A DNA stretch of 64,000 bases from Candidatus Binatia bacterium (GCA_963664395.2 OY761159.2:1984001-2048000); one strand, 5' to 3'. Positions 1-64,000 are shown, counted from the stretch's first letter. The notes: generated by a model from the sequence alone, not told the origin. Numbers and translations are program-made.

Positions 1-1
1 T

Positions 2-346
2 GCCCTGGCGTCCAAAAAGGTCATTGTGTCCGCCGAAGAGATCATCGAAACGGACGAATTTCGGCGCGACCCGGCCCGGACCTCAATCCCTCATTTTACG
101 GTCGATGCGGTCGTGCATGCGCCGTTTGGTGCGTATCCGGGGACCGTCCAAGGACGCTATGCCTCCGATGTCCAGCATGTGGTCGAGTGTTTCGGCGGGA
201 CCATGCGCGGCGACCTGCAACCCTATCTTGAAAAATGGGTGTACGGTGTGGACTCGCACGACGAAATGCTGGAAAAGCGCGTCGGGTGGAAAAAACTCCA
301 GGAGTTACAACGACGCGAAACCATTCGGGAGGGATACTCGATATGA
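2..346 (+). CDS. CoA-transferase subunit A (glutaconate CoA-transferase-like), 5'-truncated by window edge
   Basis: Open frame from base 2 (ALASKKVIVSAEEII...TSIPHFTVDAVVHAPFGAYP), typical of the CoA-transferase alpha C-terminus. ATGA overlap with the next gene. Confidence 0.8.
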   Translation, partial: ALASKKVIVSAEEIIETDEFRRDPARTSIPHFTVDAVVHAPFGAYPGTVQGRYASDVQHVVECFGGTMRGDLQPYLEKWVYGVDSHDEMLEKRVGWKKLQELQRRETIREGYSI

Positions 347-1194
347 CACCGGCCACACATTTTGCGGAACGAGAACATTTGATCTGTACCGTTTCGCGGG
401 TCATTGAAGAAGAAAAAAGCTATTGGGTCGGCGGTGGCGGAGAGCCCTTATACAGCATTTTGCTGGCCCAGCGGCTGTACGCCTCAGGCGTCCAGTACAT
501 GACCGAGGATGGCGTGATTGCCCCGCAGTCCATGATGCCCTGGGACCCGCTGATGACCATGGTGGCTTCCCGGGCCGGCTACCGCGCCCTCCAGTGGGGA
601 ACGATGAATACTGCGGGGAATTTTGCCCAGCTCGGCTATGTCGATGTCGGCATCCTCAACACCCTACAGGTGGACCGCTACGGTAATATCAATTCGACCG
701 TCTTGGGGGAATACGAAGGCGGCCAGGGCCGGCGTTTTGGCGGGCCAGGTGGAGCCGATACTATTGCAGCCCAATGCTGGCGCACAATTCTGATGACCGA
801 CCAACAAAAGCGTAAATTCCCTGAACGGGTGGACTTTATTTCATCACCGGGCTTTCTCGACGGACCGGGGGCTCGCGAGGCAAACGGCCTGCCAGCGGGA
901 ACCGGTCCGTGGCGCGTGTTCACCCCGTGGGCGATGTTTGGCTATGAAGAAAAGTCGTGCGAGCTGATGCTCATGGCTGTTTCACCGTTTGTCACGGTTG
1001 ATATGGTCCTGGCCGAGATGTCCTTTGAGCCGAAAATAGCCCCAACCATTGAAACGCTTGATCCACCCATGGAAGAAGAGTTGGAGATCATCCGCACCCA
1101 GCTTGATACAGATGGACAAACAACGGGTCGCGGACAGTGGATTGAAAAACGGGATGACAAATACGTCTTTGCCGAAACGCAGGGACGCGAGTAA
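343..1194 (+). CDS. CoA-transferase subunit B
   Basis: Motifs QVDRYGNINST, GPGGADTIA and FPERVDFISSPG. ATG at 343 overlaps the upstream stop, with GGAGG upstream. Confidence 0.85.
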   Translation: MTPATHFAEREHLICTVSRVIEEEKSYWVGGGGEPLYSILLAQRLYASGVQYMTEDGVIAPQSMMPWDPLMTMVASRAGYRALQWGTMNTAGNFAQLGYVDVGILNTLQVDRYGNINSTVLGEYEGGQGRRFGGPGGADTIAAQCWRTILMTDQQKRKFPERVDFISSPGFLDGPGAREANGLPAGTGPWRVFTPWAMFGYEEKSCELMLMAVSPFVTVDMVLAEMSFEPKIAPTIETLDPPMEEELEIIRTQLDTDGQTTGRGQWIEKRDDKYVFAETQGRE

Positions 1195-1274
1195 GGGGCT
1201 TCAAAGTCTTTGAGTCTGTATCTTGATGGTGTCCAGGGGTGCTGTAGCCCTTTTCTTTTCCCCTCCCCTTTGCC

Positions 1275-1763
1275 TTACCCCTTGTCTCCTCTCATACTAT
1301 CAATATTCTGGCCTGTTTCTTCAGCCCATTGTTGAGTAATTTTTTCTAACGTTGCTGCCTTTGCATTCGTCAGACTGTGGACAAAGCGTACCACTTTCGT
1401 GTGTCGCCTGATGGGAAGCCTTTTATGCGCTGGCGTTGACTCAAAGGGGAAAAATATCTCACGATACAGTGTAGCTACGATTTTACGGGTTTGTTTCTTG
1501 TCAATATTGCCCCAGCACCAGCGGAAAAATTCTTGGAGTTGCACTACGAGGAGGCCGAAGAAGAAAGCTTCTATCCATTCCCTGGACGACATATTTTGTC
1601 GTCCACCAGGTAGCTCGCTCCTCTTTGCCACCTTCTTCTTGGCTACTACTTTTTTCTTGGCTACCGGCTTCTTTACGGTCGTGGTACGTGTTGTTTTTGG
1701 TGGTGTTACCTTTTTTTTCAGGCGAACTGTTGGTTTCTGCTCCTTTTGCGCCTTCCTCGCCAT
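1275..1763 (-). CDS. Hypothetical protein with Lys-rich (histone H1-like) N-terminus and one hydrophobic segment
   Basis: 162-aa ORF containing KKPVAKKKVVAKKKVAKR; the DNA is visibly AT-richer than the flanks. Confidence 0.5.
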   Translation of the reverse strand: MARKAQKEQKPTVRLKKKVTPPKTTRTTTVKKPVAKKKVVAKKKVAKRSELPGGRQNMSSREWIEAFFFGLLVVQLQEFFRWCWGNIDKKQTRKIVATLYREIFFPFESTPAHKRLPIRRHTKVVRFVHSLTNAKAATLEKITQQWAEETGQNIDSMRGDKG

Positions 1764-2049
1764 CCCCGTATCATACCAAGACTTTCCCTTACGTCCATCA
1801 TTTTCTGGAATGGGCTGCTAATTTTTCTCTGCAATATATGCCTTCGTTGATCTGTTTTGGGCAAAGGTCTTTTTACAACAGTGACTTAAACAATATATAA
1901 CGAGAGGCTTTCTCCGGGAGAAATCCCTTCTCTCCACGATGACGGAGTAATGGAGGCGAGGTTGCCTTAAGTTTTGGGAGGATTTTAAGCTTTTCTGATT
2001 TCCAAACTTGGTGCCCCACCACTTTGTCCTTCATACTAATGTGCGGGGG

Positions 2050-3246
2050 TCAGTCGTCGCCAAACACAAACTCTGGTGGAACTTCCCAGTTTCGACAGAC
2101 CTCAAGTTGCTTGGCGATCTCCGCAACGTTATTGAGCGTACGCGAGGGAACCTCTTTGTTCCCTCGATGCGTCCAATCTTCCGGTCGTCCGATTTCCACG
2201 AAAACCTCCTCGACCGGGAATGGTTTTCCCCCAGTGAACTCTCTGAAATCATCCTGTTTTTCGTCATACAGATACGTAAAATCCATGAGGTATGGCTTTG
2301 AGGCTGTCGGCGCAACTTCTCGATCCAGGAAAAACTCCTCCCGAACGGCGTGGTCCGTGTGAAGCACACCCTCATAGCGGGTCCAGTCCTTATTTTCCAG
2401 GACCGTTGGAACCTGAGATAAGGGACAAGCAACATCGGCGGCCAACGCCTTCCCGTCTGGAGCGACCGGGCGCAGCCATGTCGCTCGTCCTTGCTCTAGT
2501 GGCTCAGTGCTATTTGTCCCACGGGTCGGTGTCGCATTCTGGATCGTGACCATGGCCTGCTTCAATGCCCATTCACGACTATCTGTCTTTTGCTGATACC
2601 AGTCGCGGAAAGCGATCATGTGTCCGGGGCTATTCGCGGTAAACGCGATACCCCCAGGGAATCGATGATCGTGCCACCATCGGCCGTCCCCCGCGCACGC
2701 GAAGTAGTCCAGATTGAACTGGTATCCGTAGAACGCCCCGCTGTTTGGGTCCTTCAGATAGAGGAAATCGCTTGTCACCGGATTGGACTGACGCGCTCCG
2801 CGTGAGCTAGTTCCCCATCTGGCTAGTTCCAGAATGCGGTCGCTCAACGCGCGTAGATGCCGGTCCGGTGCGGCGAAGGCTACCCGTGGCGAGGCCACGA
2901 CAAGCACGAAGCTGTGGGCACTCCAGACAGGATCGAACGCAGCTCTCTGTTTCCACAGTCGTTTCTCTTCGGCGATTTTCTCGGCGATCTCGTCATCGCT
3001 CCAACCCAACCCAGCTCTCTCAGAGAGGAAACAGAAATGGCTGCGACCTTGTTTGGCTGCGATACGCCCAAACTGACAGGGCTGCCTTCGCAGGCACCAT
3101 AAGTTCACGCATTCAGCCATTTCCGCTTCTGTCGCAGCGCTGTTATGAAGGAGCGCATTCGCCTGGAGTAGATCATCACTGAATGGGTGAGAAAGCCGCC
3201 AGGCATCGCCCGACAAGCGCTCGATCAGATCCGCTACGGCAGTCAT
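2050..3246 (-). CDS. Hypothetical protein, last gene of the CHAT/adenylation operon; possible metal- or heme-binding enzyme
   Basis: 398 aa. ATGA overlap with the upstream gene and GGAGG RBS. Motifs QPCQFG, WWHDHRFPGG, GHM and HTDH. Confidence 0.75.
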   Translation of the reverse strand: MTAVADLIERLSGDAWRLSHPFSDDLLQANALLHNSAATEAEMAECVNLWCLRRQPCQFGRIAAKQGRSHFCFLSERAGLGWSDDEIAEKIAEEKRLWKQRAAFDPVWSAHSFVLVVASPRVAFAAPDRHLRALSDRILELARWGTSSRGARQSNPVTSDFLYLKDPNSGAFYGYQFNLDYFACAGDGRWWHDHRFPGGIAFTANSPGHMIAFRDWYQQKTDSREWALKQAMVTIQNATPTRGTNSTEPLEQGRATWLRPVAPDGKALAADVACPLSQVPTVLENKDWTRYEGVLHTDHAVREEFFLDREVAPTASKPYLMDFTYLYDEKQDDFREFTGGKPFPVEEVFVEIGRPEDWTHRGNKEVPSRTLNNVAEIAKQLEVCRNWEVPPEFVFGDD

Positions 3247-5078
3247 CCGTCCTCCTCCCTACCTCCAACAAGTGGGCCTCTAGGGGCGTTCTCACCAGAG
3301 ATGAGCACTGGCACCTCGCGGGACCCGCACGCGACTCTGGCAATATCGAACGCATCGCACATCGTCCGACCGTCTCCCAAGGCCCCGTACAATGCCTGGC
3401 TGAAGGTGATAGCGGTGGAGTCTGAGACCTTGCTCGGCCACCCAACGGCGTATCCTGTGCCCCCTTCGCCTACTAGGTCGCGTGCAAACCTCTCCGACTC
3501 ACACGCATTCAGCACGCACAACACCACGTCCTCTTCTATCGTCTTCAGTACCGTCAGGAACTCCTCCGCACTGAGAGCGGTCTCGTTCGCCAATAGATGA
3601 TGGTCTTCAATGATCGAGAGACTACGCTCGTTTCCGTGTCCGGCAAAGTGCACGATCTTTGGCCGATGACGATACGCGTAGGCAAGCCTTTCTCGGGTAG
3701 CAGCCAGAATGGAATCTCCTAGATAGATTGAGTCTTTATGCTCGCTTGCACGTAAAGCATCTTGGATCGCGTGATACTCATTGGGCATCTGGATCTGATT
3801 CAGTTGGGAGCCGCCTCGATCCCCGGCAATGAATAGGATCTTTACCGAATTCCGGCTATCCGCTTCGCTTGTGGGTTGCTCTTGGCTCGGTGGTAGATCG
3901 CTGACATCCGACAATACATGAAATACCTGATCGATTCCCACCGATGGTACTCGGACATCCCCGCTCAGCACTGGAACCTTGAAATAGCACTCGAAGCCTG
4001 CCGAGCTTTCACCCTTCCTCAGCACCGTATGAAAATTCGGCAGTGCCTCCCGGCGCTCGCTGAAAGCTTTGGCAGCGCCGAGCACACCCGTTGTGTGGAT
4101 GCCGTTCACAAGGACCACCGTGGACTCTTCGTTCAACGGATTGGGAAAACGAGCAAAATACCCAACGTCCTTACATATCCGCCGCTGCCCCGTGACGCCG
4201 CTGCCTGGCCCATCGCGGTACTCCGCGTGGAGTTCTAGCGGCGCGTCCTCGTCCATTATGACCGTCATCTGCTCACAGTCATCGGAATAGGATATCCGTG
4301 AGTGGACTGCCTCCATCATCTCCTTACAAACGCTATTCCCGATGTCGGAAGTAGAGCCGGGGCCGCCGAGCACGACAAGGTTGCCACTCGTATGACCGTC
4401 GGGGAGATTGCCAGAGTGGAAGTGTTGGATCGTGGCGCTGGGATAGTGTCCTGAGAGGAAAACCATAAGCTCAAGCAGTGCATCTTGGTCCCCGAGGTTG
4501 TCCAGGTAGGTATAATCGGGACTTGAGCGATTCGCATACTCACCGGGCTCGTGATTCTGTGGGCATACAACCCAGATGGTGCTTGTTCTCCGAGGAAACC
4601 AGAACCGGAAGATCAGTTCCTCCTGGATCTGCGCCTCAGGAATCGCCCGAAAAATCTCGGTCTCGAATGCGGAATCAGACTGGAAGAGTTCGTTCATTGA
4701 ACGATACAGAATCGGGTCTGAAATTCCCCAATTCAGTCGCTTAGCGATAGGCTCGGATTCCATATCGCCTACAAGAATTCCGGGTACGCGAGCACCTTGC
4801 AACCGTCCAGCGTATAAGGCTAGCTTCTCATCGCTCTCGCTCACGTCAAGAACAGCGACCGCGTACCCAGAGCGCCACTCCCGCTCCTCACCGGCTTCCT
4901 CAGAATTCAGAAATGCGGTCTGAACTTCTATCGTTGGGTGCTTTTCCCTAAGTCGTTGTTCGACACGTTTTACTACCTCCGTCACGCCATAGCGGAATCC
5001 ATCAACGGCGCGCCTATCCCATCCTGCGGCATGCACTGCGACCACAACGAGCTGCAATGCGTCGGTTCCCTCGCTCAC
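3243..5078 (-). CDS. Multidomain CHAT (caspase-like) protease: degenerate NDT/TIR-like domain + NLVVLGGP domain + CHAT
   Basis: C-terminal KILFIAG...PKIVHFAGHG...VLNACES carries an intact His-Cys dyad. Start reassigned to GTG 5078 because of the GTGA overlap with the upstream stop at 5075-5077. Confidence 0.85.
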   Translation of the reverse strand: MSEGTDALQLVVVAVHAAGWDRRAVDGFRYGVTEVVKRVEQRLREKHPTIEVQTAFLNSEEAGEEREWRSGYAVAVLDVSESDEKLALYAGRLQGARVPGILVGDMESEPIAKRLNWGISDPILYRSMNELFQSDSAFETEIFRAIPEAQIQEELIFRFWFPRRTSTIWVVCPQNHEPGEYANRSSPDYTYLDNLGDQDALLELMVFLSGHYPSATIQHFHSGNLPDGHTSGNLVVLGGPGSTSDIGNSVCKEMMEAVHSRISYSDDCEQMTVIMDEDAPLELHAEYRDGPGSGVTGQRRICKDVGYFARFPNPLNEESTVVLVNGIHTTGVLGAAKAFSERREALPNFHTVLRKGESSAGFECYFKVPVLSGDVRVPSVGIDQVFHVLSDVSDLPPSQEQPTSEADSRNSVKILFIAGDRGGSQLNQIQMPNEYHAIQDALRASEHKDSIYLGDSILAATRERLAYAYRHRPKIVHFAGHGNERSLSIIEDHHLLANETALSAEEFLTVLKTIEEDVVLCVLNACESERFARDLVGEGGTGYAVGWPSKVSDSTAITFSQALYGALGDGRTMCDAFDIARVACGSREVPVLISGENAPRGPLVGGREEDG

Positions 5079-5683
5079 ACGTCCCTCAGCTTGATCAGTC
5101 CATAACAGTCGGCAATCGGTCGCCGCTTTCCATCCCGCAGGACCACCCCTTCTGGTACGTCGCATGTTACGCGCTCTCCCGCAGCGACGTAAGCGCGCGG
5201 TCCTATCGTTATCCCACCGATAAGGACCGCACCGACTCCCACAACGCTACCGCGCTTGATGATCGGAGATGACTCCACAGTGTCGTCCCAGTCGCCGGTT
5301 GTATCGGCGTACGAGTGCGCTGTTTCGCCCTGAAATCTCACCCAGTCTTCGACAATTGTCCGGTCAACCAACTCGCCTGCAATGATACAGTTCTCGCCGA
5401 TCGAGACCTCGTCAAAGATCTGCGCGCGATAAAGCACGCGGGTTCCCGTTCCGATCCGGGAACCGTACGATATTCGGCAGTAATGATCGACCTCTACACG
5501 GTCCGCCAGATGCACTCCGCCTTCGATTAGACAGAAAGCGCCAATGCAGACACCACCCCCAATGGAAACGGGCTCTTCTTCAGTTGCCTCATAACCAACG
5601 TAGCTACAGAAGCCGACCGACGCATTTCCGTTGAAACGGGTCGTGGGGTGGACATGAGCCGACGTGTCGATTTGGATGTTCAT
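5075..5683 (-). CDS. Left-handed beta-helix (hexapeptide repeat) acyl/acetyltransferase
   Basis: Hexapeptide repeats IGGGVCIGAFCLI, IGTGTRV and IGENCII. The C-terminal IKRGSVVGVGAVLIGGITIG..AYVAAG..VT.DVP resembles sugar N-acetyltransferases. Confidence 0.85.
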   Translation of the reverse strand: MNIQIDTSAHVHPTTRFNGNASVGFCSYVGYEATEEEPVSIGGGVCIGAFCLIEGGVHLADRVEVDHYCRISYGSRIGTGTRVLYRAQIFDEVSIGENCIIAGELVDRTIVEDWVRFQGETAHSYADTTGDWDDTVESSPIIKRGSVVGVGAVLIGGITIGPRAYVAAGERVTCDVPEGVVLRDGKRRPIADCYGLIKLRDV

Positions 5684-6495
5684 TCGCGGTCAGCCTCCTC
5701 GATGAATCGGGAGATAATATTCCACACCTCGCGGTGCTTCTCCTTGGTCGCAGGCGACGACAAGTCTTCATCGTCGCCCACTCCGAATCCGTGGTCGGTG
5801 CCGGGAATATTGATGAGCGTACAATGCTCATACATCCGTGCAAAACGTTCAGATGAAGAGTACGACACGATCGAATCTTTATCGCCGTGGAGAATGAGGG
5901 CATTGCACTTAAGCTGCGGTAATCCTTCGGCCCCGGAAATGAAGCGGAGTTCGTTCAGCAGGGCTGCGCCATACTGAATCTCGTCCGTCTCCACATACCC
6001 TTGCCGTTGGAGCCCTTGGGCTATTTCCTCACGCAACTTGCCATCCACGATTGCCCCGTGCTGCCCCAATACATCCTCCTCATAATCAATCACTGGCGCT
6101 AGCATGACCACCGACCTGACGGGAACTAACGTTTTTGCAGCCCAATAGGCCGACAGTCCGCCGCCAAAGCTCATACCAATCACATGAACAGATGATGCGT
6201 GCGCATGTGCCAGTGCCGCAGCCGCTGCGGCCTCGATGTCGTTGACGATCCCGGCCAGCGTCATTGTCTTCATAGGCATTTTGCTCGCACCGTGACATCG
6301 ATAGTCGAACCTGAATGACGGCACCCCTTTTTTCGCCAAGTGCTCTGAGAGCCCGGAGAACAGACCGAACTCGTCTCGCGATGACGTAATCCCATGTATG
6401 AGGATCGCGAGACCGTTGCTTCCTATAGTGCCAGTCGTATAAGTGCCTTCCAAGGACGTGCCGTCAAAGCTTCGAAACCGCAGCGTTGTCTCCAC
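5680..6495 (-). CDS. Alpha/beta hydrolase (thioesterase/esterase-like)
   Basis: HG oxyanion motif, RFDYRCHGAS, nucleophile GMSFG, HGDKD and DHGF give a Ser-Asp-His triad. GTG start overlaps the upstream TAG. Confidence 0.88.
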   Translation of the reverse strand: METTLRFRSFDGTSLEGTYTTGTIGSNGLAILIHGITSSRDEFGLFSGLSEHLAKKGVPSFRFDYRCHGASKMPMKTMTLAGIVNDIEAAAAAALAHAHASSVHVIGMSFGGGLSAYWAAKTLVPVRSVVMLAPVIDYEEDVLGQHGAIVDGKLREEIAQGLQRQGYVETDEIQYGAALLNELRFISGAEGLPQLKCNALILHGDKDSIVSYSSSERFARMYEHCTLINIPGTDHGFGVGDDEDLSSPATKEKHREVWNIISRFIEEADRE

Positions 6496-7646
6496 TATTT
6501 CCTCCCTTTAAGCGTCATCGCCGCCATGGCATGCTGTACTGTCTCGTGAGCAGGCAACGACGAATAAGACGTATGCTTAGCGATTGCGTCCACACACCAA
6601 TCCTGCAGAATCGTCCTTTCTCTCACGCACAAGTCTCCAGAGCGCAGTACCGCCTCTACCGCACTCAAGCCATAGTCGTTCAAGCACGACCGCACTGGCC
6701 CATCTGCTGTTGATTGATGGGCCAGTTCCATCACCTCAGCGATACGTGTGGTCGGTAGCACCTCGGGACTGGGCGTATATTGAGCAAGAGCACCTAGTGT
6801 CGCCAGAGGAGTCCGTTTTTCTCCATCGCGATGTACACACAGGCAATCAAACACCAGGTCACCGGCGAGTTCAAACAGGATATCGCTAAGAGTCGCTCGC
6901 CGCGGTTCTGGCGGAGCATGCTGCACGACCTGTTCGCTACGTACGACTCGGACCTTCCCGCTGATACTGTGTAGCAAACACCACAGCCAATCCTCGTTAT
7001 ACCCAGGCGGAAAGGCGAACAATTGTGTCGGATGGAGGCTGAACGCCATATATCCAGCGCTCACCCATCCGCCGTCGATATCCCCCATGTCATCACTACT
7101 AGCCGTGCAATTGATCTGCCGCGACTCCAGCCCTCGAATCGACTCGTGCAGCCGAGTGAGTGTGTCCATTTCTGATTGGCCATCGATCTCAGCGCCAACG
7201 ATTAAGCCCTGGGACCCAGGCGCCAGTTGCTCAAGACGCTCGTGCGTCAGTTCAAGGTCAAAACCGCAAATATCGTCATCTATGAGAATGGTCGTGCGTG
7301 CTCTTACCGCAGCCGAGAGCAGGAGAGCGAGGTTCCTCAGTGGAGCAATATCGCGCCGCGCTGTCCTGAATTGCCACTCCAATGCTGATCCACCCGTCAC
7401 CCCTGCGATTGTCTCGTACAATTGAGTAGGCATGAGGTGTGTGACCATTGCAGGCGACTTGCGCGCTACAGTAGTCAGTAGATAGGCATTCTCCGCCGCA
7501 ACCCTGGCCGTGGAATCGTCGAGAACCGTCAGGACATCGCATCGCCTCAGTTTCATGACCGCCGTGTAAACGCTGCGTTCGAGCACCTCGGTCCGGTCTT
7601 GCGTGAGGATGATTGCGTGCACACGAATCGAATCGAATTTGTCCAT
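6495..7646 (-). CDS. GT-A fold (glycosyltransferase family 2-like) protein
   Basis: IILTQDR..LERSV, VLDDS, RNLALL, DxD-like IDDDI and PPGYNEDWLW motifs. Confidence 0.7.
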   Translation of the reverse strand: MDKFDSIRVHAIILTQDRTEVLERSVYTAVMKLRRCDVLTVLDDSTARVAAENAYLLTTVARKSPAMVTHLMPTQLYETIAGVTGGSALEWQFRTARRDIAPLRNLALLLSAAVRARTTILIDDDICGFDLELTHERLEQLAPGSQGLIVGAEIDGQSEMDTLTRLHESIRGLESRQINCTASSDDMGDIDGGWVSAGYMAFSLHPTQLFAFPPGYNEDWLWCLLHSISGKVRVVRSEQVVQHAPPEPRRATLSDILFELAGDLVFDCLCVHRDGEKRTPLATLGALAQYTPSPEVLPTTRIAEVMELAHQSTADGPVRSCLNDYGLSAVEAVLRSGDLCVRERTILQDWCVDAIAKHTSYSSLPAHETVQHAMAAMTLKGRK

Positions 7647-7900
7647 TACTCTCCGTTCGTTCGAGACTGACGATCAAAGAATTCGCAAATGGCCTTCATG
7701 GTCCTCAGCTCCCACGCTTCGTCATCATCAATACTGACTTCCAGTACCTCTTCGATAGCTTCAATAATCTCCACGTGACCCAAACTGTCCCATCCGTGAT
7801 GCCGAAGCATCTTAGATTCTCTGGAGAGAGATTCCTTGGGGCATTTAAGAGCCTCCGCAACGACATCAAACGGATCTGGTGGGGTAGCACCCAATGTCAT
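7646..7900 (-). CDS. Acyl/peptidyl carrier protein
   Basis: 84 aa, acidic, with the GWDSLGHVEII phosphopantetheinylation motif. Confidence 0.9.
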   Translation of the reverse strand: MTLGATPPDPFDVVAEALKCPKESLSRESKMLRHHGWDSLGHVEIIEAIEEVLEVSIDDDEAWELRTMKAICEFFDRQSRTNGE

Positions 7901-9399
7901 GATTCTATCTCCCGGAGAAGCGCTTCACGATCAATTTTCCCGCTCTGATTCCGTGGCAGGCTCGGCAATGCACGGATTACCCGTGGAATGGCGTGGAACG
8001 GGAGGAAAGGTCGTAAGGAGTTCTGGATCTGCTCCTGATTGAGTGGCTCAATCGATTCAACGAAGGCGTACAACTCGTCGTCCTTGCAGATAGTATAGGC
8101 ATCGTGAAAACCTATCTGGCGAAGCCGGCTTTCAATCTCTCCTGGTTCGATGCGCTCACCGTTGGTCTTTATCTGCCGGTCGATGCGTCCCGAACAATAG
8201 AGACGACCGCCCCGACGCACTCCCCAATCCCCGGTGAAGTAACATCGCCGGATGCGCGAGTCGGCGAATTCAACCTGGCGAAAGGCCGCTCGGGTTTGCT
8301 CCTCGTCGTGCCAATAACCGGTGCTAAGGAAGTCACCGGCTACGACGATTTCCCCTTCCTCGTCGTCATGCTCACCACGCAGATGAGTGCTCCAACCGGG
8401 GACGTCTTCTCCGATGGCGGCCGACTCCAGCTCACACGAGTCCATGAAATTTTTGGCCGTCAAGCGGTTGAGTGTGTTGAAACCAATGGTTTCAGTAGTG
8501 CCATAGGTATTAAAGACAGTGAGGTCTGGACAGACGTTGAACAACGCCTGAAGTTGTTCACGACGCAGGGGTTCTCCACAGAAACTCATCACACGGAGAG
8601 AGGCCAGATACTCGCCCGTCGGTTGCTTGCCACGTAGCATGAAATTAAGCGCACTTGGAACTGATTGCCATACCGAAATGCGTCTATCCCTGATTACTCT
8701 CGCTGGCCTCAACCGCTCTGCTTCACTCAGTGGAACCAAAGTGCCGCGCTGCGTGAGCGCCATGAAGACGTCCATGACGCCGAGATCATGCGCGAGACGT
8801 GACCATTGGCCCCACTTTTCACCTGGAGACAAATTGAAGTAGCTCTGGCATACGCCAAGGAAGTGCGAGAAACCGCGCCGACTAATCTTTACGCCCTTCG
8901 GACGGCCCGTCGAGCCTGAGGTAAAAACGACGTATGCCACATCGCTCCGGTCGATAGCAGGGCTCACCGATCGCATCGACAGCGGTTTCATTAGGTCGGC
9001 ACTCGGAGTTGTATCTGGCAAAGCAGAAAGAAAGCTTGGTCGCGTGTTCTCATAGAGCACGACCTGGGGCGCAAAATCCTTGCAGATTGCCGCGTTTCGC
9101 TCCTCAGGTCCTGTTTCCGTTATCTCGACGGGACAGAATGTGCCTCCCGCGATGAGGGACCCGAGCATTGCCGCATACGCCCGTTGTGAAGACGGCAGGG
9201 CAATCAGTACCCGAGGGCACGGGTTTTCCGTGAGCTGTTGGATGGTTGCCGCCAATTGAGACGCGAGCGACGCGATCTCCTCGTAAGAGTGCGTCCCGTC
9301 AACTGTCTCCACAGCAGGGACTCTGGGACAGTCCTGGACGCATCTGAAGAATGCGTCTAGCAGGTCCACTGGTTCTTGACCGGAGCCTATAATCGCCAC
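7897..9399 (-). CDS. Stand-alone amino-acid adenylation enzyme (DltA/NRPS A-domain-like)
   Basis: Core motifs YVVFTSGSTGRPKGV, FCGEPL, NTYGTTE, YFTGD, GRIDRQIK and LPRNQSGKIDR. Confidence 0.92.
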   Translation of the reverse strand: MAIIGSGQEPVDLLDAFFRCVQDCPRVPAVETVDGTHSYEEIASLASQLAATIQQLTENPCPRVLIALPSSQRAYAAMLGSLIAGGTFCPVEITETGPEERNAAICKDFAPQVVLYENTRPSFLSALPDTTPSADLMKPLSMRSVSPAIDRSDVAYVVFTSGSTGRPKGVKISRRGFSHFLGVCQSYFNLSPGEKWGQWSRLAHDLGVMDVFMALTQRGTLVPLSEAERLRPARVIRDRRISVWQSVPSALNFMLRGKQPTGEYLASLRVMSFCGEPLRREQLQALFNVCPDLTVFNTYGTTETIGFNTLNRLTAKNFMDSCELESAAIGEDVPGWSTHLRGEHDDEEGEIVVAGDFLSTGYWHDEEQTRAAFRQVEFADSRIRRCYFTGDWGVRRGGRLYCSGRIDRQIKTNGERIEPGEIESRLRQIGFHDAYTICKDDELYAFVESIEPLNQEQIQNSLRPFLPFHAIPRVIRALPSLPRNQSGKIDREALLREIES

Positions 9400-9412
9400 G
9401 TTTCCCCCAACC

Positions 9413-10639
9413 TCACGTCATGCTGCCCAACTGCCGTCGGACCTCGCCTGTGCCGACAAACTGCGACAACAGCCGATAGTTCTGGTGCTCATAGCGAACC
9501 TTGCCGGCGATGATCGCCGGATGGACTTGCAGCGCATGGGCCAGATTCATGACCGCCATGGGTGTCGGGCGTTCCCGAGCCGCGCTCGCTTCCCAATCCG
9601 CCTGAGGGACGAGTGCCTCGATTGCCCATTCGTCGGCCTGCGCTTCTCTGGGGTCTTCCCGTCTGCCTTCCACCCCGCGCAGTGTCTGGTCATCGACAAA
9701 GGCATTGCCCTGGTTGTTGTCCAGGTGGCGACCCACGTGTGCCAATTCGTGCAACAGGCAGAACCAGAAATTGTCGATCCGGTCGTAGCGCAAGGTCAAC
9801 CCGACCACCGGCCGACCGTCCTTGAGCCGGAGCGCAGCGCCGTCGAGATAGGTCCTCGGCAAATGCGGCACGATCACTAGCGAGATGCCGTGTTTTGCCA
9901 GCACCTCCCTGGCCAGTCGCGGGCCGTCTTCAAACCAGCTCAACTGCGCAACCTCCCTGAGGAAGTGCGGCGTTACGGTGCCAGATACGTACTCCGTCTG
10001 CGGTGGGTTCTTGTTCCCCGTTGCCAGCACCTGCCAGCACCACGCTTTGAGGGCGTAGGCGTCCACCTTGGCGTTCGCACGCATATGATCGTTCTTTCGG
10101 TAGAGGGCAGCACAGGCGACATCCGGCCCTCCCGCCCGGTCAATCAACCCGCGCATAATCGCCTCGGCGCGCTTCGCCAAGTTGCGACCATCTCGAATCC
10201 AGCCCAGCTTCGCCATGTTCTTGACAGGAAATCGACTCCAATTGAGATCAGCCAGTGGATCGCTCATGTCTACATCCGGCTCGCGCAGTAACACATCGGC
10301 TGGGATGCCAAGATGCTGATGAAGCGCCCGCGCCATCGACATGGTGATGGCACGCTTGCCGGAGAGCACCTCGGACACCTTCGCTCGGCTCCCGATGAAA
10401 GGGATCAGGTCACGCGGCCGCAAATTGCCCTGCTCCATGCGGAACTCGATTGCAGCGAGCGGACTTGGATAGCCCATCGGCTCGTGCTTGCTCTCATAGA
10501 GTTCAACCAGATCAACGAGAATGTCGAGCTCATCGAACTCCGGGCTGCCGGGCGCTGCATCCATTAACGCGTCGATCCGCGCCAGCGCGTCCTCATAATC
10601 CTGCTCGGTCCGGACCGGCTTGATCTTTCCAGTGGCCAT
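9413..10639 (-). CDS. higA: HigA-type HTH antitoxin fused to ImmA/IrrE metallopeptidase domain
   Basis: N-terminal IKPVRTEQDYEDALARID...SEVLSGKRAIT (HigA); C-terminal RYDRIDNFWFCLLHELAH (HExxH). Start placed at MATGK, 10639. Confidence 0.88.
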   Translation of the reverse strand: MATGKIKPVRTEQDYEDALARIDALMDAAPGSPEFDELDILVDLVELYESKHEPMGYPSPLAAIEFRMEQGNLRPRDLIPFIGSRAKVSEVLSGKRAITMSMARALHQHLGIPADVLLREPDVDMSDPLADLNWSRFPVKNMAKLGWIRDGRNLAKRAEAIMRGLIDRAGGPDVACAALYRKNDHMRANAKVDAYALKAWCWQVLATGNKNPPQTEYVSGTVTPHFLREVAQLSWFEDGPRLAREVLAKHGISLVIVPHLPRTYLDGAALRLKDGRPVVGLTLRYDRIDNFWFCLLHELAHVGRHLDNNQGNAFVDDQTLRGVEGRREDPREAQADEWAIEALVPQADWEASAARERPTPMAVMNLAHALQVHPAIIAGKVRYEHQNYRLLSQFVGTGEVRRQLGSMT

Positions 10640-10640
10640 C

Positions 10641-10934
10641 TTACACCTCCAGAACATTCACGCGGTCATATTCGGCATGTGTTCCCACGAAGCGGACATA
10701 GACAATGCGTCCCGGATAGTTGATTTTCGCCACGAGCCGATAATGGTTACCCTTAATGTTAAAGACTACCCGGCTGTCACCGAGAATGCGGGCATTCGGG
10801 TATTTCTCCTTTATCTGTACCGGCGTCTCCCACTCCTCCTTCACGACCTCCCTATACCAGGCAAGCAGCGGCTCCTCGGCGTCCGCATGCCGCTCCCAAC
10901 ACTCCCGCAGCCTCTTCTTGCTGATGATCCGCAT
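10641..10934 (-). CDS. higB: HigB toxin (RelE superfamily mRNA interferase)
   Basis: MRIISKKRLRE..W...RVVFNIKGNHYRLV..INY..IVYVRFVGTHAEYD is the canonical HigB pattern. Confidence 0.93.
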   Translation of the reverse strand: MRIISKKRLRECWERHADAEEPLLAWYREVVKEEWETPVQIKEKYPNARILGDSRVVFNIKGNHYRLVAKINYPGRIVYVRFVGTHAEYDRVNVLEV

Positions 10935-10939
10935 AGCGA

Positions 10940-10968
10940 ATTATAAATTGTTCCCAAAATAATGTCAA
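10940..10968 (-). promoter_or_regulatory. Consensus sigma70 promoter, leaderless, for the higBA-led operon
   Basis: The minus strand reads TTGACA-N17-TATAAT-tcgct-ATG(higB), with no room for a Shine-Dalgarno sequence. Confidence 0.85.
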
Positions 10969-11018
10969 GTATAACGATCCCTAAATAGAAAGAGTATATA
11001 GCCCTTGGTGACTTCGGG

Positions 11019-12272
11019 TCAAGAGACGACCGCAACCACATATTTTCTGGTACTCCGTCGGCAGCCCCTGAGACGTGGCCCGGGGCTCACCGGAAGGTGT
11101 ACCAAAATTAATGTCCTAATCGAGTTTATACGAAAGTGCGGTGATGGAAGGTCTGGGGGTGACGGTAGTTGGCACGAAAACCCCCGCGAAGCGGCTGGGT
11201 TCTTCCCTATCCGGGCGAAGCAGCAGGAGTCTCCACCCGTTCGGGAGCCAGGGGCCGGTAGACCACACGCTTCGGCGATGAGTTCATAGGAGCGCACACG
11301 CTTGGAAAAATCATAACAAATCGTCACAATGCCGAGGTCGGTGGTCTGAAACACCTCGGCCAAGTGTTCGAGTTGCTCTTTCACCTGCTGCGGGTCTCCG
11401 TCAACATTGGCGCGACGGTATTGTTCCAGATAGGCCAGTTCGTCAGCGCTATACGGGTAGGCGCGTGCTTCCTCAGGCGTGGGGACCCCCCGCCGACGGC
11501 CACGGATGATGTTCAGCCGCACCATATTTCTGCTTGCCGACAGATAGTGCGCCTCTTCTGCGGTCTCCGCACATAGAGCCTGAACCGTCACATTGACCTT
11601 GGGCTCAGCTAAAAACTCTGAGGGACGAAAGTGCTGTCGGTAGCTCTCAACAATAGCCGGACCATGCTGGACGCCCATACCGAAGAAATAGGCATAGCTG
11701 AACGGCAGACCCCGCTCAGCCGCAATAAGGGCCGAGTCAATGCCCGAACCAAGCAACCAAACGTCCGGTGTGGTGCCCGCTGTTGGTCCGGCATGCACAT
11801 CGGCAAAACGGTGCTCTGGAGGGAGATCATCTGCGAGGTAGGCGATCAGGTCGTTGACCTGTTCCGGGTAATACCGAATATCGCGGGGTTGGCCGGGGTA
11901 GGAGAGCGCACCCGCGGTTCGTTGATCGCTCCCGGGCGCGCGGCCAAGGCCGAGGTCTATGCGGCCGGGATAAAAAGATTCAAGGACGCGGAATATCTCG
12001 GCAACTTTGAGGGCGCTGTAGTGGGACAGCATCACGCCGCCGCTACCGACTCGAATATGTTGTGTACGGGCTGCAATCTGGCCGATCACTATTTCCGGGC
12101 TGGTACCGGCGAAACTGGGCAAATTGTGATGCTCTGCAACCCAGAAACGTTCATATCCGAATTTTTCCACCGCCTCGGCAAGGGCGACCGTCTCCCGCAA
12201 CGCTTGGGCGGCTGTTCCCCCTTGTCGGACAGGAGACTGATCCGCCACACTCAAGTGCAGTTGTTGTGCCAT
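11019..12272 (-). CDS. LLM-class flavin-dependent oxidoreductase (luciferase-like) with atypical 3' extension
   Basis: RFWVAEHHN, RVGSGGVML and GRIDLGLGRAPG. Family-like sequence appears to end near YELIAEACGL (~11260). Confidence 0.88.
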   Translation of the reverse strand: MAQQLHLSVADQSPVRQGGTAAQALRETVALAEAVEKFGYERFWVAEHHNLPSFAGTSPEIVIGQIAARTQHIRVGSGGVMLSHYSALKVAEIFRVLESFYPGRIDLGLGRAPGSDQRTAGALSYPGQPRDIRYYPEQVNDLIAYLADDLPPEHRFADVHAGPTAGTTPDVWLLGSGIDSALIAAERGLPFSYAYFFGMGVQHGPAIVESYRQHFRPSEFLAEPKVNVTVQALCAETAEEAHYLSASRNMVRLNIIRGRRRGVPTPEEARAYPYSADELAYLEQYRRANVDGDPQQVKEQLEHLAEVFQTTDLGIVTICYDFSKRVRSYELIAEACGLPAPGSRTGGDSCCFARIGKNPAASRGFSCQLPSPPDLPSPHFRINSIRTLILVHLPVSPGPRLRGCRRSTRKYVVAVVS

Positions 12273-12277
12273 AGCTT

Positions 12278-12307
12278 AAAAAAAGGGCAGCCCCATGGGA
12301 CTGCCCC
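12278..12307 (-). terminator. Rho-independent terminator
   Basis: Minus strand GGGCAGTCCCATGGGGCTGCCC followed by T7, downstream of the esterase gene. Confidence 0.6.
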
Positions 12308-12332
12308 TGCTGTCGTGTCTCCGAAGAAAATT

Positions 12333-13217
12333 TTATGCCGTACGTTCCTTAAAAAACGCACCAATCTCTTCAATAGCCTGCCGGCCTTCGGGAAGAATCG
12401 GCGCAAACAAATGCCACACATGCGGCATTTCGTCCCAGATTTTCAGCGTCACATCCACGTCTGCTTTGCGGGCTCGTTCTGTGATTCTTGTGGCGTCGTC
12501 CAACAAGGTCTCTGAATCACCGACCTGGATAAGCAATGGCGGCAGGCCCGCAAGATTGGCATGCAGCGGGGCCGCCAGCGGGTTTTTCGGGTCCGCACCG
12601 CCCAAATACAGCTTGGCCATACCGAGCAGGCCTTCCTTCTGGACAACAGGATCGACCGCCGCCCGCGTGGTCATCGACTCTCCCGTTCCTTCCATATCGA
12701 CCCAGGGCGAAATACCAATGCCCGCGGCCGGCACAGGCTCCCCGGCGTCACGGATAGCGATGAGTGCGGCAAGAGCGAGGCCGCCACCAGCCGAGTCTCC
12801 TGCAATAGCAATGTTTGAGGCCTGAATACCTTGTCCGAGCAACCAACGGTAAGCTGCCACGGAATCATCCACCGGAGCGGGGAAGGGATGCTCGGGGGCC
12901 AGACGATAGTTGAGGGAGAGCACGCGGGCGCCAGATGCCTGGGATAGGCGGCCAGTCATGTCGCGGTGGGACCCGGCGGAGCCCATCACATAGCCGCCAC
13001 CATGGACATACAAGATGACCTTATCCTGGTCAGCGCCATCGGCAACACTCCATTCGGCAGACACCCCACCAGCTTCAACCGGGGTACACGTCACGCCAGC
13101 CGGGGCGGGTGCTTCTATCATGATCGCGCGCATGGCGTTGATATCTTTTGCCTCGGCCATCTTCGCCCCCATCTCTTTGAACATATCGAGGGTCTGTTGT
13201 AGTTGCGGACTTGCCAT
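12333..13217 (-). CDS. HSL-family esterase (alpha/beta hydrolase fold 3)
   Basis: HGGGY, YRLAPEHPFPA, GDSAG and HVW motifs; AGGAGG RBS before ATG 13217. Confidence 0.92.
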   Translation of the reverse strand: MASPQLQQTLDMFKEMGAKMAEAKDINAMRAIMIEAPAPAGVTCTPVEAGGVSAEWSVADGADQDKVILYVHGGGYVMGSAGSHRDMTGRLSQASGARVLSLNYRLAPEHPFPAPVDDSVAAYRWLLGQGIQASNIAIAGDSAGGGLALAALIAIRDAGEPVPAAGIGISPWVDMEGTGESMTTRAAVDPVVQKEGLLGMAKLYLGGADPKNPLAAPLHANLAGLPPLLIQVGDSETLLDDATRITERARKADVDVTLKIWDEMPHVWHLFAPILPEGRQAIEEIGAFFKERTA

Positions 13218-13334
13218 AGAGAACCTCCTTTTTTTACAGATCAATCGTCTCGCCGTACTCGAAGCGTATAACCGGTATAACCCCGGCCGGGTGTTGTCAA
13301 CTCAAACGAGTAATCGGCAACGGGCCAGGACGCC

Positions 13335-13604
13335 CTAGGCGACCCAGCCGTGCTGAAAGGTGTGTATCGTGCCGGGCGGATACCACCACTGGCCGGTTTG
13401 ACATAAGGGACATGTCTTTGGCGTGGACCCGCGTTTATATTCCGGGACACCGGCCATGGCCTGCACCGCGCCTTCAAAGGTCCCATCCCGGGTGACCTTC
13501 TTGGTGAGCAAATAGAGTCCCACGCCACAATCGGGGCAGGACAGGATCGTCCCCGAATTCAAAAACGGGAACGGAGTAATCTGATCCGGGAAGGGCTGCG
13601 ACAT
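13335..13604 (-). CDS. Small zinc-ribbon protein
   Basis: CPDC...CPLC; GGAGG RBS before ATG 13604. Confidence 0.65.
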   Translation of the reverse strand: MSQPFPDQITPFPFLNSGTILSCPDCGVGLYLLTKKVTRDGTFEGAVQAMAGVPEYKRGSTPKTCPLCQTGQWWYPPGTIHTFQHGWVA

Positions 13605-13620
13605 GGTCCCCTCCAAATAC

Positions 13621-14895
13621 TCAGACCCGCCGTTGGCGCTGGGCCTGCTGCGCCCGAGCCGCAAACTCGGACGGCTTCATGATGAGCGAGCCTTTAGATT
13701 CTTCCTGTTGGTGTTGCTTTTCTTCCGTGTAGTGCAGGCCGATGCTCTGCTGGACCAATCCTTCACAAAAGGGAATGCCACTGCCGCTCGCTCCCTCCTT
13801 TTGGAGCGCCAGAGACACGGCCAGGGCACGTTGGGCTGACTCCAAACGTCCGCTTGCCGCAAAATACAGCGCCGTTTCTTCCAGGCGCCGTGCGTAGGTC
13901 CGGCCGCTCTCCCCTGAGAACAATTCGGCAACCGCTTCTTTGATGACATCGTTCACCCGGTCTTTTTGCTGATGCTGGTTCAGCACCAGCGGGCTCTCCT
14001 GCGCACTGCTTATCTTTTCGACATAGGGCTTAGCTTGTTCTGCATCAAACAACCACCGCTGCATTTCCGGCTCTTCGGCAAGCTGAGTGGACGTTACAAG
14101 TAGATTTTCGTCGGCAGCGATTGCCTGCCGATCCAAACTATCCGGCAGCGGAACTGTTTGGGGTAAAGAGTAAACGTGTCCAGCTTTGTCTGAACGATTG
14201 GAGGACGCGTTTACTCTTTCTGGCGGTGTGGTGAAAACAAAAGACCGAACCGCCGGGTAGGATTCAACTTCTTTTCTGTCTTGTGCCTTGGCCCGTTCAT
14301 AGCCTTCCTGCATCAGGAAATCGCAGTACCGCCACGGCGCTTCAATCAGAGTCAGTCCGCTATTAGCGCTCAAATCCTGAAGCGCCTGACGCAAAACTTT
14401 GCGCGAGATTTCCGTGCCTTCAATGTAGCGCATCCCTTCTGGTTCGTTGATCAGCGAAGACAAGAAATGCAGCCCGCCGCCAACGCGTGCCTTCACTATC
14501 CAAACGAGGCGATCTCCTCGCCCATCCATTGAGGATATATAGCCTTCCGGTTCAATCGGGGTGAGAATGGATTTGCCCGTTCCCTTTTGCGGCCGCTCGG
14601 CCCGTATCCCTTTTTGTGACAGGCGATAGAGGGCACGGCTAATCTCTTTATGCAAACGCTTGTCAGTCGCCTGCTCGATCCAACTCACCAGGAACTGGGC
14701 CGACTCTACCGTCCGGACGTCGCCCAGGAATGCGGCCAGGGCCAGGTCGGCGTCAGCATGCTGTCCTATGCGCTCATGCAGGCTGGCAATATCCAGGCTG
14801 CTGTCCTGTCCGGCAGGGGGCTGAATGCCCCATTCTTCCAGCACTTTTTTGCCTTGTACCAGGCGAGGGTCGCGCTTCGCACTTTTTTTTGCCAT
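13621..14895 (-). CDS. Hypothetical protein (alpha-helical)
   Basis: 424-aa ORF with GGAGG RBS; no recognised motif. Confidence 0.75.
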   Translation of the reverse strand: MAKKSAKRDPRLVQGKKVLEEWGIQPPAGQDSSLDIASLHERIGQHADADLALAAFLGDVRTVESAQFLVSWIEQATDKRLHKEISRALYRLSQKGIRAERPQKGTGKSILTPIEPEGYISSMDGRGDRLVWIVKARVGGGLHFLSSLINEPEGMRYIEGTEISRKVLRQALQDLSANSGLTLIEAPWRYCDFLMQEGYERAKAQDRKEVESYPAVRSFVFTTPPERVNASSNRSDKAGHVYSLPQTVPLPDSLDRQAIAADENLLVTSTQLAEEPEMQRWLFDAEQAKPYVEKISSAQESPLVLNQHQQKDRVNDVIKEAVAELFSGESGRTYARRLEETALYFAASGRLESAQRALAVSLALQKEGASGSGIPFCEGLVQQSIGLHYTEEKQHQQEESKGSLIMKPSEFAARAQQAQRQRRV

Positions 14896-15025
14896 GTATT
14901 CCTCCCCAGGGCTGCCCGCAGCTTATCCAGCCGGCTCCTTGACTGTCAACTGGATTCGCTTCCGCCCCGGTCTAGCCCGCCTGGGGTATTGTTGTTAGGT
15001 AGGGTGCACGGAGGTAGAGGCTACG

Positions 15026-16207
15026 GTGGCGACAGCACGTTTTTGCCCACAGTGCGGGACGAAGACTATCCCCAAAGCACATTTCTGTACGGATTGTGGG
15101 GAACCACTTTCAGACGCAGGGAGCAAGGCCGGAGGGAAGAAGGCCAAGGGATCAGCCGCCACAGCAGCTACGGTCGAACAGCGGCTGCCGCTCCCCGGCA
15201 TCATCGTTTTGTCCTTATATCTCCTCGTTGGCATCGGACTCTGGGTATTCGTTCTTCGGACAGAGCCTTTCACCCCGACCCCGACCGGTTCCACTCAAGC
15301 CAGCACGGGCGGTTCGGCCCTGCCTCAGAATCATCCCGAGGTTGCCTTGCCTGAGGAGGTGAAGAGTCGTATCGCGGAACTGGTTGCCCAAGCCAATGCC
15401 GCCCCACAAGATCCCAGTGCGTGGCGGACCCTGGCTGAAGTCCAGTTCCGGGCGTCGCAGCTGGATGCCAGCTACCGCAGTGCGGCCCTGGCCTCGTATC
15501 GCAAGCTGTTTGAACTTGCGCCGAGCGACCTGGATGCTCTCCGCGGCTTGGGGAATGTGTACTACGACCTTGAGGAATATCAAACGGCTATTGAGTATTA
15601 TCAGCGCTATTTAACGGTGAAACCGGATGATGCCAGCGTGACGACCGACCTCGGGACCATGTACCTCTACACCGGCCAGGTCGACCAAGCCATTGCTTCA
15701 TATCAATCCGTCTTGGCCAAGCAGCCAGGCTTCTTTCAGGCGCATTTCAACCTGGGGGTTGCCTACCAGGAGAAGGGCCTGCCCGACCAAGCGGCCGCCT
15801 CATTACAGCAGGCCAAGAGTCTGACGGATAACACTGATATTCAGGCCCGCATTGACCAGCTCCTGGCGCAATTCTCAAACGGGACGGCCCCATCCCGAAC
15901 GGCTTCGACACCGAATCCCTTAGCTCCGCCGTTTCGGCAAGCAGTGGAATCGCTCTTTCGCTCACATGAAATGATGGCACCCAAAATCGTCCGTATTGAG
16001 TGGCCGTCGCAAACCGAGGCCAAGGTGTTCTTTCGCAATTTCCCCATGGCTGGTATGCCTCAGACCGTGCGAGACAATTTCAGAAAAAAACTCCATGGCC
16101 AAATTACCGACGCCCGGCAAAAAAATGGCATCAGTGGCCTGGTGACCGTTGAGCTTATCGATATTGATACCCAGCACGTCATGGAGACTCTCACGACCAC
16201 TTCATAG
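15026..16207 (+). CDS. Zinc-ribbon + TM + TPR protein
   Basis: Double CxxC ribbon (CPQCG, CTDCG), one TM helix and several TPR repeats. Confidence 0.85.
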   Translation: MATARFCPQCGTKTIPKAHFCTDCGEPLSDAGSKAGGKKAKGSAATAATVEQRLPLPGIIVLSLYLLVGIGLWVFVLRTEPFTPTPTGSTQASTGGSALPQNHPEVALPEEVKSRIAELVAQANAAPQDPSAWRTLAEVQFRASQLDASYRSAALASYRKLFELAPSDLDALRGLGNVYYDLEEYQTAIEYYQRYLTVKPDDASVTTDLGTMYLYTGQVDQAIASYQSVLAKQPGFFQAHFNLGVAYQEKGLPDQAAASLQQAKSLTDNTDIQARIDQLLAQFSNGTAPSRTASTPNPLAPPFRQAVESLFRSHEMMAPKIVRIEWPSQTEAKVFFRNFPMAGMPQTVRDNFRKKLHGQITDARQKNGISGLVTVELIDIDTQHVMETLTTTS

Positions 16208-16228
16208 AAGAGTAAACGAGTCACGATT

Positions 16229-17056
16229 ATGAGCGAAGCAACTACTCCGAATGGTGCCGTTCCGTTTTATTTACCCATAGGCGATGAGGTCGATATTTTT
16301 CGGGCCGCCTATGAGTGTCGCCTACCGGTTCTGCTGAAAGGCCCGACCGGCTGCGGCAAGACACGCTTTGTCGAGCATATGGCTCATGTGCTCATGCCGG
16401 ACCGCGGTGAGGACGTCCCGGAAAATATCGTCACGGTCGCCTGCCATGAAGATCTCACCGGGAGCGACCTGGTCGGTCGGTATCTTATTAAAGGCGATGA
16501 TACCGTCTGGGTAGACGGGCCGCTGACCCAGGCCGTCCGCACCGGGGCGATTTGTTATCTGGACGAGATCGTGGAAGCGCGCAAGGACACCATCGTCCTT
16601 ATCCATCCGCTGACCGACCACCGGCGTATTCTGCCGGTTGATAAGCGGGCCGAAATCCTTAAGGCGCATGAGAATTTTCTGCTGGTTATCTCGTACAACC
16701 CCGGCTACCAGAGTATCCTCAAAGACCTCAAACACTCTACGCGGCAGCGCTTTGTCACGGTCGAGTTCACCTACCCGCCTCGGGATAAAGAGGCTGAGAT
16801 CATTGCCCACGAAAGTGATTTGCCACTTGAGACCGCGCTTGACCTCGCCAAGCTGGGCGAAAAGGTACGCCATCTGAAGGCCAGCGGCCTTGAAGAGGGT
16901 GTCAGCACCCGGCTGCTCATTTATTCCGGCCAACTCATTCGCCAAGGGGTGCGACCGCGTCGCGCTTGTACGGTCGCGGTCTCCCGCTCGCTGACGGATG
17001 ATAATGACTCACAGCGGGCTATCGATGAAGTCATTAACGCGATCTTTCCCGAATAG
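16229..17056 (+). CDS. CbbQ/NirQ/NorQ family MoxR AAA+ ATPase
   Basis: [29 protein letters not shown] and STRLL motifs. Confidence 0.92.
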
Positions 17057-17074
17057 TGCCGTGTCTTGTACTCG

Positions 17075-17761
17075 TTACGCTCCCTGATCAATAATCTCCT
17101 GGGCCGTGCGGAAGACGGCATGAAACATGGGCTGCGTCAGCCGGCCGGTAAAGGTGTTCTGTTGGCTGGGATGGTAGGAAGCGATGAGGCTGACGCCGTC
17201 CAGGTCGTAGCGCCTGCCATGTCCGAATTTCGGCTTGGGCGTCGGTACGTTCAGGCCGACTTTTCGGCGGGCTTTGAGATAGGCTGAAAAAGCCAACTGC
17301 CCCAGCGCCACAACGACCCTGACGTGTTTCAGCAGTTGGATTTCACGCAGCAAATAGGGTTGACACGCTTCGAATTCTTCTCGCGACGGCTTGTTGTCCG
17401 GCGGCGCACAATGGACGGCAGCCGTGATATAAGAGTCCTGTAACATCAGGCCATCGTTGCTATCGATTGACGTCGGCTGGTTGGCGAATCCATAGGCGTA
17501 CAATGCTCCGAAAACCCAGTCCCCGGACCGGTCACCCGTAAACACCCGTCCCGTCCGATTGCCGCCATGCGCGGCCGGCGCAAGGCCAACGACATACAGG
17601 CGTGCATTTCGGTCACCAAGGCTCGGCACCGGCTTGCCCCAATAGTCCCAGTCACGGTAGCGTTTGACTTTCTCCTGGGCCGTGCGCCGGCAGTGTTGAA
17701 TAAGCCGGGGACAGCGCTGGCAGGCAACGATCTGACGTTGGAGTTGGGCGATGGTCCGCAT
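17075..17761 (-). CDS. Uracil-DNA glycosylase family 5 (UdgB-like)
   Basis: CxxCPRL Fe-S motif, GLAPAAHGGNRTGRVFTGDRSG and YHPSQQNTFTG. Confidence 0.92.
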   Translation of the reverse strand: MRTIAQLQRQIVACQRCPRLIQHCRRTAQEKVKRYRDWDYWGKPVPSLGDRNARLYVVGLAPAAHGGNRTGRVFTGDRSGDWVFGALYAYGFANQPTSIDSNDGLMLQDSYITAAVHCAPPDNKPSREEFEACQPYLLREIQLLKHVRVVVALGQLAFSAYLKARRKVGLNVPTPKPKFGHGRRYDLDGVSLIASYHPSQQNTFTGRLTQPMFHAVFRTAQEIIDQGA

Positions 17762-17798
17762 CGGTAAGCCGGAATCCCCGTCTCCTTAGCGGCTGGCT

Positions 17799-19265
17799 TT
17801 ACAAACTCAACACATATTGCACGAGCGTCCGCACGCCAAAGCCGGTGCCGCCTCTCGGGGCCCGCTCTGAAAAGGCCGGACCGGCAATATCCAGATGCGC
17901 CCAGGGAACATCCGAGACAAACTCTTCAAGAAAAAGCGCCGCGGTAATCGCCCCGCCATAGCCCCCACCGATATTTTTAATGTCGGCAATGGAACTCTTG
18001 ATGTCGTCCTTATACTCCTTCACCAGGGGCATAGGCCACAATTGCTCGCCCGTCTCTTTGCTGCTTGCTAACAGATCATCAGTCAGCTTTTGATTATTGC
18101 TGAACAGCCCGGCGACTTGGGAGCCAAGGGCGACCATGCAGGCACCGGTCAGGGTGGCCAGGTCAATAATGACATCGGGCTTGTCTTCTACGGCACAGAT
18201 CAGCGCATCAGCCAGGATTAAACGGCCTTCTGCATCCGTATTGAGCACCTCGACGGTTTTGCCGTTTCGATAGCTAATTATATCACCGGGTTTCTGAGCC
18301 GTGCCGCTCGGCATATTTTCAGATGACGGCACATATCCCGTGACCTGCACCGGCGGTTTGAGCGCGGCAATCGCCCGCATCGTCCCCAGCACAGTTGCGC
18401 CACCCGACATATCAATCTTCATTGTCTCCATGGACTTGGCCGGCTTGAGCGAAAGTCCACCGGAGTCAAAGGTGAGCCCCTTGCCGACGAGAGCCACTTT
18501 CTTCTTGGGCTTTGTGGCGGGGGTATAGCTCAGCTTGATGAAGCGCGGCTCTTCCGGACCGCCACGCGAAACCGCCAGCAGCCCGTGCATTTTGGCCGCC
18601 TTGATCTTGTTCACACCCCAAACTTCGGTCTTGAGTCCGTTTCCGTCAGCGAGCTTTTTGGCTTGATTGGCCAGATACGTTGGGGTTGAAACCGAAGCGG
18701 GTTCATTGACTAAATCGCGTGCCAGAAAGACGCCCGGAACCGTATTTTGAACCGTTTCGAGGGCGCGGCTCAGCCGAGCGCTTTTCCTGAGACCGGGACC
18801 GACCAGAGTGAAGGTCTCAATGACCGTCTTCTTCCCGTTGTTGGATTTATACTTGAGGAAGGCATAACCGGACAGTAGTATCCCTTCGAGGACAGCGGCG
18901 CCCATATCCTGAACATCCGGACCTGGCTCGACAAACCACGCCAGGCTCTTCGCTCGTTGCTCCTGTGCCTGGCGGCGGGCCGTGGCTCCGACCTGACGCC
19001 ATGTCGCCGTCTCAATGCTCCCGTGCTTCCCGAGTCCAACCAGCAGAACCTCCACGCTTGGGAGGCGTTTATGCGTTTGGAACAGGAGCGTCTCGCCACG
19101 TTTGCCCTGGAATCGGCTGCGTCTCACCTGCTCGCGCAGCGCACCATCCACAGGAGCATCAAGGGCTTTCAGGTGGGCGGCATGCTGTCTCCCTTGAACG
19201 ACCGGGACAACCAGCAGGTCAGTGCGGACTGCCGTAATGGATTGCGATTGGACCCGAACGTTCAT
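17799..19265 (-). CDS. pepA: Leucyl aminopeptidase (M17)
   Basis: GKGLTFDSGG, MKIDMSG, NTDAEGRL and DLATLTG motifs. Confidence 0.95.
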   Translation of the reverse strand: MNVRVQSQSITAVRTDLLVVPVVQGRQHAAHLKALDAPVDGALREQVRRSRFQGKRGETLLFQTHKRLPSVEVLLVGLGKHGSIETATWRQVGATARRQAQEQRAKSLAWFVEPGPDVQDMGAAVLEGILLSGYAFLKYKSNNGKKTVIETFTLVGPGLRKSARLSRALETVQNTVPGVFLARDLVNEPASVSTPTYLANQAKKLADGNGLKTEVWGVNKIKAAKMHGLLAVSRGGPEEPRFIKLSYTPATKPKKKVALVGKGLTFDSGGLSLKPAKSMETMKIDMSGGATVLGTMRAIAALKPPVQVTGYVPSSENMPSGTAQKPGDIISYRNGKTVEVLNTDAEGRLILADALICAVEDKPDVIIDLATLTGACMVALGSQVAGLFSNNQKLTDDLLASSKETGEQLWPMPLVKEYKDDIKSSIADIKNIGGGYGGAITAALFLEEFVSDVPWAHLDIAGPAFSERAPRGGTGFGVRTLVQYVLSL

Positions 19266-19335
19266 AGCCGTCTTCCTTTCATGCCTAAGCGGTTAGGGGT
19301 AGGGAGCAGTCCGAGAGGGCGGTGTAGACGGACAG

Positions 19336-19366
19336 AAAAAAGGAGAGGGTTCCCCTACCCTTTCTC
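19336..19366 (-). terminator. Possible terminator
   Basis: Imperfect hairpin GAAAGGGT-agggga-ACCCTCTC followed by a T-tract on the minus strand. Confidence 0.4.
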
Positions 19367-19401
19367 GTAAAAGCCTGGGCTGAGGCCGAAGCAAAAGAAT
19401 A

Positions 19402-19569
19402 TTACGCAGCCGGGGCCGCTTCACGTGCCAGGGCGCGCAACTGCCGTTTAACAGAACGGATATTGCGTCGGACCTTTTTGAGTTCTGTGTGTTCCTTTTG
19501 CTCCAGGGCCGTATCACGTTGCCCTTTGAGCTCTTTCATCTGTTTTTTCAGGTCGGCCTTTTCTGCCAT
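19402..19569 (-). CDS. Small basic coiled-coil protein (55 aa), absent from the ORF track
   Basis: Hand translation: MAEKADLKKQMKELKGQRDTALEQKEHTELKKVRRNIRSVKRQLRALAREAAPAA*. AAGGA RBS upstream. Confidence 0.7.
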   Translation of the reverse strand: MAEKADLKKQMKELKGQRDTALEQKEHTELKKVRRNIRSVKRQLRALAREAAPAA

Positions 19570-19584
19570 GATTTTTTCCTTACG

Positions 19585-19893
19585 CTACTCTTCTTTTTCT
19601 TCTTGTTCCCGGTTTGGCTTGAATGTCTTTTTTGCCAGATAAAACATTGCCGCGCCAGCCACCCCATACATCAGTATGCCCTCAACCAGCCCGACTCCGC
19701 CGGCGAGCATGAGCACCAGGACAACCAGCGCTGTCCCGGTGACAGCCACAACCTTTTCAATCCGCTCCTCTCGGTCGCGGACTTCTTCCACATGCGCACT
19801 CACCCGCGTTCCGCACTCCGGACAACGACCATTGCGCTTGCGGTAGAGAATCTTTCCACACTGGGGACAGGGAATCCGGAGATAGAGTGGCAT
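19585..19893 (-). CDS. Zinc-ribbon membrane protein
   Basis: CPQCG..CPECG followed by two TM helices. Confidence 0.7.
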   Translation of the reverse strand: MPLYLRIPCPQCGKILYRKRNGRCPECGTRVSAHVEEVRDREERIEKVVAVTGTALVVLVLMLAGGVGLVEGILMYGVAGAAMFYLAKKTFKPNREQEEKEE

Positions 19894-19900
19894 ACGCTGG

Positions 19901-19951
19901 AAAAACGAAAAAGGCCCCGGCTCGTCACACGCAGAGACAAACAGGGGCCTT
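19901..19951 (-). terminator. Terminator after korAB
   Basis: Minus strand stem AAGGCCCCtGTTTGTC...GACGAGCcGGGGCCTT followed by a T-rich tail. Confidence 0.6.
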
Positions 19952-19967
19952 CTCAATTACTTACGAA

Positions 19968-20981
19968 CTATTCGACTGACCAGACGTCTCCACGATGCAG
20001 GAGGGCATCAATGTTCCCTGGTCCGGACTTTTCGACAGAGTCCTGAATCTGTTTGTTCATCAAAGACTCAATCGTCGGGCGTTGGGTTGAAAACAGCACA
20101 CCAACCGGCGTGGGGAAGTTGGGCGGCGTCATGCGCCCGAGTAAATACGCCAAGGTTTGATCGTGTTCATCGTGTACCAACAGATCTGAGGTGCTGACGC
20201 CATTCCCAATGGTGACAACTTCAGGGGTTAAGCCGTTGAGGCGAATACCGCGCTCCTTGTTCTTGCCAAAAACCATGGGTTTACCATGCTCAAGAAGCAG
20301 TTGGGTGTCGGCCTTGGAGTTTTTATCCTTCAGATATTCCCATACCCCATCATTATAGACGTTACAGTTTTGTAGAATTTCAATAAATGCTCCACCCTTA
20401 TGGGCAGCTGCTCGCTTCAGCGTTTCCTGCTGATGCTTGGCTTCCGTGTCTATACTGCGTGCAATAAACGTGGCCTCTGCGCCTATCGCCAAGGAGATGG
20501 GGTTGAGCGGATGGTCAACCGAGCCCATTGGCGTGGACTTGGCAACCTTGCCGAGCTCTGAAGTCGGCGAGTATTGGCCTTTCGTAAGACCGTAGATCCG
20601 GTTGTTGAAAAGCATAATTTTTATCTCGACATTCCGGCGAAGCGCATGGATGAGATGATTGCCACCAATGCTCAAACCATCTCCGTCACCAGTGACGAGC
20701 CAAATGTACAGGTCGGGTCGGGAGATCTTGAGTCCAGTTGCAATCGCCGGAGCACGACCATGAATAGTATGAAAGCCATACGTATTCATGTAGTACGGGA
20801 AGCGACTCGAGCAGCCAATGCCGGAAATGAAGACCGCTTTTTCTTTTGGAATGCCAAGCTCAGGGAATATCTTTTGGACCTGAGCCAGAATGGCATAATC
20901 TCCACAGCCCGGACACCAACGGACATCCTGGTCTGAAACAAAGTCTTTTCGTGTTAGTTTTACCGCAGCTTCTGTACTCAT
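19968..20981 (-). CDS. korB: 2-oxoacid:ferredoxin oxidoreductase beta subunit
   Basis: WCPGCGD, SGIGCSS, GDGD and YGLTKGQ motifs. Confidence 0.95.
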   Translation of the reverse strand: MSTEAAVKLTRKDFVSDQDVRWCPGCGDYAILAQVQKIFPELGIPKEKAVFISGIGCSSRFPYYMNTYGFHTIHGRAPAIATGLKISRPDLYIWLVTGDGDGLSIGGNHLIHALRRNVEIKIMLFNNRIYGLTKGQYSPTSELGKVAKSTPMGSVDHPLNPISLAIGAEATFIARSIDTEAKHQQETLKRAAAHKGGAFIEILQNCNVYNDGVWEYLKDKNSKADTQLLLEHGKPMVFGKNKERGIRLNGLTPEVVTIGNGVSTSDLLVHDEHDQTLAYLLGRMTPPNFPTPVGVLFSTQRPTIESLMNKQIQDSVEKSGPGNIDALLHRGDVWSVE

Positions 20982-20986
20982 AGTCC

Positions 20987-22846
20987 TTAGTCCTCCAACA
21001 TACGGGCAATGCGAGTTGCAACTTCAGACACCTTAAATGGACGGCCTTGGATCTTGTTCAGCCCAACCGCGTCAATCAGGTATTCGGCTCGGATCAGCTT
21101 GAGGAGTTGACCCATGTTCATCTCAGGCACAAGCACCTTTTCATACCGGCCCAGCACGTCGCCCAGGTCGGCCGGCAGCGGGTTCAGATAGCGCAGATGG
21201 GCATGGGCGACCGCATGACCCTGCGCCTGCGCGGCCTCAACCGCAGCGGCAATCGCGCCATAGGTACTGCCCCAACCCAGAACCAACAGCTTGCCCTGCT
21301 CAGGCCCCTTCACTTGAGTAGGAGGAATCTCCTGCGTAACTTTCGCGACCTTTTTATGTCGCACGCGCACCATCTGTTCATGGTTGGCCGGGGCGTAGCT
21401 GATATTTCCCGTCAAGTAGTCTTTCTCAATGCCACCGATACGGTGCTCAAGGCCAGGGGTGCCGGGTTTGACCCATGGGCGGGCCAGGGTTTCTTCATCT
21501 CTCAAGTAGGGGAAGAAGCCTTGTGGATCAGTCCGAAATTCGACCGGAATACTGGGCAGGTCGTCTACATTCGGCAGGAGCCAGGGCTCCGAGGCGTTGG
21601 CCAGGAATCCGTCCGTCAAGAGGATGACCGGAGTCATGTACTTCATCGCGATCCGGGCCGCCTCAAAAGCGGCGTAAAAACAATCTGACGGCGTCGAGGC
21701 GGCAATCACGGGCAGCGGCGATTCTCCGTGCCGCCCATAGATCGCCTGCATCAGGTCGGTCTGCTCGGGCTTGGTCGGCATGCCCGTGCTCGGTCCGGCC
21801 CGCTGAATATTCGTGATCACCATCGGTAATTCAACTGTGGCCGCCAGCCCCATGGTCTCACCCTTGAGGTTCATCCCAGGGCCACTCGTGGTCGTAATTG
21901 CCAGTGCTCCACCAAAAGCGGCGCCTAACGCGGCACCGACCCCGGCGATTTCGTCTTCGGCTTGGAACGTATAGACGTTGTAGTTTTTGTATTCAGCTAA
22001 TTCGTGCAGCACATCACTGGCCGGCGTGATAGGATAGCTACCCAAGAAGAGCGGCAGCCCGGCCTTTTGGGCGGCAATAACAAAACCAAGGGCGGTCGCA
22101 GAGTTTCCAGTGATATTGCGATACGTACCAGGATCAATCTCGGCCGGCTTGACCTCATAGGACGAGGAAAACATGTCGGTATTTTCACCCAGATTATAGC
22201 CGCCTTTGATGGCCGCGGTGTTGGCCTCTGCCACAGCCGGATTCTTGCCGAATCGCTGCTGTATCCATTCCAGAGTAGGCTCAATCGGACGATTAAAGAG
22301 CCATGATACAACGCCCAAGGCAAAAAAGTTTCGACTCCGCATGACCGACCGGTTTGGCAGGCCCGTGTCCTTAAGAGCCAGGGTCGTCATTTTGGTGACT
22401 TCTACTTGATAGACCTGGTATTTATCCAGTGAATGGTCCTCAAGCGGGTTGATTTCGTATTCGGCTTTTCTCAGGTTGGCACTGTTAAATTCAGCCGGGT
22501 CAACGATGAGAATGCCATTCTGCTGCAAATCGGCAATATTCGTTTTGAGCGCCGCCGGATTCATGCACACCAGGGCATCGAGATCATCCCCGGGTGTATA
22601 CACATTTTTATTACTGAAATTAACCTGAAAAGCGCTCACACCGTACAGCGTACCGGTAGGGGCCCGGATTTCCGCCGGAAAGTCAGGGAGCGTCCCTACA
22701 TCATTCCCGGCAAAAACTGACTCGGATGTAAAACGGGTGCCGGTCAGTTGCATTCCATCACCAGAATCACCGGCAAAACGAATGACGACGCTTTCACGTT
22801 CCTGCCTCGGTTTTTGCAGGGGCACCCCCGCTGGATTGGTGGCCAT
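20987..22846 (-). CDS. korA: 2-oxoacid:ferredoxin oxidoreductase alpha subunit
   Basis: RFAGDSGDGMQL, YPITPAS, QAEDEI and RAGPSTGMPT motifs. Confidence 0.95.
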   Translation of the reverse strand: MATNPAGVPLQKPRQERESVVIRFAGDSGDGMQLTGTRFTSESVFAGNDVGTLPDFPAEIRAPTGTLYGVSAFQVNFSNKNVYTPGDDLDALVCMNPAALKTNIADLQQNGILIVDPAEFNSANLRKAEYEINPLEDHSLDKYQVYQVEVTKMTTLALKDTGLPNRSVMRSRNFFALGVVSWLFNRPIEPTLEWIQQRFGKNPAVAEANTAAIKGGYNLGENTDMFSSSYEVKPAEIDPGTYRNITGNSATALGFVIAAQKAGLPLFLGSYPITPASDVLHELAEYKNYNVYTFQAEDEIAGVGAALGAAFGGALAITTTSGPGMNLKGETMGLAATVELPMVITNIQRAGPSTGMPTKPEQTDLMQAIYGRHGESPLPVIAASTPSDCFYAAFEAARIAMKYMTPVILLTDGFLANASEPWLLPNVDDLPSIPVEFRTDPQGFFPYLRDEETLARPWVKPGTPGLEHRIGGIEKDYLTGNISYAPANHEQMVRVRHKKVAKVTQEIPPTQVKGPEQGKLLVLGWGSTYGAIAAAVEAAQAQGHAVAHAHLRYLNPLPADLGDVLGRYEKVLVPEMNMGQLLKLIRAEYLIDAVGLNKIQGRPFKVSEVATRIARMLED

Positions 22847-22996
22847 GGAATCTCCTCCTCAGCTGCTGTTACTGTGCTTTTCGCCTGGAATTGTTACGGA
22901 TAAGTCTGAATATGACACTGAAGATTACAGATTGGCACAATATCCGACGTTCTGAAAGATTACAAGTTCAACACAAGAGTCAGGCTGTCACCTAGG

Positions 22997-24703
22997 TTAC
23001 AAAAAACGCAGAGAAAACGGAATAATTGCCCATACCCGGTCGCGCGCCCACGACCAGCCGGTTGTGTGTATTGTCCGACCCCAAGGCAGGAGGCGTAAAA
23101 GAGATGGGAAGCGGAGGAGCGAAGCGGGCTTAGGGAAACGTTCGACCCCAACCGGCCAGTTGTCAGGTATCCCGACTTGATGCTTGAGTTCGGCCAAGGC
23201 TTCCTCCAACCCACCTATCCGGTCAACCAGACCTCGGGCCATCGCCTGCCTCCCGCTCCACACTCGTCCCTGGGCACAGGCGTCAACCGTCTCATAACTG
23301 AGCGACCGACACTGCGCGACTTTTTTGACAAAGTCGTGATAGAAACTCTGGATTTCAATATCCATACGCTCTTGTTCGGCCGGACCAAAGGCCAAATAAT
23401 CAGAGAACAGCGCCGCCCGCTTGCCTCGGGTCAGGATTTCCTTATCCAGACCAAGCTGCGCATAGAGTCCCTGCAATACCGCCTTACCGGCAATGACTCC
23501 AATAGAGCCGGTAATCGTTCCTTCCTCAGCAAAAACAGTCGTACCGGCCAGCGCGATGTAATATCCGCCGGAAGCAGCCACATCGCCCATAGAGATAATC
23601 ACCGGCTTCTCTTCTTTTGTTTGGAGAATCTCGTGCCAGACCAGATCGGAGGCCAGCCCGGAGCCGCCCGGACTCGACACCCGGATCATAATGCCCGCGA
23701 TACCGGGGTCTTCGCGCACCTGCTGGAGGTCTCGGATCATACTGGCAGAGCCGCTGGACCGAATCCCGTCACTCCCGGTCTCGGTTTCTCCGCGCGTAAT
23801 CGTGCCGCCCACCGTCATGAAGGCCATCCGCACCGGAGGATAGCGCAGCGCCCGGCGCCGCATGAGTCGCCCCCGGCGGCGCAGATAGGCACCCGCTTCA
23901 ATGACCTGCACGCGCTCGGTCGCGTTTACGCCATCCGCCTGTCCTCCGCGGTCTTCGAGCCAGTGCGGGATATCATCTTCATAGCCAATATGATCAATCA
24001 GGCCCGCTTCCTGGGCTTCGTGCGGCAGAAACAGCCCCTGGTCAATGAGTGCACGAACGGTGGCTGTGTCGGTATTCCGGGTTGAGGCGACTCCTTCGAC
24101 AATCTGATCGTACAGGTCATCCAGGAGGCTATTCATCATCTCCCGATGTGGCTCAGAAAGCGACGTCCGCGTAAATGGCTCCCCGGCCGACTTATACTGC
24201 CCGGCCTGACTGACCTGGGCTTCAATGCCCAGCTTGTCGAGCGCGCCCTTAAAGAACATTGTTTCTGCGGCAAGACCGGTGATGGCCAGGTGACCGGCCG
24301 GCGCCATCGCCACCGCGTTTGCCGCACTGGCGAGGTAATACTCCTGGGTGCCCCCCTCGGCCAGATAGACCAGGACGTATTTCCCGGCTTGACGGAGGGC
24401 CTGAATGGAGCGCCGCATATTTTGCAGCCGAGCCCAGCCCGTGTCCAGATTGTCGATGCTGAGAACAACAGTGCTGAGCTGCTCGTCCTCCCGCGCCCAG
24501 CGCAGTACGGTGGTCAGGGTAAAAAGATCCAGAGAGGTTGAACGTCGAAACGGCAGACTGCCCAAGACATCATCTTCAGCAAAAGAGCCGGTGAGCTCCA
24601 TCTGAAGGGTATTATACGGCTTGTGCCGTCCGGTGAGGCGCGCCAGAAGATCGATGCTCCAAAGCACGCCACGAGTAATGTTGCGGAACAGGAAGCGTAT
24701 CAC
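22997..24703 (-). CDS. sppA: Signal peptide peptidase (67K type)
   Basis: [25 protein letters not shown] and TITGSIGV; two S49 domains. Confidence 0.93.
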
Positions 24704-24905
24704 AACTGCGAACAGTCTACGCTCCCCTCATTGTCTTCAGCAAGGGTAGCTTGTCTATCCCTTCTCGTTTGTCTCTGATCCACGATATGAGGGCCATCAC
24801 GCACATCTCAGTGCAGCACGGCTTCGAGCAGTCCGACGACCCGCGCGAGGTCCTTGTCTGGGACTTCGTCTATGAGCTTTGCCGCCCTTGTCCGCAATCG
24901 GCGTA

Positions 24906-25053
24906 CTAGCGCGATTCACGATTCTGTGTCGCCACCTGGATTCCTGCGGAAGCAGGAATCCAGGCTCCCGCCCCCCCACCTCTGGATGCCGGATCAAGTC
25001 CGGCATGACGAGAGCGAAACGGCACGGCTACAGCCTAGCGTGAAACGCTCTAG
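24906..25053. mobile_element. MITE-like element containing a REP-type palindrome, copy 1
   Basis: Ends CTAGCGCGATTCACG...CGTGAAACGCTCTAG form imperfect TIRs. Internal hairpins TGGATTCCTGCGGAAGCAGGAATCCA and ATGCCGGATCAAGTCCGGCAT. Confidence 0.7.
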
Positions 25054-25109
25054 CTCGCCATTTTCAAAACACAACATTCTCAACATTCTATAGATGGAAA
25101 TCTACCAAT

Positions 25110-25152
25110 AGTGGCAGCAGATAGTCAGAATTTTGCGATGACGGAGTTCGAG
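25110..25152 (+). pseudogene. Eroded remnant of the ...EWQQNSQNFVITDVE adhesin tail
   Basis: AGTGGCAGCAGATAGTCAGAATTTTGCGATGACGGA aligns by eye to 39407-39444. Confidence 0.55.
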
Positions 25153-25229
25153 AAAGGGCTCTCTGCCGGCTGCCCTGCCTGGATTCCTCTCGCATTATCT
25201 GGAGGGTATCCATCATTTTATTTAATTTT

Positions 25230-25245
25230 CCTCCCATTTTAGGTG
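25230..25245 (+). promoter_or_regulatory. Repeated upstream motif CCTCCCATTTTAGGTG (copy 1 of 4)
   Basis: Also present at 26603, 27295 and 39740; all four copies are intergenic and upstream of + strand genes or remnants. Confidence 0.55.
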
Positions 25246-25387
25246 TGTCCGGCGCGACATTATGGTGTATGGGATCATGTCACATACCTTCATAACGACA
25301 GTATGCATGTGTAGATATTCAACCGTCACTCGGCGAAGAACCGTTCTGGCACGGGAGGAGCCGGCAGGCGTAGTGCAGTGAAGTATC

Positions 25388-26521
25388 ATGAGCGACCAAG
25401 ACGCATTCGAACGGATCCTGGCGTCATTGTACGACGCCATGCTCGACGACACCCACTGGCCTGCCACCTCGGCCCTGATTGATGAGGCCTGCGGCACGAA
25501 GGGTACTGCGCTAATGGTCGGCAAAGGCCCGCAGGACGACGTCCGGGTCCTTTTCGTGGGGCTCTACTACCGGGGGGAGCGCCGCGTAGACCTGGAGCGC
25601 GACTACCTCGAAATCTACCATCCCATAGACGAACACGTACCGCGTTTCCGGCAACTGCCCGACAGCCGCGTGGTGCACGTCACCGACCTGTACACGGCCG
25701 AGGAGTTGAAGACCTCGCCCACCTACAACGAGTATCTTCACCGGGGCGATGGCCAGGATGGCTTGAATGTGCGGCTGGACGGGCCGGACGGCTCCCACAT
25801 CACCTGGGCCACCTGTGACCCGGTCACCCCGGGCGGCTGGGGGTCCTCGCAACTCGCGATGATCGAGCGTCTGCTGCCCCATCTCCGGCAATTCGTGCGC
25901 GTCCGGCATGCGCTGGGCGGTGCCGAGGCGCTGGGCGCGTCCGTGACCGACCTGCTCGACAACACCCGGATTGGGGTCATCCACCTGGACCAGCGGGGGC
26001 AGATCATGGTGGCGAATGACCGCGCCCGGGCCATTCTCCGGCACGGCGATGGGTTGTCGGACCGGGGCGGGGTGCTGCGCGCCCAGGTGCCGGCCGACCA
26101 CACCCGGCTTGAGCGGCTGGTGGCCGGGGCGCTGTCGTCTACCGGGGCCGCCGTCAGTGGGTCGATGCTGCTCCACCGCTCGTCTGTGTTGTCGCCGTTC
26201 GTGGTGCATGTCAAACCCGTGGGCGTCCGGCAGCCGGACTACGGCGCCCGGCGCGTCGCTGCGCTGATTCTGATTGTCGAGCCGGGGCGCCAGACCCGCA
26301 TCGATCCCGCTCTGGTGGCCACGGTCCTGGGGCTCACGCTGACGGAGAGTCTGATCGCGGTCTGGTTGGCGGAAGGCAAGACCGTGCGTGACATTGCCGG
26401 GGCGACGGGGCGGCGGGAGGGCGCAATCTATTGGCACTTGAAGCAGATTTACCACAAGCTGGATCTCTCCCGGCAGGTGGACCTGGTGCGGCTGGTGCTG
26501 TCGCTCGCCGAGTTTGTGTGA
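25388..26521 (+). CDS. LuxR-family HTH transcriptional regulator with GAF/PAS-like sensor region
   Basis: C-terminal GLTLTESLIAVWLAEGKTVRDIA...HLKQIYHKLDLSRQVDLVRLV; PAS-like GVIHLDQRGQIMVAN. Confidence 0.9.
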   Translation: MSDQDAFERILASLYDAMLDDTHWPATSALIDEACGTKGTALMVGKGPQDDVRVLFVGLYYRGERRVDLERDYLEIYHPIDEHVPRFRQLPDSRVVHVTDLYTAEELKTSPTYNEYLHRGDGQDGLNVRLDGPDGSHITWATCDPVTPGGWGSSQLAMIERLLPHLRQFVRVRHALGGAEALGASVTDLLDNTRIGVIHLDQRGQIMVANDRARAILRHGDGLSDRGGVLRAQVPADHTRLERLVAGALSSTGAAVSGSMLLHRSSVLSPFVVHVKPVGVRQPDYGARRVAALILIVEPGRQTRIDPALVATVLGLTLTESLIAVWLAEGKTVRDIAGATGRREGAIYWHLKQIYHKLDLSRQVDLVRLVLSLAEFV

Positions 26522-26602
26522 GCGGAGCGGGCGCCCCGCCTCCACACTGCGCCCCAGGCTTCCGCCTCCCCTGGCGGCGCCTGCTGACCTGGGGTCATTA
26601 TT

Positions 26603-26618
26603 CCTCCCATTTTAGGTG
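26603..26618 (+). promoter_or_regulatory. Repeated upstream motif (copy 2)
   Basis: CCTCCCATTTTAGGTG, identical to the copy at 25230. Confidence 0.55.
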
Positions 26619-26737
26619 CGCGCGCCGCGGCGAAATGGTGAATGGTGCAAGAGTGGCCAGTGAGGGGACGGAGACGGAGAAGCGATATGCGAGCGGCCCG
26701 TGGCCCGGATATTTGTCATTATCGGTAACGAGTGAGC

Positions 26738-26903
26738 GGCCGGCTCGTGACGGGTGACGACCGTGGGGGAAGGGACCGAGGCAGAGTTTCTGCGGGATGT
26801 TGAGGGAGAATGTACAGTCGAGGACTTCCCCATGCTCGGCGAGACGGTGCTGTTGGAGTGGCAGCAGAACAGTCAGAATTTTGTCATTACGGACGTGGAG
26901 TAG
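26738..26903 (+). pseudogene. Orphan 3' end of an adhesin gene (AEFLRDVEGECTVEDFPMLGETVLLEWQQNSQNFVITDVE*)
   Basis: Near-identical to ~39330-39453 and ~43290-43410. Post-stop sequence (AGG.CCTGCTCACCC) is shared with 39454. Confidence 0.8.
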
Positions 26904-26981
26904 AGGACCTGCTCACCCCGACCCTGCGACACGCTCAGGGGGCGGACCGGCGCTCCAGAACCCCAGGGTGCATCCCATGCA

Positions 26982-27130
26982 CTAGCGCAAATCACGCTGC
27001 TGTGTAGCCGCCCGTCATTCCGGCGAAAGCAGGCATCCAGGCCCCCGCCCCCCGACCTCCGGATGCCGGATCACGTCCGGCATGACGAGCGCGTACGGGC
27101 ACGGCTACAGACTAACGTGAAACGCTCTAA
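26982..27130. mobile_element. MITE-like element with REP palindrome, copy 2
   Basis: CTAGCGCAAATCACG...GTCATTCCGGCGAAAGCAGGCATCC...ATGCCGGATCACGTCCGGCATGAC...CGTGAAACGCTCTAA. Confidence 0.7.
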
Positions 27131-27294
27131 TTTCGAGGCCAATGCCAGATGACAACAGAACGATAGGGGGCCGCCCTCCGTTCTCTCACATGCGCGCACG
27201 GCTTTTCGGGTCCAGTTGAGCGGGCCGCCCCCCGGCCCGACCAGGCGGGTGCACCGGTAGGGGTGCGCCGCCCTCGGCCTGCGGTGTGAAGATT

Positions 27295-27311
27295 CCTCCC
27301 ATTTTGGTAGG
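27295..27311 (+). promoter_or_regulatory. Near-palindromic motif CCTCCCA-TTT-TGGTAGG (copy 3)
   Basis: Arms are 6/7 complementary; lies about 55 bp upstream of the first GH16-like gene. Confidence 0.6.
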
Positions 27312-27366
27312 GACACACGCGGCGGGATATGACAAGAGAGAGGAAAGAAGTCTCTGAGGTGGAACG

Positions 27367-29121
27367 ATGCGCGGAACATATGCAGTGATTCAATCTCTAC
27401 CCTCCCCCTCGTGTGTACGCATTTCCCGTGTGTTGGGGCGGGTCGTGGCCGCAGTCGTGGCCGCAGTGGTATTGGCCGGGGGTGGGGTGTCCGCCGTGCA
27501 GGCGCAGAGCGCCCCGGCCTTACAGTTCACCTCGCCCACCGTATTGCGGCTTCATCCGGAAACCCGTCTATGGGCCAGGGATACGGATATGCACCCTGTT
27601 GATGGGAAGGGTGTGCTGGGACGGAAGAGATATTATTTCGACGCCTTGGCCGCGCAGCAGTCTGCCGCCGACGAGCTGACGTTCACGGTGGAGGGACAGG
27701 GCGGGGAGGCGCAGCAGTATTGTTTCGAGTCGCGGTGTGGGGCCGTGTCGGTCGAGGTCCTGGCGGAGCTGGGGCACCTGTATCTCGGCCTTGACATTGC
27801 AGAGTTCAAGAACAGAAACGATACGACAAACAGAGCTAAGTCGCGGGCTCTGGGGAGCAGGTCTGAGGATTTTCGCCCGCAGCGGGTAGAGGTCGCGGTG
27901 CAGGCCGGGTCCCGGAAGGTGTATCAGGAAGTGGTCGTGGCCGCCCCGGCCTCGGCGCCGGACTGTAGCGACTATCCGACGCGGAACGAGGACCGGTTCC
28001 GGTGTTACTACACCCGCGAGTATGGGGCTGCGGCTTTCCGGGAGCCGGCCCCCGAGTTGCTCGCCGGTCTGCCGGGGCAGTTGGTGCAGGATAGGGAGCA
28101 GTACGAGGTGGTGTTTGCCGAGGAGTTTACGGGCAGCTATACGCCGACGGCGGATCAGCATGACAAATGTGACCGCGGGCTTGCAGAGCTTGACAAGAGC
28201 AAGTGGAACCACCGCCATAAGCTGTGTCGCAGGCCGCGGCAGGGGGACCCGCAGGGGGCACCGTGCGAATACCTGGAAGACGGGCACCTCCATATTGCGT
28301 CCACCGGAGAATGCGGCAGCGATCTCAATAGCCGGGGTCTTTTCGAGCCGCGCTATGGGTATGTGGAAATCAGCTACACCATCAGTTCGTCCCGCTCGCC
28401 GGAGTCGCCGAGTCGGTTCCAGAACTACAATATGTTGCTGGGGAATCTGAATAGGGCGGAGAGGGAACCGCTCCGCAGCCACAACCTGGAGATTAATAGC
28501 CTGGAGCGCTTCCTGACCCTGGTGAATTGGGTCGAGCTTGATCTCGTTGAGTACGGTCCAAGATATAGACCAGACGTAATCGGACACCAGTATCGCAACT
28601 GGCTTCATGTCCATCACCCCGCTGTGCTGCCGTTACGGACGAATAAAAAAATGGAATTTTGTCAAGATGAGTCATCTGAAGGGGTGATACTCCGCTACGA
28701 TCCTCCCAATTGCAGCAATACGGCTGCCCGCATCACCATCACGGAGGGGATGGAGTGGACCCCCGAGGGGTATCTCTTCTTGCGGCAGGTGCATGGGCTT
28801 GATGACACCCCGACCATACCCGACAAGAGCGGCACGGAAATACAGGCCGCAACGTGGGCCGACAATAGCTGGCACATAAATGGGAACAACAGGCGACTCG
28901 TATCGGGGACCGAACGGGCCGCGTATTTTGTCCAGCCGGACCCCGACGATACCGCCTTTTACCTGGAGGCCCTGGGGATCGGCCATGCGCCAAGCGCGGT
29001 CTACATCGGGGCTTGGGGCTTCAGCAGGGCGCAGACGAATCAGGTGGAGATGACCATCGACTACATCCGGGTCTTTCAGCCCCGCAACCGCTATGCGGAC
29101 ATGGAGCCGCGCTACCAGTGA
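27367..29121 (+). CDS. Secreted GH16-like (beta-jelly roll) protein, paralogue 1
   Basis: Signal peptide (..AVQA|Q), VVFAEEF, RYGYVE, ExDxxE motif ELDLVE and C-terminal IDYIRVFQ. Confidence 0.75.
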   Translation: MRGTYAVIQSLPSPSCVRISRVLGRVVAAVVAAVVLAGGGVSAVQAQSAPALQFTSPTVLRLHPETRLWARDTDMHPVDGKGVLGRKRYYFDALAAQQSAADELTFTVEGQGGEAQQYCFESRCGAVSVEVLAELGHLYLGLDIAEFKNRNDTTNRAKSRALGSRSEDFRPQRVEVAVQAGSRKVYQEVVVAAPASAPDCSDYPTRNEDRFRCYYTREYGAAAFREPAPELLAGLPGQLVQDREQYEVVFAEEFTGSYTPTADQHDKCDRGLAELDKSKWNHRHKLCRRPRQGDPQGAPCEYLEDGHLHIASTGECGSDLNSRGLFEPRYGYVEISYTISSSRSPESPSRFQNYNMLLGNLNRAEREPLRSHNLEINSLERFLTLVNWVELDLVEYGPRYRPDVIGHQYRNWLHVHHPAVLPLRTNKKMEFCQDESSEGVILRYDPPNCSNTAARITITEGMEWTPEGYLFLRQVHGLDDTPTIPDKSGTEIQAATWADNSWHINGNNRRLVSGTERAAYFVQPDPDDTAFYLEALGIGHAPSAVYIGAWGFSRAQTNQVEMTIDYIRVFQPRNRYADMEPRYQ

Positions 29122-29134
29122 GCGGAGGAAAGTG

Positions 29135-30829
29135 ATGATGGACAGAGAGTTCAAACCCCCAACCCCCAACCTCTGGAGTGTGCTGAGTCTGCTCGCCGTG
29201 TTGGGCTGGGCGCTTCCGGTGCAGGCGCAGAGCGAGCCGGCCTTGCAGTTCACCTCGCCCACCGTATTTCAGGTCCACCCGGAAGTGACCATGCGCCCCT
29301 GGGATTACCCGCTGACCAACGATTGGGCGGTGGGAATAAAAACGTATCATTTCGACGCCTTGGCCGCGCAGCAGTCTGCCGCCGACGCTCTGACGTTCAC
29401 GGTGGAGGGGCAGGGCGGGGAGGCGCGGGAGTATTGCTTCGAGGAGCACTGCGGGGCCGTGTCGGTCGCGGTTACCGCGCCGGGCGGCCATCTGTATTTC
29501 GCCGTTGCCATTGACGCGCCGAGGAGCGGCAATGACAGGGTTAACAGCGGAAAAGCCACTCACATGAAGAGCAATTTTGAGGACTTTGCGGCGCGGCGGG
29601 TGGAGGTCGCGGTGCAGGCCGGGTCCCGGAAGGTATATCAGGAAGTGGTCGTGGCCGCGCCGGCGGATGCGCCGGACTGTAGCGACTATCCGACGCGGAA
29701 TGAGGACCGGTTCCGGTGTTACTACACCCGCGAGTATGAGGCTGCGGCTTTCCGGGAGCCGGCCAGCGAGTTGATCGCCAGTCTGCCGGGGCAGTTGGTG
29801 CAGGATAGGGAGCAGTACGAGGTGGTGTTTGCCGAGGAGTTTACGGGCAGCTATACGCCGGCGGCGGAGCAGGGGGACAACTGTGACCGGGGCCTCGAAG
29901 CCCTTGACGGGCGCAAGTGGAACTACCGCCATAAGCGGTGTCGCACGGACTGGGAGAGCCTGCCGTGCCACTATCTTGAGGATGGCCACTTGCATGTCGT
30001 CCTGAAGTCCCAATGCGGCGGCGGGATCTTTACCTCGGGTCTTTTCGAGCCGCGCTATGGGTATATGGAAGTCAGCTACACCCTCCAGACGACCCGCCCA
30101 CCGCGCTCGTCGAGCACTCAGTTTCAGAACTTCAACATCGTGCTCGGGGACCCGAGAAGGCCGGGGAAGCATCTGCTCCACACCCACGACCTGGAGATTA
30201 ATAGTCTGGAGCGTCTCCTGACCCTGGTGACCTGGCTGGAGTATGATTTCTTTGAGTACAATCCGGACAGTAGCAACATGGTTTCACACCAGTACCGCAA
30301 CTGGCTTCATGTCCACCACCCCGCTGTGCCGCCGTTACGGACGAATAAAAAAAGGGAATTTTGTAAAGGGAGCACATCTGAAGGGGGGGTACTCCGCTAC
30401 CAGCCTCCCAATTGCGGCAATACGGCTGCCCGCATCACCATCACGGAGGGGATGGAGTGGACCCCCGAGGGGTATCTCTTCTTGCGGCGGGTGCATGGGC
30501 TTGATGACACCCTGACCACACTCGACAAGAGCGGCACGGTCATACAGGCCGCAACGTGGGCCAACAATCGCTGGCACCTGGATGGGGACAACAGGCGACT
30601 CGTATCGGGGACCGAACGGGCCGAGTATTTTGTCGAGTTGGACCCCAACAACCCGACGTTCTACCTGGAAACGCTGGGGATCAGCCATGCGCCAAGCAAG
30701 ATCGGCGTCGGGACTTGGGGCTGGGATTTCGATTCAGAGCTGAGGAACCGGGTGGGGATGACGGTCGACTACATTCGGGTGTTTCAGCCCCGCAACCGCT
30801 ATGCGGACATGGAGCCGCTGTATCAGTGA
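29135..30829 (+). CDS. Secreted GH16-like protein, paralogue 2
   Basis: GGAGG RBS, signal peptide, EYDFFE motif and VDYIRVFQ. Confidence 0.75.
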   Translation: MMDREFKPPTPNLWSVLSLLAVLGWALPVQAQSEPALQFTSPTVFQVHPEVTMRPWDYPLTNDWAVGIKTYHFDALAAQQSAADALTFTVEGQGGEAREYCFEEHCGAVSVAVTAPGGHLYFAVAIDAPRSGNDRVNSGKATHMKSNFEDFAARRVEVAVQAGSRKVYQEVVVAAPADAPDCSDYPTRNEDRFRCYYTREYEAAAFREPASELIASLPGQLVQDREQYEVVFAEEFTGSYTPAAEQGDNCDRGLEALDGRKWNYRHKRCRTDWESLPCHYLEDGHLHVVLKSQCGGGIFTSGLFEPRYGYMEVSYTLQTTRPPRSSSTQFQNFNIVLGDPRRPGKHLLHTHDLEINSLERLLTLVTWLEYDFFEYNPDSSNMVSHQYRNWLHVHHPAVPPLRTNKKREFCKGSTSEGGVLRYQPPNCGNTAARITITEGMEWTPEGYLFLRRVHGLDDTLTTLDKSGTVIQAATWANNRWHLDGDNRRLVSGTERAEYFVELDPNNPTFYLETLGISHAPSKIGVGTWGWDFDSELRNRVGMTVDYIRVFQPRNRYADMEPLYQ

Positions 30830-30842
30830 GCGGAGGAAAGTG

Positions 30843-32516
30843 ATGATGGACAGAGAGTTCAAACCCCCAACCTCCACCCTCTGGAGTGTGCTGAGCCTGC
30901 TCGCCGTGTTGGGCTGGGCGCTTCCGGTGCAGGCGCAGAGCGAGCCGGCCTTGCAGTTCACCTCGCCCACCGTATTGCGGCTTCATCCGGAAAACCGTCT
31001 GTGGGCCAGGGATACGGATATGCACCCTATTGATGGGCAGGGTGTGCTGGGACAGAGGATGCATTATTTCGCCGCCTTGGCCGCGCAGCAGTCCGCCGCC
31101 GACGAGCTGACGTTCACGGTGGAGGGGCAGGGCGAGGAGGCGCAGCAGTATTGTTTCGAGGGGCACTGCGGAGCCGTGTCGGTCGCGGTTCTGGCGGAGC
31201 GGGGGAGCCTGTATCTCGGCGTTGACATTGCAGAGTTCAAGAACAGCAACGATACGACAAACAGAGGTAAGTCGCGGGCTCTGAAGAGCAAGTTTGAGGA
31301 CTTTGCGCCGCGGCGGGTGGAGGTAGCAGTGCAGGGGGGGCAACAGAAGGTGTATCAGGAAGTGGTCGTGGACGCCCCGGCGGAGGCGCCGGACTGTAGC
31401 GACTATCCGGGGCTGAGCGAGGATCGGTTCCGGTGTTACTTCACCCGGGAGCATGGGGCTGCGGCTTTCCGGGACCCGGCCCGCAATAGTACCTTGGTGG
31501 CGAATCTGCCGGCGCAGTTGGTGCAGGACCGGGAGCAGTACGAGGTGGTGTTTGCCGAGGAGTTTACGGGCAGCTATACACCGACGGCGGAGCCGGGCGA
31601 CTGTGACCGCGGGCTGGCAGCCCTGGACGGGGGCAAGTGGAACCACCGCGATAAGCTGTGTCGCACGGACCCGCAGGGGGCACCACCGTGCGAATACCTT
31701 GAGGATGGTCACTTGCATATGTGGCAAGGCAGAGAATGTGTCTCTGAGATGACCACCCTGGGCCTCTTCGAGCCCCGGTATGGATATGTGGAAACCCGCT
31801 TCACCATCGACGCGGCTCGGCCGAATTACGATTCTGGCCTCAATAGCTATCAGAATTACTACATCTATATGGGGAACCTGAGAAGAGTGGGGCAACATTT
31901 GCTCAGCACCCACAATCTGCCCATCAGCAGTCTCGAGGACCTCCTGACGTTGGTCCCGTGGGTAGAGATGGATGTAATCGAGTACGTTCCACACTCCGAC
32001 CTAGGACTCTTGCACCGTTATCGAAACTGGGGCCCGTTTGTCCACCATCGAGATGTCCGACCGATGCGGACGACTAGATGGGAGCTCTATCGGACTTGTG
32101 GAGACTCGCGGTGCCGAAATATTGACAGAATCACCATTACCCTAGGGATGGAGTGGACCCCCGGTGGATATCTTCTCTTGGAGCAGGTGCATTGGCGCGA
32201 TGACAAACCGGAAATCATCGACAAGGCGGACATCGACATCGAAGCCGCAGCATGGCGTAGCAATGAGTGGAGTATAGCGGGGAGCCACCGCCAGCCGATT
32301 TGGAGGTCCCACAGAGACCCGTACTTCATCCATCCGGACCCCGACGATACCACCTTCTACTTGGAGGCGCTGGGGATCAGCCATGCGCCAAGCTCCATCA
32401 ACCTCGGGGTTTGGGGCTATTATAACGGGGGTCGGGCATCTGAGGTGACCATCGACTACATCCGCGTCTTTCAGCCCCGCAACCGCTATGCGGACATGGA
32501 GCCGCTGTATCAATGA
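30843..32516 (+). CDS. Secreted GH16-like protein, paralogue 3
   Basis: Same RBS and signal as paralogue 2; EMDVIE motif; IDYIRVFQ. Confidence 0.75.
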   Translation: MMDREFKPPTSTLWSVLSLLAVLGWALPVQAQSEPALQFTSPTVLRLHPENRLWARDTDMHPIDGQGVLGQRMHYFAALAAQQSAADELTFTVEGQGEEAQQYCFEGHCGAVSVAVLAERGSLYLGVDIAEFKNSNDTTNRGKSRALKSKFEDFAPRRVEVAVQGGQQKVYQEVVVDAPAEAPDCSDYPGLSEDRFRCYFTREHGAAAFRDPARNSTLVANLPAQLVQDREQYEVVFAEEFTGSYTPTAEPGDCDRGLAALDGGKWNHRDKLCRTDPQGAPPCEYLEDGHLHMWQGRECVSEMTTLGLFEPRYGYVETRFTIDAARPNYDSGLNSYQNYYIYMGNLRRVGQHLLSTHNLPISSLEDLLTLVPWVEMDVIEYVPHSDLGLLHRYRNWGPFVHHRDVRPMRTTRWELYRTCGDSRCRNIDRITITLGMEWTPGGYLLLEQVHWRDDKPEIIDKADIDIEAAAWRSNEWSIAGSHRQPIWRSHRDPYFIHPDPDDTTFYLEALGISHAPSSINLGVWGYYNGGRASEVTIDYIRVFQPRNRYADMEPLYQ

Positions 32517-35500
32517 GAGTGCCGTCCCGTCTCCAGATCGATAACGGGGTCGCTACGCCGCTCCCGCTTCTGCTGCTGACCCTTCTCTTGGTCGTGCCGG
32601 CCTCGCCCGCCCTGGGGCAAAGTCTGGTCTTCTCATCAAATACCCTCAGCGTGGCCGAAGGCGCCACGCAGACCTACACGGTGAAGCTGGCGACGCAGCC
32701 GAGCGCAGACGTAACGGTCCAGATACGGAGCCTGGATAAGGGCGCCGCCACGGCGCTACCGCTCCGCATGACGTTCACGACCGTGAACTGGGACACCACA
32801 CAGACGGTGACGGTGAGCGGGGTCGCAGACCCGGACAGGGTAGCCGAGACGGTGACCCTCAAACACCGAGCCTCGGGGGGCGACTACGACAATGTCACCG
32901 GCGATGTGACGGCCTCCGTGACGGACGCTGCCGGCTTCACGCTGAGCTGCGGCAATACCGTAGCCGAAGACGCCACGCTGACCTGCACCCTGAGCAATCC
33001 CGGCAGCAGCGCGGTGCCGTGGCCGGGAGTCGCCATGTTTCATCTGTCCGAGGACGCGGACCGCGCCCTGGTCAGGGGCGAGGATGTCGATGTGGAATTC
33101 GACACGCTGACGCCGGCAGCCAGTGCGAACTTCGACCAGGAGCTTGAAGGCGGGGTCTGGTGGGTCGGGCGGGTGCTGGTCGCCTATGAGCGCTTCGACT
33201 GGTCCGGAAATGCCGCAGCCAGTGCGTCGCGGTCGATCCCCATCATGGCCTTGGACGACGAGCTGTATGAGGGCGACGAACAGTTCTACATCACCCTGAC
33301 GCCCGACGGCACCCGCAACGCCACGGCCCTGTACTACGACACCCATAAACAGACGATTACGGTGACCGACACCGATACCGCCGGCACCGACACCTCGCTG
33401 GCAAGTCTGGACGTCCGCGCCCCGGGGGCGGCTTCGGCGTTATCGACAACCCCGTCGGGAACATCGTACACGGCAAGCGTGGACTATAAGGTGAGCGAGG
33501 TCGTGGTCACACCCACGGCGACCCATCACGCCGCCACCATTATCGTCGGCAGTGATGAAGAAGAGGTGGAGAGCGGCGGGACCAGCAGCATTTTTCAGTT
33601 GACAGCCGGGGCCACTACCAGCATTACGGTCACGGTGACCGCCGAGGACGGCACCAGCACGCAGACCTACACCATTACGCTGACCCGTGCCAGCCAAGAC
33701 GACAACCGTAACCGTGGCGACCGACTCCTTCAGTTTGGAGTGCCCCTCTCAAGGCAGAGAGGGAACGACCCTCTCCTGTACCCTCACCAACACCGGATCA
33801 AGCCCCGAAAAGTTTCCGGTCGTGGCCCTCATCCACAGTTCCCTTGACGACGACCTCGCCACAGTTGCGGAGGACTCGATCCTGCCCGCCTCGGACTCCG
33901 CCTACCGGGATGACGTCAGCTTCCCGGCAGCGGTGCGGACCTCCAGTAACTCCGAGTACACGTATGGCTACGGAGAATTGTTCTCCGGCGGCTCCGAGGA
34001 GTATGTGACCTACGGCTACGAGAAGTACACCAGAACGGACGACGAAGACACGACAGCAACAGAAGATGAAGTTGCCGCGGGCGCCACGCGAACGGTCTCC
34101 ATTGAGCCGCAGAGCGATACGGTTGACGAAAGCGCAGAACAGTTTTACGTGGGTTTGGCACCGGCGGGCTATACGGGACTCAAGCAACTCGTGGCCAACA
34201 AGGTCCCGCTTCTCATTCTCTCTCCCGTCCCCACCGCACCGGCATTCGCGGCCTCAACCACAACGCGTAGCGTGGTCGAGAATACGCCCGCGAATCAACC
34301 CATCGGCGAGCCGGTGGCGGCTACGGACGCCGATGGCGATGGGCTGACCTACAGCCTGGGCGGAACGGATGTCGTCTCCTTCGACATCGACACCGCCAGC
34401 GGGCAGTTGAAGACCAAGGCCGCGCTGAACCATACGATCAAGAGCAGCTACAGCGTCACCGTGAGCGTAACCGACGGAGAAGATGCCGACGGCGCTGAAG
34501 AAACGACCCCGACCATAGACGACACCATCACCGTGACCATCACCGTCCTCGACGTGAACGAGCCGCCGGTCGTGAGCGGAGACCAGTGTCACCGTGAATT
34601 ACGCCGAGCACGGCACGGGCGACGTATACACCTTCAGCGCCACCGACCCGGAGAGCGACACTCTTACCTGGACCCTGACCGGGGACGACGCCGGTGCCTT
34701 CACAATCACGGCCGGTGTCCTCAGCTTCCGCTCTGCGCCCGATTACGAAGCCCCGACGGACACCGGCATGAACAACGTCTACACGGTCAGCGTGAACGTG
34801 TCCGACGGCAAGAACGCCGCCCACGAGACCGACACGACCGTCGATGCCACCGTCGCCGTGACCGTCACCGTGACCAACATTAACGAAGTGGGGGCCGTGA
34901 CCTTTGACGTGACGCAGCCGCAGGTGGGGCGAGGCATGACGGCCATGCTGATCGACCCGGACGGCGGTCTGAGCATCATCTGGACGTGGGAGCGGTCCGC
35001 CAGCCAATACCGGCCCCTGGACCGAAATCACAACGGGGTGTCGTCGTCGAGCTACACGCCGGTGGCGATCGATGGGAGTCAGTATCTGCGGGTCAGTGCA
35101 ACCTACACCGACAGCGTCGGCGGGCCGAGCGCCACGTCAGAGCCGGTGCAGGTCCTGCCCCTCCCGACGGTGTCGCTGGAGCTGTTATCGTCCGAGATCG
35201 CCGAGAGCGGCGCGGGGAACAGCACGACGGTCAGAGCACGGCTGAGCCGGATCTCACCCGCGCCGACGAGCGTGACCGTGACGGCCGGAGCGGGGGTGAC
35301 GGTGAGCGGGAATCCGCTGACGATCACAGCCGGGAGTCTGACGAGTACCTACTCGGTAACGCTCACCGCCAAGGACAACAATGTGCACGGGCCGGAGCGC
35401 AAGACCGTGGACGTGAGCGCGACGAGCGTAACCAACACCGACGGTGTCACAGGTCCGGCCTCGGTCGAGTTGACCATCACGGACGACGACGAGCCGCCGA

Positions 35501-38500
35501 TGGTGACACGCTGGCCCTGTCCCCGATTAAAATCAATGAGAGCGGCACGGGGAACAGCGCGACGGTGACGGCGAGCCTGCCTACGACATCGAGCGTATCG
35601 AGCGGTGCTATCGAACTCACGGTCGCAGCCACGCCCGTCGAGCCGGCCACGGCCGCCGACTTTATGCTGAGTTCGACCACTACGCTGACCATTCCCGCCG
35701 AGGGGCGGACGAGCAGCGGCACGGTGACGCTGACGGCGGCGGACGACACTATCGACGAGCCGGACGAGACGGTGAGCGTGGAGGCTGACGGTCACGCAGG
35801 GCACGGCCACGGCCCCGGAGGCCGTCCTGCTGACCATCGCCGACACCGACAATCCGCCGACGCTGACGCTGATACTGACGCCAGCCTCGATCAGCGAGAA
35901 CGGCGGGGTGAGCACGGTGACGGCCACGCTGAGTCATGCGTCGAGCGCCGCTATCGCGGTGACGGTGTCGGCGGAACCCACGGCGCCGGCCACGGCGGCA
36001 GACTTTACGCTGAGCGGGGAGACGCTGACCTTTCCGGCCGGTGACAAGACCAGCACCGGCACGGTGACGACTTTCTGACGGCGGAGAACAACGATCTCGA
36101 CACCCCGGACAAGACGGTGACGGTGAAAGGAGAGGTGGACAGCTATGGCCTGCCGGGCACGATTGCGGCGGCCACGCAGACGCTGACCATCGACGGACGA
36201 CGATGCGCCGGTGGTGACCCTGGCGTTGTCGAACAGCACGATCGACGAGGGCGAGACGGTGGATGTGACGGCCACGCTGAGTCATGAGTCGAGCGCCGAT
36301 ATCACGGTCACGCTGTCGGCGGCGGCCGTGGACCCGGCCACGGCGGCAGACTTCACGCTGAGCAGGGGGAGACACGCTGACCTTCAAGGCCGGTGACAAG
36401 ACCAGCACCGGGGAGGTGACGCTGACGGCGGTGAATGACGCCGTAGACGGGCCGGAGACCAAAGAGGTGACCGTGACGGGGACGGGGCCGACCGACCGCT
36501 CGGACATCACGGTGGCGGGGCCGGTGACGCTGACGATTACGGACAACGACACCCGTGGGGTGACGCTGGACGGCGGGGGGGCAGCCGATTCCGCCGGAAG
36601 GGCTGTCGATCACGGAAGGCGACACGGGCAGCTACACCGTGGTGCTGGACTCCCAGCCGACCGCCACCGTGGACGATTGCCGTGGCGTCCGATGACACGG
36701 CGGTCCACGTGAGTCCGACACCGCTGATGTTCACCAAGAGCGACTGGAAGACGCCAAGACCGTGACGATCCGCACGGAAGACGACGCGGACGGCGATGAT
36801 CTGGAGGCGACGATTACGCACACCGTGACGGGCGGCGACTACGAAGCCAATAACGTGCCGGCGGCGGATGTGGCGGTGACCGTGACGGATGACGAGAGTC
36901 CGTCCACGGGTGCGAGTTTGAGTGTGAATCCAACTTCAGTCGGAGAGGAAGAGGAAGATGCAGGCGAGACGGTGACGGTGACCGCGACGTTGAACCGGGC
37001 CGTGCTCCAGCAACCCACCGAGGTGACCGTCTCAGTCACGTCCGGGACGGCGGTGTCAGATACCGACTTCGACGCGGTGCAGGACTTCCCCCTGACGATT
37101 CCGGCGAACGCGAAGAGCGGCACGTGCGACCTTCACCCTGACGCCGGTGAACGATGACATCCACGAGCCGAACGAGACGGTCACGGTAAGTGGCACGGCG
37201 GCGGCCCTGTCGGATGGCGTGGAATCGCGGCGACGCTGACGATCACGGACAACGACAGCCCGCCGACGCTGGACCGGCTGGAGCTGGCGGAGACCCGGAT
37301 CGAGGAGAGTGGTGAGACCACCACCCTGACGGCGGTTCTGAGTAATCCGTCGAGTGTTGAGACGGTGGTCGGGCTGACGGTGCTGGCCGGGGCGGAGGCG
37401 GTCGAGTTGAGCGCGAGTGAGCTGACCATCCCGGCAGGGGAACCAAGCGGGACGGTGACGCTGACCGGAGTGGACAAAGCGGGCTACGGGTCGCACCGCC
37501 CGGTGACGCTGCGGGGGCGGGTGACCAGCCCGGCCTTGGGCGGACGTGTGGCTCGCACGACGAAGCCACCCTGACCGTCCTGGACGACGATCCGCCCACG
37601 GTAGGGGGCAAAGCCGAAGTCAACGTCATTGAGGGGAATAGGGAGGTGGACACGTACACCGCGGCGGACCCGGCGGGGGTCAGGCTGGTGTGGGCGGTGG
37701 ACGATCCGTCAATTTTGCCATTGACTCGAACGGGCGGCTGAGATTCCAGGCGGACCCGGACCACGAGACGCAACCCTCTTACAGCGTGACGGTCGAAGCG
37801 ACCGACCGGAGCCTGCCCGACGTACCGCTCACCGGTTCTCTGGCTGTCACCGTCACGGTGCGGGACGCCCCGGGCGAGGTGAGCCTGTCGCCGTCATCAC
37901 CCCAAGTCGGGCGGGTGCTCACAGCGACCGTAACGGACCCGGACGAGGTGAAGGCAGTCACCGAGTGGTGCTGGGAGCGGTCTGACTTCTCGGACTTCCA
38001 TGCCGAGACCGATGCGCTGTCCTGTACCGCTAGCGACCTGACCACGACGGCGACCTACGTGCCGGGGAATGCGGAGGTGAACCACTACCTACGGGCCATG
38101 GCGTCCTATACCGACGGCGATGAGACGACCAAGAGCAAGCCAGTGGCAGGGGTCTCGGATAACCAAGTCACAGCCCGGCCACCCCCGCCGCCACAGACAC
38201 GGCCCACACCAAGCAGGGGCGGCGGCGGCGGGGGTGGTGGCGGGGGTGGCGAGGTCCGCGACGACCATGGCAACATGCCGGCGCAGGCGACGCGGGTCAT
38301 GCTCAACGCCGCTCGGACCGCCTCCACGCCGGGGCAGTTCCATGCCCCGGACGATGTGGATTATTTTGAGGTACTGCTCCCGCAGGCCGGGCTGTTGGCG
38401 GTCGAGACGCGCGGGACCACCGATACGGTCGGCACGGTGTGGCAGGACGGAGCCATGCTGGCACGGGCCGACCGTGGGGGGGAGGGGCAGAACTTCCGGC

Positions 38501-39453
38501 TGCGCACCCCGGTGACGGCCGCGCCGGTGCTGGTGGCCGTGGAGGGGCAGGGCGGGACGACCGGGGCGTATACGCTGGAGGCACGTTTGTTGAACGGCTA
38601 TCTGGAGAACCCGGGGGTGGCGTCGTCCCAGAGCGGCCTCGGCCTCATTTCGGGCTGGGTGTGTGACGCCGACTTAGTGGAGATTGAGATTGGGGACTTT
38701 CTGCCGCAAGCGGCTGCGTATGGCACCGAGCGCTTGGACACGGCCGGGGTATGTGGGGACACGGACAACGGCTTTGGGTTGTTGTTCAACTGGAACTTGC
38801 TGGGCGATGGCGCGCATACGGTGGTGGCCGTCGTGGATGGGGTGGAACTCGACCGGGCGACCGTGACGGTGACGACGCTGGGGGCGGAGTTTCTGCGGGA
38901 GGTGACGGGGACGTGTACCGCCGCAGATTTCCCGACCGGGGACGAGACGGTCACCCTGGCGTGGCAACAGACACAGCAGAACTTTGTGATTGTGGACGGT
39001 CCGGCTCCTGCCAGCACCACCAACCGGGTGGGCACCCCCGGCGTGGGGTATCTGGAGAATCCGGGACCCCATTCGTTTCAGAGTGGCATTGGGGTGATTT
39101 CGGGCTGGGTGTGTGAGGGGGCCGAGGTCGTCATCGAGCTGAACGGGGCGGGCCAGCCGGCGGCGTATGGGACCGAGCGGTTGGACACGCTGGAGATGTG
39201 TGGCGACACGGACAATGGCTTTGGCCTCTTGTTCAACTGGAACCTGTTGGGAGACGGAGCCCATACCGTCGTGGCCCTAGTCGATGGGATGGAGTTAGGC
39301 CGGGCCACGGTGCAGGTGACGACGTTGGGCGTAGAGTTTCTGCGGGATGTTGAGGGCGAGTGTGTGGTCGAGGACTTCCCCATGCTGGGCGAGACGGTGC
39401 TGTTGGAGTGGCAACAGAATAGTCAGAATTTTGTCATTACGGACGTGGAGTAG
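32513..39453 (+). pseudogene. Giant surface adhesin (Calx-beta/cadherin/Ig-like repeats, Pro/Gly linker, PPC-like domain, duplicated C-terminal domain), split by many frameshifts
   Basis: Consecutive + strand fragments (32513, 33687, 34594, ..., 36762, 37690) continue the same Thr/Val-rich repeats. Motifs include RSVVENTPANQPIGEPVAATDADGD, PDYEAPTD and DDHGN..DVDYF. The breaks may be sequencing errors rather than true pseudogenisation. Confidence 0.8.
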
Positions 39454-39603
39454 AGGCCCTGCTCACCCTACTGGCTGGTCTCCGCTACTTTGGCGGCCGC
39501 CCGCTCCGCCAATCTGAAAACTGCTCCATAACCTACCAGCTAACGGTAGAGGGCTACAGCCATCTTGAGGAGCTGGTCCTATCCGAATTTCACCCCAAAC
39601 AGC

Positions 39604-39708
39604 CTAGCGCAAATCACGCTGCTGTGTAGCCGCCCGCTGGATGCCGGATCACGTCCGGCATGACGAGCGCGTACGGGCACGGCTACAGACTAACGTGAAA
39701 CGCTCTCA
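39604..39708. mobile_element. MITE-like element, copy 3 (internally deleted)
   Basis: Near-identical to 26982-27130 but lacks the first hairpin. Confidence 0.7.
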
Positions 39709-39739
39709 TTTCGAGGCCAATGCCAACGGTGTAAAGATT

Positions 39740-39756
39740 CCTCCCATTTTGGTAGG
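39740..39756 (+). promoter_or_regulatory. Near-palindromic motif (copy 4)
   Basis: CCTCCCATTTTGGTAGG inside a ~45-bp block shared with 27284-27326. Confidence 0.6.
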
Positions 39757-39866
39757 GACATACGCGGCGGGATGGGGTAGGAAAGGTTTCGGCCCGGTGC
39801 TGCGTCAGCGTCCCGGCCAGAGGACCGATGCAAGAGGACCGCTGCAAGAGGAGAGAATAAGAATGC

Positions 39867-42800
39867 ATGCAAGCTGAACCCGGAATCCCCCAGAGGTGTT
39901 CGATTTTTCCAGGCCGTGCTCCCCAACCACCCCGCCCGTCCCGGCGATGGGGCGCGGGGGCGGCACTCGTCGTGCTGGTCGCCGTGCTGGGGATTGCCAC
40001 GCCGGAAGACCTTATGCCGGGCCCAGGCCAACTTGTGGGACCGTGAGCAATGTAGGGCAGAGCGAGTCTTGATACGCAGGCAGGGTTGATGGGAAGCCGC
40101 CAACGGCGCTATGCGCCGGTCACCTCATACGACCTTGCGGCAGCCACCGTGCCGACCCCCTGGACCCTGCCCTGACCAGTATCGAGACTTCGCGCGGTTG
40201 CTCAGTACTGACCTACTGCACACCGCTACGGTGCGGGCCCTGAACAGCGGGGCCGCCCGCGTGACGGAACGCCGCAACTGACCGGGACTGGAGGTGCGCG
40301 GGCCACGTTGACTTGGCCCAATGTTGGATGCCGCTAAAAAACGCTACGTTCCGGCCTGGCGGCACTGCTTCTGGTTCTTGCTCCGCACCTCGCCGGGCGT
40401 GGCCAAGCGTCGCGCAGACCGATACCATCTGGTGAGCAGAAGGACAAACTCGTATCTGAGGGCTTGGATACCTCCTCGACGTGGCCTGGGACGACAACGG
40501 TCCGCCATGGCGTTCACCACCGGCGCGGCGTTCTATCATGAACCAGCGACGCCGTCAAGTGTCGAAACCGGTGAGGATTCCAACGAATACGGACGACAAG
40601 ACGGGCGGCCGTCTCCCTGTGCGATCCGCGGTCAACGGCACAACTGGCTGCACCATCCAACAACGATTCCGCCGCCGACAACAGCTCCTCGACGGACCTG
40701 ACTTCCTTCAAGCAATGCGCTGAGCGTGAGCCGGCCCGGACGGCACCCTTGTCTTCACCTTCTGACGCCACCAATACGACGCTCGCTTGCCAACACGACC
40801 ACGGCTCGCTGCTGGCGGACCATCGACGTGACGGACGCCGAACACCCTGCAGCGGCGCGATTCCGTGTGACGACCTAGTAACTGCGGCGACGTTACCCGC
40901 GCCGAGCGGACGAGGACGCCGGCGGCAGCGGGCTGGATGCTCGTCATCAAGGCCATCGACGCCGGGCTCACCACGCTTACCGGGCCGGTGCGAGTTGGAC
41001 CCAACCACCCTATGACGGGCGTTGCGCATACACGGAGACCATCAAGGACGCTTCGGCCAACGACGCGCCCGGCGTGGCGACCAGACGATCGACGGACCGG
41101 ACGGCGACGTATCGGGCGGCGTCCGAGTCAGCTACCGTTTCCGGCCAACGGCGTTCAACGATGTCGTGACGACGGCGGGACAGCTGACGCCTACTACACG
41201 GCCACGAAATCGACCGCCAAGGACATTACCGAGCTGCGACGCGGCCCATTCGTGGCTGGGCTTCGCCGCGGCCACGGACACGCTCGGGCGACGACGGAAG
41301 CCGCGGACGTGAAGACGGTCGCCGACACACGGTGCCGACGCGGGCGACGGCGAGCGCACCGACTCGGCTTCAGACGACACCGCACGGGCAGACAGGCACG
41401 AAGATCGTGGTCGAACGCTTGACGCAGGCACCAACAACGGGCCGCGAACCGACGGGTGGCGAACGCCCGTACCGGCCGGTGCGACGGCGGCAGCCGGGCT
41501 ATGCGTTTCACGGCCACGTAGGTTCAACGACACGACGCCGGTCGACAGCGCCTGAACCCGCCTACACGGCGACGAAATCGACGTGACGACCGTGCCGGCT
41601 GCCGCTCGTGCTGGTCGCCCACCGGCAATGTACGGGCACTTTCGGGGGCAGCTTTGGGTTGGACGCCGACGGCTCGGTAATTCACGTCCGGCGAGCAACG
41701 GCACCGACTCGTCAGCGACACCTTCGATATCGCAGGTATCGAGCCAACACCGCACCGACCGCGGCTGACAAGACGGTGACGACGGCCCACGGGAACGCTC
41801 TACAGCGGGTCCCCAACGCCGACCCGACTGTCCTACGTTGACGGCCCGGCGCAGCAAGCCGCTGGTGAGCGTGCTGATCGTGACGTGCCGGCCGTCTTCA
41901 CCCGGCGCCCTGGCGTCAACCGGCTACGGCGTGACGTGCGCCAAGAGCGATACCGATCACTTGCGGGTATCCTACCTCCTGAGCGACGGCCACGCAACCT
42001 CAAGCCACGTGGACCGGTGCGGAGACGGCGGCCCTATACGAACTTCACCTTCAAGTTCAACCGCGTAGTTTCACGACGACAGAGCGCGGGAGCGACCTTC
42101 ACGATCCGCCTCGACCAACGGCACCACGTGGTACGGGCTGACCAGCCGCATCGTCACCGCGCCCGGCGCGCCCACCGACTGACCGCGACCGCCAGCGGGC
42201 AGGTCCTGGATCGACCTCGCCTGGGCCGCCCCGATCAAGGTCCACGCACCGGCGGCCGCGCCATCACCGGCTACACGATCGAGGTCTCCCCCGACGGCAG
42301 CAGTTGGTCCGACGACCTGGTCGCCGCCACCGCAGGAGCACCGCCACCACCTACGCCCACACGGGGCTCAACGCCGGCACCACCCGCCACTACCGCGTCT
42401 CCGCCATCAACGCCGTGGGCACGTCGGACGCCTCCGACAGCAAGGAGGCCACCACCACGGCACCACAGCGACCGCCAGCCCGTGGCGTTGGGCCGGCGGT
42501 CGCCGCCGTCAGTGGTGACAGCCGTGGCGGGCACCGCCACCGCCGCCGGGCGACGTGGTGGGGTATCTGGAGAATCCGGGAGCGGCGTCCTTCCAGAGTG
42601 GGATTGGCGTCATCTCGGGCTGGGTGTGTGACGCCGACGAAGTGGAGATTGTGTTGAACGGGGAGCCGCAGGAGGCGGCGTATGGCACCGAGCGATTAGA
42701 TACCGCCGGTGTATGCGGCGACAGTGACAACGGCTTTGGCCTCTTGTTCAACTGGAACCTGCTGGGCGACGGCGAGCATGAGGTGGTGGCCCTGGTCGAT

Positions 42801-43429
42801 GGGGTCGAACTCGACCGGGCGACGGTGACGGTGACGACGCTGGGGACGGAGTTTCTGCGGGAGGTGACGGGGATGTGTACGGTGGAAGATTTCCCGACCA
42901 TGGACGAGACGGTCACCCTGGCGTGGCAACAGACACAACAGAACTTTGTGATTGTGGAGGGCGCGGCTCCTGCCGGCACCACCAACCGGACGGGCACCCC
43001 CGGCATGGGGTATCTGGAGAACCCAGGGCCGAACTCGTTTCAGAGCGGCATCGGGGTGCTGTCGGGCTGGGCGTGTGAGGGGACCGAGGTGGTCATTGAG
43101 CTGAACGGCGCGCCCCAGCCGGCGGCGTATGGCACCGAGCGGCTGGACACCGAGGAATGTGTGGGGACACGGCCAACGGATTTGGCCTCTTGTTCAACTG
43201 GAATCTGTTGGGCGAGGGGGAACATGAGGTGGTGGCGTTCGTCGATGGCGAAGAGTTAGGCCGGGCCACGGTGCGGGTGACGACGCTGGGGGCGGAGTTT
43301 GTGCGGGATGTTGAGGGAGAATGTACAGTCGAGGACTTCCCCATGCTCGGCGAGACGGTCACCTTGGAATGGCAACAGAATAGTCAGAACTTTGTCATTA
43401 CGGACGTGGAGGGAGGGAGTACCCTCTAA
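39867..43429 (+). pseudogene. Heavily degraded surface protein gene with fibronectin type III domain and the same duplicated C-terminal domain
   Basis: Signal-like start (ALVVLVAVLGIATP). Fn3 fragments at ~42150-42440 (AITGYTIEVSPDG, TTYAHTGLNAGTTRHYRVSAINAVG). GYLENPG..SFQSGIGVISGWVC repeats at 42555-43410 with one frameshift near 43160. Confidence 0.7.
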
Positions 43430-43638
43430 TCGTTTTCCTCTTTATATATTTCCAGCCAGGCCATCTGGATGGCTTCGAGTTTGCCCTCGCTCGACTCCGC
43501 TGGGTCATCGCCGAAGTCCTCCAGGTCGGTGACCCAGCGGAGCAAATCGGTAAAACGGATGTTCAACGGATCGGTTTCGGGCTGGGCTTCGAAGAGCTGC
43601 TCGGCAATATCCTCAGGCGTGTCCCAGTATAGCTTCAT
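43426..43638 (-). CDS. iscX: Fe-S assembly protein IscX
   Basis: MKLYW...IAEQL...IRFTDL..WV..L..F.DDP..S.EGKLEAIQMAW. Confidence 0.93.
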   Translation of the reverse strand: MKLYWDTPEDIAEQLFEAQPETDPLNIRFTDLLRWVTDLEDFGDDPAESSEGKLEAIQMAWLEIYKEEND

Positions 43639-43661
43639 GACTCCCTCCCGTGCTCCGGGCG

Positions 43662-45485
43662 CTACAAGTCGGAGAGCTGTTTCTCACCCAGCGCCTCCTG
43701 GATTGAAGAATCCATAATCCGTTGGGCAAACGGCGTTGTCACCTGGCTCAACTCCTCGGTCAGGTCCCGGATCAGATCGTAATCTTCTCCAGCGCACGCC
43801 TCGCGGACCTTTTGCACGACCTGGGCAATCTGCTCTTCCTCACCCTCTTGCAGAAACGAGGCATTCTGGCTCAGGGCTTTGTCGGTGGCGTGCAGCACGG
43901 TATTGGCTTCAGTCCGGGCCTCGATCAGCAAACGCTGCTCAATGTCTTCCTCCGCAAAGTCGATGGATTCTTCCAGCAGCCGCTCAACTTCTTCGTCGGT
44001 CAAGCCGTAGGACGGTTTCACTTCAAGCGAACGTTCGAGCCCGGTTCGCAGGTCGGTTGCGGAAACGTTCAGAATGCCGTTGGCATCGATCATAAACGTC
44101 ACTTCGACGCGCGGGACTCCGGCCGGCTTGGGCTCAATGGGAATGTTGAAGCGGGCCAGGCTGCGACAATCCTGGACCAGTTCGCGTTCTCCTTGCAGGA
44201 CATGCACGGCGACCGCGGTCTGGTCATCCACCGCGGTAGTAAACATTTCCTGCACGCTCGCCGGGATCGTCGTATTGCGTTCAATGATGTGACTCATGAC
44301 CCCGCCCATGGCCTCAATCCCCAAGGATAACGGCACCACATCGAGCAGCAGCATATCCCGCCGCCGTCCGGACAGGGTATCCGCCTGGACCGCCGCCCCA
44401 ATAGCGACGACTTCATCAGGATCAATACCTGCGAGTGGTGTCCGGCCAAAAAACTCAGCGACTCGTTGGCGCACCAGCGGCATGCGGGTCGAGCCGCCGA
44501 CCAGAACGACTTCTTCAATATCAGGGGTCTCAAGCCCGGCATCTTTGAGCGCCTGCCGACACGGCTCAAGCGTGCGGGCCACAATCTCGTCAACCGCGGC
44601 TTCCATCTCCTGCCGGCTCAGGCGGCGAGAGAGCTGAACGCCTTTGTCCGGGACGCTCAGATTGAGGACCGTTTCGTCCTGCTCGGACAGGGCCTGCTTG
44701 GCCTTTTCGGCCGCACGCAGCGCACTATTCAGCACCTGCGGATCATCGCGTACTTCCTCGGCCAGTTCCGCCAGGAGAAAGCGCTCGGCTATGGACTGAT
44801 CGATATCGTCACCACCCAGCCGGGTATTGCCGTTGGTGGATAACACCTCGAAGATGCCGGTATGGAGCCGCAAAATGGACACGTCAAACGTGCCACCCCC
44901 AAAGTCATACACCGCAATCAGGCCCTCTTCTTTTGTATTCAGGCCATAGGCCAGAGCGGCTGCCGTCGGTTCGTTGAGGAGGCGAATGACCTCAAGACCG
45001 GCCAGCTTACCGGCGTCTTTGGTCGCCTGCCGCTGCGAGTCGTTGAAATACGCCGGAACGGTAATGACCACCTTACCGGCCTCTGCCTGGAGGGCCGCCG
45101 CGGCCCGGTCCCGCAAGGCACGCAGAATAACAGCCGAGACCTCCGGTGGTGTCACCTGCCGGTCGTGGATGGCAAAACGGACCAGACCGGCGGCGTCCTG
45201 ATGATCGTCAACGAAGCGATAGCGCTTCCGATCATCAGGGCTCACATGCTCCATCCCGAGGCCCATAAAACGCTTCACCGACCGAATGGTCGAGAGGGGC
45301 TGCGTGCGGGCTAACTCGCCCGCCTCCCGGCCAACAACAACTCGGTCATTCGGCAAAAAACTGACGATAGACGGCAGCATCTTCTGCCCGCTTCCGCTAT
45401 CGGCAACGACTTGTGGACCAGCGTCGTCTACATACGCAATCAGACTATTGGTGGTGCCGAGATCAATCCCAACTATACGTTCCAC
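43662..45485 (-). CDS. hscA: Fe-S chaperone Hsp70
   Basis: [27 protein letters not shown] and DFGGGTFD; isc context. Confidence 0.93.
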
Positions 45486-45501
45486 AGTTCGCCTCTATTT
45501 T

Positions 45502-46167
45502 TCACAAGGTGGAGAGGGCCTTTTCCACGTCGCGGGTTAAGGTACGCAGATAGGCCATATCAGACAGCACTCGCTTCAGTTCGCCCAAGAGCTGGGCCGA
45601 CCCGGCCTGCGCCCATTTGGAGAAATTGGCCGCCAGCCTGTGCTGTAAGTCCCGCATCCGGTCGTCCAGATCATCCCGCACCTGAGTCAGCTCGGCTTTG
45701 AGGCCCGCCAGCGTGTCTTGCGCGGCATCGGTCTCGGCAGGGCGGGCCTCCCGGACGGCGGCCAGCTTTTCCTGCACCTCAAACACTAACAGGGCCAGAG
45801 CGGGCGGGACTTTGTTATTTTCCTTACCGAGTTGTTCGCCGTTGAGTTCGAGCCAGTACCGGCCGCGCTGGACCGGATCACGCAGGGTCCGGTAGGCCCG
45901 GTTCACCAGCGCGGTGTTCTGAAGGCTGGCCTCCTGCTCCTCAGCAGGCCCGGTCTGGTGGAGGTCCGGATGGAGTTGGCGGCTTAAATCGTAATACGTT
46001 CCGGCCAGCGCCTGCTCGTCAAGCAGCGGATCGCGGGCCAGACCAAATAGCGTGAAATAGTCAACGTCTGGAGGTAAGGGTTGGAGAGCCTCGCAGGCCG
46101 GGCAGAACACCTGTGATGCATGCGTATTCTGACAGCGCCAGCAGCGCACCACAGCAGTCGTGGCCAT
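45502..46167 (-). CDS. hscB: Fe-S co-chaperone (J-domain, N-terminal CxxC..CxxC)
   Basis: CWRC..CPAC, DYFTLFGL, HPD and NRAYRTLRDP. Confidence 0.93.
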   Translation of the reverse strand: MATTAVVRCWRCQNTHASQVFCPACEALQPLPPDVDYFTLFGLARDPLLDEQALAGTYYDLSRQLHPDLHQTGPAEEQEASLQNTALVNRAYRTLRDPVQRGRYWLELNGEQLGKENNKVPPALALLVFEVQEKLAAVREARPAETDAAQDTLAGLKAELTQVRDDLDDRMRDLQHRLAANFSKWAQAGSAQLLGELKRVLSDMAYLRTLTRDVEKALSTL

Positions 46168-46181
46168 AGTGTGTGGGATTA

Positions 46182-46529
46182 TTAGACAGAGAAGGAGCTA
46201 CCGCAGCCGCAGGCGCGTTTGATATTGGGATTCGTCAGCTTAAAGCCTGAGTCCATTAGCGCCTCGGAAAAATCCAACTCTGTGCCACGGAGATAGATAA
46301 AGCTCTTACGGTCAACAATCACTTTGGCACTTTCCCGCTCAAAGACACGGTCACCGTCACGTGGGCTGTCCAGGGCCATCTTATAGGACAAACCCGAACA
46401 GCCCCCCCCCACCACCTTAACCCGCAACCCGCAATCCTGCCGCTCGTCCTGGACCGCCAGGTCTTCAATCTTTTTGGCTGCGTTTTCGCTAATTTCGATC
46501 TTGAGCTTTGCTTTCGCGCTTGCTGCCAT
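46182..46529 (-). CDS. iscA: A-type Fe-S carrier
   Basis: GGGCSGLSY and CGCGSSF motifs. Confidence 0.93.
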   Translation of the reverse strand: MAASAKAKLKIEISENAAKKIEDLAVQDERQDCGLRVKVVGGGCSGLSYKMALDSPRDGDRVFERESAKVIVDRKSFIYLRGTELDFSEALMDSGFKLTNPNIKRACGCGSSFSV

Positions 46530-46571
46530 GCCAGTTGTCCCAATCTTCTTATGGTTTCTGTACTCTGAATC

Positions 46572-46985
46572 CTAAGCGGCGTTCTTCGAGATGGAGACGT
46601 TGGACGCCCCCTGCTCCCGCCAGTCCGCTACCGCCGCCTTGATCGCATCCTCCGCTAACACCGAACAATGTATCTTCACCGGCGGCAGCGATAACTCCGC
46701 CACGATCTCCGTGTTCTTGATCTCAAACGCCTCCGCCACCGTCTTCCCCTTCACTAACTCCGTCACATAACTCGACGACGCAATCGCCGACCCACACCCA
46801 AAGGTCTTGAACTTCGCATCCTCGATCACTTCCGTCTCCGGATTGATCTTCAACTGCAACTTCATCACGTCCCCACACTCCGGCGCCCCCACTACGCCCG
46901 TCCCCACATTCCCTTCCCCCGCCCCAAAACTTCCCACGTTCCGCGGCTGCTCAAAATGCGCTATCACTTTCTCTGTGTATGCCAT
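46572..46985 (-). CDS. iscU: Fe-S scaffold
   Basis: MAYTEKVIAHF.PRNVG, GAPECGDVM, FGCGSAIA and LPPVKIHCS; GAGGAGG RBS before ATG 46985. Confidence 0.95.
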   Translation of the reverse strand: MAYTEKVIAHFEQPRNVGSFGAGEGNVGTGVVGAPECGDVMKLQLKINPETEVIEDAKFKTFGCGSAIASSSYVTELVKGKTVAEAFEIKNTEIVAELSLPPVKIHCSVLAEDAIKAAVADWREQGASNVSISKNAA

Positions 46986-47037
46986 CGCGATGTCCTCCTC
47001 AATATGAAGTTTGATAGATACTGAATTCTTTCTTTGC

Positions 47038-48258
47038 TCAGGTTTTCCACTGGACGGATTTGAGGTCAATCCCTTCCTTGGCCATCTCGTATAGTGGCGA
47101 CATCTCCCGCAATCGGACGACCACCTCGGAGACACGCCTGATAACGTAGTCCACATCCTCTTCGGTGTTAAAGCGTCCCAAGCCGAACCGAATCGACGTA
47201 TGGGCCAACTCTTCGCCGACACCCAGCGCCTTGAGCACATACGACGGTTCAAGGGTCGCCGAGGTACAGGCGGAACCGGACGACAGCGCGATCTCCCGGT
47301 TGAGTCCCATCAGGAAGGATTCGCCCTCCACATACGAAAAGCTCAGATTCAAGTTGCCGGGAGTCCGCTCCGTTGGATGGCCGTTCAAATACACCTCTTC
47401 CAGGTTTTCGGTCAGACCATCATGGAGTCTCTGACGCAATGCGATGAGGCGGCCGGCTTCGGCTTCCAATTCCTGCCCGCACAACTCACACGCCTTCCCA
47501 AACCCGACAATGCCCGCCACGTTCAGTGTCCCTGAGCGCATCCCCCGTTCATGGCCACCGCCATCCATCTGAGCCCGTAGGCGGACCCGGGGTCCCCGTG
47601 ACCTGACGTATAACGCACCACAACCCTTGGGCCCATACATCTTATGGGCACTCATCGACATGAGATCGATACCATCTTCGTCAACGTTGACAGGGACTTT
47701 GCCCACGCCCTGAGTCGCATCACAGTGAAGCAGGATGCCCCGCTCTTTGGCGAGCTTGCCGATTGCTCTAATGGGATGCAGGGTGCCAATCTCGTTGTTG
47801 GCGTACATCAGCGAGATCAGGATCGTATTGTCCCGGATAGCATTCTCCACATCGTCGACATCCACCCGCCCATACTTATCAACCGCTAAGTATGTCACTT
47901 CCGCGATATTCGAACGTTCGAGGGCCTTACATGTGTCTAAGACCGCTTTGTGTTCCGTGACTGCCGTAATAATATGGTTGCCTTTATCTGCGTAGAACTC
48001 CGCCACGCCCTTAATCGCAAGATTGTCCGACTCGGTCGCGCCACTGGTGAAAATAATCTCTTTGGGTCGTGCGCCGACCAAATCCGCGATCTGGCTTCGC
48101 CCCTGGTCCACCGCTTCTTCGGCTGCCCATCCAAAGGTATGATTACGACTGGCCGCATTGCCATATATCTCACCGAGAAACGGGACCATCGCCTCAATCA
48201 CGCGTGGGTCTACCGGCGTGGTAGCTTGGTTATCCATGTAGATCGGATCGCGCTCCAT
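47038..48258 (-). CDS. iscS: Cysteine desulfurase
   Basis: [19 protein letters not shown] and SSGSACTS motifs. Confidence 0.96.
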
Positions 48259-48294
48259 AATGCCCTTTCGTTGTTCAACAAGAGTCGGAATTTT

Positions 48295-48323
48295 TTAAAG
48301 TAGACTTTATAAGTCCACTTTAA
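48295..48323. promoter_or_regulatory. Rrf2/IscR-type operator upstream of iscS
   Basis: Near-perfect palindrome TTAAAGTAGACT-TTATA-AGTCCACTTTAA with the GACT-N5-AGTC core of IscR type-1 sites. Confidence 0.7.
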
Positions 48324-48408
48324 GGTTTCTCCCTGAACATGTCAACCTACATGACACAGAGAGCCCCACTGACCAGTGCAAGAGGAATCACACGAGTGAA
48401 CCCTCTTC

Positions 48409-50949
48409 TCACAACACATTTTTCAAAAACTGGCCGGTATACGATTGTTCAACGCGCGTCATGTCCTCAGGCGTCCCGCAGGCAACGACCTTGCCCCCGG
48501 CCTCTCCCCCTTCGGGACCCAAGTCGATGATCCAATCCGCGGTTTTTATCACCTCCAGGTTATGTTCAATCACCACAACGGTGTTCCCCGCTTCAACGAG
48601 TAAGGTAAAAATATCCAGCAAGCGCTGAATATCAGCGAGATGGAGGCCGGTGGTCGGTTCATCAAAAAGGAATAAGGTCCGCCCCGTGCTTTTGCGGCTC
48701 AATTCTTTGGCCAACTTGAGCCGCTGCGCTTCTCCACCGGATAGCGTTGGTGCGGCTTGACCCAGGCGTATATATGACAGTCCAACATCGCGTAACGTTT
48801 CCAAACGGGGCCGTATTTCCGGTATATCGCCGTAGAGTGCCAACACCTCAGCGACCGTCATATTCAGGACATCGGCAATGCTCTGGCCGCGAAATGTGAT
48901 GGCTAAAGTATCCCGATTATAGCGCTGGCCATGGCACACATCACACGTGACATAGACATCGGGTAAAAAGTTCATCTCAACCGCGAAGACACCGTTTCCT
49001 TCACACGCCTCACACCGTCCACCTTTGGCGTTAAAAGAGAAGCGGCTCAGGTTATAGCCACGTACCCGCGCCTCGGGCAATTGGGCAAAAAGGACGCGAA
49101 GCGGCTGTAAGAGCCCAGTGTACGTCGCCGGGGTGGAAGTGGGCGTCCGCCCAATAGGAGCCTGGTCAACCACTATCATTTTATCGAGCTGTTGCCAGCC
49201 TGAGAGCCGGCCGACCCCTGCTGCGGGCGATGTCCTACCCGCCAGCACAGCCGCCAGAGCCGGCACGAGGGCGTCGCTGATGAGCGAACTCTTGCCCGAG
49301 CCGGATACGCCGGTCACACACGTCAGCGCCCCAAGCGGGAAGGCCACGGTTATATCTTTGAGATTATGTATCCTCGTCCGGGCGAGGGTGAGGAAATCTT
49401 TCGCTGTTCGTCGCGCCATGCGTCGTTTTGTCGGTATCGCAATCTTCGCCTCGCCCGAAAGATATTGTCCGGTCAGAGAGTTCGAGGCATTTTTGACGTC
49501 TTGCGGTGTTCCGACGGCACACACCTGCCCACCCTGCTCGCCTGCGCCCGGGCCTAAATCAATAAGATGGTCAGCAGCCAGCATAGTCTCGGGATCGTGC
49601 TCGACCACAACCACCGTATTCCCCTGATGACACAGCTGTTTGAGAATCTTCAGGAGCCGACCCGTGTCACGAGGATGAAGCCCAACTGACGGTTCGTCCA
49701 GAATATAGATGACCCCGGATAAGCCATTGCCAAGCAGCGTCGCAAGCCGGATACGCTGTGCCTCGCCGCCGGACAGTGACAGCATCGTTCGGTCCAGAGC
49801 AACATACTCTAATCCCAGATCAACCAACGCCCGGAGACGCGTGACAATCTCCTGACAGAGCGGTCGGGCAATCTGCTCTGTCTGTCCGTAAAAAACAAGC
49901 TGAGAGAAAAAGTCTGCCACCTCTCCAAGCGGCTGTGTGTTGAGTTCGCTCAGGCTCCTGTCCCCGATGCGTACCCCCTGGGTCTCAGACCGGAGTCGGG
50001 CGCCGTCACACCTCGAACAGACCTGCGATTCGACCGCGTCATGGGCGCTCGCCCGCTTTTTTGCAGTCCGCGCCCGTACGCCCAGGCCCTCACAGGCCGG
50101 ACATGCTCCGTCCGGGCTATTGGGCGAAAAGAACGCCGGGCTCAGTTCCGGATAGGCAAAGCCACAGGCGGGACAGATGAGGCGCTGAGTGAAGAGGCGC
50201 TCTTCGTTTTCCTCAATCAGGACTTTGACAATATCCTTGCCATAGCGCAAAGCCGTGTCCAGCGAATCGGCCAGGCGTTGGGCGATGCCGCTTTTGGCTA
50301 CGAGCCGGTCAATCACTATATCAAGTTGCGTCTGGGCGATCTCACCCGGACTCAAACATGAGATATCTTCGGCCAGATCCATCAGATCATGCAGCTCATG
50401 GATCGTGCCATTCAGCCGGACACGGACAAAGCCGGCTTTGCCCAGTTCTTGGAGGGCGCTGTCAAAATCATCAGGATGGAAAAGGCGTATTGGAGCCAAA
50501 ATCTGGAGCCGACTCCCTGCGGGCACATCGAGTAATTGGTCCACAATCTGGGGCACACTGTGGCGTTCAATCACTCGTCCGCATTCCAGGCAGTGAGGCG
50601 TGCCGACCCGGGCATATAACAGCCGCAGATAGTCGGCAATCTCGCTGACCGTGCCAACGGTTGAGCGGGGTGAAGTTGTCACGCGGCGCTGTTCAACCGC
50701 GACCGCCGGAGACAGGCCATTGATTGCATCAACATCGGGTCTGGCACGCTGCGCCAAAAACTGACGCGCGTAGACGGAGAGTGATTCCACATAGCGTCGG
50801 CGTCCTTCGGCGTACAGGACATCAAAGGCCAGGGTCGATTTTCCCGACCCGGAGACGCCGGTAATCACGACAAATTTATTGCGCGGAATCTCAATTGAAA
50901 TGTTTTTGAGATTATGTTCGCGCGCGCCTCGAATACTAATCGTATCCAC
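48409..50949 (-). CDS. uvrA: Excinuclease ABC subunit A (short variant)
   Basis: Two GVSGSGKS Walker A motifs, two LSGGEAQR signatures and Zn fingers; GTG start at 50949. Confidence 0.92.
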   Translation of the reverse strand: MDTISIRGAREHNLKNISIEIPRNKFVVITGVSGSGKSTLAFDVLYAEGRRRYVESLSVYARQFLAQRARPDVDAINGLSPAVAVEQRRVTTSPRSTVGTVSEIADYLRLLYARVGTPHCLECGRVIERHSVPQIVDQLLDVPAGSRLQILAPIRLFHPDDFDSALQELGKAGFVRVRLNGTIHELHDLMDLAEDISCLSPGEIAQTQLDIVIDRLVAKSGIAQRLADSLDTALRYGKDIVKVLIEENEERLFTQRLICPACGFAYPELSPAFFSPNSPDGACPACEGLGVRARTAKKRASAHDAVESQVCSRCDGARLRSETQGVRIGDRSLSELNTQPLGEVADFFSQLVFYGQTEQIARPLCQEIVTRLRALVDLGLEYVALDRTMLSLSGGEAQRIRLATLLGNGLSGVIYILDEPSVGLHPRDTGRLLKILKQLCHQGNTVVVVEHDPETMLAADHLIDLGPGAGEQGGQVCAVGTPQDVKNASNSLTGQYLSGEAKIAIPTKRRMARRTAKDFLTLARTRIHNLKDITVAFPLGALTCVTGVSGSGKSSLISDALVPALAAVLAGRTSPAAGVGRLSGWQQLDKMIVVDQAPIGRTPTSTPATYTGLLQPLRVLFAQLPEARVRGYNLSRFSFNAKGGRCEACEGNGVFAVEMNFLPDVYVTCDVCHGQRYNRDTLAITFRGQSIADVLNMTVAEVLALYGDIPEIRPRLETLRDVGLSYIRLGQAAPTLSGGEAQRLKLAKELSRKSTGRTLFLFDEPTTGLHLADIQRLLDIFTLLVEAGNTVVVIEHNLEVIKTADWIIDLGPEGGEAGGKVVACGTPEDMTRVEQSYTGQFLKNVL

Positions 50950-51018
50950 AGCCGGCAGCCTAGCAGAAAGCCAGAACAATGATTAGGGATTGGGGATTGG
51001 GGCGCGCCTCCCCTTTCT

Positions 51019-52581
51019 TTACGACTCTTGCGAGCGTCTCCAGCGCAACACCGGCCGGCGGGCGGCGCGGGTTTCGTCCAGACGGCTGACTGGCGTGGTG
51101 AACGGCGCTTGTTTGAGCAGGTCGGGCTGGTCTGTGATCTCCTGGGCGATGGCGAGCAGCGCGGCGACAAATTCGTCCAGGGTTTCTTTGGTTTCCGTTT
51201 CCGTCGGCTCAATCATCAGCGCCCCGCTCACCACTAAGGGGAAATAAATCGTCGGAGCATAAAAGCCATAATCGAGCAGACGTTTGGCAATATCCAGGGT
51301 CTTGATGCCGGTCTGCTGAAACGAGCGGTCCGAGAAGACACATTCATGCATACACGGCTCAGGGGTGGCTAAGGTGTACGTAGCTTCGAGCCGTTTGCGG
51401 AGGTAGTTGGCATTCAGAATAGCCATCCGCGTGGCCTGCGTGAGACCATCCCCCCCCATCGCCAGAATGTAGGCGTAGGCACGAACAAGAATGCCGAAAT
51501 TGCCATAGAACGAGCGCACCCGGCCAATTGATTTGGGGTAGTCTTCACTCCAGGAATAGGCAGCGTTGTTCCGGACAATCCGAGGAATGGGCAGATAGGG
51601 TTCCAGAATATTTTTCACCCCAATCGGCCCGGCACCGGGACCACCCCCACCATGCGGAGTGGAGAACGTTTTGTGCAGATTGAATTGAATAACATCCGCC
51701 CCCATATGACCCGGCTTGGCCACACCCATCAGGGCGTTGAGATTGGCTCCGTCCATATACACCAGCGCCCCGTGGTCGTGCAGCACGTTTGTGATCTGGA
51801 GAATTTCACGTTCAAAGAGTCCGAGCGTGTTCGGGTTGGTCACCATAAGGGCAGCCACTTCGGTGTCCGTATACTTGGCAACTTCGTCGGCACTGAGCAT
51901 GCCGTCCGGACCGGCTGTGACCTGCACCACGTCATAGCCGCATAAGGCCGCCGACGCGGGATTGGTCCCATGCGCGCTGGCGGGAATCAACACTTTCCTG
52001 CGTGGTGTTCCCCGGTCCTGATGATAGGCCCGGACGAGCTTCATGCCGGTCAACTCACCCTGCGCGCCCGCGGCGGGCTGCAGGCTGATCGCGTCCATGC
52101 CGCTGATCTCGGCCAGACAGCGCTCAAGAGCAGTGAGCAATATCAATGCCCCTTGGGCCTGATCGTCCGGAGTCAAGGGATGGAGTTGAGCCAAACCCGG
52201 CAGGCGCGCCATGTACTCATTCACCACCGGGTTGTACTTCATAGTGCACGACCCAAGTGGATAGAGGGTCGTGGCCGCACTCATATTCCACTGTGACAGC
52301 CGCGTGAAATGGCGCACCACTTCGCCCTCGCTTACCTCGGGAAAGTCATCGAGTGCATCCCGACGCAGCTCAGCTGGAAGATCGCCAACCCCATCACGCT
52401 CGGGTATATCGTCTGGCGGAAGCGAGTAGCCGACCCGTCCGGGGGAGCCACGCTCTGAGATCAGGGGTTCGTTCAGAACCGTACGTTTCCCTTGCGGAAA
52501 AGAGTACCCGTGTCCGGCTTTCTTTGTATGATTGGAGGGCACGTTTATTCTTTCAGGAGTGCGGGCGAGAGGCGGAGCCAT
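51019..52581 (-). CDS. gcvPB: Glycine dehydrogenase subunit 2
   Basis: YPLGSCTMKYNP, HKTFSTPHGGGGPG and MIEPTETE. Confidence 0.95.
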   Translation of the reverse strand: MAPPLARTPERINVPSNHTKKAGHGYSFPQGKRTVLNEPLISERGSPGRVGYSLPPDDIPERDGVGDLPAELRRDALDDFPEVSEGEVVRHFTRLSQWNMSAATTLYPLGSCTMKYNPVVNEYMARLPGLAQLHPLTPDDQAQGALILLTALERCLAEISGMDAISLQPAAGAQGELTGMKLVRAYHQDRGTPRRKVLIPASAHGTNPASAALCGYDVVQVTAGPDGMLSADEVAKYTDTEVAALMVTNPNTLGLFEREILQITNVLHDHGALVYMDGANLNALMGVAKPGHMGADVIQFNLHKTFSTPHGGGGPGAGPIGVKNILEPYLPIPRIVRNNAAYSWSEDYPKSIGRVRSFYGNFGILVRAYAYILAMGGDGLTQATRMAILNANYLRKRLEATYTLATPEPCMHECVFSDRSFQQTGIKTLDIAKRLLDYGFYAPTIYFPLVVSGALMIEPTETETKETLDEFVAALLAIAQEITDQPDLLKQAPFTTPVSRLDETRAARRPVLRWRRSQES

Positions 52582-53942
52582 TATGCGACCTGCGTCACTC
52601 CAGTTTCGTGACTGAGCTGCTGTCCGAAGCGTTCAATCGCTTCCCGCGTGTGCAACTCAGTCGCGCATATTAAGAGACAGTCTTGGAGTTCCGGATACCA
52701 GTCTTCCAAAACGATTCCGGCACCGACGCCACGCGCTTTGAGGTGGGTCCAAACTGTGCGCGCGTGTGGCACAGTCATCACAAATTCATTAAAAAAAGGA
52801 CTCGTAAAACACCGCTGCACTCCAGCCGCCTGCTGCAACAGATCTGCCAGATAATGGCTGTTCTTCACGTTCCGCAGCGCCAATTCCCGTAACCCCTGTT
52901 TGCCCAACAGGCACAGAAAGACAGTTGCGGCCAGGGCGCACAGGCCGTGATTGGTACAGATATTTGAGGTCGCCCGCTCCCGCCGAATGTGTTGTTCGCG
53001 GGTGGCCAGGGTGAGTACAAATCCGCGCCGCCCATCTTGATCAACCGTCTCCCCAACCAGACGACCGGGCATATTCCGGACATACCGACTGCGGCAGGCA
53101 AAGAGACCCAGGCCGGGTCCACCGTAGCTGAGGGGAATGCCCAGACTCTGTCCCTCTGCAACCGCAATATCAGCCCCGAGTTCGCCGGGAGACTTGAGAA
53201 TGCCTAATGCCGCGGACTCAGGGGTCACGGACAGGGTCAACGCCCCAACGGCCTGCGCAGCTCGACCAACGGCCGCAACATCTTCGATCACGCCAAAGAC
53301 GTTCGGATAGCCTACGACCACGCCGCACACCCGCTCATCCAGGTGCTGCGCAAGGGCGGCCGGGTCGAGGCGGCCGGCTGCATCCCAGCCCAGCTCGACA
53401 AGCGACAGACCGGGGAAACCGTCCAAGTAGGTCTGAATGACCTGGCGGTATTGCGGATGCAGGGAGCGGGCGACCAGAACAAGAGCGCGTTTGGGCAAAA
53501 TGCGCTTGGCCATGAGAACCGCTTCAGCAGTCGCAGACGCACCATCGTACATACTGGCATTGGCGACTTCCAATCCCAACAGGAAAGCGACCAGAGACTG
53601 GAATTCGAAAATGACTTGCAGCGTGCCCTGGCTCACCTCGGGTTGATACGGCGTATAGGCCGTGGCAAACTCCGCCCGCTGCACTATCTGGTCAACAACA
53701 ACAGGAATAAAATGAGGATAGGCCCCTGCTCCAAGAAAAGGCAGTTCCGGCCCGGTCTGCTGTTCAGCGAGAGCGGTCAGGCGTTTGATGATTTCAGACT
53801 CAGCCAGGCCGGGTACAAGGTTGAGCGTGGCGCGCTTGCGCAGGTCCTCGGGGAGATGGCGAATCAGATCCTCAACGCAATCCACGCCCAGGACGGCCAG
53901 CATGGCCTGAATATCGTGTTCGGTATGCGGGATATAACGCAT
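52581..53942 (-). CDS. gcvPA: Glycine dehydrogenase subunit 1
   Basis: MRYIPHT, YTPYQPEVSQG and TREQHIRRERATSNICTN. Confidence 0.95.
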   Translation of the reverse strand: MRYIPHTEHDIQAMLAVLGVDCVEDLIRHLPEDLRKRATLNLVPGLAESEIIKRLTALAEQQTGPELPFLGAGAYPHFIPVVVDQIVQRAEFATAYTPYQPEVSQGTLQVIFEFQSLVAFLLGLEVANASMYDGASATAEAVLMAKRILPKRALVLVARSLHPQYRQVIQTYLDGFPGLSLVELGWDAAGRLDPAALAQHLDERVCGVVVGYPNVFGVIEDVAAVGRAAQAVGALTLSVTPESAALGILKSPGELGADIAVAEGQSLGIPLSYGGPGLGLFACRSRYVRNMPGRLVGETVDQDGRRGFVLTLATREQHIRRERATSNICTNHGLCALAATVFLCLLGKQGLRELALRNVKNSHYLADLLQQAAGVQRCFTSPFFNEFVMTVPHARTVWTHLKARGVGAGIVLEDWYPELQDCLLICATELHTREAIERFGQQLSHETGVTQVA

Positions 53943-53970
53943 GGCGATTCGTTAGCGACTGTTACGCCTC

Positions 53971-54022
53971 CGTATATTCGTCTATCCGTCTATCCGTCTA
54001 TCCGTCTATTCGTCTATCCGTC
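53971..54022. repeat. 8-bp tandem repeat (CGTCTATC) x ~6.5
   Basis: cgtatatt cgtctatc cgtctatc cgtctatc cgtctatt cgtctatc cgtc, overlapping the gcvH stop. Confidence 0.85.
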
Positions 54023-54418
54023 TTGGCTTTCTTGTTCTTCGTTAATAAACTGCTCATATTCCTCAGCCGTCATGAGCTCTTCCAGCTCTTCGGGATCGTT
54101 CATTTCGACTTGAACCAGCCACGCATCGCCATACGGATCTTCATTGAGCGTCTCTGGCGTGTTCAGCAGCTCAGTATTGACTTCCCTGACCGTACCACTC
54201 ACCGGAGCGTAGATGTCAGACACGGCTTTGACCGATTCAATAACGCCAAAGGGCTCAGCTTGGGTGAGCCGCGTATCAGGCCCGGGCAACTCGACAAACA
54301 CGACATCCCCGAGCTGCTCTTGAGCGTAATCGGTGATGCCGATGGTTGCCAGATTATCCTCCTCAACCAATATCCACTCATGTTCACGTGAGTAGCGTAA
54401 CTCCTTCGGGGCTTCCAT
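54014..54418 (-). CDS. gcvH: Glycine cleavage H protein
   Basis: GITDYAQEQLGDVVFV and lipoyl ESVKAVSD; GGAGG RBS before ATG 54418. Confidence 0.95.
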   Translation of the reverse strand: MEAPKELRYSREHEWILVEEDNLATIGITDYAQEQLGDVVFVELPGPDTRLTQAEPFGVIESVKAVSDIYAPVSGTVREVNTELLNTPETLNEDPYGDAWLVQVEMNDPEELEELMTAEEYEQFINEEQESQDG

Positions 54419-54428
54419 AACCTCCTCC

Positions 54429-55529
54429 CTATTCACTCCTGTGATAAAATGGCGGCTTCACAACCGTCGCCGGAATGTGGCGATTCCGGATCGCAATTGT
54501 CAGCGGTGTTCCACCGGCCGCGCATGACGGGGAAACATAGCCTAACGCGATACCAACGCCCAGCATGGGAGACTGGGTGCCACTCGTCACCACACCGACC
54601 TCACGTTTGCTCTTTTGTTCACTCCAGATCGTATACCCCTGGCGGGGAATGCCAGCGTCTTCCATTTTGATTCCAACCAGTTGTTTTTCAATCCCACCAG
54701 CCTGTTGCTTGCGCAACGCCTCGTGCCCGATAAAGGGTCCGGCCTCAAAGCGGACGAGACGCTGTAAACCGGCCTCCAGCGGTGTGGTATGGGCATCAAT
54801 ATCGTTGCCATATAAGAGATAGCCGGCCTCCAGGCGCAGCGTATCTCGCGCCCCAAGCCCAATAGGAACCAGGTTCGACGTGCGCCCTGCTTCGCAGCAT
54901 GCCTGCCAGATATGTTCGGCGCGCTCGGCAGGAACAAACAACTCAAAGCCATCTTCTCCGGTGTAGCCGGTCCGCGCCATAAGAGCCGGAACACCGGCGA
55001 CCTCCCCTTGGGCCGCCCAATAGCGACGAATATCCGAAAGCGCGCGCGGTGTAAGCTGAGACAGGACCGTTTGTGCCTGCGGACCTTGGAGGGCGATCAG
55101 TGCGTACTCATCACTCCGGTCAATCACGTCAGCTCGGCCACGATTGTGCGCCATCATCCACTCGGAGTCGGTCTCGATATTGGCTGCATTCACACATACG
55201 AAATAGCGCTCCTCAGCCAGACGGTAAATAATGACGTCATCAACCATTCCCCCATCGGCAAAACACATAACCGAGTACTGCGCCTGCATGATCTTGATGC
55301 GGGTAATATCTGTGACAAATAATTCCTGACAGACCTCACCCGCACGAGGGCCAGCTATTTCGATCTCACCCATGTGGCTCAGATCAAACGCGCCGACCTG
55401 CGTCCGCACGGCCCGGTGTTCGGCCAGAATCCCAACATAGTGCACCGGCATCTGCCAACCACCAAATTCAATCATGCGCGCGCCCAAGGAACGATGCACC
55501 CCATACAGCGGCGTTCGGTTGGCCATCAT
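54429..55529 (-). CDS. gcvT: Glycine cleavage aminomethyltransferase
   Basis: FDLSHMGE, RTGYTGEDGFE and GARDTLRLEAG. Confidence 0.95.
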   Translation of the reverse strand: MMANRTPLYGVHRSLGARMIEFGGWQMPVHYVGILAEHRAVRTQVGAFDLSHMGEIEIAGPRAGEVCQELFVTDITRIKIMQAQYSVMCFADGGMVDDVIIYRLAEERYFVCVNAANIETDSEWMMAHNRGRADVIDRSDEYALIALQGPQAQTVLSQLTPRALSDIRRYWAAQGEVAGVPALMARTGYTGEDGFELFVPAERAEHIWQACCEAGRTSNLVPIGLGARDTLRLEAGYLLYGNDIDAHTTPLEAGLQRLVRFEAGPFIGHEALRKQQAGGIEKQLVGIKMEDAGIPRQGYTIWSEQKSKREVGVVTSGTQSPMLGVGIALGYVSPSCAAGGTPLTIAIRNRHIPATVVKPPFYHRSE

Positions 55530-56437
55530 AGCACCTCTATATCTTTCCCCCTCTCTCCCAGAGGGAGAGGGGCAGGGGTGAGGGCCTGCTTTTCCGCAGT
55601 CTGGACGGTATTGACTAAGAGCATGGCAACCGTCAGCGGTCCGACCCCACCTGGGACGGGGGAAATATAGGCGGCCCGTTCCTTGGCAATAGCGAACTCC
55701 ACATCCCCTTTCAGAGACCCGTCAGGGCTCCGCGAGATGCCAACGTCAATGACACACGCTCCTGCTTTTATCCAGTCCCCTTTGATTGCTTCACGGTGCC
55801 CCATCGCGGCCACAACAATATCCGCCTGGCGTATGTGGTCGGCGAGATTGGCCGTGTGCGAGTGGCACGTCGTCACGGTCGCGTTTCGCCCTAATAAGAG
55901 GAGGGCTAACGGTTTTCCAACCAGGTTGCTCCGACCAACGACTACCGCGCGTTTACCCTCGATATCCATACCGCTTTGATCGATGAGATGCATGACCCCA
56001 AGGGGAGTGCAGGGGCGGAGTCCGACTTGGCCTAATACCAGCCGCCCCTGATTCACAGGATGGAGCCCATCCACGTCTTTGTCCGGCGCTATGGCCTCAA
56101 TCAGGGCCGCTGTTTCCAGCTGGTCCGGGAGCGGGAGTTGGAGCAGAATACCATGCACGTCGGAACGGGTATTGAGCATGCCAATGAGCCTAGCCACTTC
56201 GTTGGGTGCTACGGTAGCCGGCAGACGATGTCCGAATGAAACAATGCCGACTTCACGGCAGGCTTTTTCTTTGGTGCCAATATATACCCGTGAGGCAGGG
56301 TCCTCACCGACCAGAATCGTCGCCAGCCCCGGCTGCCAGTCCTGTCGTCCCGGCTGTTGCCGAATCCGGGCAATGCGTGCCTTCAGGCCCCGGCGGACTG
56401 TCTGCGCGTACTGCTTTCCATCAAGTACTACAGCCAT
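55526..56437 (-). CDS. folD: Methylenetetrahydrofolate dehydrogenase/cyclohydrolase
   Basis: KDVDGLHP, PCTP, GRSNLVGKP and PVPGGVGP. Confidence 0.95.
   Translation of the reverse strand: MAVVLDGKQYAQTVRRGLKARIARIRQQPGRQDWQPGLATILVGEDPASRVYIGTKEKACREVGIVSFGHRLPATVAPNEVARLIGMLNTRSDVHGILLQLPLPDQLETAALIEAIAPDKDVDGLHPVNQGRLVLGQVGLRPCTPLGVMHLIDQSGMDIEGKRAVVVGRSNLVGKPLALLLLGRNATVTTCHSHTANLADHIRQADIVVAAMGHREAIKGDWIKAGACVIDVGISRSPDGSLKGDVEFAIAKERAAYISPVPGGVGPLTVAMLLVNTVQTAEKQALTPAPLPLGERGKDIEVL
55546..55584. repeat. REP-like palindrome inside the folD 3' end
   Basis: Minus strand CCCTCACCCCTGCCCCTCTCCCTCTGGGAGAGAGGGG; encodes LTPAPLPLGERG. Confidence 0.6.
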
Positions 56438-56496
56438 GCTACAGTCAAGATACGTGAAGCCCTTCCCCAATGTAAAGTAAAGACAGGAGAGCATGC

Positions 56497-57624
56497 ATGG
56501 TGATTGGTATTCCCAAGGAAATCAAAGCCGAGGAGACCCGTGTCGCCATCACGCCCAGTGGAGTCGCCGCCCTGGTGGCGCACGGCCACCGCGTTGTGAT
56601 TGAAACACAGGCGGGTGTGGGGAGCAGTATTCCAGATGAGCAGTATGCCGCGGCCGGAGCGCATATACAGGGCTCCGCCCAAGAGGTCTGGACGCAGGCC
56701 GACCTCATTCTCAAGGTCAAAGAGCCCCTTGCCGCTGAGTACCCGTTGCTGCGGTCCGGCTTAATCCTGTTTACCTACCTGCATCTCGCCGCCGAAGAAC
56801 AGCTCACCCAAATGCTGCTGGACCGGCAGGTGACGGCACTTGGCTATGAAACCATTCAGTTGGATGACGGCTCATTACCGCTGCTCGCGCCGATGAGTGA
56901 GGTGGCCGGACGCTTGGCTATTCAAGTTGGGGCGTGGAGTCTCCAAGCCCACAATGGTGGCCGGGGCGTATTGCTGAGTGGCGCCTCCGGGGTGAAGCCC
57001 GGCCACGTTGTCATTCTCGGAGCCGGCATTGCCGGAGCGAGTACCTGTCAGGTGGCCGTCGGCGTGGGTGCCTATGTGAGCATTCTTGATGTGAATCCGG
57101 CGCGATTGCGCTATGTCCATGACATCCTTGGCGGCCATGTCACCACCGTCATGGCAAACCGGGCCAATATCGAAGAGGAAGTGACCGCAGCCGACCTGGT
57201 CATCAGCTCGGTCCTGGTGCCGGGCGCACGCACACCGAAACTGCTCACACGAAGCCTGTTTCACAATATGCGAGCGGGGGCGGCTTTTGTCGATATCTCG
57301 ATCGATCAGGGCGGCAGCGCCGAAACCTCACGTCCAACCACCCATCACGATCCGATTTACCGCGAGGAAGACGTGGTGCATTACTGCGTCACCAACATGC
57401 CGGCTATTGTGCCGCACACCTCGACCTATGCCCTGACCAATGTCACTTTGTCCTACGCCCTTGAGTTGGCCGACAAGGGGGTGACCACCGCCTTAGGCGA
57501 GAACCCCGCCCTGCAACGCGGGCTGAACACCATGAACGGCCAAGTTGTCCACCCCGGCGTGGCCGCGTCCTTCAACCTGCCCCGCGCCGACATAACAGCG
57601 GGACGGTCCGCTAATACCGGATAA
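56497..57624 (+). CDS. ald: Alanine dehydrogenase
   Basis: GIPKEIK..E.RV, LFTYLHLA, PMSEVAGR, DQGG and HYCVTNMP. Confidence 0.95.
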   Translation: MVIGIPKEIKAEETRVAITPSGVAALVAHGHRVVIETQAGVGSSIPDEQYAAAGAHIQGSAQEVWTQADLILKVKEPLAAEYPLLRSGLILFTYLHLAAEEQLTQMLLDRQVTALGYETIQLDDGSLPLLAPMSEVAGRLAIQVGAWSLQAHNGGRGVLLSGASGVKPGHVVILGAGIAGASTCQVAVGVGAYVSILDVNPARLRYVHDILGGHVTTVMANRANIEEEVTAADLVISSVLVPGARTPKLLTRSLFHNMRAGAAFVDISIDQGGSAETSRPTTHHDPIYREEDVVHYCVTNMPAIVPHTSTYALTNVTLSYALELADKGVTTALGENPALQRGLNTMNGQVVHPGVAASFNLPRADITAGRSANTG

Positions 57625-57709
57625 TCGTGTGGAACACTCCACGGATGACTCAGCCTGGGCGCGTACTTCGTTCCAGGACAAAGCTGCGCTTGATAGCTAT
57701 GGTCATCCT

Positions 57710-58204
57710 CTAATCCTCTTTGTTTGGAGGAGGTTGTGGCATCGGAGGCGGAGAAACGAGTGGTGAGGAAGCGCCATTTTTTCGTGCGCCGTAAACAAAG
57801 ACCCCGGCCAGGACGGCCAAGCCTCCGGTCCCGATTATGCCTCCGGCTAAAGGGGACCCAAGGACGGACGTTATCACCCCGGCAACAAGACCAGCCGCCG
57901 CAAGGATAAAGCCGAAGGTTTGTCCTCGTCTTTCGAGTGTTTGATATTCCGAGACGATCCTTATGTTGGCGGCCATGCCTTCTTTCTCAACGGCATGGTC
58001 ATGAGCCTGTTGTTTTTCAGCCATGGCGAAGAACCGCTCGGGAAAGCTCGGATCAATCTCGGCATATTCCTTCATATGGGTAGGAGAAGGGACAGGACCA
58101 AAGAACCGAGAAGCAAGGATTGACTCTTCGACAATGATTTCTTCAAGGTCTTCTTCAGAAGTGTGGGCCGGAGGGGTGATCGGGGGCTTTTGCTCTGAAG
58201 ACAA
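57710..58204 (-). CDS. DUF2335 family membrane protein
   Basis: FGPVPSP..MKEY..IDP..PERFFAMAEKQQAH..RGQ..G followed by two TM helices. Confidence 0.8.
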   Translation of the reverse strand: MSSEQKPPITPPAHTSEEDLEEIIVEESILASRFFGPVPSPTHMKEYAEIDPSFPERFFAMAEKQQAHDHAVEKEGMAANIRIVSEYQTLERRGQTFGFILAAAGLVAGVITSVLGSPLAGGIIGTGGLAVLAGVFVYGARKNGASSPLVSPPPMPQPPPNKED

Positions 58205-58209
58205 CGAGC

Positions 58210-58551
58210 CTACTCCTTTGCTGCCTGAAATGCTCTGTTCCAGGTGTGGACGACTCTCCGATTGGTTTCAGCAAAGGAACCAATAGCGCTGCGCCGAAGC
58301 AGGGGAGGTGGGCTCGGCATCAACGCGACAATGGAACCGGCCCCTTTCAGAATAGACCTGAACCGCTGCTTTCTGGCGTGCTGACTGGCGTACTGAAAAT
58401 TCATAGACGTGAGATGAGCAGAGTGAGGCTTGACGGCAATCTTGAGCCGTCTTCTCCCCTCCTTCGTAGCGAGGGTGACAATATATGTACGGGGGGACGG
58501 CTGGCCCGCTTTGCCATTAGGGGTATGGTCAGCTTTTTTCAATGTTGTCAT
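58210..58551 (-). CDS. Small hypothetical protein upstream of DUF2335
   Basis: ORF ends 5 bp before the DUF2335 start, whose AGGAG RBS lies inside it. Confidence 0.5.
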   Translation of the reverse strand: MTTLKKADHTPNGKAGQPSPRTYIVTLATKEGRRRLKIAVKPHSAHLTSMNFQYASQHARKQRFRSILKGAGSIVALMPSPPPLLRRSAIGSFAETNRRVVHTWNRAFQAAKE

Positions 58552-58710
58552 GCATGCTTCTCTCTCGCACGATACAGCGCCCGCGCATTCAGCATAGAAA
58601 CAGCAGCCTCTTCTCAATACGTTCCGATAACTTTAGGGGAGCGATTCTCTGTGTCGCTCACAATCATCGTATGATGGAAGCGTATCTTTCTTTAAGGACT
58701 TCCGCAACAA

Positions 58711-59607
58711 TCACACCCCCTGCGCTCGGTCCACAATCGGTGCCACGCGGTCGAGCCATTCGTGCGCTTTCCCGTCTGAAATCTCGGTCCCCATCTGTTG
58801 GTTGAACACCACGACTCCGGCCACCCCGGCATCCTGATAGCGCTTCAGCGTATCGGCGGACAGGTTGCCGTTGTCCGGATCGATAATAGGCGTCACCGGT
58901 ACGCTGTCAGGATCGCGGCCCGCCTCTTTGACGAGCTTTCGGAGTTCTTCAATCTCGGCCCCCAACGCCTGTGGACTGTGCGCCAGCGGAAAGTGCGCCA
59001 GCGGAAACCAGCCATCGTACGAACGCGCGACACGTTCCAGGGCTTTGGGACCATGCGCGCCAAGTAACACCGGCGGACCGTTTGGCTGTACTGGCTTGGG
59101 CTCGCAGCGGACTGCGGGGAATTGGACTAATTCCCCGTCATAACTGGCTTCTTGCTGCGTCCACAGCAGCCGCATGGCCTCGACTGTCTCGCGCAAGCGT
59201 CTCCAGCGTAGCCGAAATGAGGTCCCCATGATCTCGGTTTCTTCGCGCAGCCAACCGCCACCGATGCCCAAGATCACCCGGCCATTGGAATATAGATCAA
59301 GGCTGGCAATCACCTTGGCCGTCATGAGCGGGTCACGTTCGGGCAGCAGACAAATCCCCGTGCCGAGTTTGATCCGATTCGTCACCCCGGCCGCTACGGT
59401 CAGCGCAATAAACGGATCAGCCCAACGGTTGTAGTGATCCGGCAGAGCGCCATCGGCTGCCCCAGGAAACGGCGTCGTGTGCCCAACCGGGATGACCGGG
59501 TGTTCAGGAATCCACAGAGATGCAAACCCAAGCGCTTCCGCCCGCCGGGCAACCGCGGTCAGGTCGCCACTCTCAGCCGTCGTTGTCACAAGTACTCCAA
59601 TGTCCAT
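58711..59607 (-). CDS. LLM-class F420-dependent oxidoreductase (Rv2161c-like)
   Basis: SLWIPEHPVIP, DPFIAL, LGTGICL and PKPVQ motifs. Confidence 0.88.
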   Translation of the reverse strand: MDIGVLVTTTAESGDLTAVARRAEALGFASLWIPEHPVIPVGHTTPFPGAADGALPDHYNRWADPFIALTVAAGVTNRIKLGTGICLLPERDPLMTAKVIASLDLYSNGRVILGIGGGWLREETEIMGTSFRLRWRRLRETVEAMRLLWTQQEASYDGELVQFPAVRCEPKPVQPNGPPVLLGAHGPKALERVARSYDGWFPLAHFPLAHSPQALGAEIEELRKLVKEAGRDPDSVPVTPIIDPDNGNLSADTLKRYQDAGVAGVVVFNQQMGTEISDGKAHEWLDRVAPIVDRAQGV

Positions 59608-59798
59608 ACTTCCCTCCTGATGCTAAGCGCCGTAGCGCGCCTCAAAACACCATATTCCACACATTGGGACAAGCCTTTCCTTGACAGGGTTCTGAAGCCC
59701 CAGATAGCTTTGTACGCTATGCAGCGACACGGCCCCTTCGCCTTTTCGGCTCTCTTTTTACTCTTCGGCGTTTCCTCTGTGGTGAGGGGCGCGCCACG

Positions 59799-61094
59799 TT
59801 GAGTACCCCACATTCCGCACCGACCTCCTCAGCAGTTGAAATCGAAAAGACCCAGGAGACCCTGTTTGGCCGGTCCCTGCCGTATGCCTTCCGGGCGCTT
59901 GGCCATCGTAATTTTCGCCTCTTTTTTATCGGCCAGTTTGTCTCTCGAACCGGATTCTGGATGCAGAATATGGCCCAAGCCTGGCTGATCTATCGGCTGA
60001 CTGAGTCATCCCTGATGCTCGGGCTGGTTGCCTTTGCCGGCCAGGTCCCGACCCTGCTGTTTGGTCTGTTTGCCGGGGTCGTTGCGGACCGCTTCAATCG
60101 CTACCGGGTGATTCTGATTGCCATGTACTTCGCCATGTTGCAGGCCTTCGTGCTGGGCATTCTCACTATGGGCGAGTGGATTACCGCCTGGCAGATATTT
60201 TTCCTGGCCCTGGTTTCCGGCACTATTCAGGCCTTTGAGATGCCCGCCCGGCAGAGTTTTCTGATGGAGATCGTGGGTAAAGACGATCTTACCAGCGCGA
60301 TTGCCCTCAACGCGACCTTGGTCAATGGCGCCCGGATTATTGGCCCGGCCCTGGCCGGGGTTCTTGTTGCCCAATTTGGCGAGGGCGTGTGCTTCACCTT
60401 TAATGGCTTCACTTTTCTGGCCATTATCGGGGGCCTTCTCGCCATGCGGCTCCCGCCGCGCGCTGTCGAGCCTCCGGCCACGGAATCAACCGCGACCTTT
60501 ATTGGAGAGGGTATTCGCTATGCCTGGCATACCCCGGCGATCCGGCTATTGTTGATTTTGGTGAGTATGATCAGCCTGCTCAGCACCCCGTACACCGTGC
60601 TGATGCCGATCTTTGCCGGCGACATTTTACACAGCGGACCCAATGGCATGGGTCTGCTGATGGGCGCGGCCGGCGCCGGCGCCGTGGTGGGCGCCCTCCT
60701 TATGGCCCGTCACCAGGGCACGGAACAACTCGGCCGGGTGACGGCCTTTGCCTTTATTCGGTTTGGTATCGGCCTCATCCTCTTCTCACTGTCCCACAAC
60801 TTCTGGCTGTCCATGCTTGTCCTGCCGCTTGTGGGCTCCGGCTTTATGGTGCCTATGGCCGCAACAAACACCCTGCTGCAGACCCTATCGCCGGACCATC
60901 TGCGCGGCCGGATCATGAGCTTGTTCTTCATCATGTTTATGAGCGCCCCACCCATCGCCAGTCTGTTGGCGGGTTTTCTCGCCCCCATCATTGGTGCCCC
61001 GTTGATGGTCGGCAGTACGGGCGGCCTGTGTCTGCTCGTGTCGATCTATGTCTTCCTGAAGCTGCATGTGCTGCGGGAAGCGGAGCGTTCCTAG
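59799..61094 (+). CDS. MFS transporter (MFS_3/DUF894-type)
   Basis: RNFRLFFIGQFVS, GVVADRFNR and FEMPARQS; about 12 hydrophobic segments. Confidence 0.92.
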   Translation: MSTPHSAPTSSAVEIEKTQETLFGRSLPYAFRALGHRNFRLFFIGQFVSRTGFWMQNMAQAWLIYRLTESSLMLGLVAFAGQVPTLLFGLFAGVVADRFNRYRVILIAMYFAMLQAFVLGILTMGEWITAWQIFFLALVSGTIQAFEMPARQSFLMEIVGKDDLTSAIALNATLVNGARIIGPALAGVLVAQFGEGVCFTFNGFTFLAIIGGLLAMRLPPRAVEPPATESTATFIGEGIRYAWHTPAIRLLLILVSMISLLSTPYTVLMPIFAGDILHSGPNGMGLLMGAAGAGAVVGALLMARHQGTEQLGRVTAFAFIRFGIGLILFSLSHNFWLSMLVLPLVGSGFMVPMAATNTLLQTLSPDHLRGRIMSLFFIMFMSAPPIASLLAGFLAPIIGAPLMVGSTGGLCLLVSIYVFLKLHVLREAERS

Positions 61095-62089
61095 CCCACG
61101 ACATCCGCCTTTTCCTGCCGAATGACAGGCACCGCTTCCCGCGAGACCGTCGGCGATTGGGACGCCCGACTACTATTCACGATATAAATACCGACACACA
61201 CGCTGGCCACGCCAAGGAGCTGGACCACCCCCATGTGTTCATTCAGCAACAGCCAGCCAAGGAGCACGGCGAACACCGGGGTGAGAAACGTCAGCGAGGC
61301 GACGCGCGTGGGAGAATGACGCTGAATCAGCCAGGCGTAGGCCACAAACCCGAAGGCCGCGGAAAGCACGCTCAGATAGACAATGGATACAATCACTCGG
61401 GTCGAGAGAAGAAACGGCTGATCCGCTTCAAACATCCAGGAGCATACGGTCAGGATGGGCCAGGTGATCCAGGTCTGCCAACACACCAGCGCAATGGGAT
61501 GAATCCGGCCCGCGACGCGCTTGGTGATAATACCGGATACGCCAATAGTCACGGCCGAACTCAGGACAATGGCGTCGCCCACAATCGCATCGGTCAGGCC
61601 GCCACCAAATTTATCCGAGAACAATTGCGCCGAGAAGAGGACGACGATGCCGCTGAAGGCGACCCCCAGGCCGCAGACCTTTCGAGCCGTCAGGCGGTCT
61701 CCAGGCAGAAAAAAGGGTGCCAGCAGGGCGATAAAAATAGGTTGGGCGCTAAAGAATACGGCCGAGCGACCGGAGGTCGTGAGCGCTGTTCCCAGATAGA
61801 CCGCCATATTGCCGTAGCAGAACAACAGTCCAAGCAGACCCAATATCTTGAGTTCATTCCAGCCAAAGCGAAGTTGCACATTCAGATACCAGGCCAAGAC
61901 CAAGAGCACGACGGCCGTCACCCCGAACCGCAGGGCCGCGGCACCAAGAGGCGGCATATCAAAGGTACCGACCTTGATCGCCACAAACGCCCCACCCCAA
62001 ATCGCGCTCAGCAGCACAGTCAGCCCGAGTGCAGACAGCCCGAGCGGTCGGTCGTCCGTGTGCGGACTCGGTCCGGCGGACGCGCTCAC
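61091..62089 (-). CDS. DMT/EamA family transporter
   Basis: IWGGAFVAIK, LRF and LTPVFAVLLGWLLLNE; about 10 TM helices. Confidence 0.92.
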   Translation of the reverse strand: MSASAGPSPHTDDRPLGLSALGLTVLLSAIWGGAFVAIKVGTFDMPPLGAAALRFGVTAVVLLVLAWYLNVQLRFGWNELKILGLLGLLFCYGNMAVYLGTALTTSGRSAVFFSAQPIFIALLAPFFLPGDRLTARKVCGLGVAFSGIVVLFSAQLFSDKFGGGLTDAIVGDAIVLSSAVTIGVSGIITKRVAGRIHPIALVCWQTWITWPILTVCSWMFEADQPFLLSTRVIVSIVYLSVLSAAFGFVAYAWLIQRHSPTRVASLTFLTPVFAVLLGWLLLNEHMGVVQLLGVASVCVGIYIVNSSRASQSPTVSREAVPVIRQEKADVVG

Positions 62090-62526
62090 GACTGCTCTGC
62101 TCGTTGCACAAAATGGATCAGCACGCCGCCGGTGCTCTTGGGATGAATAAAGGCGACTTTGGAACCGCGTGCCCCCGGGCGACCCTTCTCGTCAAGCACA
62201 CGCAAGCCTTTGGCTTTGACCTCCTGAATGGCGGCGTCAATATCGTCCACCCGCACGGCAATATGATGGATGCCTTCGCCCCGTTTTTCTATCCAGCGCG
62301 AGATGTCGCGTTGATCCGTCACCTTGTCGCCCAGGTCCGGCATCCGGTCCTGCAAAAACTCGAAGTCGGCCTCACCAATCCTGGCAAAGGCAATCCGCAA
62401 GCCTTCATACGGATCGGCCTCCTCAAAGTCGTGGATTTCCAGTCCCAGGATGTCTCCAAAGACGCTGAGATAGGTATCCAGGTCTTTGACTGCCACGCCA
62501 ATGTGATCGATTTGACGGATATTCAT
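62086..62526 (-). CDS. mce: Methylmalonyl-CoA epimerase (VOC family)
   Basis: IDHIGVAV, GEGIHHIAVRVDDI and FIHPKSTGGVL. Confidence 0.85.
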   Translation of the reverse strand: MNIRQIDHIGVAVKDLDTYLSVFGDILGLEIHDFEEADPYEGLRIAFARIGEADFEFLQDRMPDLGDKVTDQRDISRWIEKRGEGIHHIAVRVDDIDAAIQEVKAKGLRVLDEKGRPGARGSKVAFIHPKSTGGVLIHFVQRAEQS

Positions 62527-62534
62527 GCGATCTC

Positions 62535-63995
62535 CTAAACGTCATCAAGTGGAAAGACCGGTCGCCGAATTTTTTCATACGGCAAACGTGAGTGAATCTG
62601 GGTTGCCAGCCCCGGCGTGTCCACGTCAATGAAGGTGCTGGCGATGCCGGCAAAGCCGGCGCGGTGTTGCAGTTCGGACTTCACTGCCAGGATTTTTCGT
62701 TGGGTCGGCTCAATGCCGAGGCTCCGAAAATGGTTGGCTTCAAAGCCGTGAGTAGGACGCGAGGTCAAAATAACCTCAACACCGCCGCAATCCACCAGCG
62801 CGGTTGCTCCACGTCGATACGTTCCCGCATTAAACGCCGTCGCCGCGGTGTACACCCCATCCTGAATGACCCGTACCCGGCCGCTGATCTCAACCGGCGC
62901 TCCATGAAATGCGTCCACTTTACCGCCCACACTGAGGGTGACATTGTTGCCAATCCCGGCCTGGACGGCTTCCTGCACGGCCGCCGGATCAGTAATATTA
63001 CCGACCGCCGCCGCCTGGGCATTCTGCTTGAGCAGTTCTGCAAGCAGGACGGTCCCATCACCGGGAGTGCCCGCGCCGCCACTATCGGCCAGGTCTCCAA
63101 GCACGACCAGGCCGGCATCTGTTTCAATGGCCTCTCGCACGCCGTCCTCCACCGAAACCATGTCGGTATGAAACGCCTGACGTTTGGCCCAGCAGGCGTC
63201 TTTGATGCGCTCGGCAATGTCGTGGGCCAGCGCCGGTTCGTTATTGGTTGTCACCGTCACACTGATTCCGGTCTCGGGAATATCAGAACAAAAGAACCCA
63301 CCCAGCAAAGACACGTCAAGAACGCGCGGATCACGTCCCAGGGTAGACGCCTGCCGCATCAGCGCCTCCATGGGCCAGCCTGGGGCGATATAGATTTTTT
63401 GCAGCGCCGGGGCCATGGCCGGTTGGGCCCAGGCAGATGTCGGCGTGACACTCCCGTCGAACATGCCGGCCATGACCCGCGCCGCCTGTTCGCCCCCAGG
63501 GAAAAAATCATAGTGCGGGTTGGTTTTCACACCAATCAGCATACTGGCGTGCTCGACCATCAATGGAGTCGTATTTGAATGGCCATCCAAAGTCGCCAGG
63601 ATGGGCACCTTGTCACCCAGAAATTCGCGGAGCGTTCTGAGCACATCGCCCTCGCAGTCATCGCACTCGTCTGACACGGCCGTGCCGTGCAGTTGGAGAA
63701 ACACGCCGTCCAGCGGCGGATTCTTGCGCAAAAGATCGAGGAAGCCGGCCTTGGCCGCTTCATGCGCTTCCGTTGTCACCTTCCCCCCAACGCCGGGCAC
63801 CACAAATTGAAGCGGAACAACGTCCCAATGGTACTGCTGTGCTCCATGCAGAAATCCGGCAATCGAGCCCTGAGCGCCCCCCACCCGCAGCACCCGCTCT
63901 CCGGTCAGCGTCGCCCGCTGAAACAGGTCCAGCCCCATTTTCTGGGTCGCAAAGGTATTCACGGCGACCAGATATCCACCAACGGCTACCCGCAT
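62535..63995 (-). CDS. M81 family metallopeptidase (MlrC-like)
   Basis: LHGT, DxEG, LDGHSN, NPHYD and DSGGAGTPGDGT motifs. Confidence 0.88.
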   Translation of the reverse strand: MRVAVGGYLVAVNTFATQKMGLDLFQRATLTGERVLRVGGAQGSIAGFLHGAQQYHWDVVPLQFVVPGVGGKVTTEAHEAAKAGFLDLLRKNPPLDGVFLQLHGTAVSDECDDCEGDVLRTLREFLGDKVPILATLDGHSNTTPLMVEHASMLIGVKTNPHYDFFPGGEQAARVMAGMFDGSVTPTSAWAQPAMAPALQKIYIAPGWPMEALMRQASTLGRDPRVLDVSLLGGFFCSDIPETGISVTVTTNNEPALAHDIAERIKDACWAKRQAFHTDMVSVEDGVREAIETDAGLVVLGDLADSGGAGTPGDGTVLLAELLKQNAQAAAVGNITDPAAVQEAVQAGIGNNVTLSVGGKVDAFHGAPVEISGRVRVIQDGVYTAATAFNAGTYRRGATALVDCGGVEVILTSRPTHGFEANHFRSLGIEPTQRKILAVKSELQHRAGFAGIASTFIDVDTPGLATQIHSRLPYEKIRRPVFPLDDV

Positions 63996-64000
63996 ATAGT

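Follow-up and report, generated by a model that had tools for sequence, protein, structure and literature searches.

A mobile seven-gene cassette with a CHAT protease gene: a possible new type of bacterial conflict system

The window analyzed here, a stretch of 64,000 nucleotides from a Candidatus Binatia bacterium (GCA_963664395.2 OY761159.2:1984001-2048000), carries nine genes between positions 2050 and 10934, all on the minus strand, and every one of these open reading frames was confirmed where the initial annotation had placed it. Seven of them form a cassette in the order stand-alone adenylation enzyme (A-domain), carrier protein, GT-A-like protein, alpha/beta-hydrolase, left-handed beta-helix (LbH) acyltransferase, CHAT protein and 398-aa protein, joined by the six start/stop overlaps already reported (ATGA at 7897-7900, TAATG at 7646, TAGTG at 6495, ATGA at 5680-5683, GTGA at 5075-5078 and ATGA at 3243-3246). 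Ahead of the cassette lie a gene for a HigB-like toxin and one for an HTH-M78 fusion protein; as had been counted, 13 bp separate the stop codon of the latter (TGA, 9413-9415) from the A-domain gene, which starts with GTG at 9399. The CHAT gene start had to be moved from the longer ATG at 5165 to GTG at 5078, giving a protein of 611 aa with which the database-called forms agree. Position 10968, previously given as the end of the locus, is the first base of a sigma-70-type promoter match, and higB itself runs from 10934. This putative promoter (10940-10968, minus strand; TTGACA-17-TATAAT), assigned by consensus match only, agrees at 12 of 12 consensus positions and is found 5 bp upstream of the higB ATG; a promoter scan gave five promoter-like sites against 4.8 expected from shuffles, the sole perfect match being this one. 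Pfam upheld the earlier domain calls (HigB_toxin, AMP-binding, PP-binding, Abhydrolase_1, Hexapep and CHAT, with Peptidase_M78 just under its cut-off). Domain searches and a hydropathy scan detected no condensation domain, exporter or membrane protein among the locus proteins, which bears out the remark that the first two are lacking, and no hydrophobic segment in the nine proteins exceeds 1.73 (19-residue Kyte-Doolittle scan).

The first five cassette genes encode apparent biosynthetic enzymes. The adenylation enzyme (500 aa, 7897-9399; Pfam AMP-binding 9e-53) is of the DltA/NRPS A-domain type: its NCBIfam matches to AA-adenyl-dom (1.3e-81) and to DltA models (7e-66) are both under the respective cut-offs, NRPS A-domains and DltA come closest to it among solved structures, and the Asp of HDLGV and the Lys of SGKIDR are conserved in 18/18 homologues. 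The carrier protein (84 aa, 7646-7900; PP-binding 1.3e-8) has its phosphopantetheine serine in a WDSL motif, and Ser39 is conserved in all 15 homologues. The 383-aa protein (6495-7646) has no match in Pfam, NCBIfam or the PDB; we call it GT-A-like from its motif order (LDDS, DDD, NEDW, invariant in 7/7 homologues), from atlas language-model look-alikes that include GT2 clusters, and from a distant cassette homologue matching Glycos_transf_2 at 1.9e-4 (21.8 bits, below the cut-off of 23.3). The alpha/beta-hydrolase (271 aa, 5680-6495; Abhydrolase_1 3.6e-17) retains Ser109, Asp207 and His235 in 30/30 homologues, one of which, at locus L048, carries a fused N-terminal PP-binding domain; its substrate is probably the carrier thioester. 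The LbH acyltransferase (202 aa, 5075-5683; Hexapep 1.1e-11) matches NeuD/PglB/VioB, LpxD and LpxA models at 1e-9 to 6e-15, every one under its cut-off. Weak scores with exosortase-A-associated models were also recorded for the hydrolase and the ligase.

The CHAT protein has three parts. Residues 1-150 (4629-5078) are predicted to form a degenerate flavodoxin-fold domain of the nucleoside-deoxyribosyltransferase (NDT)/TIR-like kind, by homology to the PF05014-matching N-terminus of CHAT-less relatives. Residues about 155-390 (3909-4616) make up an alpha/beta middle domain of an unnamed family with the motifs WFP, LGDxDALL, NLVVxGGPG and NGIHTxG; it has no sequence match in Pfam or the PDB and shows invariant columns in all three cassette types. 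Residues about 410-611 (3246-3851; Pfam CHAT 1e-7) constitute the caspase-like CHAT protease domain, in which His481 and Cys526 are invariant in 14/14. In a profile search it aligns with the CHAT domain of SAVED-CHAT (8tl0; 4.5e-16), the motifs HFaGHG and LCVLNAC falling into register, and Foldseek finds the same structure at 6e-13. The analogy drawn earlier to ligand-activated CHAT proteases is thereby strengthened, the nearest solved relative being such a protease.

The N-terminal part, in contrast, is not the orphan sensor once proposed. Its homology to stand-alone proteins that always lie within related CHAT-less cassettes and begin with an NDT-like domain extends over its whole length (hhalign A1 against A5, residues 10-390, probability 100%, E 6e-63); an enzyme or a former effector is therefore also possible. 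PF05014 matches three such type-3 proteins at 9e-7 (29.5 bits, cut-off 28.8), 1.5e-4 and 6.8e-3, and appears in the precomputed annotation of 10 among the 120 relatives listed; the match to DNPH1/Rcl is weak (E 0.21-0.72), with that family's fElG aligned to YELG. A catalytic-type Glu, two residues before the invariant Gly91, is present in 14/14 CHAT-less forms versus 0/103 CHAT-fused forms, and the Ser-His of NDT-like strand 1, found in 13/14 CHAT-less sequences (the fourteenth is gapped), is V/L-A/V in the fused ones. At the type-3 locus L050 a separate CHAT gene adjoins the cassette, its His and Cys motifs aligned with ours (E 4e-6). At L043 the middle domain is followed within a single ORF by an AdoHcyase_NAD/2-Hacid_dh-type NAD-binding domain, with a cupin gene after it, and on the strength of this fusion the middle domain may be an enzyme instead of a sensor.

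The last gene (2050-3246) encodes a 398-aa protein of an unnamed family with no match in Pfam, NCBIfam or PADLOC; the family comprises 422 representative clusters at E<=1e-3, and Cys57, His194 and Asp298 are invariant. The best Foldseek hits of its structure model (pLDDT 91, pTM 0.92) are AglA (9ub3) and variants (E 2.6e-4, probability 1.00), a modest resemblance with TM 0.41 on target length and 0.28 on query. Sequence methods do not confirm this match: PF08892 has no hit in the window's genome and only one in 28 family members, at 0.015, and the family profile finds nothing in the PDB. AglA is a thiolate-haem N-hydroxylase of the YqcI/YcgG family from a natural-product pathway (PMC12866846), and the model makes a modest case for a predicted YqcI/YcgG-type haem-enzyme fold in the 398-aa protein. 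Among distant relatives, one adjoins DUF3326 and AdoMet decarboxylase genes and another, on an E. coli plasmid, a DMT transporter gene; the plasmid search returned this type of protein only once, at 23% identity.

The seven-gene cassette is a conserved unit. Of the 8 loci long enough to contain the complete cassette, 7 keep its order; they come from Binatia, Acidobacteriota and Planctomycetota, and because the genes recur in unchanged order in other phyla the arrangement is far beyond chance. The CHAT gene does co-occur with the biosynthetic genes, the point on which the initial annotation had staked its proposal: among type-1 loci with room, 19 of 20 have LbH immediately upstream of it, and the 398-aa gene lies downstream of it in 14/14. 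Among CHAT-less loci, as read from the locus tables, LbH adjacency holds at all 17 loci with at least about 260 bp upstream. Nineteen metagenome loci carry a CHAT-less homologue of residues 25-386 or 155-385, adjoining LbH, hydrolase, A-domain, carrier and GT-like genes in two other gene orders. The distribution is patchy: the CHAT protein occurs in 1 of 27 other genomes of the genus, and the 398-aa family in 0/400 other sampled genomes of the phylum and in 1/400 others in the phylum of the L010 genome. Five proteins of the window are 72-83% identical to those of a Bryobacterales locus, an identity across phyla that argues for recent transfer. No cassette relatives were found in viral contigs, and the type-3 NDT-like protein had no matches in plasmids.

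An all-against-all BLAST of flanking ORFs revealed a single shared neighbour gene, between two Pirellulaceae loci. By raw count, defence- or mobility-type neighbours are present at 6 of 15 other loci with scanned flanks: Mrr-nSTAND3, PLD nuclease and RepA (L008); IS1595 transposase and integrase (L010); ResIII helicase (L011); NACHT-TPR (L024); type I R subunit, SF1 helicase, two TIR proteins, TGT, QueC and TPR-S (L048); and two AAA_16 ATPases with CHAT (L050). The other nine have uninformative or housekeeping neighbours (deoxyhypusine-synthase-like, AdoMet decarboxylase, SDR, PFOR, TPR, cupin).

The whole island, about 9.3 kb (1904-11208), is carried by some alleles and missing from others, at a site flanked by genes for a luciferase-like oxidoreductase and a 162-aa protein. 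A contig of the same assembly (C3) represents the empty-site allele, with 99% alignment to window positions 1-1903 and 11209-14000; the joint 1903->11209 was found in contigs of runs X1 and X3, and the flank genes are <1.2 kb apart in 18 of the 23 other genus genomes with both. The island is a presence/absence polymorphism, that is, mobile. Its first gene (97 aa, 10641-10934; Pfam HigB_toxin 3e-31) is a HigB-like toxin gene of the PD-lambda-2 component A type (PADLOC PD-Lambda-2_A 6.9e-40, residues 1-96 of 97), and the second (414 aa, 9413-10657, alternative start at 10639) encodes a fusion of a HigA-like HTH to an M78/ImmA-IrrE peptidase, of component B type (PD-Lambda-2_B 4.7e-141, residues 11-410; capP 1.7e-6; Pfam Peptidase_M78 1.6e-4; HigA TIGR02607 weak at 3.4e-3). 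Within the genus this pair marks one site with varying cargo. At the same site G027 has higB, HTH-M78 and a deletion remnant in which the A-domain N-terminus is joined to residues 269-363 of the 398-aa protein, and in G021 it is a P-loop gene, with plasmid homologues annotated as NACHT proteins, that follows the pair.

Pair and cassette might be mere neighbours, uncoupled, the pair acting as an independent toxin-antitoxin or PD-lambda-2-like hotspot marker. Indeed, the pair can no longer count as the "higBA gate" of the system, since it accompanies only one of the seven other genomic cassette loci, in a sister species, and is missing from the remaining six. It also stayed intact in G027 (100% and 93% aa identity) after cassette deletion, and the same pair type stands ahead of unrelated genes in G021 and on a Paraburkholderia plasmid (a hypothetical gene and DUF6527). 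However, the 13 bp between HTH-M78 and the A-domain gene hold no terminator-like site, the sole strong promoter match is upstream of higB, pair and cassette are gained or lost as one 9.3-kb block (G000, G012 and the empty-site allele), and PD-lambda-2 defence requires a third gene, located downstream (PMC9519451). On this evidence we regard a lack of coupling as rather unlikely.

The earlier reading of the locus stands in part, shorn of its gate and its orphan sensor. As our best explanation we propose, tentatively and with somewhat less than even confidence, that the mobile cassette is a new conflict module, probably directed against phages or plasmids, and that it makes a small molecule by which the protease is controlled. 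Beyond the anatomy, conservation, homologies, catalytic-residue loss and mobility described above, which the sequences show, we infer every step of its chemistry, the ligand control of CHAT and a defence role as follows. A six-gene core, common to many CHAT-less relatives, would form a first layer, in which the A-domain would charge the small carrier with an alpha-amino acid, the LbH acyltransferase (LpxA/LpxD/PglD kind) would transfer that aminoacyl group onto an acceptor of sugar or nucleotide type, and the GT-A-like enzyme and the hydrolase, a thioesterase or transacylase on the carrier, would finish or release a small cytoplasmic product. The second layer would be the two-domain alpha/beta protein always placed after LbH, which in CHAT-less cassettes appears to keep an intact NDT/DNPH1-type N-glycosidase domain and in the window's type combines an NDT-like domain lacking the catalytic-type Glu with a C-terminal CHAT protease. 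Output domains would thus be exchanged on a constant, ligand-binding middle domain; the cassette product would bind there and switch on the protease, which would cleave cellular or phage targets. This effector-swap pattern makes control of CHAT by the product more plausible. A third layer, acquired with CHAT, would be the haem-thiolate-type oxygenase-like 398-aa protein, for product tailoring or as a protease target. In the genus the HigB/HTH-M78 pair, which together with a consensus promoter stands ahead of the cassette at a distance of 13 bp, probably sets its expression.

A different view is that the genes form a compact biosynthetic cluster. Its product would be an aminoacylated secondary metabolite of nucleoside or sugar type, serving as an antibiotic or as a chemical agent against phages. 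The two-domain protein would then be a pathway enzyme, its CHAT-less form a base- or sugar-releasing N-glycosidase, the haem enzyme a tailoring N-oxygenase and CHAT merely an accessory for maturation, self-resistance or turnover. All the other genes encode enzymes with intact catalytic residues, and PF05014 recognizes the NDT-like domain. Pathways for nucleoside antibiotics bring together aminoacyl carriers, a glycosyltransferase and a CMP hydrolase of the NDT type. NDT-family enzymes serve in such pathways as biosynthetic base-releasing hydrolases, which speaks against a conflict module. The NAD-binding fusion at L043 fits a pathway enzyme, as do the DMT transporter and AdoMet decarboxylase genes beside distant 398-aa relatives (the latter also at L017) and the likeness of the 398-aa fold to AglA, a natural-product N-hydroxylase (PMC12866846). 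Against this, the cassette is not accompanied by any conserved exporter, resistance gene or regulator, neighbourhoods tilt to defence and mobile genes at 6 of the 15 scanned loci, and the catalytic-type Glu is lost in 103/103 CHAT-fused members, so that the supposed pathway enzyme would be dead exactly where CHAT occurs. To our knowledge there is no precedent for a fusion of a caspase-like protease to a pathway enzyme. We judge the cluster reading unlikely.

Very unlikely, in our estimation, is a protein-tagging system in which a carrier-bound amino acid or glycosyl group is placed on a target protein and the clan-CD CHAT domain acts as a transpeptidase and not a destructive protease. The dyad is intact, clan-CD enzymes include transamidases and LbH keeps its place beside the CHAT gene (19/20 type-1 loci with room), but no target or tag gene is conserved in the flanking-ORF comparison, CHAT-less cassettes operate without a peptidase, and the nearest solved relative is a destructive, ligand-activated protease. 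We give the lowest probability to a locus that modifies the cell envelope, as dlt or AlmEFG do, moving an aminoacyl group from the carrier to teichoic acid, lipid A or polysaccharide: the gene set (stand-alone A-domain, carrier, LpxA/LpxD-type LbH, GT-A-like protein), the A-domain's DltA score (7e-66) and the weak exosortase-A-associated matches of hydrolase and ligase recall one, but every score is far under the family cut-offs, 0 of 9 proteins have membrane-spanning segments (maximum 19-residue hydropathy 1.73), DltB/DltD, MBOAT, flippase and exporter are neither in the island nor conserved beside it, and the distribution is patchy and island-like.

In PADLOC, six of the seven cassette proteins match no model, in keeping with the view that no named system matches, and the CHAT protein hits SAVED_CHAT in its CHAT part only. 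The pair ahead of the cassette, not recognized as such before, matches two of the three PD-lambda-2 components (A and B). SAVED-CHAT, the solved protein closest to the CHAT domain, is a destructive protease activated by the ligand cA3, and the cassette as a whole has the look of a bacterial conflict system of a type not yet described.

The island spans roughly positions 1904-11208 of the window, and all nine of its genes lie on the minus strand. Read in that direction, ORF calling gives higB (10641-10934) and a gene for an HTH-M78 fusion protein (9413-10657), followed by a cassette of seven genes that encode an adenylation enzyme (A-domain; 7897-9399), a carrier protein (7646-7900), a 383-aa GT-A-like protein (6495-7646), an alpha/beta-hydrolase (5680-6495), an LbH acyltransferase (5075-5683), a CHAT protein (3243-5078) and a 398-aa protein (2050-3246). 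The initial annotation described the seven cassette genes as joined by start/stop overlaps and as placed 13 bp behind the higB pair, and both statements were borne out: the junctions ATGA, TAATG, TAGTG, ATGA, GTGA and ATGA are all present when read on the minus strand, and 13 bp separate the stop codon of the HTH-M78 gene from the GTG start of the A-domain gene. Its domain calls agree with Pfam for seven of the nine proteins; the 383-aa and 398-aa proteins are without a Pfam or NCBIfam match. Just upstream of higB, at 10968-10940, a promoter scan located a perfect sigma-70 consensus (TTGACA-17-TATAAT), the scan overall returning 5 promoter-like sites against 4.8 in shuffled sequences, which is no excess. 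No terminator-like site was found between the HTH-M78 and A-domain genes, and no membrane-type hydrophobic segment in any of the nine island proteins.

Contigs from the metatranscriptome runs X20 and X21, both of a single study, match parts of most of the island's genes with 90-99% likeness and span some of the gene junctions; these contigs represent relatives present in RNA libraries and prove neither transcription nor an operon transcript, and uncovered stretches carry no meaning. The depth of contigs from runs X1 and X3 is much higher over window positions 9516-9849, the M78 part of the HTH-M78 gene, and many loose ends lie close to 9762-9798. Evidently, related M78 domains are carried in other contexts by many other organisms of these samples.

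A scan of one genome per species yielded 7 cassette loci and a metagenome scan a further 38, giving 45 in all, of which 26 are by our own classification of the window's type, that is, the type with a CHAT fusion. The genomic loci come from Binatia, Bryobacterales, Planctomycetota, two Pirellulaceae, Acidobacteriota and Acidobacteriaceae. Of the 8 loci long enough to contain all seven genes, 7 have them in the window's order, and the eighth, L009, is a remnant in which the CHAT gene is truncated and the last gene frameshifted. Among window-type loci the LbH gene stands immediately upstream of the CHAT gene in 19 of the 20 with room, and the 398-aa gene immediately downstream in 14 of 14. In the Acidobacteriota genome that carries L009 (contig G454:C6, also the source of L065) the 398-aa gene occurs twice and is split each time, one copy adjoining an N-terminally truncated CHAT gene with the five enzyme genes absent and the other adjoining a serine/threonine kinase gene. 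Relatives without CHAT come in two further gene orders: GT, hydrolase, LbH, X, A-domain, carrier; and A-domain, carrier, hydrolase, LbH, X, GT; X is a stand-alone nucleoside-deoxyribosyltransferase-like (NDT-like) protein homologous to the N-terminus of the CHAT protein. Beyond the cassette, the flanks of the window and of the six non-sister genomic loci have only one gene in common, shared by the two Pirellulaceae loci. Five proteins of the Binatia window and the Bryobacterales locus are 72-83% identical and, because this is high for two phyla, the comparison points to a recent move of the cassette between the two lineages.

Within the genus, the CHAT protein was found in 1 of the 27 other genomes. 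The genes that flank the island are common there, a luciferase-like oxidoreductase gene being present in 26 and a 319-aa gene in 25 of the 28 genomes; by distances computed from listed coordinates, under 1.2 kb separates them in 18 of the 23 other genomes with both genes, against 9.8-9.9 kb in the window and its sister. The empty site is found on a second contig of the window's assembly, which aligns to window positions 1-1903 and 11209-14000 at 99%, and the join of 1903 to 11209 recurs in contigs of two public runs from two studies. This empty-site contig and these joins show that natural populations are polymorphic for the presence or absence of the island (~9.3 kb). A search of its ends for repeats, direct or inverted, returned none of more than 9 bases. 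The oxidoreductase ORF (11019-12272, minus strand, 417 aa) crosses the island edge at about 11208, and in most other genomes of the genus its matches extend only to about residues 340-376. Since its last ~60 codons fall inside the island, the 3' end of the gene was replaced by the insertion. Both flank genes recur at 99-100% identity elsewhere in the window's own assembly, on a 22.7-kb contig that lacks the island (L012, G000:C3:1-7000), which fits strain heterogeneity in this MAG (contamination 5.37%).

HigB matches the PADLOC model PD-Lambda-2_A over its full length (6.9e-40) as well as Pfam HigB_toxin (3e-31), and the HTH-M78 protein matches PD-Lambda-2_B over residues 11-410 of 414 (4.7e-141), with a weak capP match too; the same PADLOC scan gave no match to PD-Lambda-2_C among the nine island proteins. 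According to Vassallo et al. (2022; PMC9519451), the first gene of PD-lambda-2 is HigB-like, the second encodes an Xre-HTH/peptidase protein that is toxic alone, and the third, P4-antitoxin-like, is needed for defence. The island likewise has A, then B, then a downstream gene; however, the seven-gene cassette holds the place of the P4-antitoxin-like third component, and at 6 of the 7 other genomic loci the cassette occurs without A and B, the sister species being the only one with the pair beside it. A 41%-identical pair on a Paraburkholderia plasmid is followed by genes for a small hypothetical protein and a DUF6527 protein. Genome G027 has, at the chromosomal site that the island occupies in the window, higB at 100% and HTH-M78 at 93% amino acid identity, followed by a 131-aa chimeric ORF (L068, 2342-2737) that joins the first A-domain residues to residues 269-363 of the 398-aa protein and is the scar of a clean deletion of the whole cassette. 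Genome G021, again at this site, has the pair at 93% and 92%; behind it lies a P-loop gene (L067, 2489-4670) that is broken into two ORFs of 397 and 354 aa. Since its plasmid homologues, annotated NACHT or ATP-binding, are ~1800 aa long, this copy looks truncated.

The HigB/HTH-M78 pair thus acts like a platform that persists while its cargo changes, and pair and cassette can each exist without the other. The pair may regulate the cassette in the window, as would be consistent with the 13-bp spacing, the one single strong promoter and the joint gain and loss of pair and cassette, but the cassette is independent of the pair elsewhere and the pair of G027 outlived the deletion of its cassette. 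That PD-lambda-2-type pairs can hold different cargo at one chromosomal site bears on how PD-lambda-2 works.

Across the cassettes, the protein encoded after LbH is the only one with patterned variation: it carries either an intact nucleosidase-type domain or a dead one together with a caspase-like protease. At least 120 unnamed proteins of ~610 aa are related to the CHAT protein over its full length, with identities as low as 41%. Its C-terminal 200 residues form the CHAT domain, in which His481 and Cys526 are invariant (14/14). A profile of the protein matches the SAVED-CHAT filament protein (PDB 8tl0) at 4.5e-16 over residues 431-591 only, with the catalytic His/Cys motifs aligned, and 8tl0 also came first (6e-13) in a Foldseek search with the AlphaFold model (pLDDT 76.5). 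Neither a type III CRISPR-Cas system nor an oligonucleotide-signal synthase was found in the island or conserved beside the cassette.

Nineteen metagenome loci match the CHAT protein over residues 25-386 or 155-385 only, at 27-35% identity, through stand-alone ORFs of 384-396 aa that directly follow the LbH gene among hydrolase, A-domain, carrier and GT-like homologues. Profile-profile comparison of residues 10-390 with this CHAT-less family, which numbers at least 161 clusters and whose sources point to Bacteroidota and Caulobacteraceae, gave a probability of 100% (E 6e-63). The first domain of one CHAT-less protein matches PF05014 (Nuc_deoxyrib_tr) at 9e-7 and 29.5 bits (cut-off 28.8), two others score lower, and precomputed matches exist for 10 of the 120 CHAT-less relatives listed. 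With a deeper profile the fElG motif aligned to YELG of DNPH1/Rcl, although not significantly (E 0.2-0.7), and faint matches to CAP12/Pycsar TIR domains (7e-3, 2.5e-2) were also returned. The Glu of the ExG column, presumably the nucleophile of the PF05014 family, is present in 14/14 CHAT-less and 0/103 CHAT-fused proteins, and the Ser-His of the first strand is split in the same way. Compared with NDT and DNPH1 (Rcl), the likeness lies in the CHAT-less first domain, with its PF05014 match and its ExG aligned to YELG, whereas the window's own protein has no PF05014 match in Pfam and lacks the Glu, and the cassette proteins have, after the NDT-like domain, a second conserved domain of no known family. 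The motifs of this middle domain (WFP, LGDxDALL, NLVVxGGPG and GIxTxG) are invariant and common to all cassette types. Because of the homology to the CHAT-less ORFs, the PF05014 matches and the Glu split, we interpret the window's CHAT protein as a fusion of a degenerate NDT-like domain, the middle domain and CHAT.

A SIR2-like middle domain, considered for its GGPG, NPxN and IHT spacing, was rejected, as the fold search returned no sirtuin and the His is Tyr or Phe in type 3, one of the CHAT-less types. Locus L050, of type 3, has a separate CHAT gene beside its cassette. At L043 (3-1757) a middle-domain relative, 48% identical over residues 230-391, runs on into an AdoHcyase_NAD/2-Hacid_dh-type NAD-binding domain, not CHAT, and a cupin gene comes next. 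Searches found no relatives of the CHAT protein in viral contigs and no plasmid relatives of the type-3 NDT-like protein; longer fused forms of the latter (694-2000 aa) were not found either, which is weak evidence.

Family models and solved structures place the A-domain closest to NRPS A-domains and DltA. The Asp of its A4-type motif, which binds the alpha-amino group, and the C-terminal Lys are kept in 18/18 homologues and the neighbouring pocket residues are conserved too, CHAT-less cassettes included, so that, judged by these residues, the substrate is probably the same alpha-amino acid throughout. Its scores against the DltA equivalog models lie far below their cut-offs (TIGR01734, 207.9 bits against 559.85; NF003417, 222.7 against 476), and Pfam and NCBIfam detected neither DltB (MBOAT) nor DltD in the island and no condensation domain in its nine proteins. 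With the DltA equivalog, DltB/DltD and a condensation domain all lacking, the view of the initial annotation that this is not a standard dlt or NRPS locus stands. The carrier serine is kept in 15/15 homologues and the Ser-Asp-His triad of the hydrolase in 30/30; because the hydrolase is fused to a carrier domain at L048, it most likely acts on the carrier thioester. For LbH, the NeuD/PglB/VioB, LpxD and LpxA models score, all below their own cut-offs. These families acylate nucleotide-sugars, some with acyl-carrier donors, a chemistry which suggests that LbH passes the aminoacyl group to a nucleotide-sugar-type acceptor. The 383-aa protein has the GT-A motif order, with DDD invariant in 7/7, and GT2-like neighbours by language model. 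It gave no significant Pfam, NCBIfam or PDB sequence match; its homologues reached at best 0.25 and 1.9e-4 against GT2 models, the latter below cut-off, and its profile only chance-level hits in the PDB (E of at least 0.78). At residues ~210-222 an invariant FPPGYNEDWLW resembles PPGSNDDWYW of the PRORP nuclease domain (E 0.78), probably by coincidence.

The family of the 398-aa protein has no name and comprises at least 422 representative clusters at E<=1e-3 (114 at 1e-30), with Cys57, His194, Asp298 and Trp/His-rich motifs invariant. It is rare: a sample of 400 other genomes from the window's phylum contained no member, and 400 others from the phylum to which the L010 genome belongs contained it once. 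The predicted model is confident (pLDDT 91, pTM 0.92), and the only significant Foldseek matches are five entries for AglA (E 2.6e-4 to 2.1e-3, probability 0.99-1.00), the best of which (E 2.6e-4) overlaps modestly, with TM 0.28 by query and 0.41 by target. As described in its report (PMC12866846), AglA is the prototype of the YqcI/YcgG haem enzymes, which hydroxylate guanidine nitrogens, and Cys44 is its haem ligand. The likeness to these N-hydroxylases (AglA, DcsA) thus consists of the predicted fold and of an invariant Cys57 near the N-terminus, which may correspond to AglA Cys44, whereas the 398-aa protein has no sequence-level match to the family and is 150 residues longer. PF08892 matched neither this protein nor anything in 41 genomes searched, the window's assembly included, and among 28 members of the 398-aa family it matched one, at 0.015; a sequence search of the PDB found no family member even at E up to 10. 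The link to the YqcI/YcgG haem enzymes is accordingly a lead from predicted fold that sequence methods do not confirm; a thiolate-haem N-oxygenase fold would be the first structural lead for this family of at least 422 unannotated clusters.

Distant members of the 398-aa family have DUF3326 and AdoMet decarboxylase genes as neighbours, with a restriction/Septu-like island alongside. Two unrelated loci, L017 (10513-11830) and L064 (11283-13120), combine a family member with a nearby AdoMet decarboxylase-family gene, accompanied by a deoxyhypusine-synthase-like gene in L017 and by DUF3326 in L064; these neighbours may hint at a polyamine or guanidine substrate. An E. coli IncF plasmid (CP043748.1; L066, 6942-8868) encodes a hypothetical protein of 355 aa with 23% identity to the 398-aa protein, in a gene that runs into the beginning of one for a DMT-family transporter.

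Flanks of 15 loci, the window and its sister excluded, were scanned with Pfam, and the counts carry no statistical test: 6 have defence- or mobility-type neighbours, and 9 have uninformative or housekeeping ones. The six are L008 (Mrr-nSTAND3, PLD nuclease, RepA), L010 (IS1595 transposase, integrase), L011 (ResIII helicase), L024 (NACHT-TPR), L048 (type I restriction R subunit, SF1 helicase, two TIR proteins, TGT, QueC, TPR-S) and L050 (two AAA_16 ATPases, CHAT gene). At L048, the stretches 13303-16027 and 12567-13034 beside the type-3 cassette encode a TIR-TGT fusion, an Ogg-HhH glycosylase and QueC, which resemble a 7-deazaguanine DNA-modification set, as well as a small ThsB-like TIR protein and a MAP3K_TRAF_bd/TPR-S protein. 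PADLOC has no model for the biosynthetic genes, and the names that databases give to the CHAT protein and its CHAT-less relatives are only 'hypothetical protein', 'CHAT domain' and 'nucleoside 2-deoxyribosyltransferase'. We found no description of the cassette in a literature search covering mostly open-access text; supplementary tables of large defence-system surveys may list it.

Because the six shared genes keep their catalytic residues everywhere, we read them as a small-molecule pathway of the cytoplasm whose starting point is a carrier-bound amino acid. An amino acid would be loaded on the carrier, the shared six-gene pathway would make a cytoplasmic small molecule, and this product would control an output via the middle domain of the protein encoded after LbH. 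Nucleosidases and CHAT-type peptidases are both known outputs of signal-based defence systems, and the exchange of outputs on a constant binding domain is a hallmark of such systems. Since outputs appear to be exchanged on a constant domain here as they are there, we favour, with a confidence that falls somewhat short of even, a conflict module whose pathway product controls its output through the middle domain. The earlier proposal that the product controls the CHAT protein survives in modified form, with control placed in the middle domain and acting on exchanged outputs, not on CHAT only.

The main rival reading is that of a biosynthetic cluster whose product would be an aminoacylated metabolite of nucleoside or sugar type, with the two-domain protein as one of its enzymes. 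Such a cluster would account for the metabolic relatives of the 398-aa protein and for the NAD-domain fusion at L043, but it leaves unexplained why the 'enzyme' is dead exactly where CHAT is present, and we consider it somewhat unlikely; if a bioactive aminoacyl-nucleoside-like metabolite is indeed made, the cluster would be a compact, widely spread and unexplored one. A dlt-like envelope function is unlikely, the island having no membrane partners and all its proteins looking soluble.

Should the cassette serve in defence, it would be the first such system based on NRPS-type aminoacyl-carrier chemistry, and it would join natural-product enzymology and phage immunity, so far studied apart. A bolder proposal, which as a whole is unlikely to hold, is an immune second messenger made by thiotemplate chemistry, namely an aminoacylated sugar- or nucleotide-type signal with a dedicated two-domain receptor and, in this genus, a PD-lambda-2-type switch. 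Its makers would be the A-domain, the carrier, the LbH acyltransferase, the GT-A-like enzyme and the hydrolase; the output, having been exchanged in evolution, would be a nucleoside N-glycosidase in CHAT-less cassettes, those of Bacteroidota and Proteobacteria, and in cassettes of the window's type a caspase-like CHAT protease partnered by a haem oxygenase, the cassette of this genus sitting behind the HigB/HTH-M78 switch. Were this true, it would be a fifth chemical class of defence signalling, next to cyclic oligonucleotides, cADPR isomers, cyclic pyrimidines and His-ADPR. Three natural architectures built on the same six enzymes (intact nucleosidase-type domain, CHAT protease, separate CHAT gene) amount to a ready experimental design, and one lineage offers cassette, deletion remnant and empty site at a single locus.

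Several known systems resemble parts of the cassette. With DltA/DltC D-alanylation and AlmE/AlmF lipid A glycylation it shares a stand-alone A-domain and a small carrier protein, but its A-domain scores below the DltA cut-offs, the island lacks DltB/DltD, an AlmG-type membrane acyltransferase and any membrane protein, and its A-domain/carrier set is coupled to CHAT or NDT-like proteins. The SAVED-CHAT protein supplies the closest solved relative of the window's CHAT domain, and in both proteins a large N-terminal alpha/beta region, which in SAVED-CHAT binds the nucleotide signal, precedes CHAT. In contrast, the N-terminal 390 residues of the window's protein are not SAVED (the PADLOC SAVED_CHAT match covers profile positions 333-451 only), no CRISPR-Cas genes lie in the island, and the protein's partner genes encode thiotemplate, acyltransferase and GT enzymes and no cyclase. 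To CBASS, Thoeris, Pycsar and type III CRISPR the likeness is one of inferred logic: enzymes would make a small molecule, and a constant binding domain would be joined to alternative outputs, here nucleosidase-type or CHAT. Unlike these systems, the cassette, known here from its genes alone, has no cyclase, TIR synthase or CD-NTase, and its putative signal would come from an adenylation enzyme, a carrier, an acyltransferase, a GT and a hydrolase.
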